The position numbers were made by a program, and so were the translations under genes. This document shows positions 1-64,000 of a DNA stretch of 64,000 nt, piece after piece. How positions within the stretch are numbered: the first letter of the stretch is position 1; every line of letters starts with the position of its first letter. The stretch is from Gordius albopunctatus (Eukaryota). The notes under the pieces were generated by a model. The model did not search any database and had not been told where the DNA came from. It worked only from the letters and a program-made list of their open reading frames with translations. The stretch spans positions 15,376,001 through 15,440,000 of the forward strand of contig OZ193909.1 in NCBI GenBank assembly GCA_964276515.1, read 5' to 3'.

Positions 1-157
1 GTGCATCTCCATGTATACTGCTTTTCGATCGTTGACCTTTAAACCATATTCAGCTAAGCGTTTTGACCACATTTCGGCTTCTTCGAATACTTTCGCCTTT
101 GTCTCTTTGCATAGTACTATGTATATCATCGGCATATAGACTACACTATGGCGATGG
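1..157 (-). mobile_element. RTE LINE reverse-transcriptase fragment (YADD region)
   Basis: Closely similar to 38315-38467 of the RTE copy; degraded around the YADD motif. Confidence 0.8.
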
Positions 158-834
158 CCGAGCGAGGAAGGTGACAGATATTTATGACAAAATAGAAGCC
201 AATTTGGAGCATCTACCTAATCAATGATTAAGTCTTGTGTAGAGATTATTTGTTCTTTCTATCTAAAAATTTCATCCTTCTAAGATAATTTGAATTAGAT
301 TTTTCTATGTGGTCGCATTAAGGTGATAGTACAGTACAGACGTCATCAAATTCAGAAGATTATTTCAAGCAACTTTTCTCCTATAAAATTGTGATATTTC
401 TTTGTTAATATGACATAATTAAATGCGAGCTATTATAATATAAAATATCTACCTTCGAAAAATCATAAATGTTTTGCGGACTGCAATCTGATTGCTAAAA
501 TCAGATGGTCTCATATGGAATGCGCAATAATAGGTTTCAGGAGATAACTAATTATTTAAATTTATGCGACAATTTGAAGTTAAACTTGACTGACAAGTTT
601 GTTTAAATGCGGGAGATTTTCAATCTTTTTAATAAACATTATAAGAAAAATTTCAAATATGTAAAAGCATTAATATTTCAAGGGTCGAAACCATGTCCCA
701 TATTATGAACACCATGCTACCAAACATTTTAGAAAAGGAAAGCCAATGTGCTTTGAATATAATAATTATGGTCTTCTTGTATAATATAGGCAAATATTTA
801 TAGTTATTAACTCGTAGAAATTGCTTTTATTAAA

Positions 835-1030
835 TCTGCTATTTGCCCGAGTTTACTGCTTGGGCAATCTGCTCAATGCCTGAACAGATTTTGCTGCTAC
901 GACTCGCCTCTCGAACATTTTTATATGCTACTGTTCTGCCTATTGCACCGAACAGCGAGCACTCATTGTGCTAACGAACATATTAAACAGCTCAGTGTGC
1001 GTGCTCGAGCAAAGCACATAGTAAGCATTG
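835..1030 (-). repeat. Dispersed repeat related to the interior of the MITE at 16701-16903
   Basis: Reverse complement matches ~16740-16850 (gagcacgcac..gttagcacaat..gtgctcgctgtt..gcataaaaaaatg). Confidence 0.7.
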
Positions 1031-1955
1031 TTCACACGAGCAATTTAAAAACTCATCACATCGTCAACACGGCTGCCAGACTTGAATAGCCGAGCGTCAC
1101 CCCTCATCCAAATATCTAAAGAAGCTGACCACCTTGTGTGACAAAAAGCTATTGGAAAATTAACTGTAACCTAACTATTGTAGTTATTGTGGAAAAGTGA
1201 CTTTGACAGTTCTACATAAGTCTTGCTATTAACAAGGAACAATTTAAGATAGACTATTAAAAGATTTAATTGCATAATGTGTGAGTGAGCTAAGTGGTGA
1301 CATAAATATGTCATTTAAATGAAAAAATTAATTAAGATGAAAGTTTTTTGCTATTTATATGGTCTTCGACTTGCGATTATGTTTTTTATAAGCTTTCATC
1401 CAGTTTCTTCAGCTTCATCAAATTATTTGTTAAAATTTTGACAAATTAAATAATAAAATAATTATAAGATATCGACATGGATTTGATCATATTTATCAGT
1501 GATTTTCAACAGAATATGCAAGAGGTCATAAGGATAAAATTATCCTAGCCTGATTTTAGGTGGATTTTTCTCAAGCCCATTAAAATACAATATGGCCTAA
1601 GTGCGAGCCACCTAGGAATATGTCCCATAATTTAAAATATTTAATAATAAATATTTTTTAAAGGTTATATTTACCTATTTCTAAAAGAAATAAATAGTAG
1701 ATAATCTTTTATGATTAGTCATGCGTTCATTCTCACTTAATAGTTTAGGGCTATTCCTCCTGCCGCAACCATTATTTTAGGATGGGCAGCGTTGGTCATG
1801 CACAATATTGGATGATCAAAAGAGGGCATTATTAACGAAGATTAATAACACGCGATGAAGCTACTTGTAAGTTCATAGATTTAAACTTTAATAAATTTTA
1901 ACATGTGAAATGACAACTTAGAGCAAATTTAATCCGGTTAAATATAGACTCAGTT

Positions 1956-4930
1956 CTTCTTCTTCTTTATCGTGTTGAAAATCCCACAGACGTGGGGTAC
2001 GTTTTCAGCAGCCTCTTCCATCTGAGTCGTGTGAATGCCATGCCAATTTCCATCTGTTTGACGTCCATATCCTTTTCGACCAGTCGTTTCCAGGTGGCAC
2101 GTGGTCTGCCCCTTCCTCTTCTTCCAGGCACGTCCATCTCCAGCGTTCGGCGTGTGACATCGTCTTTGTCTCTTCGTAATACATGGCCGTACCACCGCAG
2201 TCGATTTTCTCTTAAGAAGTCCTTCGTCGCTTGTATACCCATCTTTGTCATCAAGGATTCGTTCGTCATGCGATCCAGCTTGGTGTAGTCTAAGCTCCAT
2301 CGCACCATTCTCATTTCCGTGACTTGCAAGAGTTTCTTCTCCGCGGTGGTTACAGCCCATATTTCGCTCCCGTAAAGCAAGACCGGTCGCACGATGGTTT
2401 TGTACGCCTTGCTTTTCAACCAAATTGGTATCTTTTTGTCACACATGACACCGGAGATGCTGCGCCACTTGAGCCATGCTTTCTTGATCCTAGAGTAGAC
2501 TTCGGCGGTACATCCTCCCTCTTGATGTAATAGCGAGCCAAGATATGTGAACTTATCAACCTCCGTGTACCTTGGACCGTCAATTTTGTGCATTTGCGGA
2601 CTACCGCCCATCGTTTGCATGTAAACCGTTTTCTTCTCGCTGACCTTTAACCCGAATTCCGAGAAACGTTCTGACTATTTTTTCGCCTGATAAAAAACCC
2701 CTTCTCTTGTTTCATCGCATAGGACAATATCGTCGGCATATAGCATAGTCCAAGGGGCTGGCTTGTGCAAGTCCTTTGTTATTGTATCCATAATTAGATT
2801 AAACAAGAATGGGCTTAACGCTGATCCTTGATGTAGTCCGATCATTATTCAGAAGGGTTTCGTTACTCCTACGGTAGTCCTAACAGATGCAACCGCGCCA
2901 TTATACATTTCCTTGATAAGTCGAACATATCCTTCGGGTATATTTCTGGCTCTAAGGGACCACCATATTAAGTCTCTCGGAACCGTATCGTAGGCCTTTT
3001 CTAAATCGATGAAGACCTAGTGTAATTTCTTTCTTATGTCGCCATATTTTTCCATCGTCTGCTTCAACGCAAAGATTGGGTCCATCGTTGATTTACCGGC
3101 CACAAATCCAAACTGATTGGAGGAGAGACAAACTTCGTCATTGAGCCTTTTCACTAGCACCCTTTCTAGTAGTTTTAGTGAGTGGCAGGTCAACTTGATA
3201 CCTCTAAAGTTGCCACATTCCTGCGCGTCTCCTTTACCTTTGTATATGGGTATGATCGTACTTTCCCTCCATTGGTCAGAGATACGACTCTCATACAGCA
3301 TAGCGTTAAATAGGCCTGTAATTATGTCGATTCCTTCTCCTTTGCACCCAAGCCAAGCTTCGATCGGTAGATCATCGGGACCTAGCGCTTTTCCTTTCCG
3401 CATCTTCGTTAGTTGTGCTCCTATTTCATAAGCCTGAAATGGTAAAACCAAGTTCGAGTTCGGTTCCACCCTCTCTAGCGGTCTTCTATCATTCGTTTTG
3501 TTCATCATATTTTGGAAATAATCTTTCCATCTTTTGATGACTTCCTTCGGTTTGCACAACGTTCGTCCCTCTTCGCTTTTAATGACTTTAAGTGTCCCGA
3601 CATCTCGACTTTTTTTCTCCCTGATATTTGCGAGTTTATACATGACTATGTCGCCGCCCTTGGTATCGAGCTTGTTTGCCATCTCGGTGTAAGCGTCGTT
3701 CTTCGCTATCGCGACCGCTATCTTAGCTTTGCGTTTCGCTTCACGTTATGCCTCGTAGTCTTCTCCTTTCTTCGTTTTGTACCATCGTAGGTACAACGCC
3801 TTATTTTCTTCTATAACCTCTTTGACCGAGTCATTCCACCACCATAGTTCACGCTTGTGAGCTCTGCCGCCCTTAGTTCGTCCCAATATTTGAAAGGCCG
3901 TTTCCTTTAGAACATTTGCAACGGTGCCCCACCTTTTGTTAATGTCGCCCTCCAAGCCTGCAACCTTCAAGAGCGGAGTTGCTCGAGTGTGAAACATTTC
4001 ATTTGCATGATCATCCTTAAGCTTTTCGTACTTTGTCCTTGGTGTGTAGACTTTTCTCCTTACGGGAAAAATCTTTCTTGCTATATCGAAGACAACTGGC
4101 CGATGTTGTTTGGCGATTTCTTCCCCCGGTATAACCTTGCAATCTTTAACTTGCCACAAATATTTGCGCTTCACTAATATGTAGTCGACCTGTGTGCGGT
4201 GATTTCCACTACTGTACGTCGCTAAATGTTCGGTACGCTTCTGAAAGAAGGTATTCACAATGGCCATATCGTAAGCTTGCGCCATCTCTAGTAACTTCTC
4301 TCCCTCTTTATTTTTCACTCCATAGCCATGCCCGCCGTGATTTCGTTCGTACACGCCCCTTTCTTTCCCAACGTGCCCATTAAAGTCTGCTCCGATGATG
4401 AGATTCTCGTCAGGCTTCACGTAGCGTATTTCTTCTTCGAGCTTCTCATAGAATTCGTCCTTCTCGTTTTCGGAACATCCAACCTGGGGCGAATACGCAC
4501 AAATAACATTGACAAGGCCGCCTTGATCCGCCAGCTTTATGCACATCAATCTATCTGAGCATCGTTTGACTTCGACTACCTTGTCCTTGAAGGAATCGCT
4601 AAGCACTATACCGACGCTGTTCTTCCGTGATGGGGAACCCGAGTAGTATAGCTTGTAACCATCTCCTAGCTCCCTGGCTTTTGTTCCATGCCACCGCGTT
4701 TCTTGTAGACACGCTATGTGTATCCTTCGCCTTTTTAGCATCTGCGCAACCTCGATGCTCTTCCCCGTCAGCGTGCCCACATTCCAGCTAGCCACTCTTG
4801 TCCGTTCGACAACTAGGTTCCTTAACCGCCTTCGCTGTGAGTGAGGCGGTGACTCTTGTATACTTTTCACATTGCACGGGCGGATGATGCAATGCGCGTC
4901 GTTTGGGGAGGACGCCCTAGCATTCTGGTT
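1956..4930 (-). mobile_element. RTE-clade non-LTR retrotransposon, near full length, inactivated by 3 in-frame stops
   Basis: APE endonuclease (SWNVGTL, LQETRW, GADFNGH, VDYI) and RT ([20 protein letters not shown]) lie in one frame. (GAA)n tail at ~1954-1967. TSD TAGACTCAGTT at 1945-1955 and 4931-4941. Confidence 0.95.
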
Positions 4931-5830
4931 TAGACTCAGTTATATAACGATAAATTTTCGCCAAGATTTTGTGAAATAAACTCGAGTCATTATCATTATC
5001 CGATGATCCTATGACATAATTTGAAATAAAACAAAATTCATATAATTTTTTAACGAGTTTTATAGGAGCAGATAATTTAAACTCTCTAATTGTTAATGTG
5101 TGCCTCATTTTACCCATTGATTTCATAACTACAATGTTGTGCAATAATGTTTAAATTTATTAATAGTTCTACTGCGTTAACCATAAAAACTTACGAATAA
5201 AGTAAATAAGCATTAAGCTAGCCATTTATTTAAACATAGGCTTATCTCCTAAAATAGGCTTATAAGCTACATACTTGCTCCCTCCGCTTTGTTTCTGTTT
5301 AAGAGTAAACAAATTTAATATGTATATATTAGCTTCACCATCACCATCGTTTGCCCAAATAAGGCGAGCTATTTTTAATTGCTATAGTCTATTTTAGTTT
5401 TAGTCTATAATCGCCTTTAAGATAAACAAATGTAAATCTACTTCCTTTTTGCATTCTCTTTCGGTAAATTTCACAATTTGTAGTGCTACAAAATATTTTT
5501 TTAAACTAATAATCTATTTTAAATCCGCGAAACGATTCTATACAAATGCAATATCATATCTGGATTATTTTGTTTTGGATTTGTGGCATCGCTACAGGTG
5601 ACAGATTTAGTTAATTAAATTTAAATGAATATCATTAAGTTAAGTATGCTTTGCGCAAAATTTAATTAAATATTAAATGTCAAACTTTAATTTCAAGGAA
5701 ATTTTTATACTCTTAGAGCTATTGTGTCAACTAATAACTATCCAAAATCAGTATAGCTAGGCTCTTGAGCCTGGTACTTGTGCAATAGGCATAAATACGA
5801 CTGATTAAAATTGATTATAATCTCTGCTTT

Positions 5831-5993
5831 TATGGGCGTAGCTAGGGGGTAGAGAGGGGAGACCACTCCTATAAATCCAAAAATCCTTTAAATTTTAATA
5901 TATAAATATGGCTAAAATTTCAAAAAATTATCATTTTTCCCCTTCCTAAATCATTATTGTTCTCATCTAAATCCAATCCTGGCTACGCCTAAG
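5831..5993. mobile_element. Short hAT-type MITE (CATGGGCGTAGC-like TIR family)
   Basis: TIR-like ends tatgggcgtagc / gctacgcctaag. 8-bp TSD tctgcttt / cctgcttt. Related copies at ~6380-6530, 19138-19295, ~23720-23941 and 53088-53257. Confidence 0.7.
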
Positions 5994-6568
5994 CCTGCTT
6001 TAAAATATTTTTTAGGTATTAACAAAGGCAATCTAGATTATCATTTACAAGGGGGGGGGTGCAAAAAGTTTAATAATGATTTAAGGAGGGGCGACATGAT
6101 GATTTTTTGAAATTTTTAGCACAATTTTGTTAAAAATAAAAAATAAGTTTTATGGTAGAAAAACCTGTGCCTATTGCTTTAGTTTTTCAAAATTATTTCT
6201 TTAAATTCTTCATATCAATATTAACAAATCTTATAAAATTTTGGCGTTTGAGGATAAAATCTTCTAGTAAAAAACAATCACTCAATTTTACTCTTTTATA
6301 GCTTAAACAAGGCACTCTATATCTATAAATTAGTGAATTTTGTTCTAGCTTCATTTATTTGTTTACCTATCTACTACTCGCTTAGGTGTAGCCAAGGAGG
6401 GGTGCTAGGGGGGCAGGGAGGGGCGGCTGCTCCCTTTTAAATCCATTTTTTTTGAAATTTATTAAAATTATCGCTAAAATTTATAAAAATGATTATTTTG
6501 CTCCTCCCTTAATAATTATTGCCCCCCCCCTATACTAATCGCTTGTTTGTTAAACTATTAATTCAGCT

Positions 6569-8399
6569 TAGAGATCTGCACGGGCAGGCCAACGGGTGGG
6601 TACGGACGGGCTTTGTATCATAAAAATTTTAACGGGCCGGGCCCGGACGGGCTTAACAATTAATGGAAAGGGCTTGGGCGGGCCTGAGATTTTTTTAACG
6701 GGCTTGAACGGGCCTGACGTTTTATAAACGGGCCAGAAATTATATTAACGGTCATGGATTACAAAGGTTCTTAAATATATAAATATATGATTTTTATAAA
6801 ATATGATTATTAATTGCTCTATTCTTTTAACCTCTAATTTTTCTATATCCTGTAGCATTCATTCCTGTTTCAAGAGGTAAGACTTTAAAACATTTTTATT
6901 CTATTTGCTATAAATTTTTATTTACATAATTTAAGATTATAGCTTCGTATATTCTTTAATAATTAAGTTCAATTACTTAGTTACAATGCATCAAAATTAG
7001 AATTTTTGTTTTTAATTTTATCACAAATTTTAATGGTATAATTACAAGGCCATCTAATTTAATAAATATTTTTGTTCTAATCTAAAACTTAAGTGTATTA
7101 ACTGATATAAATTAATAAAATCAATGTAAACTACTTATTGAAAGTTGGATATTCTCATGTAGTTTAACTAGAGTATTTTAATTTAATGGTAATATTTTAT
7201 CTAACTTCTTAGGTGTATTAACTTAATTTATCAAATAAAAGAAAATTGTTGAAAGTGAAATATTATCATGTAATTTAAGTAATTTAATAGTAGTACTACA
7301 TTGAAATATTTTAGGTGTATTAACTGCAAAATAATTGATAATTTATTATTTTTACATGATAATTATTGATGTTTTGTTATGAATATGTCAAATAGAGATC
7401 TGCACTGGCAGGCCGCGGGCGGGTACGGTACGGATGGGCTTTGTATCATAAAAATTTCAACGGGCCGGGGCCGGAAGGGCTTAAAAATTAATGAAACGGG
7501 CTCGGGCGGGCCGGAGATTTTTTTAACGGGCTTGAACGGGCCTTACGTTTTATAAACGGGCTTGAACGGGCTAGAGATTATATAAACGGTCATGGATTAC
7601 AAAAGCTTAAAAGTCAGACAATTATATAAATATATGATTTTTATTGAATATATAGATTATTAATTGCTCTAATTTTTTCACCTCTGATTTTTGTATATCC
7701 TGTAGCATTCATTCCTTTTTCAAGCGCTAAATTTGGCTCTAAAACATTTTTATTTTGTTTGCTATAGATTTTCTTTTAAATAATTTGAGATTATAGCTTC
7801 GTATATTCTCTTATAATTAAGTTCAATTACTTAGTTACAATGCACCAAAATTTAAATTTTTGTTTTTAATTTATAAAATTTGATAAATATTTTTGTTTTT
7901 ATCTAAAACTTAGGTTTATTAGCTGATATTAATTATAATCAAATCAAGGTAAACTGCTTAATTTAAAGTTGAATATTATATTCTCATCTAATTTTATTAA
8001 AGTATTTTAATTTAATTGTAATATTCCAACTTCTTATATGTAATAACTTAAATTAATCAAATAAAAGTAAATGGTTGAAAGTGGAATATCTTGTGATTTT
8101 TTAAAGTAATTTATAGTACTATATTAAAATTTTTAGGTGTATTAACTGCAGAAATAATTAATGATTTATTATGTTTTATGAATATGTCAAAAAATAAAAT
8201 AAAATTTTGTGAAATTTTTGATGGGGCCGGGCGCAGAGTTCTTTAAAAAAATTTGAATGGGTTTTGCTGGGCCTGACATTTTTCTAAACGGGTAAGAACG
8301 GGTCTGGAAAATTTACGGGCGGGCTCGGACGGACCTTAAAGTTTTGAAAACGGGTACGGGCGGGCCAACCTTATCAAAACGGCCCGTTTCAGATCTCTA
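6569..8399. mobile_element. Non-autonomous hAT-type element with internal ~0.8-kb tandem duplication
   Basis: TIR TAGAGATCTG / CAGATCTCTA, perfect 8-bp TSD ATTCAGCT (6561-6568, 8400-8407), subterminal ACGGGC/GGGCC motifs. The left end recurs at 7394. Confidence 0.9.
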
Positions 8400-9744
8400 A
8401 TTCAGCTAATTAAAAGCAGCTTTATAAAGTTATAGAGGATTTATATTTTTTAAGTTATGGGGGGTGGGTACATTTATAATGAAGTTTGGGCAAAATTAAT
8501 TGCTCACTGACATGTTACAGGTTATAATTTTAAAAGGAATTAGACAGTCTAATTAGGCTATATATGTACCAATGACAGAAATGCTTTAAAAATGTACACT
8601 TCCTTTCTTTTTTCATTCAAGATTTTCCTACTTAAGCGCGTGTAAATTCTAACCCGTTAATTTTATAGAAAGGATCAATATGGTTGGCAAAATAACATAA
8701 AGCAGAAAAGTGGTGGCTCTAAGTAAAGCTCACTGCTCAACCAAATGACGACAACGTTTTAAATTCAAGACCTACTAAAATTAAACGCGCATATAAAAGG
8801 TGAATTATAACACGGTTCAACAAGAAAAATTAACCGACAAACTGTTTGCAGATTCTTGTATAGTTTTTTACGGTGAACACAAATATGTTTTTAGTTTTTT
8901 ACCTATAAGTCAAGTTTTTTAAATATTCGCTGTCAAAGTTGCTTAAAAACGCGATTTTAGCGTTTTTCAAACGTCAATAACTTGCAAATTAGTCGGTAAA
9001 AATTTTATTTAATAGATTTAATACGTAGATATAGGGGAGAGGAATGTATTTACAATTTTTTTTATCGTAGCACTTTTACTTTTTAAATTATATACAAAAT
9101 TAATTATCCCTACTATCTTTTACATTGACAAATTACACCAGATTTGAGGTCGCCCTCCCTTCTCTTCAACACTAGGAATTAAGTGCGTGTTGTTGTTTTG
9201 GTAATAGTAGTAGTAGAGTAGATAAAAACCAGGAAGCCATAACTTTCTAAGGACGGATAAAACTTGAGTAAATTAAAAAATCGATAAATGCGTTAGATTA
9301 AAATAAACCCCCCTATCCCTCTAGGCAAGGATATTGTTATATATGTCACTATGGATTCGTTGAAGACGAGCAACGAGAGGCGCGGCATTTACCAGGTGCG
9401 GGACGATAGCAAGTGAGAGACAAAATAAATCTAGGAAGAGTAACGGGAAGGACGCAAAGGAGAATAACAACTGGCGCGGGGCACACAAAGAGAGTATTAT
9501 CAGAGACAATAACAACTGGTGAGTGACAACTGGTGCAAGACACGAGAAGAAAAGAAGTGTATCCGAACGAAAGGGGGCATCGGCGAACATACATACAAGA
9601 ATTAATAAATTTTCTTGAATATAAACTCGTATTGTGGCATAATTTTTACTTGAAATAAAATATTTATCGGAAGTACGATTTATTCGAGGACGAATTATTC
9701 TCTGATCTAATTTTGGACGTACGATTTAGTCACGGACATAATAT

Positions 9745-9758
9745 TGGCGCCCAACGTG
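9745..9758 (+). promoter_or_regulatory. Primer binding site complementary to tRNA-Lys 3' end
   Basis: TGGCGCCCAACGTG 1 nt after the 5' LTR; matches the known tRNA-Lys(CUU)-type PBS TGGCGCCCAACGTGGGGC over 14 nt. Confidence 0.85.
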
Positions 9759-10069
9759 AAAAAAACCATTATTCGGGAAATCAAAAAATTGGGGAAAAAG
9801 TAAAGTGCGATACGAAGTCGGATACAGATAGGTAATTTTATGATAAAAATTTTGGGGTATTTAATAATAATAATTTGTATATTCTTAAATTGGGCGGAAA
9901 TTAAAAGGAAATTTTGTAGGATTGTGTTAAGCATCATTATTAGATTTCTAATCAACAATGTATATTAAACGTGAATATGTATGGGAATATTATATATATG
10001 TAATTGTTTTGTGTGTAGGTTTTCTATTAAATGTTTGCGTGTCATGTATTATGGCTGCTTTAAAAAAAA

Positions 10070-10246
10070 TGTGCGGCTTGTGAGGAGCGGAAGCGGAGTA
10101 GTAGCAATAATTTAAAGTGTTACAAATGCGGAGAGTTAGGCCATGGTATGAGGTCATGTCCGAGAGATAACCAGGGCCTTATATGTTTTATCTGTCGAGG
10201 GGAGGGGCACAGGTCGAGAGAGTGTCCTAGGCGAGTGGTGACATGA
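10070..10246 (+). CDS. Nucleocapsid-like double CCHC zinc knuckle (minimal gag remnant)
   Basis: Translates to CAACEERKRSSSNNLK-CYKCGELGHGMRSC-PRDNQGLI-CFICRGEGHRSREC-PRRVVT*; same frame as pol. Confidence 0.85.
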   Translation, partial: CAACEERKRSSSNNLKCYKCGELGHGMRSCPRDNQGLICFICRGEGHRSRECPRRVVT

Positions 10247-10291
10247 CTAATAGGGTGTGGAATTGGGTTTTGGCATGTTTTTAATTTTATT

Positions 10292-13200
10292 TTGTATATA
10301 AAAATATTTAATTTTGTTCTTGTTATGATTGTAAAAATGATATTTCTTTATATTTCATATATGTTTTGCATATTACGTTGGATAGGGCAGAAGTATTTAG
10401 ACCTAATTAGCTTAGAATTAAAATTGTATCGTTGTGTAGCGAGAGGGAGCTATAAATTGTGGCGAAGGGCGGTAATGGCGGGGTGTGGGGTTAAAATGGG
10501 GTTGGGATGGATGAGAAGGGAATGGGAAAAAAGATTAGTAAGAACCTATAACTATGTAAAAGTTGGGGCATTTGCGAATAAACAACCGTGTATCAAGGTC
10601 AAGTTGAATGGGGAAACACATCTAATGTTGGTAGATACTGGGTCCGCAATTACGATTATAAATAAAGAGGCATGGGTTACTTTAGGCAAGCCGAAATTAG
10701 ACATGAAGGGTACGGTTAACGTCCGCTTGTTAACGGGGCAAGAATTGAAAGTCTTAGGTAAATGCATGGTAACAGTTAGGCACGATAAGAATATAAAAAG
10801 GGCAGAGGTTTATGTCATGGACTGGAAGGCCATTAATATCGTGGGGTGGGAATGGATTGATGCATGGTCGAAAGAATTTAACTGGTGGGATTGGGTGAGG
10901 AAGAGTGAGATAGCATTAGAAGTGGTGTTTAAGGAAGGAGAGGGGGAGAGGGAGGATGGTTACGAGGTAAAAGAGTTGTTGCGGGAGTTTGAAACTGTTT
11001 TTGAAGACAGATTAGGACGGTGCAAAGGGGTAGAAGTAGAAATAGAATTAAAGGAAGGCGCTTTACCCAAGTTTTGTGGGGCGCGAAGGATACCATTCGA
11101 ATGGAAGGAGGAAGTGGGGATAGAATTGGAAAAATGGCTGAAAGAGGGGGTAATAAAGGAAGTCATGTCGAGTTATTGGGCGACACCTTTAGTGCCAGTA
11201 AGAAAGGCAAATGGGACATTAAGATTATGTGTGGATTTTCGGATAACGCTTAACCAATGCGTAAGGGATGTTAAGTACCCACTACCTCGGTTTGAGGAAA
11301 TTGTAGCACAGTTGAATGGCTGTCGATGGTATTCAAAGATCGATTTCGCCAGTGCTTATTTACAATTACCTGTTTCCGAGAAGACCAGTGGATATTTAAC
11401 CATAAATACGCACAAGGGTTTATTTGCGTTTCTGCGGTTGCCATTTGGGCTCAGTGTGTCGGCCCCGATATTCCAAATGACAATGGCTGCCATTTTTCGG
11501 GATCTGGAAGGGGTATTCTATTACATGGATGATGTGTTAGTAAGTGGTAGGTCAAAGGCGGAGCATAATGCTCGGTTATATGAAGTGTTAAGCAGAATTA
11601 AAGAGAGGGGTATGATAGTAAGCAGGGAAAAAAGTGTGTTTGCGGTGGAGGAAGTAACGTATTTGGGTCATGTATTAAAGGGAGATACGATAGAGCCGGT
11701 AGCTGACAGGGTGGAGGTTATCAGGAGTTTGAGGGTTCCGAATACGAAGAAGGAACTACAGAGCTTCTTGGGGATATTCAATTATTATAGTAAGTTTATA
11801 AAAGATTTTGCTCAGTTGGCAGCACCTTTATATAGCATGATACGGAGGAGGATAGATTTTAAATGGGACGAAAGTTGTCAGTATAGTTTTGAGCAGTTAA
11901 AGCAATCTCTGGCCGCTATGCCTGTATTAGTATGCTTTGACAATGAAAGGGAGACAAGATTGGCGGTAGATGCGTCGATGTTGGGTGTCGGGGGAGTATT
12001 ATTACAGCTGGAAGAAGGAGTAGAGAGACCCATTTTATATTTTTCACGGAAGTTAAGGGACTGCGAATTGCGATATTCGGTAATTGAGAAAGAGGCGTTA
12101 GCCATGGTATATGGAGTGGTAAGATGTAGGGAATACTTAATAGGTCGGACGTTTACCGTATATACCGATCATAAACCGTTAAGAGATTTATTTAAGAAGG
12201 ACAATAACCAGTTAATGCTGTCCCCGAGACTCCAAAGGTGGTTAATATTAATGGGAGGTTTTAATGTTAGCATCGAATATAGACCGGGAAAGATGAACTA
12301 TTTGCCGGATATTTTGTCGAGGTGGGTGCCCCATGAAAAGGATGAGAATGAAGGGACGAATAGTCAGGAATATAAAGAGGGTACAGGTGAGTACGAGAAC
12401 GTGGCGGCGCTTAGAGTGGAGATAAGGGGGCCCGTCTCGTGGGAGCAGATAAGAGATAACATGGTCGGGGATTTGATGTTACAGAAGGTGGTTGAATGTG
12501 TGCAAGGGAATAGGGAATGGGGCATGGAAGAAAGAGCATTTCGGAGAGTAAGAAAGGAGCTGCACTTGGTAGAAGGATGTATAATGAGGGGAGCACGAAT
12601 AGTAATACCGGAAAGTTTAAGGAGGGAGGCGTTAAAGGTAGTGCATGCGGGTCATCAAGGGATAAGTAAGATGAAACAATGGGCACGGGAGTATATGTGG
12701 TGGCCTGAAATGACCCAGGATATCGAAGATTGGGCCAAAGCATGTGAAGCTTGTAATGTAGTGGGGGATATGCCGAGGGGGAGAAGGAAGAGTAGATGGA
12801 AAGCGGCCGCTAGGGCTTGGGAGAGGGTACATCTAGACTTCTTTGAGTGGAGAGGCAAGGCGTTTTTATTGGTGGTAGACGCGTATTCTAAGTGGGTGGA
12901 ATTTTTTAAAGTAAGTAAAATGTCGGGAAGGGTGGTGATTGGCATTATGAAAGGATTGTTTGGAAAATATGGATTGCCCATAAGGGTTGTATCGGACGGA
13001 GGACCGGCCTTCATTAGTAAGGAGTTGAGCATATTTTTTATGGAGCAAGGGGTAAGACATGAAGTGATTGCGCCGTATTATCCGCAATCAAATGGCCAGG
13101 CAGAGAGAATGGTAGGAATAGTAAAAAGCTGGTTCAAAAAGGAGGAAGTGGGTGGGGGAGAATTATGGAAAATGCAAATGATATACAATAGTACCAGTAA

Positions 13201-13531
13201 ACTGGGAGAAAGATCACCGAGTGAGAAGTTCTTAGGTAAAAGGGGTAGATGTTGGATAGACTTCTTCCGAAAGGAGAATGGAGAGGAGGTAAGAGAAAGA
13301 ACCAAGTTCAAAAGAGGGGATCTGGTGTGGTTGAGGCTATTTAATGCTAAAGTAAAATGGACCCCGGGAGTCATTAGGAAAGCAGACAGTAATTTCAAAT
13401 ATTGGGTAGAAGATAGCGATGGGAATGAAATGGCACGTCATGTGAATCAGTTAAAGAGGAGGAAAGAGTTCGGGGATATAGGGAGGCAGTTAAGAGGTAG
13501 GTGTTTGGACAGGCCTAAAGATGTTACTTAG
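10292..13531 (+). CDS. pol: Gypsy Pol polyprotein (protease, RT, RNase H, integrase)
   Basis: LVDTGS protease, YMDD RT, VDAS..EKEA..TDH RNase H, HAGH..CEAC and DDE integrase. The frame is actually open from 10247. Confidence 0.97.
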   Translation: MYIKIFNFVLVMIVKMIFLYISYMFCILRWIGQKYLDLISLELKLYRCVARGSYKLWRRAVMAGCGVKMGLGWMRREWEKRLVRTYNYVKVGAFANKQPCIKVKLNGETHLMLVDTGSAITIINKEAWVTLGKPKLDMKGTVNVRLLTGQELKVLGKCMVTVRHDKNIKRAEVYVMDWKAINIVGWEWIDAWSKEFNWWDWVRKSEIALEVVFKEGEGEREDGYEVKELLREFETVFEDRLGRCKGVEVEIELKEGALPKFCGARRIPFEWKEEVGIELEKWLKEGVIKEVMSSYWATPLVPVRKANGTLRLCVDFRITLNQCVRDVKYPLPRFEEIVAQLNGCRWYSKIDFASAYLQLPVSEKTSGYLTINTHKGLFAFLRLPFGLSVSAPIFQMTMAAIFRDLEGVFYYMDDVLVSGRSKAEHNARLYEVLSRIKERGMIVSREKSVFAVEEVTYLGHVLKGDTIEPVADRVEVIRSLRVPNTKKELQSFLGIFNYYSKFIKDFAQLAAPLYSMIRRRIDFKWDESCQYSFEQLKQSLAAMPVLVCFDNERETRLAVDASMLGVGGVLLQLEEGVERPILYFSRKLRDCELRYSVIEKEALAMVYGVVRCREYLIGRTFTVYTDHKPLRDLFKKDNNQLMLSPRLQRWLILMGGFNVSIEYRPGKMNYLPDILSRWVPHEKDENEGTNSQEYKEGTGEYENVAALRVEIRGPVSWEQIRDNMVGDLMLQKVVECVQGNREWGMEERAFRRVRKELHLVEGCIMRGARIVIPESLRREALKVVHAGHQGISKMKQWAREYMWWPEMTQDIEDWAKACEACNVVGDMPRGRRKSRWKAAARAWERVHLDFFEWRGKAFLLVVDAYSKWVEFFKVSKMSGRVVIGIMKGLFGKYGLPIRVVSDGGPAFISKELSIFFMEQGVRHEVIAPYYPQSNGQAERMVGIVKSWFKKEEVGGGELWKMQMIYNSTSKLGERSPSEKFLGKRGRCWIDFFRKENGEEVRERTKFKRGDLVWLRLFNAKVKWTPGVIRKADSNFKYWVEDSDGNEMARHVNQLKRRKEFGDIGRQLRGRCLDRPKDVT

Positions 13532-13634
13532 TATAACTTAGCCGTTGTAAATATACCATCACTGTCTGTTACATATGTGTTAGTTATATGATATACCAAT
13601 GTATTGTAATGATATTTCAATATATTATAATAGT

Positions 13635-13673
13635 AAAAAAAAAAAAAAAAAAAAAATAAAAAAAAAAAAAATA

Positions 13674-13707
<34 letters not shown>

Positions 13708-14204
13708 AAAAAAAAAAAAAAAAAAAAGAATATATATAAAAAAAATAAAAAAAAAAATAAAAAATAAAAAAAAAATAAAAAAAAAAAAAAAAAAAGGAGT
13801 CGTGATTTCGAGATAAATATGTGTATGGAAATGTAATCCAGATTATGATATACGTGTATGAGTTGAGAAATTGTATTCCTCACTATCGCGATTTCGCAGA
13901 ATATTATATACACAATTGTAACATAAGAATTGTATTACGCACTTCGGGTATAAAATAATGTCGCGGAAGTGAAGAATTAATATGTATGTTGCAATATTTA
14001 TATATTTGTATGCTGTATATGACTCATTCACTTAAAAAAAAAAAAAAAAAAAAGAAAAAAGAAAATAAAATAAAATAAAAGAAAAGAAAATGATAATAAA
14101 AAAAAAATATAAATATAAAAAAAAAAAAAAAAAAATGAATTAAAAAAAAAAAAAATAAAAAAAAAAAAAAAAAAAATTAAAAAAAAAAAAAAATAAATAA
14201 ATAA
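13635..14204 (+). repeat. Two long, nearly pure poly(A) tracts inside the Gypsy-1 3' noncoding region
   Basis: A-runs with sparse T/G at 13635-13795 and 14035-14204. Confidence 0.9.
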
Positions 14205-14947
14205 TGTAAAGTATCAAAGGTGAAGTGAGGTATTATTGCGATGTTGTATGTGTACGATAGTATTTCGGTGTTATATCAGTTGTTTTATACGGATGGATTA
14301 TAGTATTTCCGTTTTATATTAATTTTCTCATATTTCTATTGTATAATTATAGTCGTGTATGTTTACTTTATTTTTATATTCTCATATTTTTATTGTGTAT
14401 TTATATTCTCATATTGGTATTGGATATTTTTATGCTCATTCGGTGTATATAATACTTATACCACATTGTTCGGGTAGCTGTAATGTGTTGTCGATGTAAA
14501 ACTGTAAAAATGTGTAATGATGGATGTGAAATATCGTTGCTGTGTTGAGATGTATATCAGGAAAGGTATATGAATATTGTAATCTTTTTATTGTGGACTT
14601 ATACTCATATATGTTTTATGTGGTGTATATATTTTCATGCTGTTTGTATATTTATGTCACATCGTCGTGTAATAGTAGTGAGTTATTGAGAGAAAGCGTC
14701 TAAGGATATGTAAAGTCAAGGGGAAATAGCAAGATTGTATTGCTAATGTTATTACGGAAATTGTGAATATCGCTATTGTTATTACGCGGAGTGTCTGTAG
14801 AAAAATATAGTGTATTATTGTAGTCGGTGTATATCGCGCGTGGTTATTCGAGTATAAATATTTGGGAGGGGTTAGCAACCTAAAGACGGAAGCACGGCGG
14901 AACTATGTGTATCGGCATTGGGGCAAGCAAGGAAAAAGGAAAAGAGT

Positions 14948-14959
14948 AAAAAAGGGAGA
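14948..14959 (+). promoter_or_regulatory. Polypurine tract of Gypsy-1
   Basis: AAAAAAGGGAGA immediately before the TG of the 3' LTR. Confidence 0.85.
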
Positions 14960-16133
14960 TGTTATATATGTCACTATGGATTCGTTGAAGACGAGCAACG
15001 AGAGGCGCGGCATTTACCAGGTGCGGGACGATAGCAAGTGAGAGACAAAATAAATCTAGGAAGAGTAACGGGAAGGACGCAAAGGAGAATAACAACTGGC
15101 GCGGGGCACACAAAGAGAGTATTATCAGAGACAATAACAACTGGTGAGTGACAACTGGTGCAAGACACGAGAAGAAAAGAAGTGTATCCGAACGAAAGGG
15201 TGCATCGGCGAACATACATACAAGATGAATTAATAAATTTTCTTGAATATCACTCGTGTTGTGGCATAATTTTTACTTGAAATAAAATATTTATCGGAAG
15301 TACGATTTATTCGAGGACGAATTATTCTCTGATCTAATTTTGGACGTACGATTTAGTCACGGACATAATAGATATATTACCCCGTGCGTGGAAAAAACCA
15401 TTGATTTTATATGGATGGGGAGAGAGGTTATCTAATTTTATTGATTTATAAAACCAGTCAGATAGATAGGTCCGCCCGACTAACAGTCGTTTTCTCTTAA
15501 CGTTTACTCAGGTCAAGACGAGTGAGAGTCTACATCTTTTAAGTTTTTTATGAGGGCCTATTGGACTAGATGTCACAATAGTACAGGCATAGAGGTGCCG
15601 CAAATCGGTAGGCAGCACACTCGGTTTATATAAAAATCATAAGTCAATAAAAAAAATTTTTCGTAAAATGACACTTCATACACATATGAAATATAAAATA
15701 TGACTTGTTTTAAATTAACAAGAAAGTTTTAATCATAAACTAATAGATTAGATCGCCCATTCCCTTTAAAAAAGTGATGCCAATTTTACCGCCATCTTGA
15801 AAATATATTAGCAAACCAACTTATTCAAAGTTATAATGGGATTCTATATTTACTCTCTATTTATCAAAAAAATTTTATCATAATTTTTATATAATTTTAA
15901 GTTAAAACTTATATCATATCATAAAAACATGCTTTGCATAAACAATTAAATATTTTTGATTATGTTATAATAATAAAATTATTTAAATAAAAAAAAACAT
16001 TAAATTACTGAGACAAATTATTTTATTTAAAGCGCCATCTATATATAGTTTTATTTTAGTATAGACTGCAAATTTTTATTTAAGAAATCACATAATTAAT
16101 AAAATAAGGTAAATAATCACAGATTAAAATTTA

Positions 16134-16523
16134 TTATTGCCCTAAAAATAAAATATTTTTATTAAGTTTGTTACGAATATTTAATTTTAAATTTTGATTC
16201 ACAATACGCGAATTATTATGAAATAAAATTTTAAGGTATTTACGTATAATAAGTTTAATTAATATATAAAAATGGGATGACAAATTATCTTTCTCCAATA
16301 TATGTTGAGACAAATCATCAAAAAGAGAGGTGCCAATTATTTTAGAAAAAAATTTATTTTCAATAATCATTATAGCGTTTTTATTATTTAAAAGTTTATC
16401 GCTTTTAAAAGAATTAAGGATGGAATAAGCAATTTTACATAATTTAATAATGTTTTCCGATGGATTTATATGACTAACTTTATTTTTAATGCTTATTAAA
16501 TGATAATGAAATGTGCACAGCAA
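16134..16523 (-). pseudogene. C-terminal fragment of a P-element-type transposase
   Basis: LISIKN..INPSENIIKLC..LIKLIIRKYLKI..IRNKLNKNILFLGQ resembles the THAP9/P transposase C-terminus. Confidence 0.75.
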
Positions 16524-16616
16524 AGTACAGAGTATTTGTTAGGTGTAAAATCCCTCTCAACATTATGCAACCATGCTGCCAGGAGGATCTTATTTTTAGG
16601 GGATAAAATAGCATTA

Positions 16617-16980
16617 TTCTATTAATAGACAAGAATTATATACAAAAACACATTATGAATATAATAAATTAAATATATTCTATTAATAGATAAGAATTCT
16701 TAGAGTTGTTAAATTGCTAACTTTCTTCAAACTCCAGACGCGAGCACGCACATTGAGTTGCTTAATATGCGCGTTAGCACAATATGTGCTCGCTGTTTGG
16801 TGCACTAGGCAGAGCAGTAGCATAAAAAAATGCTCGAGGGCCGAGCAGAAACTCGAGCAGATGGTAGCTGGAGTTTAAGAAAGTTAGCAATTTAACAACT
16901 CTAAAATTCTATACAAAAACACATTATGAATATAATAAATTAAATATATTCTATTAATAGATAAGAATTATATACAAAAA
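16617..16980. repeat. ~61-bp tandem repeat (~2.5 units) interrupted by a MITE
   Basis: Unit ttctattaatagataagaattatatacaaaaacacattatgaatataataaattaaatata. Confidence 0.85.
16701..16903. mobile_element. MITE with ~36-bp TIRs
   Basis: tagagttgttaaattgctaactttcttcaaactccag / ctggagtttaagaaagttagcaatttaacaactcta. Imperfect 7-8-bp TSD (gaattct / aaattct). Confidence 0.85.
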
Positions 16981-17544
16981 AATATATTAGGCTAAATAGA
17001 TATATCATGGATATATAAATTTAGACTTAAAGAACATTATTATGAATATATTAAATTAAATATAAAATATTTGTGGTAAGAATAATCCGGCTTTGTGTTT
17101 CTTGAATTCCTACAGTTAATGGCTGCACAATATACCATTCTTTTCCTATAAAAAATAAAATATATATAACCCATAGACTAAAATATAACCATTATATAAC
17201 CGAACTTACCTACCAGATGCGTTATTTTGTATTTTCAAGATGGCGGTAAAACTGGTATCATTTTTTCGGTACATGTGTACTTAGTCTATGGTTTTAATTC
17301 AGTTACTTTATAAACAGACATTTAAGTTTATTAGTCTGATTTTTTAGTCTATTTAATCCTAAGCTACAATAATATTTACTATAAGGTATAAACTCCTCAA
17401 ACTAATATATAATGTTTATTTATTTATGACAACTTGATAAAATGTTATATTTTTATATTGATATACCATTTTCAGACAAAAAATAATATATATATGCTTT
17501 CTAATCGTCATCAAAATTATCATTAAATATCAAAATAACAGACC

Positions 17545-17911
17545 ACGGCTGGCCCCCCGTAGGGGGGGGGGCCACAAGGACCCATATCAGTATAGGCATA
17601 GGCCCTTGTAGGGGAAGCATAGTGTAATTATCAATGTTAACCTAATACACCAATTGAAAAACAAAACAAAATTTCAATTTATTTGGCCAATGGTCATTTT
17701 TTTCATTCGTCAGTAGCCAGCGGAAGGTCAAAAAGTCATATTATCAATGGTATTAACAAGAACAAAATATTAATTTAATTTAAAAAAAAATTTTGTCCTC
17801 TCCGGGGATTGATTGAACTTGAACCTGCAAGTCAAAAAGCCGGTGTAAATACATTGGAGGACAACGGACGGACGGACAACAAAAAACGAGCCCATAAATT
17901 GCATAGCAATT
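17545..17911 (-). mobile_element. Partial HINE copy
   Basis: Shares the core, the (ACGG)n run and the CCCATAAATTGCATAGCAATT end with 20420-20720. Confidence 0.78.
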
Positions 17912-19137
17912 AATATTACAGGCGTGTAGGATAAAATATCGATATTTCTAAAACAATTAAATGTTGTTTTTTAGTCAGTTTTTGTTTGCTATACTAAAAA
18001 AACTTTAACAATGATTGGAGGTGGCATAATTTGATGATTATTTCTACGTGATATGGTCCCAAACCATTAATTTATTTTTCTTTCTCAGTATCAAAATTAT
18101 CTAAATTTGACATAGTTTCTATAATGAAAAATTTAGCCTGCATGGCTTTTAGGCTTTACTTATTATTTAGTTTGCGGTACTCGTACAAGGGGTTATTATC
18201 TTGTTAATTATAAATATATATAATTTTATGTATGTATATAAATAAGATCTCGGTATATAAGGTTAATGCATATCGAAATGGTTTATTAATTTATGTGAAA
18301 GCAAAATGGATAAGTACAAAAATAGTATTTAACATTAAATAAGGATCGTCCTAAAATGTTAGCAAAGATATTGGAATTTTTTGGAAGTTGAAGCCCAAAT
18401 TAAAATTCAATGTAAAAGCAATTTTTAATCTTTTGTGTACGCTTATAAAATTTAAATCTAATTATCAAACAAAATAACTAATTTGCGGAAAGATAAAACA
18501 ATTTAAAATAAATTTAAATCGAAATTTAATATGAATATTTTGTTGAGGAAGAATAATCATTGACTTTGTCAATGCAATTTAAAATCGTCAATGCATATAG
18601 TATAGAGATAGCCTTTAGCTTTTGGGTAAATTTTATAAATTTATGAAAGTCTGAAGTTGGAATTAAAATAGCTTTAAAATGGGTCCAAACTAATAAAAAA
18701 TATTTTACTTGATTTTATAAAACAATTGTTTAACTTTCCACAAATTGCCATTTTTTTCTAGGTATTGCTGTTTTTATATATATTATAAAAACAATGTGCA
18801 TTTTTTATAGACCCTCATTAAGTTATTTCAACCACTCGTGAATTTTTAGAGGTACATGGCCTAGTGGATTCGTGAAATATTGTAATAATCACCTTTTTTA
18901 AACATAAAAGAGCAAAAAAAATTAAGCTGTCCCCTTGGCTAAGCCTATAAATTTTAGAATTGTAGCTCTCATCTGAGTGATTTCGAAAAGTTTAATGTAA
19001 ACAATTTAAAATGAAAGTTTTTTAAAAATGAACGTTACTACTTACTTATCTTATCGTCTTTGTTGTATATATTTTAATGACGCATTATTATCTCAAAAGA
19101 CTTTGTAAAAAGTTAATTATAGAGGCATAATGAGTGT

Positions 19138-19295
19138 CATAGGCGTAGCTAGGGGGAGGCACTTAGGGGCGGCTGCCTACTTATAAATCCACATTTTCTT
19201 AAAAATTTAGTATCATTAAGACTTAAATCTCAAAAAATTATATATTTTGCTTCTACTTAAAGCATTATTGATTCCTCAAGCTGGCTATGCCAATG
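19138..19295. mobile_element. Short hAT-type MITE
   Basis: Ends cataggcgtagc / gctatgccaatg. TSD atgagtgt / atgagtga. Confidence 0.75.
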
Positions 19296-19434
19296 ATGAG
19301 TGAGACTATTAAAAATTAAGTTGTTTTGATGATAAAATAAAGAAAACCTAGAGTTCCTATTTGCGAAAAAATATTTTAGTATAGGAAAATTAAATCGACT
19401 GAATTTTATATAACCTAGTTTTTTTGTTATTTAG

Positions 19435-21084
19435 ATACATGCGATCAAACGAAGACAAGTATTTATTATAAATTTTAGGCGTATTATTTTTTATTATAAT
19501 AAAGACATGACTATCATTTGGATCTCTCATTTCGGTCGGGAGTTAATTCTCGAAAGGTCCACTATGAGCAAACCTCATTTTAATTATACTATTTCAAATA
19601 ATGAATTTTCGAGAAACTACGAGGTATGTTATAGTAATTAAAATGTGATAATCTAAATTACTTCAGATGTATGAATTTAACATGAATTTCACATTAAAAC
19701 ACGACCCCGGAAGCGATTTTATCATAGAAGTTACTCCAATTATTAATAACGTTCCCTGCAATAAATTGACAATGAAAACAAAAATTTCACTGGGTAATTT
19801 TATATTTTAATTAAAGTTATAATTCGATAGAACCGAGAGATTTTGAGATCACGGAATGGTTTCTTTCTCGCCTAAATGAAAGCCACGCTTTTCTGGAAAT
19901 CAATAAAAAACACAGTGTATCGACTATCGGAAACAGATCTCATTATCAATTTACTATTAAAAAAGGTTTTGGAGAGAATACAATAAACACAAAGCAACAG
20001 GTGATGTATAATATGCAAAGTGGCAAATTATGCGTGATTTTTCATAGAAATTAATTGTTTTTATACATATCTATTTTCTTTTAATTTTATATAAAGGACA
20101 CTAGAGCCATTATTCCGTTTCCAGGACACAAAAATTTTGTTGAAATTAACGTGACTAATATCTTTTATCAAAATATTACCAAAACTTTTCTGCTCTTTCG
20201 ACCAAGTAAATAATATAAATAGATATTATAAAATAACTCGGGCCTTCGGACCTCGAAGGAAGGGGAAGGGGAGGAGGGGAAGGGGGGAAATAAAGGGGGA
20301 ACTCTTCTATACTCCGTATAAAAGTAGCATATTTGCTATGCAATTTATGGGCGAGAAAGGTGGGAAGGGGTGAGAATCCCTATAGGGGGGTATTAAATGA
20401 AAAATAGTTGGACTGACGGGCATAGGGTAATTATCAATGTTAACCTAATATAACAATTCAAAAACGAAAATAAAATTTGGAATCACAATTTGGCCAATGG
20501 TCCTTTTTTCATTGGTCAGTAGCCAGCGGAAGGTCAAAAAGTCATATTATCCATGGTATTAACAAGAAAAAAATATTAATTTAATTAAAAAATTTTTTTT
20601 GTCGTCTCCGGGGATTGAACTCGAACCTACAAGTCAGAAAGCCGGTGTAAATACATTGGAGGGTAACGGACGGACGGACAACGGACACCAAAAAACGAGC
20701 CCATAAATTGCATAGCAATTAATAATCTTGTTGCATTGATTTAAACTATATTTAGAGATTAAGGATAATACATAATTTCTAACCAAATAATCAAAAGATA
20801 TTTGCTTTAAATTATAAAATTTAAAAGCATTACGATAATATATCGCGGTTTGCATAATACTTTAAACACAATTTTAACAATACATTTGATTCGGAGCAAG
20901 AGTTATTTTCTCGTACACAGATAAAACGAATTTTGCCTCAGCATTGATCAACACCTATGCCACAGAAAAGTTCACCTACATGTTTGTTTCAAGATATCAT
21001 TACGATCGGAATAACGAACAATACGTTCCAGTTAGATATCAATTGTATAACAACCACATGTTAAATCATCACATGCTAGTGTAG
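19435..21084 (+). CDS. Unannotated multi-exon gene, likely extracellular glycoprotein with possible FN3-like beta domains; 5' end unresolved
   Basis: Exons 19435-19623, 19667-19793, 19831-20000, 20097-20205 and 20921-21084 splice at GT-AG (introns 43, 37, 96, 715 nt; phases 0,1,0,1) into one stop-free frame ending HHMLV*. Seven N-x-S/T sites (NYT, NFT, NES, NRS, NVT, NIT, NKT). Confidence 0.75.
20235..20720 (-). mobile_element. Helentron-associated non-autonomous element (HINE/DINE-1-like) in an intron of the plus-strand gene
   Basis: Subterminal inverted repeats TTGCTATGCAATTTATGGG (20333) / CCCATAAATTGCATAGCAA (20700), (GTCC)n microsatellite, and a terminal GC hairpin at ~20238-20256. Confidence 0.78.
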
Positions 21085-21637
21085 AAATTTAAGTTAGATT
21101 AAAAACGAAATATTTGTACGTGTAAAACATTTCAAGAATCTTATCAAAACATATACTTATGAGCTTTTCAAAGTTTTCTATATGATAAAAAATGCTTATA
21201 ATGCCATCGGTATTTTCAAATTATAGACATGATATAACGAAAAAACACTAGAAAGCGTATAAATATTTAAAAAGTATTTTTCAATTATTACAGTTATTAT
21301 CAATTATAATAGATTTTTAAATTTCTAAAAAAAGGCAGAAAACCTTTTTATCTTTACTGAAAATTTATTTCAAATTTGAAAAATTTTAAATCAAATCTGA
21401 TGTCATGCATGAGAATTGACAAAATTTGATATAGTCTTTGTTTAATAAATAAAGTGTTTGGATCAAATAAGAGGCACTTTGCTGTGACTTACCACAAATA
21501 CCTCTGAATCTTTTATTATCTGATTCCGACCCCACTATAAAGCTTGTATGAAGGATGGCTGTTATGCCATTCTCATTTTATTTGTCTAAGATTAAAAAAC
21601 CGTAACAACTAGTCTAAATTTTTGTTAGACTTATCCG

Positions 21638-23468
21638 ATTCCGTTGTTATTAGGCATCAATATTTTCCATAAGTTTAACTCGCCGTAATTTTGAATTATA
21701 AGTTGCTTTAAGATTGCAGCCTATATATTAGAAGCCTTGCTTTACTTTATTTAACCTATTTGAGTATAAAATGATTTACAACATTCATATAATAGGGCTT
21801 TATGTATTAATTACTGGTATAATATTAACACGCCTAAAGTATTCTCAAAAATTTGTGTAATGTTATGTTTTGATTAGCTAGCAAAATCCTATAGCTATGT
21901 ATTTGACCCCAACTTTAAATAGCTATAACTTTGTTGTACTATAAAATAAACTTTTAAAATTTTAAAAGCATAATACTACAAACTTTATATGTAAATTGAT
22001 GTATTACTTTGGGTATATGAACTAGTGGTTATGATTTTATAATTACAATTAGTGCAACCCCCAAAATTTACCACTATGCGACTATATTTATTCATAACAA
22101 TTTTCCCCCCAAAATTTCATAACTTAATTCCAAAAGAATCATATAAAATAATGTTGGAATTATATTTATAAAAAATTTTGCATAAAAAAACCTAAAAACA
22201 AAAAAAAATAGAGATGTCCAAACTTAGAGAATTTTTGGCGCTATGTTTTTTAAATTAAAAAAATCACTTCTGTTCTTAGCCATTATTTTTCTAATTTTTG
22301 GACTTCAATTAATTTTTTTAACAGAAATACATTATAGAAGGTTAGAATTAAGAATAGGAAAAAATCTAATTGTAAAATCTTCAAACAAAAATTTTATGAG
22401 CCTCTAAAAATAGTGATTTTGTGTAAAAAATGAGATTTCCTACAAATTTTCTTAGTTTAAAATTTAAATAATTTTAGATTGAAAAGGTAGAGTTTAAAAT
22501 AGTCAGTTTATAATTAAACAATGGTAATATAAGTTCATGGTTTTTGTAAATTTGACATAAAAAAACATCAAAACAAAAAAATAGAGTTGTCCAAAAATAA
22601 GTTTTGACCTTTTGTTTTTTAAGACAGAAAGGTTTCTATTAATATTGTTCAACTTAGTTTAAGATTTTTACAATAAAAATACATCATAAAAGGTTGAATT
22701 TGAGAATATGATAATAATCTTCATTATAAGGCTATAAAAACAGTAAATTTTGTAAAAAATGAGACTTTCTACATATATTTAATATCAAATTTAATTTGTT
22801 TTAAATTATCAAGAAAATTTTAATTTAATTACTTTATAATCAGAAATTATATAAGTTTATTAATATGATTTTTTTAGTTTATTAAATCCTTAGCTACTAT
22901 AATATTAACTATAAAGTATAAACACCTGAAACTGATATTTTATGTTTATTTATTTGGGACCACATGATAAAATTTTATCTTTTAATATTTATATACCATC
23001 TTCAGACAAAAAATATCATATATATAGCACTTATTAATGTTAGACATGGTAAGATATCAAAATATACAGGAAAATTTACGCAAATGAGCACTTTAAAATA
23101 CCACAAGGATAAACATGTTCACATCTGAGTTTAAAAGTTAAATATCTCAAATAAAAAGAGATGTTAAGAAAAAATTTCTTTACAGATACGTTAAGAATAA
23201 TGGTTTATGATAAAAACTTCAAAAAAAATATTGAAAACTTTTTTTTGTTTTATATTGTGGAAGGTGTAGTCTTGGAAGACCTCGGGGATCTAAAACACGA
23301 TGTATCTTTAAAACTATTTGATAAAAACAAGCCAAATTTTGCAGAGATATTCTAAGATAAATTTTATTAAGCTACTATAAGAATGAAGTTATAAAAATCA
23401 CTAACTTATTTTGTACAACATTTATAAACCGCTTGGGGTCTTCATGACCCCACCTAAACAACGGAGTG
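21638..23468. mobile_element. Possible non-autonomous TTAA-target (piggyBac-like) element
   Basis: Right end cctaaacaacggagtg|TTAA; degenerate left end ttccgttgttattagg. Internal ~385-bp duplication (~22160-22800). Segment 22870-23030 recurs at 17340-17500. Confidence 0.4.
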
Positions 23469-24416
23469 TTAAGACATCGAAACACGTCAAATTCTGTATA
23501 CCTTCGGATTTGAATTTAAAATCTTTTAAATTTGCAATGTCTATATCAATCAATTATAGATTTTAAATCTTAAGACATAAAAATGTCATGTAGGGGAGCC
23601 GCACGGTATTAACGTTGTTCCCAAAATTCATAAAAATAAAACAAAGAAAGCGTACTAGCAAAATGCATATAAATTTCCAAGTATTAAATTATATAAACTA
23701 GATATTTAAAAAGGTTATGCTCAGAAGCGTAGCCAGGACTTTCTCCCGGGGAAGGGGGAATTTCCGAAAATTTTTTTTTAAACATTTTTATTTCAACATC
23801 AAAATTATAAAATCTGGTATAAAACATAAAGAAAGTCATTATAAATAATTAACTTGGTTAGTTACGTTGCACTACTATAAAATATAAACTTTAGATCTAA
23901 AATAGTTTCTTTTTCATAAAAAATCCTTATTTACGCCACAGGTTATGTCTAAGCTTGGACGGGTTTTTGATTAAAAATAAAACAACGGGCCGGGCATGGA
24001 CGGGCCGATATATAACGTAACGGGCTCGGGCCGGGCCTAGTTATACTTAAGGCCCGTTAAAAGACCGTTAAAAAATTAATTATATTTAGTATAAAATAAG
24101 TTTTATAATGTTCTAATTTGTAATTATTTTATGTATATTCAATTAACAAGGAAAGTTAAATTTTGTTTCCATACTAGTTCATTAATTCATCAATAGCTCA
24201 ACCCGCATTATAAATGTTAAAGATAATTTATACACGTGATCCCATGAGCGGAGCCAATTTAAATTGGGGAGGGGCAGTTTAAATAGGGCAAAAAAAAATT
24301 TCCATCAGGAATTTTTGGATCTGAGGGGGTGCAGCTGCCCATATTTTCCTCCCCATTTATAGCCTCTATAAATATTGAGTGAATAAATTTAATATTATTT
24401 AAAATTATTTATATTA

Positions 24417-24760
24417 ATTCCTATGCAATTTATGGTCTCTCTTTTGGTAATTTTTCAATAATTGCCGTGGAAACTTATACGGGTTTTTAATGGCTGTGGA
24501 CTTATGCTTCTGTAAAAGACTTTTATTTAGGTGACCGTTGATGTGCTTTACTTTTTTTGACCTCGCCTAAGCTCAAATTCCATTATTGTTTTTGTGCCTG
24601 ACTGATTACCTTTATTAATAAATTTATTTTGGCAATTTGTCTAGGTTGTTAATTTATAACGGATGAATGCGAAACTGGCTAAATAATTCCCTGCAAATTA
24701 ATGCTGACCGTTGCTAACTTCTACTTTATCTGACCCCGACCAAATACCAAAATTAATATA
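24417..24760 (+). mobile_element. Second HINE subfamily fragment; inverted relative to a copy at ~34920-35495
   Basis: Starts with a subTIR-like cctatgcaatttatgg. Reverse complement of ~35180-35495. Confidence 0.6.
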
Positions 24761-24869
24761 CTAAATCATTAAAAAACTTAAAAACAAATTCTAAAATTTA
24801 TTTCCTCAAGTTACTTTTATCACTGTTTTCTCATTTTATATCAATAACCTAATTATTTAAAATGGTGGC

Positions 24870-27263
24870 AAATAAAATCCATAATTTCAACCCAAAAAGT
24901 GCCCTTAGAGCTTTTTATGATAACAACTCAATTGCCCCTTGTTGTCCTGACTCTTATAGGGAGCTTAATCAAAAACACCCAGCAGCATCATCAGCCAGTA
25001 AATACCCCACATCTCCATCATCAATAGTGCTCGAGTCTTCAGACATCCGTGAAGCCCTTAACTCCTTTCCTTTGGACTCCGCAGCCGGACTCGACGGATG
25101 GCGCCCAGTATATCTACAAGATTTACTCAACCTGAATAACTTAAATACTGAACCTCTTTTAAATTCTATTACTTCCTTTTGTAATATCATTGTTAACGGA
25201 AAATTTTCTCATGAAATCATCCCTATTTTATTCGGTGCAAAACTTATCGCCATCAAAAAACAGGATAATTCAGTTAGACCCATCGCCATTGGAAGTCTTT
25301 TTAGCCGTATTATATCAAAAACCCTCTGCAAACTCATAAAACCCTCCTTATCCGCCAAGCTCCGCCCTCATCAACTCGGCTTCGGAATTAAAGGCGCATG
25401 TGAGGCAGCCAGCCATGCTGGCCGGATCACACTCCAAAATATTCCCACCGAGTCCTGCTTTGTTAAATTAGATTTTGCCAATGCTTTTAACTGCATTCGA
25501 AGAGAAACCCTTATTAACACTTTTTTAGCTGAATTCCCACAATTCGTAAATTACATTTTATTAAGCTATGGTTCTACAACCAAGCTCCAAGCTTCGATTC
25601 AGCGAATACGTCATTGACTCGTCCGAAGGCATCCAACAAGGAGACCCATTAGGCCCTCCTTTGTTTTGTTTAGCCATTCATAATTTAGTCGAGGCTATAT
25701 CATCTCAGTGTATTCTGGATTTAAATGTTTGTTATCTCGACGACGCCACCCTATGTGGCCGCCCGGAGGAGATCAGTAAAGCTATACAAATTATCAACAA
25801 TTTTAAACCCACTCTGAATCTTACATTAAACTCGAAAAAATGTGAAATCTTTCAGGCCCCCAACACTATTGACTTTCCAATTTTTAAACCTTTTTTAGTT
25901 TTAGAGAAGGAAAACATATCCCTTTTGGGATCACCCATTGGCGGTGAAAAATCTCTCTTAAATTTTCTTCATAAGAACCTTGAAATTTTAAAATCTAAAA
26001 CGGAACTTTTAAAATGCTTGCCAGCGCATCACTCATTTTACATAATCAAAAACTATTTTAACATCTCAAAGATTAATCATTGTTTTCGCTCATCTGGTGC
26101 ATTTTTACACCCAGACGTTTTAAAGTCGTACGAAGGCTTTTTAAAAACGTTATTAGAAAAAATTTTAAATTTAAAATTTAATACTAACAATTGGATTCAA
26201 GCATCCCTCCCAACCAAATCTGGAGGATTAGGAATTCGCCCTCCCGGCAGCATATCGCTAGCCGCTTTTATTTCCTCTTTTAAGTCGATCCAAAACTTAA
26301 TTTTTAATCTCATAAAACATGATTCCGACCCCCTGCTAACTCAAGCCTTGGAGCTTTGGAATTTGAATGTCACACCCGAGACCATCCAACCTCAAAGTAC
26401 GAGACAAAAGGATTGGGATTCTGGACTAGTATCGCGCTCCGTTGATTACCTCTTATCGAGCAGCGATGATAGCCAGAATTACAACCTTAGTCCCTCGCTT
26501 TTGACGGTTCCGGTCACGAGTGGCTTGAAGCCTATCCCAGCAAACTTTTGGGAATGCTGCTTGAAGACTTTGAGCTATCATATTCCATAGCTTTAAGGTT
26601 GGGGATTAGTTACAGCAGAGAATTCAACTGTCAAAACTGCCTTACCGTTGTAGACGAATATGCTAGGCACCCTCTACACTGCCTAGCAAACAAATATAAA
26701 TACGTTAGGCACACTAAAGCTAATTTATTAATTCAAGCTGCCCTTAAAAAGGCCAAAATCCCCTCAATCCTTGAGCCGTCCGATCCCTCCCTTGAAGGTA
26801 GGATGCGCCCTGACGGCTCTTCTCTAGTCCCCTGGCAAAATGGCCTATCCCTCAAATGGGATTTTACTTGTATTGACCTTTTTGCCCCTTCCCATTTTAA
26901 TTACGACCCTATCGCTACAGAAGAAGGGCGTAAAACTACAAAGTATTCTGCCCTTTTGGCATTCAATATTTTTATCCCTGTCGTTGCCACGTGCTCCGGT
27001 TCCTTTGGCAAACAGGCAATGGGGTTTTTTAAAGAAATCGGAAAACGCACCCCGAAATCTAAAATTTCTGCGTCCTTTTTACTCAGGCAACAACTAGGGA
27101 TTCTTGTTGCACGATACAACTTTAAATCCTTTGCCGACTCATGGCCCATTTTAGAAGAGAATGATATAAATCTTTGTATTTAACCAATATGTCTTTATTT
27201 TTGTATTTCGTTATTAATGTAACTTTGTTTCTTAAAATAAACTTTTTAACAAAAAAAAAAAAA
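24870..27263 (+). mobile_element. CRE-type non-LTR retrotransposon (RT plus restriction-like endonuclease), 5'-truncated, 2 frameshifts
   Basis: RPIAIG, LDFANAFN, GIQQGDPLGP, YLDD, GGLGI. C-terminal CQNC..HPLHC, RH, RPD..DFT..EGRKTTKY RLE motifs. AATAAA and poly(A) at 27251-27263. Confidence 0.9.
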
Positions 27264-29120
27264 GCTAAGTAGTTTTATTAAAATATTATAACCTTAAATA
27301 AGGGTTTTGAAAGTTTATTTGGCTTATATGGTTTTATGTATCCTGAAGTGCCACTTGTAAAAACTTTTTTCCATGTAGGTCGTTTCTTAAATGAGAGAAG
27401 AACTCGAGTGACCGGAAATTACCTATTTTTTATTTTTAAACTATTTTTATTAACATTTTTAACACAAACATATTGAAAAAAAATTAAACAAAAAAATAAA
27501 AATAAAAATATTTGACGGGTCCGGGCCGAGCTCGGGCTTTGTATAAACTTAGCGGGCCGGGCCTGGGCTTATAATTTAATATTTTGACGGGCCCGGGCCG
27601 GGCTTTTAAATTTTTATTACGGGGGGACCGACTGACCTAAACAGGCCCGTTGCAGGTCTCTAGTTCAAGCCATAATGTTAAGTCATGAAAACAAGTCAAT
27701 TGCCCCTTTATGATGGAATATGATAGCTCAAAGTTTTCAAGCAGCAATACCAAAAGTTTGCTGGGATAGGCTTCAAGCCACTCGTAACCGGAACCATCAA
27801 AAGCGAGGGACCTAAGGTTGTATTGCTGGCTATCATCGCTGCTCGATAAAAGGTAATCAACGGAGCGCAATACTAGTCCAGAATCTCAATCCTTTTGTCT
27901 CGTACTTTGAGGTTTAATGGTCTCGGGTGTGACATTCAAATTCCAAAGCTCCAAGGCTTGAGTTAGCAGAGGGTCGGAATCATGTTTTGTGAGATTAAAA
28001 ATTAATTTATGAACCGACTTAAAAGAGGAAATAAAAGCGGCTAGCGATATGCTGCCGGGAGGGCGAATTCCTAATCCTCCTGATTTGGTTTGGAGGGATG
28101 CTTTAATCCAATTGCTGTTATTAAATTTTAAATTTTTTCTAATAAAGTTTTTATAAAGCCTTCGTACGACTTTAAAACGTCTGGGTGTAAAAATGCGCCA
28201 GATGAGCGAAAACAATGATTAATCTTTGAAATGTTAAAATATTTTTTTATTATCTAAAATGAGTGATGCGCTGGCAAGCATTTTAAAAGTTCTGTTTTAG
28301 ATTTTAAAATTTCAAGGTTCTTATGAAGAAAATTTAAGAGAGATTTTTAACCGCCAATGGGTGATCCCAAAAGGGATATGTTTTCCTTCTCTAAAACTAA
28401 AAAAGTTTTAAAAATTGGAAAGTGAATAGTGTTGGGGGCCTGAAGGATTTCAAATTTTTTCGAGTATAATTTAAGATTTAGAGTGGGTTCAAAATTGTTG
28501 ATAATTTCTATAGCTTTACTGATCTCCTCCGGGCGGCCACATAGGGTGGCGTCGTCGAGATACCAAAAATTTAAATCCAGGGTACACTGAGATGATATAG
28601 CCTCGAAGAGATTATGAATGGCTAAACAAAACAAAGGAGGGCCTAATGGATCTCTTTGTTAGATGCCTTCGGACGAGTCAATGACGTATTCCCCGAATCG
28701 AAGCTTGGTTGTAGAAGCATAGCTTAATAAATTGTAATTAAAAAATTGTGGGAATTCAGCTAAAAATGTGTTAATAAGGGTTTCTCTTCGAATGCTGTTA
28801 AAAGCATTGGGAAAATCTAATATAACAAAGCAGGACTCGGTATGAATATTTTGAAGTGTGATCCAGCCAGCATGGCTGGCTGCCTCACAGCCGCCTTTAA
28901 TTCCGAAGCCGAGTTGAAGAGGGTAGAGCTTGGCGGATTAGGAGGGTTTTATGAGTTTGCAGAGGATTTTAGATATAATACGACGAAAAAGACTTCCAAT
29001 GGCAACGGGTCTAACTGAGTTATCCGGTTTTTTTGATGGCGATAAGTTTTGCACCGAATAAAATAGGGATGATTTTATGAGGAAATATTCCATTAACAAT
29101 GATATTACAAAAATAAGTAA

Positions 29121-29899
29121 TCTATATATATAAAGTAAAGTGTATGTATGTATGGATATATGTATGTAAGGACTAAATTCTGAAACTACAGGCCCGATTC
29201 GCGCGAAACTTTACCCGTAGGTTCCCAGGGCGGCCAGGGGTAAAATAGCTTTTTCAGAATCCTTAAATTCCTTTTAGTTTTAAAAATATCGCACATTTCC
29301 TGGCCAGTTTGATTTATAACAGCATATACAATAATGACGTCATACATACAAGGCTGAAGTTTTCTCGAATTAGATATTTAAAAGTATAATAAAAATGTTA
29401 CAATATACGGTCAAAATTATTGGTGTTTAACAAACTATTTAATTTAAATAAATAATATTTAAATTATCATCACGTGGTCGATCATAGAAGCATATTTTTA
29501 ATAATAATTATCCATCCTTCAATTAATTATTTTATTATATTAAAGAAAATTGTATTTTAAATAAATCAGCTAACTAGAAAAATAAAATAATGGTATTATT
29601 GTATAATAAGTAACAGCATTGATCAGCAATTTTTTCAAAAACATTTAATTTTAGTCGGATTTGATGACTAAAACAGAATTCGCATTTGGTTTGTCTTATT
29701 ATATATATGCTAAAAATAGTGGGTTCATAAAATCCATGACGTGATAAAATTCGTGCTCTAAATAAATATTATGGATATTTTATTTATTTGAATTATTATT
29801 TCATATAGGACCCCATTTTAGATAAGTCTTATTAATAGGTTATACTTATTTAACCACTTAAGGACTCAGCCAAAGCAACACTTGGCCGGGTACATCTAG
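29121..29899 (+). mobile_element. Non-autonomous Helitron
   Basis: 5' TC, 3' CTAG, subterminal hairpin cagccaa..ttggccg. Inserted between A and T of the CRE sequence with no TSD. Confidence 0.92.
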
Positions 29900-30715
29900 T
29901 AGAATTTAAAAGAGGTTCAGTATTTAAATTATTCAAGTTGAGTAAATCTTGTAGATATACTAGGCGCCATCCATCGAGTCCGGCTGCGGAGTCCAAAGGA
30001 AAGGAGTTAAGGGCTTCACGGATGTCTGAAGACTCGAGCACTATTGATGATGGAGATGTGGGGTATTTACTGGCTGAGAATGCTGCTGGGTGTTTTTGAT
30101 TAAGCTCCCTATAAGAGTCAGGGCAACAAGGGGCAATTGAGTTGTTATCATAAAAAGCTCTAAGGGCACTTTTTGGGTTGAAATTATGGATTTTATTTGA
30201 AATGTGCTTGGCAGTTTGGTTAATTAAGAATTCCAGTGGAAAGGGTTTTGTTTTACTTGTGCATGTAATGGGATCAACAGTATTAAAACATAGAAGGGAT
30301 TCCTTGATGAGACTTGATAAATTATGTTCATTAGGTTCCCTAACATAAAGGATATGATATGGAAATTTAAAAAGTTTGTCCCAATTAGTTAAGTTATAAG
30401 GGTTTTTGATAATAGAAGTGAATATATTTAGCAGAGATTGTTGGATGGAAGGTCTGGCTCCTCTTGGGATTCTAGAGATAGTATTAGGAAATGGATTTTT
30501 TAAAAAAGAATTGCTCCAAGATGCGTCAGGCGGTTGATTAATTGATGGGGAGCATTTTAAGGATGGGGTGATGACGGGGCTAGGGATTGGCATTAGGGAA
30601 GCCTCTTCAATGTTAGAAGCCAGGGGTGGAATTAGTAAGCAGGGTGGAGGTAATTTGCCAGAAGAAGGGCATCTTGAAGACACAGGGCCATGAATCCAGA
30701 AACAATTATGTTTAT

Positions 30716-33700
30716 TGTAGAGAGGTAATAGGAGTGCGAAGTGCCTCCGGGGATAAGTTAGTTACCTGTGTGTAGTCAATAAAATTAGTCTTACTCACTT
30801 ACTATTTTTTTTACTATTATGATATCCTTTCGTAACTTGTTTTGGAGATTATTTCCCCGCTCCTAACAGTGGCATCTTGAAACTTACGCGGAGATGCAGA
30901 AATATAAAACAACGGCGAACATCGACGCTTTTATAACACAATTTGAGCTATTCCTAAGGAACAATAAGACGGAGACAGATGAGCAAAAAGCAGCTCTATT
31001 ATTAACCAGATTGGATGAGGAGGCATTCCAATTAATACTAGAGGATTATAGAGCTCAAGAGTTGACAGGAATTACATATGAAGAAGCTAAAAATCGGTTA
31101 AGAAAATTATTCCAGAGGAATTCATGGGCGAGGGCAAAGAGGCATGAATTCTCAAAGGTTCGACAAGGCCAGGGAGAGACGATAGACGCGTACACTAATA
31201 GACTCAAGGGCGGAGCTAACAGCTGCAACTTCGGGAACGATGAGTTACAGAACAGAATTGTCGACCAATTCATTATAGGATTGCGCGATAGAAGCTTACA
31301 GGCGAGGCTGTTGGCAGAAAATAACATCAAATGGGACCGTCTACGAGAGCTGGCGTTGACGGTCGAGACGATTGGGGGGCTAAGAACCTTGCAGGACGGG
31401 CCCGAAGAGACGTGGAGCGTAGTGGCGAGACGAGAAGCGTGGCCTGGGCAGGCACGGATTCCCAGGTTAAATCATGCTTTAGATGTGTTAACAGTAGATA
31501 TATATATTAATAACGAGTTATTCCAATGCATCTTTGATACGGGCGCGACGGTCTGGATAGTACCGGTGCGAAGATGGGCAAAGGAGATCCCACGCAACAA
31601 AGAGCCCGTCCCGACGGTGTACGCTTACGGCCACGGGGAAATAAAGATCGTAGCCAAGGTACTAGCCGATGTCCGAATGGGGAACACGAGGAAATAGCTG
31701 TCGTTATTATTAGCAGACGTAGCGGGGCCCGTTGTGCGGGATAGATTTGATCCTAGAACTCAAGCCCGAAATCTGGTGTCGTATACGTTGGAACTTGAGA
31801 GCTGAGGCGGAACGGTTCGCGGTCAATTACGTGGAAAGACCGAAGAATACCAAATCCGCGATCCAGCACGTGATGAAGCAATGGGATGGCAAGATAAACG
31901 AATGCCCAAAAGCAGTCAAGGGAATAACGGTGGAAGTGCCGTTAAAAGAAGGCATAAATCCCGTGTTCATCCCCGCACGAAGGGTGCCGATGACATGGAA
32001 GAAAGAAGTAGAAGAAGAGTTGGAAAAATGGGTCAGAGATGGGGTAATAGCACCAATCAATTTTTTAAGATGGGCCAGTCTAGTGGTACCCGTAAAAAAG
32101 CGATGGGAGCCTGCGATTATGTATAGAATACCGGTTTACGATAAAGACGCGTAAGGTTTGTTGTACTCTTTACCCAAAATCGAAGATTTGTTAAACTCGA
32201 TAACGCGTGTTGTTTTACGAAGCTGGACCTAACAAAAGCGTACTTACAGCTGGAATTAGGGCCAGAGACGAGCTAACGATTGACTATCTCTACGCACGAG
32301 GGCTTATTTAAAGTTAACCGGATGCCTTTTGGCTTAAATTGTGCCGCGGCGATATTCCAAAAAACAATGGATCAAATATTAGGAGGCATAGAGGGGGTAG
32401 CGGTATACATCGACGATAAACTAATTGCAGGGGAAACGGAAGAAATTTACAACGAGCGGTTACTCAAAGTACTAGAAACGTTACAAAAGTGGGGGTTTGT
32501 GCAAAACATTGTCAAGAGCATATTGTGGGCAAAGGAAGTAACCTTTTTGGGATACGTAATAAGTAACAAGGGGATTCAAATCAATGACAATAAAGCCGAA
32601 CTAGTCAAGCAGTGGAAGAATTTAACAAACAAAAATGAAATAAAATCCTTCCTTGGGTTAACGGCATATTTTTCAAAGTTCATTAAGGACTACGCCAAAA
32701 TCGTGCACCCGATTCAGAAACTCATGAAAAAAAACGTGATGTACCACTGGGGTGAAGAACAACAAGGCGCATTTGAAGCCATCAAATCCGCGCTTACGAA
32801 AGCCCGCGTACTGGCATACTTTAATGGAGATTGGGAGACGGGCCTTGTCGTAGACACCTCTGGAACAGTGTTAGGGGCCATCTTACAGCAACGAGCACCA
32901 GGAGAGAATTGGACAGTGGTGGCCTATGCTTCAAGAGCATTAAACTATAGCGAAAGCCGGTATTCGACGATCGAACGAGAGGCGCTTGCGGTGGTGTATG
33001 GACTAAAAAAGTTCAATGAATATATACAAGGACGAAGCGTGACTATTATGACGGATCATAGACCGCTTGTTTATATATTTAATTACAGCAAAAGGGGCAA
33101 GGAACAATGGTCACCACGTCTAACTAGGTGGGCGCTCATAGTATCAGGCTACACGACCAAGTTTGAGTAAAATAAGGGATCGGAAAACGCGGCAGATTTC
33201 TTGTCTAGAAAACCGAACGAAAACGCGTATCAGATTAGCTAGGAAATGCCAGAAGACACGACGAATCCGTTTATATCATTGGACGTAGTAAGACAACACA
33301 CCTTGGAAGATCCGGGGCTACGTCAATTAAAAGAGTGTATTAAAGGTAAACAAAACACAATGGTCACGTATGGTCTAAAGCGCTCCTACCAAAAACACAT
33401 GCCAAAGTTAAAAGGGCGACGAATATTAATTCCGGCTAAGTTACGAGTAGCGGTGCTCCAAAGACTAAATAAGGGCCACGTGTGGATAAAGCGAATGCAA
33501 GAAGTGGCGTGGCAGTATATATGGTGTCCTACGCTCGACGATGACTTATTACACCGCCGCGGCGGCGAAGAAGGCACCGTTGATAGAGTGTCAACCTAGC
33601 CATAAACCATGGGTCCAAGTACATATCGATATCATGGGTCCTCTCAAGGGTGAGTAATACCTGGTGATGGTGGACAATAGCTCAAAATGGGTAGAAGTGT

Positions 33701-34702
33701 TTAAATTAGAAGACACCACATCGACAACAATTATAAAAAAACTGGCCGAAACGTTTGCTAGATTTGGAAATCCATAAATGGTTAATATTAAATAACGCTC
33801 CGCAATTCAAAGGGCAGGAATTACAGAATTTTTGCGAGATGAGAGGGATGAATCAGCGATGGATAGCTCCGTACTATCCTGCGTTGAACGGTTTGGCAGA
33901 AATATACGTACGATTAATTAAAGAAGACATCATTAGGAAAGAGTCGGAAGTAGGGCTAAGTAGATTTTTGGAAAACTACAGATCTACAAAACACCCCGCA
34001 ACCAATAAATGCCTGGCAGAGGTGATGCTAAAAAGGCGTATGCGAACCGAATAGGAGGTATTGAGGGAAACCGTACTACAACAATGGGTAGAGACCAGTA
34101 ACCCGCGAATGTTCAACGTAGGAGACTTGGTTTGGGTACGCATGTTTTTGGGTCCAAGCAAATGGGTAGAAGGCACTATAAAAGCCAAGCAGGGTAGTCG
34201 TTCCTACGATGTATGGGCACAGGGAGGAAAGCACCACCGACACGTGGATCAAGTAAGGAAACGGAAAATCCTGAATTGGACCACTCTGGGACAAGAGAAC
34301 GGGTGACCACAAAGAAGAGCATCAGAAATAGAAGAGGGAACAAGTGCCCCAAGGGAACAAATACAAAACAGGGAAACAAGTGCTAAAAGGGAACAAAGTC
34401 AAAACCAGTCAGAAACGCTTAGGGAAAAACCTAGATACCCACAGCGTAGTTGAAAACCGCTAGCATTCCTTAAGGATTTTATCTGTGAAAAGGGGGAGGG
34501 GAACTGTAGAGAAGTAATAGGAGTGCGAAGTGCCTCCGGGGATGTGTGTTGTCGTTATTTACCTGTGTGTTGTCAATCAAATTATCATTAATTAGTTGTA
34601 ACTTATATATGCGTTTGATATACACGTCTTACTCACTTACTATTTTCTTACTATTTTTATATCCTTTCGTAACGTGTTTTGGAAATTATTTCCCTGCTAA
34701 CA
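30716..34702 (+). mobile_element. Degenerate Ty3/Gypsy LTR retrotransposon (Gypsy-2)
   Basis: LTRs 30716-30868 and 34505-34702 (TG..CA). TSD TTTAT (30711-30715, 34703-34707). PPT before 34505. Gag-protease ORF 30894-31697 (IFDTGA); RT YIDD, RNase H and integrase broken by stops and frameshifts. Confidence 0.93.
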
Positions 34703-35559
34703 TTTATCAAGGCATATTCGTCGCTTACAAGTTGGGCATAGGGGTTTAGAGATTAACATACGTGGAATAAAAAAACTTGATGTGAACAATTAAAATTAAA
34801 GTTGGGATTATTTTAAATTTTAAAGCTCTATGATTTATAGGAATTTTGCAAGTTTAATAATACAAAAGACTATCTGGGAAAAGTATTATTAATTGAATGA
34901 TAATAGCCTATAATTATAATATAGTCGAAAAAGTCGATTCACACTTTGGCTAGTGGTCATTTTTTTTAATGGTCAGCAGATTAAAAAGCGTATAAATACA
35001 TAAAGACCAAATATTAAAAAAACGCAAATATTTTTCAATCACACTTTGACCAGTGGTCATTTTTTCCACTGGTCAGTAGCCAGTAGACTGACAAAAAGCC
35101 GAAATATATTATCAATGCAAAATTTAGGTTATTAACAAAAAGAAAATCACAAAATGCAAATATAAATGGTTATTAACCAAAATTTTGGTCTTTGGCTGGG
35201 GTCAGATAAAGTAGAAGTAAACATCGGCCATCATTTGCCAGGAATTATTTAGCGAGGCATCCGATATATAGCAACAACATTGACAAGTTGCAATAAAAAA
35301 TTTTTTGTGTATAGCCAATCAGTCAAGCCCATAAACAATAATGAAATTTTGGCTCGGACAAGGTCAAATATTTAAAACCAACCAGCGATCATAAGCTAGT
35401 GTATTTGCGAAAGCAATATAAAGGTCATTTACAGAAGAATAAGACCACAGCCATTAAAAACCCTTATAAGTTTCCCCGGGAATTATGCAAAAATTACTAT
35501 TTAGACACGACACCCACTCACGACACGACAACAAACAGGATGCATATATAAAGAAAAAT

Positions 35560-37070
35560 AAGATTTTGGGGAAGAGTTGACAAAACGCTTCCTATGATAC
35601 CTAAATACGAGATAATCATTATTTGACAAATAAGGATTCAAATGGTATAATGATATACATGGATTAAAAGTACCTATGGCACTTGATTTAGCCATCACAA
35701 ATAGTTTAAAAAAACATTAATCATCTAATATCGTACAAATTTAGGTCGGTTGTCGTTGATTGACCTCTTCTTAATATCAATAAAAATTTTAAAATGCAGA
35801 TAATTGTAAAGTTTTACCAGATGAGGCTATTGCAGCCCAGCATGTGAGGGACTATGTCATCTCCAAGGCGAACACATGTATATAGACAATTATTAAAATA
35901 CCACCGATATGTGGTGTGAAGTAGCATACAAAAAGATAAAGAGACCTGGTGTTGGAACTAAGACGTGCAACGCCTAGTCAAGTTTAAAAGGACTTACAAA
36001 ACTTGGTCAGGCAATTGGAATGAAGAAACAATATTGGCATTATGTTAATGCTAAAAATTAAACAAAACGTTCTGTGTCAAGGCTAAGATAGATGTCTACA
36101 AAAATTTGAATGCCAAGCTAAAAACTGAAAAAGGGGAAGGAATTATCTACAAAATTGCAAGGACCAAACCATAAAGATCAAGGAAGGCAACATTTCAACT
36201 CTAACCAATCAAATCATAGACAGTTGATAAGAATACTATAAATAATTATTAGTGAATAGAGAATTTCGGACCATTACAAAAGCAAAAACTATAAATAAGG
36301 TCTAGAGTTATGTAAGGATCCGTTACCAGTGGACAACTCCAAGCGTTATTTGTTGATTAGTTTTAATTGTATATATGTATATTTCGTGTGTTGTTACGAA
36401 TAGATAACATACATATAATTCATTCATACAAAAATCATACGTTGTATTGTAGAAATAAATCTCACTCATTATCTACGAATCTAATACTCCTATCCTAAAA
36501 TATAATACCGGGATAATAACGTCTCATCTCTAAAATAAATACCCCCTTGCTTCCCTTATATTAATAAGTTTAGAAGTTACAGAAGAAGATGTTGACCAGT
36601 GCTCAAAAAGTACACTATAGGTAGAGCGATGGGACCTGATAATACATCCATGGAAGGTTTCAAAACCCTAATTAGCAAAGCAGTAAAGCATTGACCTTAG
36701 AACCGGGATGAAACTAAATGAACACTAAGAATTACATCTGCAAATCGATGACTGGTGTTTAAGCAGTAGGAAATAATTCAAATATCTTGGTGGGGGTGTG
36801 GAAGTAAAATTAAGGCAAGAATAAACGCAGGATGGAAAACAAAGGAGATTATTGGTCAATTATGTGATAAATAGATACTACACAAATAAAAAGGACCATT
36901 ATATGACACCGAGATCAGAGGAAAGTCACCTGGCAAATTGTATCAAAAAGGTGTATGAGGTAAGCTAAATATAGTAAGACCTAAGCTGACATGGAAACAT
37001 AAAATAGATATGGACTAGAAAAGGTTATGAGCTAAAGCTAGACTGATGAAAGTGCAGGTATGCGTGAAAA
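35560..37070 (+). mobile_element. Old, heavily decayed RTE-like LINE
   Basis: Residual peptides in the expected order: AITNS, NCKVLPDEAIAAQH, KETW.WN, GPDN..ME, INAGW, LCDK. Confidence 0.65.
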
Positions 37071-37334
37071 AACGAATAAGCCCAAATATCAAAAATAGCT
37101 ATAGTAAAAAATCAATAAAATTTTATTCTTCTTGAGTGTAAAATTATTATGTAAGCATTGATAATTTAATTGTTTTTTAAATATCACCGTCTTCGTGACT
37201 AATTAACTTTTTTTTGTTCTCTGTCTTAAAGGGTTCTAAGACATTAATAGATACGCGATCAGATATTGTAAGTGTATGATTGTGAAAACTACAGTTATTG
37301 AAAGTACATTAATTTGTTAAGTGATTTCACTTTG

Positions 37335-40300
37335 ATACTTCTTCTTTATCAATTATTAGGTCCCACATTCTTGGGGTTTGTTTTGATAAGTTTCTTCCAT
37401 CTTGACCGAGTGAGTGCCATGTCTTGACTAATCTCTTTAGTTTCCATAACTTTATCGACTTACCCTTTCTATGTGACATGGGGTCGTCCTCTTCCTCTTT
37501 TCGATTTACGTCATCCGTGTCTCTTAGTATATGCCCATACCACCTTAGTCGATTTTCGTTAATCATGTCTGCCATAGGTTGAATACCAATTTTTGTCATG
37601 AGAAAGTCATTCGTCCTATGGTTGAGCTTAGTATACCCCAAGCTTCACCGTATCATTCTCATCTCTGTGGCTAATAGCTTTCCTTCCGTGGTGTTTAATG
37701 CCCATGTTTCACTTCCATAGAGTAAAACCGGTCCTACGATGGATTTATAAGCTTTGCTCTTCAACCATTTACTATTCTAGGCGAATAGTATATTTATTTA
37801 ATTTCTGATTCCTACATTCTGAACTTTCTTTATTTATTTTCAACAAGAAAAAGAAAATGATAATAATATCTATCCGCGATCGCGATGGCAATAAAAGCGA
37901 GTGGTAAATGTAAAATAATTGTTACGCGTAAAAATTACTTTTATCGTGTGTGTGGGGTATAATCGTAGCGTATAGTATACGTGTATGGGGGGAATAAACA
38001 ATTTGGCACATTTACAAAATAAATGTTTTTTAAATCAAACTTCTCAGTAAAAGGGGTCATAAAAATAGAAGTAAGCGGGGGGGGGGGAAGTTTCGAATAA
38101 ATCAATATAAATCGATATACCACAAACCATATTGGAATTTTCTTGTCGCACATTACACCGGATATACTTCGCCATTTAAACCATCCTTTTTGGATCAGGG
38201 TATTAACTTCCGTTGCGCAACCTCCCCCTTGATGTAGCATCGAGGCGAGGTAAGTAAACCTGTCTACTTTTGGGTACTTTAGATGGTTATCCAGCGATGA
38301 TGTGCCTTTACCGTTCATTTCCATATATACCATTTTTCGATCGTTGACCTTTAAACCATATCCAGCTAAGCGCTTTGACCACTTTTCAGCTTCTTCGAAT
38401 ACTTTCTCCCTTGTTTCCTCGCATAGTACTATATCATCGGCATATAGCATATACCATGGCGATGGCTTTTGAATGTCCCTCGTTATCGTGTCTATAATTA
38501 TCTATATATATAAAGTAAAGTCTATGTATATATATATATATATGTGCGTATGTATGTATGTAAGGGCTAATCTCTGAAACTACCGGCCCGATTCGCGCGA
38601 AAATTTAACCATAGATGCCCAGGGCGGCCAGGGGTAAAATATCTTTTTTAGAATCCTAAAATTCCTTTTAGTTTTAAAATATGGGCCTTTTAGTTTTAAA
38701 AAATGGCTTAATTCTAAAACTACCGGCCCGATTAGCGCGAAAATTTAGCCGTAGATGCCCGCCAGGGATAAAATAGCTTTTTCAGATTACTAAAATACCT
38801 TTTCGTTTTAAAAATATCGCAAATTTCCCGGCCAGTTTAATTTATAGCAGCATATACAATAATGAAGTCATATATACAAGGCTGAAGTTTTCTCGAATTA
38901 GATATTTAAAAGTATAATAAAAATGTTACAGTATACGGTCAAAATTATTTGGGTTTAATCAACTATTTAAATTAAATAAATAAAATTTAAATTAATAGCT
39001 TTTGCAGAATCCTAAAATTCCTTTTAGTTTTAAAAAAGGGATCTATATTAAATCGCGGGGGACCTTGTCATAAGCTTTATCCAAGTCGATAAAAACCATA
39101 TGTAGGTCTTTCCTATTTTTACCATACTTATCCATCATTCGGCTTAGTGCCAAGATTGGGTCGATTGTGGATTTGCCGGCCACAAATCCGAATTGATTAG
39201 CCAATATATCCACCTCGTTTTTCAGCCTTGTTACTAAGATCCTTTCCATCAAGGAGTGGCAAGTTAGCTTGATACTTCTGTAATTGCGCAATTCTGAGGG
39301 TCTCCTTTGCCTTTAAAAAGGGAATAATCGTGCTTGCTCTCCATTGATTAGGAATTCGCTTTTCTACCAATATCTTGTTAAGGAGGTTCATCATGGTGGT
39401 GACTCCTTCTTCACGACATCCGAGCAATGTTTCCATAGGTATTCCATCTGGGCCATTTGCTTTTCCTTCTTCATCCTCCTGAAAGAGTTCGACCATACTT
39501 ATATTTAGGTCAATTTTGGGAAGAGAATCTTTGTCATTTGAAATATTCATAAGTTTCTTAAAATATCCTTTCCACCTTTCCGTCCCTTCTTTCGGCTTCA
39601 ATAAGGTGTCACCCTTCTCGTTTTTGACTATTTTAAGAATTCCGACATCGCGACTTTCTTCTCCCTTATCTTGACCAATTTGTACATAGGCCCATCGGCC
39701 CCTTTACGATCCAGTTTGTTTGCCATCTTGGTGTACGCGGCATTCTTCGCTTTTGAAACGGCCTTTTTGCGGCCCTCTTTGCCTTCCTGTAGTCTTGATA
39801 ATCCTCAGACTTTCTTGATTTATGCCACAGTCTATATAGATTTTTCTTTCCTTCGATGAAATCTTTAACCGATTGATCCCACCACCATAATTCCCTTTTA
39901 ATAGCTTTGCGTCCTTTGGTGTGTCCTAGAACACGAATCGCTGTTTCCTTATTGTCCTTAGATAGCCTCTCCCAATCGTCGTCTACGTCCCTTTGCAACT
40001 TCCTTGCACCCAAGAGTGAGGAGGCTTTTTGATGGTATTCTTCGTTCGTCGACGTATCCTTTAGCCTTTCGTATCGAATTCGAGGTTCATAGATCTTTGT
40101 TCTTTCGGGAAATACTCTTCTGTCAATATCCATAACAAGGGGACGATGTTGCCTGGCGATTTCTTCTCCCGGTATTACTTTGCAATCCTTGATGCTCCAT
40201 AAGTCTTTTCGCCGTATAAGCAAATAGTCAAATGCTTCCCACTTCTATAGGTCACAATATGGTCCTCGCGCTTTTGAAAATAGGTGTTAACGATCGCCAT

Positions 40301-41000
40301 CTCATATGCTTGGGATACTTGGAGAAGGTTTTACCCTCCTTTATTCTTCAGACTATGCCCATAGCCTCCATGAATGCGTTCATACCCGAGACGATCTTTC
40401 CCAACGTGAGCGTTGAAATCTGTCCCAATAATTAGTCTTTCTTCCTCTCTTATTCCTTGTATTTCCTTTTCCAATGAATCAAAGAATATGTCTTTCTCTG
40501 ATTCCAAACACCCAATTTGGGGAGCATAGGCGCACATAACGGTTAGGAGGTCCCCTTGATCTGCAATCTCCACCCACATTAGCCTGTCGGAACAACGCTC
40601 GACTTCGACCACCTTATCTTTGAACGATTCGCTTAGAAGGATACCGATCCCGTTTCTACGATTTGATGACCCACTGTAGAATAGTTTTTGGCCTTCTCCT
40701 AACTCCCGGGCTTTGGTTCCGTTCCACCTAGTCTCTTGTAGGCAGGCAATGTGTACCTTTCTTCTTTTTAGCGTTGTGCGACCTCGATGCTCTTCCCCGT
40801 CAACATTCCCACATTCCAGCATGTTATTCTCATTCTTTCCACAACTAGTTTCCTTAACCGCCTTCGTTGTGAGTTGGGCAGTAACCCTAGTGTATTTTTC
40901 ACATTGCACGGGCGGGGTATGCAGTGCGCAGTGTTTGTGGACATAACCGTGCAAACGCTCTTTAATATAGACCTATCTTTATTTCTTCTTAGACGCTGAG
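37335..41000 (-). mobile_element. Degenerate RTE LINE with two nested insertions
   Basis: ORF fragments homologous to the 1956-4930 copy (CWNVG, LQETRW, FIDLDKAYD, LYADD, RLRWYGH). Insertions at 37769-38124 and 38501-39040. Confidence 0.92.
38501..39040 (+). mobile_element. 5' part of the same Helitron family as 29121-29899
   Basis: A|TCTATATATATAAAGTAAAG start and shared ggcccgattcgcgcgaaa block (duplicated here). The 3' CTAG end was lost together with part of the RTE RT. Confidence 0.85.
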
Positions 41001-41011
41001 CTAAATACACT

Positions 41012-42440
41012 TAGTGATGCGGAAAAACCGAGAAAAATCTGAGAATTTGAAAAATGGAGTCGTATCGAGACGAGAATTTTGATGTCAAGACGAGACGATA
41101 TGAGATTTTTTTGGCCAGATCTCGACTTTTTTTATTGTTAGATTTTAGTAAATTATTGTGTATTTTAATTTGCATGATTTACATTTAAGGTATTAAGTGT
41201 AAATCAATATGTATGGAATATATTTGACATTAAAAAAATTTCTGTAAATATTATATTTTTGCAACATTTACCTAATTATGGTTGACCCTTAGTGTATGCG
41301 AATAATTTTATAATATAGCATTATTAAATAATACAAAATTATAGGCTTAGAATGAGTTCTGATTGAATAGTTAATATAAACAAATCATATTTATATTTCG
41401 CAGTTACTCATCCTGCATAATGCGGTAATTATAAATTTGTAGTCAATCAGTTTGAATAATTAAACTAGTTAAGCTAAGGTGGCTCGAGATTTTTGAGGAC
41501 CCGCCTAACTATTTCAAAAGTACAATAGAGTATTTAATGACAACGTAATAGATGAAATCTAAAGCATGAGTTTTCTATAAGTTTTTATGCTTCAACTATA
41601 TTCAATAAATAACTATTTAATGTCAAAGTTATTTAGAATTGGAAGATAATTATTTGGAATATAAATTTGATTTTAATGATTTATGTCATAAATTTAAATA
41701 CGTGCAATTTAAAGTTTAAAACCTTATATTCATAATCGTATAATAATGCTGCTTTTATTGTTGTTTCTACACGTTTTTATATATATATCTAGTTACCAAT
41801 TCTGTAAATGATAAAATTGCACAGCAATTAATATTATCATTAAAAATCACTCGCACTTTGTGGTTTATAACGCTATAGTTATAATGCAATAAACACTATG
41901 GGCTATAATCAATGATGGTACTAATGGACTTAAATGTTTACCTTAAATATGTTAAGGTCTACTTTTAAGCTTTAGCCAGGGTTAATAAAGGGTCTCAATT
42001 TGCTAAATAGTCCAACTAAGTCAACTATAACCGATTTATTATTATCTAAGTCTATATAGTTGACAAACAGAGTGATTTGATACAAATGTTATAATTTTCT
42101 AGAACAATAAAATTGAATTTTCTATACTTCAAATATATTTATAGTTTTTTAGTTTGCACTTTCCATAGAAAATGTTATTTTTTTGAATGAATTTATATCT
42201 TTATATTGACAATGAGATGTCGTGTCCCGCTAAATCTTTAAAAAGTTTGTGTATTAAAGTTTATCAAAAAATATAAAAATTTGCCATTTTAATTTTTTAA
42301 CACTTATTTAATATTTTTAATAAAACAGGAGAAATTTTTATTCCGTATATATATTTTTTTTAAAAGTCGAGACGAGACGAGATCGAGATTTTTCTAGACC
42401 GAGACGAGATTTTGTTTCCGAGACCGAGATCGAAACACTA
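41012..42440. mobile_element. Non-autonomous hAT-like element with CGAGA subterminal repeats
   Basis: Ends TAGTG / CACTA, flanking duplication (A)ATACACT, CGAGAC clusters at 41086-41125 and 42368-42430. Confidence 0.75.
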
Positions 42441-43470
42441 ATACACTCTTCCAATATTGATACGAAATTTTTATTTACTCTTGGACGTTAAGTTGAATCT
42501 CCGACACCAGTGTTTGCACAATATGCTCTGTCTTTGTTGCATATGTTACTACGCCGTTATACGTCTAGGTTATATAATACTGGATGGGGGAGGAGAAATC
42601 GCTCAATATGACTAAACTAAATGATATTTTTGATTAAACATATAGCTAATTACACAGACTAACAATATATTATTGTCTAATTTTTCGTGTTAACTTTGTT
42701 GTTTTCCATTCTTATCAAAACTTAAAGTCGCTTTAGAAATAGGTCATCTCAGAATCATCTATTGCAAAATTGAAGTAAGATGGAAAAAGCTAGCTATAAT
42801 ACAGGGGCAGAACCCCCCCCCCATGTATTTGTTATCTAATGATCTTATCAGGGCGCACGGGTATGACACATTTAGTAAGAGTATCTTTAATTTCCATAAT
42901 AGAAAAATATCTATATATATAAAATTCTCGTGTCACTTTAAACTATATTTGAAATCTCTAAGTCATAAGACGGTCAAGTTATTTAGTTTTATACGTCTTG
43001 ACGTTTAATAAAACGTCAATCAAACGCAACCTCATGACGTACTGCGTATCTATCGGTGTAGGTAGTGTGATAAATGCAGTAGGCATGTGTTGCGGAAAAT
43101 GGAAACTTTTTACTCGCTTTGAAAAATTAAATATCAAAGTCATTTTTTTGCTTATTTTTCACGTCATTTATTATTATTATAGAACGGTCGTGTCCCCTCC
43201 TGCATGGCTAAATAAATTAAAAATCTAATTTTGTCATTTTTTGCGCGTATAAGGAGAAAAATGAAAATACTTTTAACAAAGTACCAATAAATGTTGATAT
43301 ATCTTAGTTCTTCGGACATTATTAAGTTCAGAATTAAAACTTTGATTCAGAAACAAATAATTATAATTATGATATTTAAGAAGATTTTTACCCTCATAAT
43401 TAATGTTCTTCATAGATATATTTTCGGGAATTGTCGAGGGTGTTAAAAAATTATTGTAGTAAATATAATA

Positions 43471-43497
43471 TTTCGCCCTCATAGAGGACATCGTCAG
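43471..43497 (-). ncRNA. Hammerhead ribozyme core (probably truncated), Penelope-type
   Basis: CTGACGA-T-GTCCTC-TAT-GAGGGC-GAAA: conserved core boxes with a 6-bp stem II. Stems I and III are not convincing. Confidence 0.5.
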
Positions 43498-43504
43498 ATA
43501 AGTA

Positions 43505-45418
43505 AAAAACTCGGGCCTTCGGCCCTCGTGGGAAGGGGGAAGGGGAGGGAAGGGGAGGAGGGGAAGGAAGGGGGAACTCATCTACACTCCGTATAAATGT
43601 ATCATATTTGCTATGCAATTTATGGAAATACTTACGTGAATATTGCAAAACGAAGGTTGGAAGCACTAAATAAGTGTATATGCCAAATATCATAAAGGGG
43701 GAGAGAGGGAGCGAAGGGGAAGCTTTATGGTTAGTTAAATTCTACGGGAGTTGTATTACCAAAAGGTCATAATAACAATGGTAGGAACAGGAACAATCAT
43801 AATAGTCAAAAAAAACGAAAAAAAAATTTTCGAATCACATTTTGGCCAAAGGTCATTTTTTTCCATTGGTCAGCAGCCAGGACACGGTAAAAGTGGATAT
43901 AAATTCATAATAGTCAAAAAAAACGAAAAAAAAGTTTTCGAATCACATTTTGGCCAATGGTTATTTTATTCCATTGGTCAGCAGCCAGCGGACGGCCAAA
44001 AAGTCATAATAGCAATGGTAGGAACAGGAACAATCATAATAGTCAAAAAAAACGGAAAAAATAATTTCGATTCACATTTTAGCCAATGGTCATTTTTTCC
44101 ATTGGTCAGCAGCCAGGACACGGTAAAAGTGGATATAAATTCATAACAGTCAAAAAAAAACGAAAAAAAAAATTTCGAATCACATTTTGGCCAATGGTCA
44201 TTTTATTCCATTGGTCAGCAGCCAGCGGACGGCCAAAACGTCATAATAGCAATGGTAGGAACAGGAACAATCATAATATTCAAAAAAAACGAAAAAATAA
44301 ACACGGATACACATTTTGGCCAATGGTCATTTTTTCATTTGTCAGCAGCCAGCGGACGGCCAAAAAGTCTTATTATCATTGATAGTAACAAGAACAATCA
44401 TAAGAGTCCAAAAACCTCCGGGATTCTAACCCAAAAACTAGATAAATTGCATAGCAATTATTAAAAAGTATAGGGTAATTATCAATGTTAACCTATTCAA
44501 AAACGAACAAAAAATTTTGATTTATTTGGCCAATGGTAATTTTTTTCAATTATCAATGTTAACTTATTCAAAAAGGAAAAACGAAAAATTAGGATTTATT
44601 TGGCCAATGTTCATTTTTTCATTGGTCAGTAGCCAGCGGACGGTCAAAAAGTCATATTATCAAAGGTATTAACAAGAACAAAATATTAAATTAATTAAAA
44701 AAATAAAAATTTTGCCCTCTCCGGGATTCGAACCCACATTAAATAGAGGCATAAGCCTTTGGAGGGGAACAGGGAACCATATAAATAGAGCCATAGGCCC
44801 TTGTAGGGGAGGGCATAGGGTAATTATCAATGTTAAACTATTCAAAAACAAAAAATTAAAAATTTCGATTTATCTGGCCAGTGGTCATTTTTTCATTGGT
44901 CAGTAGCCTGCGGACGGTCAAAAATTCATATTATCAATGGTATTAACAAGAACAATATATTAATTTAATTTAAAAAAAAATAAAAATTTTTGTCCTCTCC
45001 GGGTCTCGAACCATCAATTTAGAACGTTCGCCGGGATTCAAACCCACATTAAATAGAGGCATAAGCCTTTAGGGGGGAACAGGGAACCATATAAATAGAG
45101 CCATAGGCCCTTGTAGGGGAGGGCATAGGGTAATTATCAATGTTAAACTATTCAAAAACGAAAAATTAAAAATTTCGATTTATCTGGCCAGTGGTCATTT
45201 TTTCATTGGTCAGTAGCCTGCGGACGGTCAAAAAGTCATATTATCAATGGTATTAACAAGAAAAAAATATTAATTTAATTTAAAAAAAAAAAAAATTTTG
45301 TCCTCTCCGGGTCTCGAACCCGCAACCTCCAGGTCGGGAAGCTGGTGTAAATAACTTGGTGGACGGACGGACGGACGGACGGACAACCAAAAACGAGCCC
45401 ATAAATTGCATAGCAATT
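43505..45418 (-). mobile_element. Expanded HINE with internal tandem arrays
   Basis: Hairpin GGGCCTTCGGCCC at ~43513, subTIRs at ~43608, ~44445 and ~45398, (ACGG)n at ~45361-45384, arrays of TTGGCCAATGGTCATTTTTTCATTGGTCAG-containing units. Confidence 0.8.
43776..44400. repeat. Dimeric tandem array (~238-bp unit of two related subunits)
   Basis: Alternating subunits ending gccaggacacggtaaaagtgg and gccagcggacggccaaaa; about 2.5 dimers. Confidence 0.88.
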
Positions 45419-45461
45419 AATAGATTTAAATAAAATAGATTTAAATAAAATAAAATATAAA

Positions 45462-45725
45462 CTAAATAGAATGTTCTTTTGGTAATGATAAATTAGTGTG
45501 TATCCAAGGGTAGAGGGGTACTCTTCCCATATCTTCATCTAAAGTGGGGTTAAGTCTTCTAATAAAGAAGGACTCTAACGTCTTCCTTTCAAAATATGAT
45601 TTTGTAAAAAGTAGAATTGATCGTTTAAGTTTTGACGTATGATTTTTCTTTAAAATGTTGTTAGATACTCCTGTAGGTACTCCGTTATTATATTTACTAC
45701 AATAATTTTTTAACACCCTCGACAA
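45462..45725 (-). pseudogene. C-terminal fragment of a Penelope-like GIY-YIG endonuclease
   Basis: TGVSNNILKKNH..ERKTLESFFIRRLNPTLDEDMG resembles the PLE C-terminal R.I.EA..I....P.LN.D.G motif. A hammerhead core lies downstream on the same strand. Confidence 0.6.
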
Positions 45726-46036
45726 TTCCCGAAAATATATCTATGAAGAAAATTATGATATTGTTTCTTAATTACAAAAAATTAAAAAAAATTGCTTGAA
45801 GGGCCAGGGGGCCAAAGATTTTTCCCTTGGGGGGGGGGGTCATGGGGCCAGGTTTTCTCTCTTGGGTGGGCCTGGGCCTTGGACCCTCTTTAACTATTTG
45901 TTTAAAAAATTTTAATAAACACTTATCAATTATATTTGATATATTCTTAATCTATTGAAATTTATCTATAAGATGATATATATTCTGCTAATACACCCGG
46001 GTAAATGGCAAAACAACGTTTGCCGGGTTCATCTAG

Positions 46037-47496
46037 TCTAATATATAAAATTCTCGTGTCACGGTGTGGGTGGTTAAACTCCTCCGAAACGGCTGTACCA
46101 ATTTTTATGAAAATTTCTGCGAATATTTGGTAGGTCTGAGCTTAGGCTTTAAACTTTATTCCAAATTTCTAAATGATAAGAAGGTCAAGTTATTTTGTTT
46201 TATACGTTTTGACGTTTAATAAAATGTCAATCAAACGCAACTTTATGACGTACTGCGTATTTATCGTCTGCTTTGAAAATTTGAATATACAGTTCTTTAC
46301 TTTTTAGAAGATTTTTACCCTCATAATCAATGTTCTTCGTAGAAAAATTCTCGGGAATTTTCGAGGGTGTTAAAAAAGTATGAGGACATCATCAGATGAA
46401 TCGGCAATAAATTAAAATTGCATGAATTTATTAAAGATCATTCCATAAGATTAAATGTTTAACGGGTAAGTTTAAATTTACCTGAATTTGTAAAAGTAGA
46501 TATTATCTAATATATAAAAAATTTGTCGTTTGACTTGATACCATATTTGAAATAACTAAAACTATAGTCATTTGCCCCCCCCCCACTTTCTAATTCCGAT
46601 GCTGACTACGTGGTCCGGGTCGGATAGACATATCTTTTAAGTTATTGCCCTTATATATAAATTTTATAATTAATACCGAAATGTATGATTAATTTATCTC
46701 ATTCCGTCATTTATATTATTTTATTTTTTAATTGCCATAATCTGATGTACCTATAGCTATAAAAAATAAAATGTAATTTAATCGCTGAATAATATCGATA
46801 GATCGTTGCACCTTGGACGATATCGATGTAATATATCAAATAAATGATTCGTGTATTGCCATTTTATACGCCATCATTGTCACAACACCCCATTCCTATT
46901 TCAATCATAACCACATCCCCACACACTTATTGTATTTTTTAGCAATAATGTGTATAGCAATTTATTTTTTGAAAATTAGTTAAAATATGGCTAAAATAAA
47001 AAATTATCATTTTGCCCATCCCAAAATCATTATTGTTCTCTTCTAATTCCGATAATTTATAAAACATTTCGTAGGATCTTTGCATTTTCATTGCCAATTT
47101 TAAAATTAGTCGGTTTGATATAATTTAACCGAAACGGCTGGACCGATTTTTATAAAAATTTCTGCGAATATTTGGTAGGTCTGAGAATGGGTTTTAACTT
47201 TATCCCAAATCTCTAATTAGATTAAAATAAGACAAAAAATAAAAGCAATAAAATTTTACTATCATTGGTAGGTCTGAGAATAGTTTTTAAACTTTATTCA
47301 AAATCTCTACGTGATACAACGGTCCAGTTTATTTATTTTATCGTCTGGACCGATTTTTATGAAAATTTTTGCGAATCGGTAACTATATTATTCTACCATC
47401 ATAGTACTATAAACGATGTACTCAAAATATGTTTCTACATTGTTATTTAGCTAATTAGGGACTAAGCCAAATCAACGCTTGGCCGGGTGCATCTAG
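46037..47496 (+). mobile_element. Second Helitron of the same family, directly abutting the first
   Basis: Starts TCTAATATATAAAATTCTCGTGTCAC; ends gccaa..ttggc hairpin + CTAG|T. Shares internal blocks with 42940-43500. Confidence 0.85.
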
Positions 47497-48157
47497 TAAT
47501 TTATATAGTTGTGGTAATCCATAACTAATCAGTTTACCAGAAAGAAATGCATATATATACAAATTCTAATTAAATTCGAGATATAATTGTTTGCACGTAC
47601 CAAATTGTATTTAATATAGATATGTATATCATATGTTAATGTAACTTACCATAAAAAACCGAATTATTAGAGATCGCTAAATAATTTTTATTTAAATACC
47701 TATAATTAAATTGTTAATGAGTGAAATTAGAAATGTTTATTATTAGGACATTCGACTTCGTAGATTTTATTAATGTGATAACAATGGTATCCTTGTAACG
47801 TATACTAATAAAAAAAGCGACATTCACATTTATTTGATTTTATAACGATTAAAACCCATAAATAATAAACAAATTATATATGACATTATTTACAAACCTT
47901 TTTAGTATTGCTATATCATGTATAAATGCTCACATTTATACAACGTTTTCAATGTGTCGTTCGTTTTCATCTATATTGTAATATATAAGTATAGATATAT
48001 ATATAAATTAACGCATCCCAATAAGACTGTCCTCAAGTGTATTACTACTTTGTTATTTCAATTTAATATCAAATTAGCTTAAAGCTTTAACTTATGAAAA
48101 CTTCCCCTATTTATCTCTTTAAAACTCCATAAGAAATAGAGAAATGCTACAGCTAGG

Positions 48158-48282
48158 TCATCTCCGACTTTTAAAATATATGAACAAAAAAGTAAACGTC
48201 CAAGTTAATATTATACAAATATTTCCTGCATTAACCATTTTAGTGAGCCCACACCCAGAAAGACTCAAAACCTGATCGCGTT
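48158..48282 (-). CDS. hh: Divergent Hedgehog-family protein, predicted terminal exon 3 (SG|C linker plus hydrophobic tail, no Hint domain)
   Basis: AAG acceptor at 48283-48285 after a 116-nt intron. The phase-1 join gives QP-E-RDQVLSLSGCGLTKMVNAGNICIILTWTFTFLFIYFKSRR*, aligning to KA-E-NSVAAKSGGC. No Hint-like sequence was seen further downstream. Confidence 0.72.
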
Positions 48283-48398
48283 CTTATATTTATCATTATA
48301 TTCTTTTTATAAATCTCTTAAAACTTCAATTCTGGTTCTATTTAAAAATCTCTCAATAAATTGATTAGTATAACGTAGATGTGCACCATTTTTTAAAC

Positions 48399-48663
48399 CT
48401 GGTTGTACTGAAACATGGATGAAAGAACGTTGGCGATAATGAACCCAATTAAATTCGGCTTTTCTCGCGAGGCCAGCTAAAAATCCGTTTTTACTATGGT
48501 CATAATCGCTCACTGTAATGTCTAAAGCACGACCGCAGGTATGAAGTGTCTTTCTCGATCTATTGTCATCTTCGACAGTCCAACCTTTTAAAACTTTAAC
48601 TTTGACTCCTGGCCATTCCAAACTCACTAGCATCGAGAGCAGGTCTAGTTTCTCTTTACAAGT
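48399..48663 (-). CDS. hh: Divergent Hedgehog-family protein, exon 2 (Hedge core)
   Basis: TTTAG acceptor, then TCKEKLDLLSMLVSLEWPGVKVKVLKGW..LHTCGRALDIT..FNWVHY..IHVSVQP, matching RCKDKLN..WPGVKLRVTEGW..LHYEGRAVDIT..FDWVYY..IHCSVKA. The exon is 265 nt and ends with a phase-1 GT donor at the conserved hh position. Confidence 0.93.
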
Positions 48664-51600
48664 CTAAAGACAAAATAAAATCATATCTAACTTTGGAAAC
48701 ATACATTTCTATTAGACGCAAAATTGTGCAAATCAATTTTTATAGGCAATTTGACTTTGAAATATTAGACTTCTAACTTCAAAAGATTAAAAACTGTTTT
48801 AACACGATAGATAGATCAGATTTGTACAGACGATATACTGGGAACTCCTAGCAAAAAAGCAGGTTTTACCTGGATTATAAAAATAGATCAGGCCTAAAAA
48901 AGGTTATTCTTTTAAAGTTGGATGAGATAATTAGGAAAAAACTTGTGATACCGGATTAGTGATCAAATTTAAAACTTAAATTGCTTTTAATAAAAAACCA
49001 AACTAACCATTGACGTCAAGCCAATTTACGCCCATCCAACCTTAAAGGGCTTCAAACCCCGGTGTTTAAAGATATTGAACGATATTCTTATAATTTTTAT
49101 TTAACTTTAAAGCCAAAAACCTAACAACCTTTCTTAGTTCTCGCAGATTCATATTGGTCTCTAATGTTCATGTTTTTATTGAATTTTATAATAACAAATC
49201 TGAATACCTTGCCAAGAATAGAATACATTGTCGTTTTAAGTGCCCTTTTTTTATAAATGGACCGTTGTATATTAAATGTCTGTGTAACTTTGTTTTTTAC
49301 TATAATAATCCATTTTTCATATCACAAATGCAATCTAAAAACCTGTGAGCTCCCGTTAGAAAATAATATATTTTATATATATTTTTAAATTTTGGAGTTC
49401 AAACTTTTAAAACGTCAATGTAAACAGTTATTTCCTTTACCACAAAGTCGCTTTATTCAAAATTACTTGCAAATAAAAATGAACTTCATTGTTTTGAAAG
49501 CTGTTAAAAAATATTTATTTTTAGATTTATTCAAAACAATACGATATTGATAAGTTCAAAGTCAAATAGTAAATTTATTATAAAAGTACCCAATTTAGTT
49601 CTTAAAACATCGTATACTTTAAATAACACTTTGGGTCTTAAATTAAATTTGTTAAAAAAACGTCAATTCTTTTTATTCATAGTATCATATCTTTGTTTAA
49701 ATTATTTTTGCGTATGTGAATGACTTTGAAAATTTGTGGATTGACTTCAAAATTGCTAAACTACACGCGTCGTTTTGGCTTTATAGGTTTATTAAAAACA
49801 ATATATTTGCAATACACAAATGTCAATTGATAATTTTTTGGATTAAATAGTTTACAGCATGATAGTAGTTGTCACCGACCCAAAACCCTTAGCAAGATAT
49901 ATGTAATGTTTGGGCATATGCCAGGTCAAAAAGCACCCTTACAAGGCATTTTATTTTAATATTCCTTTTAACATTGCCTAATTTTATCATTAATATTTCG
50001 GACCTTTTCAGGCAAATTGTTCAAATATTTTGAGATGTGGCCCGGTTAGGCAAATTTAAAATAACAATTAGACAGGCTAAGTTTGAATAACCAGAGACGA
50101 CTCATTGATTTTCAAATGGTATATCTCAAAATCCACTATATCTTTAAGAGTTTTTGCAGTTCTGGTTTGTGGTGAATACTATAAAGATAAGGGTTATATT
50201 CGCTCTCTTAATGGTCAAAATAAATCAATTTAATAGTTACTTAGGTTACTATTGTCACACTTAAGAAAACTTATCAATTAGTTTGTGGATGAACTGGGTA
50301 AGGGTTTGGCAGGCGCTTGAAAAAACGCCTATTAACTAGCCTAAAAACTTAGAAATTACATGTAATGGTATCAGGAGAAAAATACATTCCAACTCATATT
50401 TTATCAATACTGGGGCAGGTCAAGGACTACTTAAATGACGCAATCAGTTATTATCACATATTAATTTTCTAATATAATTTATTTTTATTACCAAGGACAT
50501 GGAGAATTATATTTAAAAGTGTTCATTCTTGATTGTTTTTTTGATTTGCGGACGGGTAAAAGGAAAATGACGGAACCCAGTTCACACCTTAAATATAGAT
50601 TGCAGACCTTTATTAATTTTATACTTAGGACTATGATTTTGTAGACTAATTCAATCTTTAAACTTGGGCTGAATAGAGTTCAAAAGTTATTTTTAAACGT
50701 TTAGCACTTTGACCTAACATGAAATTGTTAACAATATAACCGATATATTAAATATTAACACGTTTTTTTGGAAACATGGGTGATAAAATTAGACCTTATC
50801 CTTTCTCTTTAGTTGAAGAAGCTTTGCCCACATTGCACATTACCTCTGCCTAAATTGTTGTTAAAATTTTAAACTTTATGTTTATTAAAATTACATAGAT
50901 TGATTTTAAATTTTACATCCCCTGTTTCACTTTAATATTAAAAAGAAGTGCTAGTATAACAAATATTTTGGCCAGAAAAATCGCCGAAACATCTTAATAA
51001 AATTAAAATTCCTTAATATAAACCCGCAATGTGAGGCATGATTTCGCATGAGGGTACGGCTTAATTTATTGGATTGGATAGAACAGTGCCATTCGAGGGT
51101 TATTTAATTGCGATACTAATGTTTTAATCAAAATAGTTTAACGCCTTTTCACATTTAAAAGAGATGTTAGATGTTAAAAGCGATAAAAGACATGCGGGGT
51201 CATTTACACCTGTTATACTCCCTTTTGTTATGTAACCGGTGAGACTAAATGGCAAAAAATGCGATTACTTTTATCAATTAAATGTTTTGGTGGTTTGTTA
51301 GTTAACAACGAGTTGGATTGTACTCTGAGTTCCATGATGAGTTCATGTCATAATATATTTTTTACAATAAATGTTTTTTAAAATTTTTCATATGATCAAA
51401 AAGTTTTAGAGCGACTCATATTACTCATGTGCCATGATTCATAAATATATAAAAACTAATTTAATGGGTGGCCAGGCTTATTCAGACCCTTCGTATTGTA
51501 TTATAATAAAATTGGATAGGTTTTTTTTATAAAATAGTAAATTTATTGTTCTGGGTCTTTATTTTTTTAAAATAATTAAACATTTTTTTGTGATTCATTT

Positions 51601-51942
51601 ATTAATACATTTATTTCTTTATTTACTATTAATATTATGAGATATTATTAGATGTTAAATAAGTTTAAATGTACTTGTAAAAATAGTTATCAATTAATAA
51701 ATGACAAGATAACGTTTTTGAATAAACATTATAATAACATATTTTAAAATAAAAATAATAATAAAATTCCGGAAACGGGTTAATTATGAACCTCCATTTT
51801 TTTATAGCGTCCAACTTTTCATGAAATCACACCAATTTTAGTTAATTTCTCAATTTTATAAGAAAAATTAATGTTTAATTTAATTATAAGCATCTAACTT
51901 AATTTGTATATATACTTATAATTTGACATAGGTCTGTGCATA

Positions 51943-52040
51943 GATCCCTGCACAGGCCGCCCGAAGCCCGAACGGGCAGAATTTTATAAAATAATCGGGG
52001 CTCGGGTCGGGCCTGATCCAAGGCCCGAGCCGGCCCGAAT
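51943..52040. mobile_element. Isolated hAT-type end fragment in hh intron 1
   Basis: tagatccctgcacaggcc followed by GCCCG/CGGGC motifs, as in the other hAT-type elements. Confidence 0.5.
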
Positions 52041-53087
52041 TGAAGTAAACCAAACTAATCTTTTATAAAATAATATTTAAACAAACTCAACTCAATATTG
52101 TTGAACAATTATCTTCACACCGCGTACATTATTATTTCAGTCACTCTTTGACATAAAAACAGATATAGACTTTAAATTTTTAACTATGTATCTGTTTTTT
52201 ACACTTTCTATTTTGTCAAGTCCTCACAACTCAACTTTATACGACAAAATATCCTTATTTCTCGGTATCAAAATTTCATTCTGTATAAATTTAAAAACCA
52301 ATAGGTGAATTTTGTCTTCATAAGTCAGGAAAATTAATAGATAGGTCGCACGCCAGCCTTCAGGTCGAGTTCCAAAAATAGAAGATAAGCGTAGATAAAT
52401 AAAAATCATATTATAAATTTGATTTTTAGTAAATTAATTTCTAAGCAAAATTAATTTTTTTAAAGTGGAATTTTTCCGGTAATCTGAATATTTATATTAG
52501 CTGGGCAATCAGGAGGGATAAAATAGTGAATTTTCGAACACACTTACCTTCTGAAAATCTCAAACTTTGATGTTAGAAGTTATTTTGCAAAAGAGCACAA
52601 ATTCTCAACTTTCATGACTTTATTCATAATAAATTCTAAGGGAATGATAATCAAGTTATAAGTATATTTCCCATGAACATTTTTAAACTTAAAAGGCCCA
52701 TTTTTAAAGGCGTTGGAAAATTGTTAAAACTAGTAACGATATCATTTCTTAATACTTTAAACGTAAAAACTAAAGCGGTTAGCTTTGTGATAATGTACCT
52801 TTGGCAAAAATGTTTATACACAATTTAACAAAACTATAGATGTACGGTTAGCTCAAATTCACATTTTTTAGGATACAAATATAAGTTTTTAGGTTGGCAT
52901 ATAATAACTTTCGCAAATATAAAATATACGATACGAATCACTAAATGGTGAACCATACGAAAACATATTAGTATTTTGCATCTTAAATTAAACAGGACTT
53001 TGAGGTAAATTTATCTTTTTGGAATATAGTTAAAACTAAATACATAACAAAGCGTTTTTTTAGAGAGAAAAGGTTAATAATGCTATT

Positions 53088-53257
53088 CATGGGCTTCGCC
53101 AGGATTGGAACTAGAGGGGGACAATTATGATTTAGGGAAGGGCAATATGATAATTTTTTGAAATTTTACCCATAGTTATATTAAATTTTAAATAATTTTT
53201 GATTTTAGAACGTGGCAGCCGCAGGTCCCTGCCTCCCCCTGACCTGGCTCCGTCATG
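53088..53257. mobile_element. Short hAT-type MITE in hh intron 1
   Basis: Ends catgggcttcgccagg / cctggctccgtcatg. TSD atgctatt / atgctgtt. Confidence 0.7.
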
Positions 53258-54366
53258 ATGCTGTTTGAATTAGATTCTAAGTAAAAGTAGTGTTACAAAA
53301 CCTTTTGGGGGACTTCAATAAATGCCAAGTTTGAGTCGGTCATATAAAATTATAAATTATTTTTTTTATTTGGGTAAACAAAAAATATACCAAACTTTGG
53401 AGTTTCATTTTAAAAATTGATCACAAATTCGAAAGAATCCATTTAAAAATTATTCATTATATAACGTATAAAAGAATGATTGACAGATTTAACTATATAA
53501 TAGGATCCACACTATTCAGTATAAGCTTTTCTAGGTGATTTATAATACAATAATTTCGCTATGAGGAGAGTATATAGGAAGCCAAAATAAGATTAAAAGA
53601 CAAATGCGTTCTCATTTTAATCGAAGCCAATAATTTTTTAATATCCTAATGCTAAAATAATTTCAAAATTTAAGAGGTGAATTACATTTACCCCCCCCCC
53701 CCCCAAAAAAAAAAAAAAAACTCGCTATCGGATAGATTTAAGTTTCAAATGGACTCTTGATTAGTCAAACGCGAGCCTAATCTGGCTATACCTAATGTTA
53801 AGAACTTACAAAAGGATAAGAAATTAGTACTAGCATTAGAGGAGATAATAAAAAATTTTTGAAAAAACGAGTAATTTATAAAACCCCGAAAATTCTACGT
53901 AAGTTTTGCGCTTATAAGAAAGCTGCGATTACTCCTCCTACACTATAATAAAAACTAAATAGAAGATTTAGGTAGCGTAGCATTTAGCATTGTTTCATTG
54001 CATAAACTATTTCTTATTTATTAAATTAATTATTTTTGGTCCCTAACTTATATAGCCTCCTATGAAATAGGATAATTCTAGAATTTTGATAGCATTTTCA
54101 TACCCTAAATGGCGAAAAAAAATTCAATGCAAAAACCCTTAAAAATAAAAGATTTTACGCTTCCTCCTCCCCCCCCTAATAGAATTTTGAACGTTTTGCC
54201 CCCCCCCCCCAATCCAAAACCTGGCTACGCCCGCGAGCATGTTATAAGTCACAAACAAAGTGCTAGTTTCCATGATTTTTGTCCACAAACATAAAACCTT
54301 AAACTCATCTTATCATCGATATCCACTTATAAAGAATGACTTTCGGCGGTAATAAAAGAAACATAC

Positions 54367-55161
54367 GTGCGTCATGAAGCGATCTTTGGTTTGCTTGAAG
54401 ATTACATTTGGATTATCGTTTCGCACCAAGGCAATACCCAATTTTCCCAATAGCCCTAGGGTGTCAGTTAAAAGCGGGGAGGGGGTCGTATGATATACTG
54501 GTTCAGGAGATGCTATTAGAGACCGCATGGCCGCGTAAGATGATGTCCCATAGTTTAATCGGTTTGCGTGATCGACTCGATTTGATAGTATATTTTGTAG
54601 CGATTTTTTGATCGATGGATTGGCGTAAACGGCGGGGCAAGTGAAAGGTCCACTGGCATAAGGATCGCTCTCTGGTACGTTGGGTTCGAATTGCTTAAGT
54701 ACGAAAGCCCTGACTGCTCCGGCATTACGTCGGGTTAAACTGTTTCTCATAGCGAAGGGTAATCCTGCCCAGGCTTGAGGCAAACTACAATTTATGACTA
54801 GTACTAATAAATAAAAGATAACGGGACGCGAGTTTAAGATTGCATGATTGTCGATTAGTACACGATTTTTTAGGGCAAAGGTCGTGATTGTCACGGACCC
54901 CACTAGGACGATGGAAGCGTTTGATGGATAAACTAAGGATGAGAGGAACACTATGAGCGATAAAATAACTTTCCAACGGCTATTTGTCGCGATGCACCTG
55001 AATAAATTTATCAACATATCCCTAAGAACTCCTCGATCCTTTTGGTCTTTGAAATGGGTTGGTGCTGGTCTCGTGTAGCACTTAACTAGGCTAGGACCGA
55101 ATCTGAGAGTTTTGTAAGGCGAGATCGGAGCTGGGATTAATTGTAGCAATGATCGATTCAT
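54367..55161 (-). CDS. hh: Divergent Hedgehog-family protein, exon 1 (N-terminal extension, signal-like segment, first part of Hedge domain)
   Basis: Motifs FVLKQFEPNVPE..ASG and NDNPNVIFK..DRFMTH match Hh YKQFIPNVAE..ASG and NYNPDIIFK..DRLMTQ. The GTATGT donor (54361-54366) falls at the conserved phase-0 hedgehog intron position. The start Met is uncertain. Confidence 0.9.
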
Positions 55162-57184
55162 TATTCTATAGCGCTTTATTTTAATACTATGTAAAGCATG
55201 AAATTATCATGGGTGATCGAATAAATCCAACTGTTTATAGGTTTATAAGAAGTCGTTACGCCCCCACCAGTGACGTTAAAATTTAGTCACGATTGAGCAA
55301 TGCTGCGAAAGCCCCATTCCATTTCTAAGATCCGCATGCTACTTTTAAGAATTGTGTCTTTAATTGTTGTTATGTGCATTAGTCATCGGGCAATATAATA
55401 TTATTAGAGGTAAGATCAATCACCTATTTTATTCGGAAGAGGGATTGGTCATAATTATCTAAGGCTATAAAGGCGAACGGATAATGAGATTTGTAGAATG
55501 GTGCAGAAAGAGTGTCACCAAATTTTGAATGTAGAAATTATTAAGAGCGGCCCTGAGTGTCTGAAGTTTGGAAACTTTCATTGGTCCGACGGAGTGGAAT
55601 TTCGGAATTTATCGACGTGCGATACAAGGCGTTAATTTTAAAATAATTTGGAGGGAATAAGGTGTAGTAAAAAATTATAAATTAATTAAAATCACTTGAA
55701 AGCAATTAAAGTCAATTGCTGGTGTTTAAGGGTACGATATTATAAATATAGCAGCTTTCCACAAATCGCTATCACTAAGCCGAACGAGCTTGTTATAATG
55801 TTTGCTCAAAGGATCAAACTAAACACTGACGCTCCCGTATAAAATTATTCGCTGATATTTTTATAATTTATATCAAGGAGGTAGCGGCTATTTATGTAAA
55901 CAACAACACTTACGCCACCCCCTTCCCCCTTAATTTTAAATCGGTGAATTTTAAAGAAAACAAAAAAAAATTACATACAGGGGCGCAACAAGGTTAACCA
56001 TTGATTTAATATAATTTTAACACCCTCTCTTATACCTGTAAAGAGCAAGAGCGCAAAAAAACTTTTAATACGCTTCTATACTTTGTATATTTGCACAGAG
56101 ACTAGAAGTGCAAATACAGTCCATTGTGGCCGTAATGTGATACCCACCAGCACAGTATTATTACAAGGGAATCATGGCATTTCCATAAAAATCGCGGTTA
56201 AATTCATTATTAGCATAAATTTTGTGCGTATAAAATAAATTTTAAAAATCAAAAAATAATTGCCACAATTTTAGACTTTTTACATTAAAAAATAGATAAT
56301 ACGTTGACCAGAGTTTTCCGTTAGAGAGATATAAAGGTAAACTCATTACACAATGAAAATGGCAAGTAGGTGCGAAATTTAGCCACGAGATTATTATTAT
56401 GTGAAGTCATTAGATTTACATGAGGGGTTATTTAGGGTTAAATTGGTCTACTTATATAAAATACCTTCAATCCGACCCGTTTGTTTTTTCGTTTTTAAGA
56501 TTCAGGCACATTTTAAATAGTAACTTTCTTAGATATGAAGACACTTTAGAGCTATTTATTTCCCCTCCAAAAGGATCTCACTTCATGAGCTGTATACCCA
56601 AAATTTTAATAAATCTCTAAATATCATATTTTTCCAACTCATAAATGGAAATCCAACCTATTTCCCACCGACAAACTTTTTTTAAAACACGAAATTGACC
56701 CTAAAACTATGATTATCATAATATCTATGCCGGAAATTGATTAGTGTTTAAGTTCATCCCACCTAACCCTCTCATCCAGTATCAAGTTTTAGGTCAAGAA
56801 CAGTCTTACTAATTTATTTAATTTTTTTTGATCAAATCAACTAATATTAAATGACATAGTAATGTCAATTTTTTCCAACCAAATGCTAATTTTTAACTAG
56901 TACCGGTTTGGCCCATTTTTGTGCTAGGCACTGCACCGTCTGAATTGATTGGAATTTTATGCGACGTATATAAAAGGTCTTAATACTCCTGCACATAGAT
57001 GTTTGATTACTCCCTTCGTTAAAAAACTACACACCTTTTAATATTTTAAAAATTGTAATATATTAAAAATATGTTTTAGATATTCTAAAATACAAATAGT
57101 TACAAGTGTGTTTTGTGTAGACGTTTCGATGTCTGTGATATTTGATATGTTTTTTGGATTGTGTTGATCCGAAAATCTGTGAAA

Positions 57185-57422
57185 CTATATGGCCATACTA
57201 AGAAGGGACACGAATGATGTAAAATTGAAAAATACTGGACACGGACGTCCGGGGGGAGAGAGGAAGAGGACGACCCCTTGTCACGTGGAAAGGGCAAGTC
57301 GATAAAATTATGAAAACAAGAGAGATTAGATAAGACATGGCACTCACCCGGTCAAGATGAAAGAAACTTATCAAAACAAATCCCACCACCGTGGGCTTAA
57401 ATAACTGATAAAAAAGAAGAAG
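57185..57422 (+). mobile_element. 3' fragment of an RTE LINE
   Basis: YGHT.RRDTND..DVRG.RGRGRPLVTWK and a GATAAAAAAGAAGAAG tail, as in the other RTE copies. Confidence 0.85.
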
Positions 57423-58363
57423 CTCATTTGTCCTGAATTAGTAGGGGTATACAATGGGCTCCACGCATTGTCTTTATAATAAATTCCAATCAAATGGGCA
57501 AAATTAATTTCCTAATCCACTCTTTTCTCAAAAGCTACCCTCCCACAAACCATTTGACACTGTGATGGGAGTAGTGTTGTAAAAACGACGGCTGGAGGGT
57601 TTTGTTGTTTAGTCGACGAAACATAAACCTATTTTTCCAAGTCTCACAAATAGACTAAATATTTTTTGGCCAAATCTTTGGGCTGTTTATGTAGACGCCC
57701 GAAACCAAAGGCGGTCAACCGAACAAAACGCCCCAGCCGTTTTTACCACACTAGTTGGAAGGAAGAATGCGACCCATCGGCTCATGGTCTACCTCTTAAA
57801 TGGATTTTAGGAATTAAACTTTTTCGCCTCCCCCCCTCCCTAATACAGCCTTCTCGCAAAGGTCTCAAGAAAGGAAACACTAAGTCTCGATCATCGCCTC
57901 ACGCTTAATTACTATCAGGCACCGAATAATTATTTTCACCAGAGAAATTGGCAGCCCAGCCCAGCCTGTCAATATTCCATATATAAGAAAACAATCGGCC
58001 AGGTTAGATTTTAAATCCCCTGCCGATAACAGACGCCTTCTTGTGAAATATTTGTCAAAATGTTAATTTTATTATCTGCTTTGGTGTTATAAATTACTTC
58101 ATTTTAATTATATTGCAAATTAATTTTTTATACATTTTCTAGCTTTTATCTTGGTTACTTAATGACAAGTGCCTCAAAATTTACCGGCTAAAACATATTT
58201 AATTTTAACAGGCAAACTTTACCTAATTTTAAAATCCATTGCAAAGCTATATTAGATAATTCGCAGTTACTTTTAGGTATAATAAAGTAGCTGTAATTTA
58301 TTACAAACTACAATAAAGTAATATTTACAAAAATTACCGATTATTACAACTAAATAATGATAT

Positions 58364-63675
<5,312 letters not shown>

Positions 63676-64000
63676 CTGTTCGAACGTGTATTGAAAATTA
63701 ATTTAAAACGCACCAAAAAGCATTCCCTCTTTCAAACTAACGAGGCAAAAATTAGCCCAAAACCGTTGTATTTTTCAATCAAAGACATAAATCTTGGATA
63801 TTTTAGCTATATTAATAAAATTTGCTCAGTCTAAAAATCATGCAAATCCATCGTTTAAGGTTAAGTAGTTTATATAAAAAAACAAAATGGAAGAGCTAAA
63901 AATGCATCTTATTAGAATACGATAACTTAAAAAGGACCATCAAGCATTTCTCATGTAAATCATGTCATTAGGGGCCCACCGCATATTATGTCTCAACAAC

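Follow-up and report, generated by a model that had tools for sequence, protein, structure and literature searches.

The window examined here, 64,000 nucleotides of the genome of Gordius albopunctatus, holds a genuine hedgehog locus, known as a gene model whose exons are predicted from the DNA (Table 1). Joined, the three exons give 1185 nt and a predicted protein of 394 amino acids. Exon 1, for which Met1 or Met49 are the candidate start codons, includes a long N-terminal extension, a signal-peptide-like segment and the first Hedge half, which carries a large insertion, and has a GC content of 44%, against 29% in intron 1. Exon 2 corresponds to positions 78–161 of the Pfam family HH_signal (PF01085; E 3.5e-27) and matched 25 PDB sequences, all of them hedgehogs (best E 1.3e-22); the match of exon 1 to positions 8–51 of the same family is weak (E 0.018). 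The intron positions are those of other hedgehogs: among the 150 matches listed, 85 of the 98 short-tailed hits continue with Gly at the end of exon 2, as happens when a phase-1 intron is read through. The proposal, made from the letters of the DNA, of three exons with introns at the canonical hedgehog positions and phases and a product of about 394 amino acids is thus borne out as a gene model by Pfam and by these hits.

Table 1. Features of the hedgehog locus (positions in the window)
Feature	Position	Strand	Details
Exon 1	54367..55161	-	795 nt, 265 codons; phase-0 end, donor GTATGT; open frame
Hydrophobic segment, residues 107-132	54766..54843	-	Hydropathy scan; sits where the hedgehog signal peptide does; putative cleavage
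Insertion of about 58 residues within the Hedge domain	54430..54603	-	Alignment; largely missing in Gordionus
Intron 1	48664..54366	-	5703 nt, GT..AG, phase 0; acceptor 70% pyrimidine
Exon 2	48399..48663	-	265 nt, phase-1 end, donor GTTTAA; second Hedge half
Intron 2 (predicted)	48283..48398	-	116 nt, phase 1
Exon 3 (predicted)	48158..48282	-	41 codons including the split codon, then stop; linker profile and contigs
Gly363-Cys364	48251..48256	-	Canonical autocleavage position; Gly next instead of Phe/Tyr
16-residue hydrophobic run	48173..48220	-	Mean Kyte-Doolittle 2.19
LKVGD, Hint-like, other reading frame	48148..48174	-	Found by eye; possible decayed remnant

DNA contigs, drawn from two runs of one study and possibly from the assembly's own sample, span exon 2, intron 2 and exon 3 identically (X2, 47463-48989; 0 other letters, 0 gaps), which rules out an assembly frameshift from exon 2 to exon 3. 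Both sequencing runs cover the introns as DNA does. Intron 1 contains several high-copy repeats, visible in the sequence and as spikes of read depth. Downstream of the gene there are poly(A)-like signals at 48067 and 47834, and the long frames on that side look, by eye, like retroelements.

The Hedge domain and its closest relative

Canonical Hedgehogs (Shh, Drosophila Hh and Trichinella Hh) share with the Gordius protein the Hedge domain, the two intron sites, a 10-residue linker ending in G|C and the His/Asp/His of the zinc site, but the Gordius protein lacks Hint/SRR and the N-terminal Cys, has Gly for Phe after the Cys of the linker, carries the 58-residue insertion and a 134-residue N-terminal region, and ends in a predicted hydrophobic tail. 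According to the alignment, His140, Asp147 and His182 are retained, the acidic DEE motif is replaced, and Glu90, Glu126 and Glu176 have become Lys, Lys and Arg, while the region of Asp129/131 varies with the alignment used; we take these residue numbers to be those that bind zinc and calcium in the Hedge domain. When the protein is aligned with Shh, Trichinella, Tigriopus and Gordionus, an Ala occupies the position of Shh Cys24, the palmitoylated site; the N-terminal Cys that follows the signal peptide of canonical Hedgehog is described as the acceptor of palmitate (PMC5875562). Since both this Cys and several acidic Hedge residues are lost, normal Hedgehog signalling by the predicted protein is doubtful. 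The hydropathy scan also found a second N-terminal hydrophobic stretch (residues 65–88), and with such extra stretches the predicted topology may be read in more than one way. The sequence-only reading had missed the two losses, as well as the long hydrophobic N-terminal extension.

The closest relative is a hedgehog-like protein of another horsehair worm, Gordionus sp. m RMFG-2023 (XP_065325397.1, CAK9290418.1/19.1; 216–218 aa), whose models are automatic annotation. The two form a sister pair (support 100/99) with 54% identity over 155 columns, exon 2 being 64% identical to Gordionus P0001 and exon 1 aligning with E 2e-07. They have in common a 4-residue deletion, the change of Glu176 to Arg and the lack of Hint; unlike the Gordius protein, that of Gordionus retains the N-terminal Cys and has lost His140. 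After the Hedge domain the Gordionus model runs through 13 polar residues and ends, with neither G|C nor a hydrophobic run, and this end does not resemble exon 3 (BLOSUM score -16). The Gordionus models thus also end Hint-less, on a scaffold of 93.7 Mb, and the loss of Hint is seen in two related predicted sequences.

Our tree, from which 3 of the 28 intended rows were dropped for want of a findable anchor motif, places Gordius and Gordionus beside three bacterial-type Hedge rows (84/93, a node not starred, midpoint root). Read literally, this placement would favour an origin from a bacterial Hedge-only protein and not from an animal hedgehog, which we consider extremely improbable: both introns lie at animal hedgehog positions, exon 3 matches the animal linker, and on such long branches attraction is likely. 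Introns and linker instead support the earlier proposal that the gene derives from a true hedgehog. Word-based protein searches returned no relative for exon 1 (727 candidates) or exon 2 (64 candidates), both of them weak blanks since the exon 2 search missed the in-range Gordionus protein; a profile search over proteins of 48–382 residues returned eight, with Gordionus as the sole close one. Metagenome scans gave 66 and 292 pattern matches, none of them confirmed as a relative, and the Atlas assigned the Gordionus protein to Hedgehog clusters (best TM 0.61). Our literature search, with subscription papers and supplements outside its scope, found neither a nematomorph or Hint-less bilaterian hedgehog nor a paper discussing the Gordionus protein, and the term 'hedgehog' did not turn up in two nematomorph genome preprints.

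The predicted linker exon and the search for a Hint domain

Exon 3 is laid out as the 10-residue linker, G|C, a polar spacer, the hydrophobic run and a basic end, and it has no match in Pfam. The distance from splice site to Cys is 10 residues, a spacing shared by 18 of the 21 Hint-bearing hedgehogs compared, and with a profile of these 18 linkers the first 11 residues after the acceptor at 48282 obtained the top linker-plus-Cys score among the 2176 AGs downstream. That score was reached by 2 of the 6225 AGs on both strands (48282 included), by none of the 2631 non-coding AGs and by 5 of 4000 simulated regions, a null of approximately 0.001; at 14.0, it is lower than those of all 18 true linkers (17.2–35.5, leave-one-out). 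The first 36 nt of the exon are coding-like, with 53% GC, whereas intron 2 and the 3' flank have 22–27%. As judged from the sequence, the linker match exceeds chance, and the claim that exon 3 keeps the linker and the G|C dipeptide is supported. The dipeptide alone is a weak marker, for 2 of the 31 AGs within 500 nt give it, the second lying 354 nt from the donor; the canonical autocleavage motif is described as G|CF (PMC9695228). If the loss of Hint was single and old, so recognisable a linker would mean that it is still in use.

No Hint domain was found in the 48 kb downstream within the window, where the best of 1472 pieces reached E 0.58, a value beaten by 5/5 40-aa and 6/8 25-aa pieces of the left-out Trichinella Hint used as control. 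With these controls, no Hog domain (Hint plus sterol-recognition) was found in exon 3 or in the same 48 kb. These results, together with the Hint-less Gordionus relative, support the earlier claim of a hedgehog without Hint as far as the window reaches. An ordinary full-length hedgehog, with a divergent Hint exon beyond the window or in small overlooked exons, is in our opinion very unlikely. It would fit the 48-kb reach of the window, the GT sites past the Cys that might serve as donors and the two 25-aa control pieces that were missed, but the controls worked and no Hint signal emerged from the 1472 pieces, the Phe after the Cys has been replaced by Gly, and the Gordionus models stop without a Hint on their 93.7-Mb scaffold.

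A gene in decay, whose Hint exon was broken in this lineage by a frameshift and a deletion on the way to a pseudogene and whose tail is out-of-frame debris, is an unlikely alternative that has some points in its favour. The Hint-like LKVGD lies in another reading frame, 88 nt past the Cys codon (canonical spacing, 66–69 nt), and in a post-hoc block score over nine columns 0/59,998 background positions scored as high, against 9/59,902 over 13 columns; the loss of Cys24 and of acidic residues and the 58-residue insertion would also suit decay. However, a frameshift-aware test for a Hint remnant gave 24.0 versus 21.5 ± 1.9, a difference that is not significant, 14 of the 174 background regions doing equally well. 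Moreover, exons 1 and 2 stay open over 265 and 88 codons amid DNA of 29% GC, exon 2 keeps its 64% identity to Gordionus with derived changes in common, and the three zinc-site residues persist. Read in frame, the tail resembles Hint no better than its own shuffled versions do (15.4, compared with 15.7 ± 1.3 for 300 shuffles), and was rejected as a Hint remnant. The Hint-like stretch itself allows two mutually incompatible alignments.

The C-terminal tail as a possible tether

GPI attachment sites consist of small residues, and a basic end suits a transmembrane stop more than a GPI signal. The predicted tail has small residues at 362–365, and its hydrophobic run is followed by KSRR; over 19 residues the hydropathy is 1.73, with a basic end, and the stretch is short for a helix. 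The usual GPI signal is described as a hydrophilic spacer followed by a hydrophobic C-terminal tail of 15–20 residues (PMC9203819). Among 8400 frames begun at random in non-coding DNA, 1.9% contain an equally hydrophobic 17-mer ahead of the stop, and among 85 tails that other hedgehog predictions gain by reading through the intron, 4 do; of 264 non-coding frames with 35 or more residues, 27 have a hydrophobic run, and in 19.9% of simulated regions at least one acceptor leads into one.

The main alternative, which we consider somewhat less likely than a tail tether, is that the gene makes a functional Hedge protein without Hint, either secreted or held solely through the hydrophobic segments near its N-terminus, the C-terminal run being spliced out or incidental. 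The hydrophobic codons are T-rich, with 26% GC like the flanks and non-coding DNA, and because they double as a pyrimidine tract before the AG at 48168, a 67-nt intron (48234-48168) may remove the run. The acceptor at 48282 reads AAG, with 30% pyrimidines (70% in intron 1) and no branch-point match, while a better-looking rival inside intron 2, at 48337, has 50% pyrimidines and a branch-point-like CTAAT 31 nt upstream and would give a 6-residue end; another, at 48167, has 70% pyrimidines, and an unspliced exon 2 would be read through to the stop at 48307-48309. The tail-less Gordionus models and the two N-terminal hydrophobic stretches also agree with an untethered product. Nevertheless, use of 48337 or read-through would not account for the significant match to the linker at 48282, and only 1.9% of random starts, as given above, lead into an open frame containing such a run.

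The reading that we prefer, with a probability of roughly 45%, is that of a hedgehog-derived gene in which Hedge and the linker as far as G|C survive, no Hint follows within the window, and a hydrophobic tail encoded by the predicted exon 3 would hold the product at the cell surface without cholesterol. Hedge domain, usual introns, linker homology, absence of Hint from the 48 kb and of the N-terminal Cys, and a Hint-less relative are observed; of the earlier proposal of a membrane-tethered Hint-less Hedgehog, the hedgehog origin, the missing Hint and the linker stand, but translation of the tail and anchoring by it are less secure, given an acceptor of low pyrimidine content with rivals, the composition of the tail DNA and the tail-less Gordionus model. 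For a tether, exon 2 would be spliced to 48282 with no later intron and the protein would enter the secretory pathway through residues 107–132. The anchor might then be a helix that crosses the membrane once and is halted by the basic end, or a GPI group near Ser362/Gly363, approximately at the cholesterol site of normal Hedgehog. Lacking autoprocessing and palmitate, such a protein would remain attached to the cell that makes it and act through contact, and is probably no standard Patched ligand.

Two known systems resemble this proposal in part. Hedgling of Nematostella (Nv 200640) is described as a Hedge without Hog that has a transmembrane region (PMC2362128), but in that description it is a protein of 3592 aa with VWA, 21 cadherin, Ig, EGF and SH2 domains, none of which the Gordius protein has, and the latter has a hedgehog-type linker; with no Pfam match in exon 3, Hedgling-type VWA, cadherin, Ig and EGF repeats were not found there. 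In Drosophila, the engineered Hh::GPI and Hh::CD2, reported to be active solely where produced (PMC3683162), likewise hold Hh-N at the membrane without cholesterol, although these are artificial and carry an intact Hh-N, whereas the Gordius protein would be a natural case, with a degenerate, Cys-less Hedge and a tether that is predicted.

Cholesterol attachment by Hint is treated as fixed in bilaterian Hedgehog, and two related Hint-less sequences point to a lineage that dropped Hint; in nematodes, the sister phylum of horsehair worms, the hedgehog pathway is described as having come apart (PMC6956190). We tentatively suggest that Hedgehog autoprocessing was abandoned in horsehair worms and that in this species an encoded anchor replaces cholesterol, with G|C as the GPI site or preceding a one-pass helix and the N-terminal Cys gone, which would make this a lipid-swapped, contact-only Hedgehog. 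If the tail is real, it would be a natural counterpart of Hh::GPI and Hh::CD2 and a test of whether cholesterol merely tethers; even without the tail, a conserved, lipid-free, Hedge-only protein raises the question of what Hedge does outside the pathway. Hint-less Hedge proteins are already known, but a tail tether would, if true, be an unusual natural way of holding a Hedgehog signal.

Gene structure and the search for a Hint domain

Joined together, exons 1 and 2 and the proposed exon 3 (see table) give 394 codons, and exon 2 matched 25 PDB sequences, hedgehogs without exception. Both introns lie at hedgehog positions, as the sequence-only reading had held: a Gly follows the exon 2 end in 85 of the 98 short-tailed matches among the 150 listed, and one database match, P0176, reads on into intron 1 at the same position as the window gene. 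Contigs from two DNA runs, both of a single study and possibly from the assembly's own source sample, agree with the window at every position of exon 1 and of 47463-48989, which rules out an assembly frameshift as the cause of the short exon 3.

Features of the locus and of the remaining window (retroelement labels assigned by eye)
Feature	Position	Strand	Content
Exon 1	55161-54367	minus	First half of Hedge domain, split by ~58-residue insertion
Exon 2	48663-48399	minus	Second half of Hedge domain (Pfam E 3.5e-27)
Exon 3 (proposed)	48282-48158	minus	Linker, G-C, hydrophobic tail
LTR-retrotransposon-like	9321-15272; 30867-33599		Protease, reverse transcriptase and integrase frames
Flanks of first LTR-type element	9321-9725; 14880-15272		Similar to each other
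Broken non-LTR retroelements	1914-4939; 24853-28218; 29850-30761; 37941-40972		Endonuclease and reverse transcriptase frames, at least 2 kinds
Short repeats	47200-47480; 51977-52257; 53101-53381; 53944-54224		Very high-copy, depth >100x flanks
Further repeat copy	46084-46203		Copy of the repeat near 47130-47380
Tandem-like repeat	43739-44464		Overlapping open frames with recurring motifs

A Hint profile built from 21 hedgehogs found nothing in a six-frame scan of the window (best E 3), and a second, with Trichinella left out, reached only E 0.58 against 1472 downstream pieces. Trichinella Hint pieces scored above the best window piece in 5/5 cases at 40 residues and 6/8 at 25 residues, so that no Hint of Trichinella-like divergence lies within 48 kb downstream. 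Over that distance the claimed absence of Hint after the Hedge domain is confirmed by two profiles, the second with working controls, the domain has very probably been lost at this locus, and an ordinary hedgehog whose Hint exon lies far away is a quite improbable explanation. The in-frame tail has no likeness to Hint; a Hint-like LKVGD present in a different frame looks suggestive yet did not stand up to an unbiased test, and we consider a decaying hedgehog gene unlikely. The remainder of the window is AT-rich, with long frames whose translations can be read by eye as retroelements.

Start of the proposed exon 3 and its hydrophobic tail

Comparison of the first 11 residues with 18 canonical linkers plus Cys placed the AG acceptor at 48282 first among 2176 downstream AGs, with a score attained by 0/2631 non-coding AGs and 5/4000 simulated regions. 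Its splice-to-Cys spacing is 10, the canonical value (18/21 hedgehogs), and the first 36 nt have 53% GC vs 22-27% in the flanks. Linker rank, spacing and raised GC are thus good evidence, at the level of genomic DNA, for 48282 as the putative ancestral start of hedgehog exon 3. Retention of the linker and G|C, proposed earlier, is favored by the score and spacing, but the score is lower than that of each true linker, the acceptor sequence is weak, an AAG with 30% pyrimidines, and a rival acceptor at 48337, with a branch-point-like CTAAT, would add only 6 residues before the protein stops. Chance also yields the G-C dipeptide alone at a second AG, 354 nt from the donor.

The proposal that the tail is a membrane anchor is less firmly based. 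In its favor, the spacer and hydrophobic tail fit the layout of a GPI signal (PMC9203819), and the 16-residue run (mean hydropathy 2.19) is matched before a stop from 1.9% of 8400 random starts, given the frame, a modest enrichment. Against it, 27/264 long non-coding frames bear such a run, the DNA of the run has a non-coding-like 26% GC and doubles as a pyrimidine tract ahead of the AG at 48168, so that a 67-nt intron from 48234 could excise it, and the protein model of Gordionus sp. m RMFG-2023, a horsehair worm, stops with 13 polar residues that bear no relation to exon 3. A Hint-less protein with no C-terminal anchor is accordingly a possible, if less probable, alternative. The anchor reading draws on the unspliced DNA of one genome. 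Residues 362-365 are small, with Gly in the position of the canonical Phe, and would suit GPI attachment near the glycine that normally takes cholesterol, small residues being the usual attachment sites; the basic end better suits a one-pass helix than a GPI signal.

Proposed membrane attachment and mode of action

The most likely reading, at a probability of roughly 45%, is that the gene encodes a Hedge-only protein held at the cell surface by the exon 3 tail and possibly acting by cell contact. Because no Hint was found, self-cleavage and cholesterol attachment would not occur; palmitate would likewise probably not be attached, and signalling would probably run outside the standard Patched route. 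The engineered Hh::GPI and Hh::CD2 are likewise held at the surface and act by contact (PMC3683162).

Several features had been overlooked. In the alignment, substitutions affect the acidic DEE motif, Glu126 and Glu176 but leave His140, Asp147 and His182 intact; these residues have calcium and zinc roles. Ala occupies the position of the palmitoylated Cys24, and Drosophila Hh lacking palmitate is described as inactive in vivo (PMC5875562). The mature start is preceded by 134 residues, and the hydrophobic stretches at 65-88 and 107-132, together with the absence of Met between residues 49 and 138, suggest that the N-terminus itself may hold the protein in the membrane, in any of several topologies. 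Smoothened is reported missing in both major nematode classes (PMC6956190); no published statement on its presence in horsehair worms was found.

Closest relative and place among hedgehogs

A search of 1.84 billion representatives returned 465 matches, headed by the 216-aa Gordionus protein (a 218-aa form is in RefSeq) with 64% identity over exon 2; the others fell below 57%. In a 25-row tree, from which three further rows were dropped, the two proteins are sisters (support 100/99; 54% identity over 155 columns), and both carry a 4-residue deletion and Glu176 -> Arg, so that the window probably comes from a nematomorph as well. The pair adjoins three Hedge rows of bacterial type, with support that is not starred, as a bacterial Hedge-only origin would have it, but the branches are long and the introns of animal type, which makes that origin scarcely credible. 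Among the database proteins, P0171, P0172, P0173, P0002 and P0003 comprise small Hedge-only proteins (~183 aa, signal-peptide-like start, early Cys) and two-Hedge-domain proteins, bacterial-looking and without Hint; one two-Hedge protein carries a myxobacterium name.

Pfam found a complete Hedge domain and no Hint in the Gordionus protein, and detected both domains in the Trichinella control. This protein has lost the zinc-site His140 and kept the N-terminal Cys, the opposite of the window protein at both residues. The preprint likely describing the Gordionus assembly states that RNA-seq entered the gene prediction.

Hedgling, a known membrane-bound Hedge protein without Hint, is 3592 aa long and carries VWA and cadherin repeats (PMC2362128); the window gene lacks these repeats, as the sequence-only reading had noted, and, unlike canonical Hedgehog, lacks Hog and the N-terminal Cys. 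For these reasons we class it as a variant derived from hedgehog. No published account of it was found in the literature at listing and abstract level. That the loss of Hint is common to two related sequences is surprising and easily testable.
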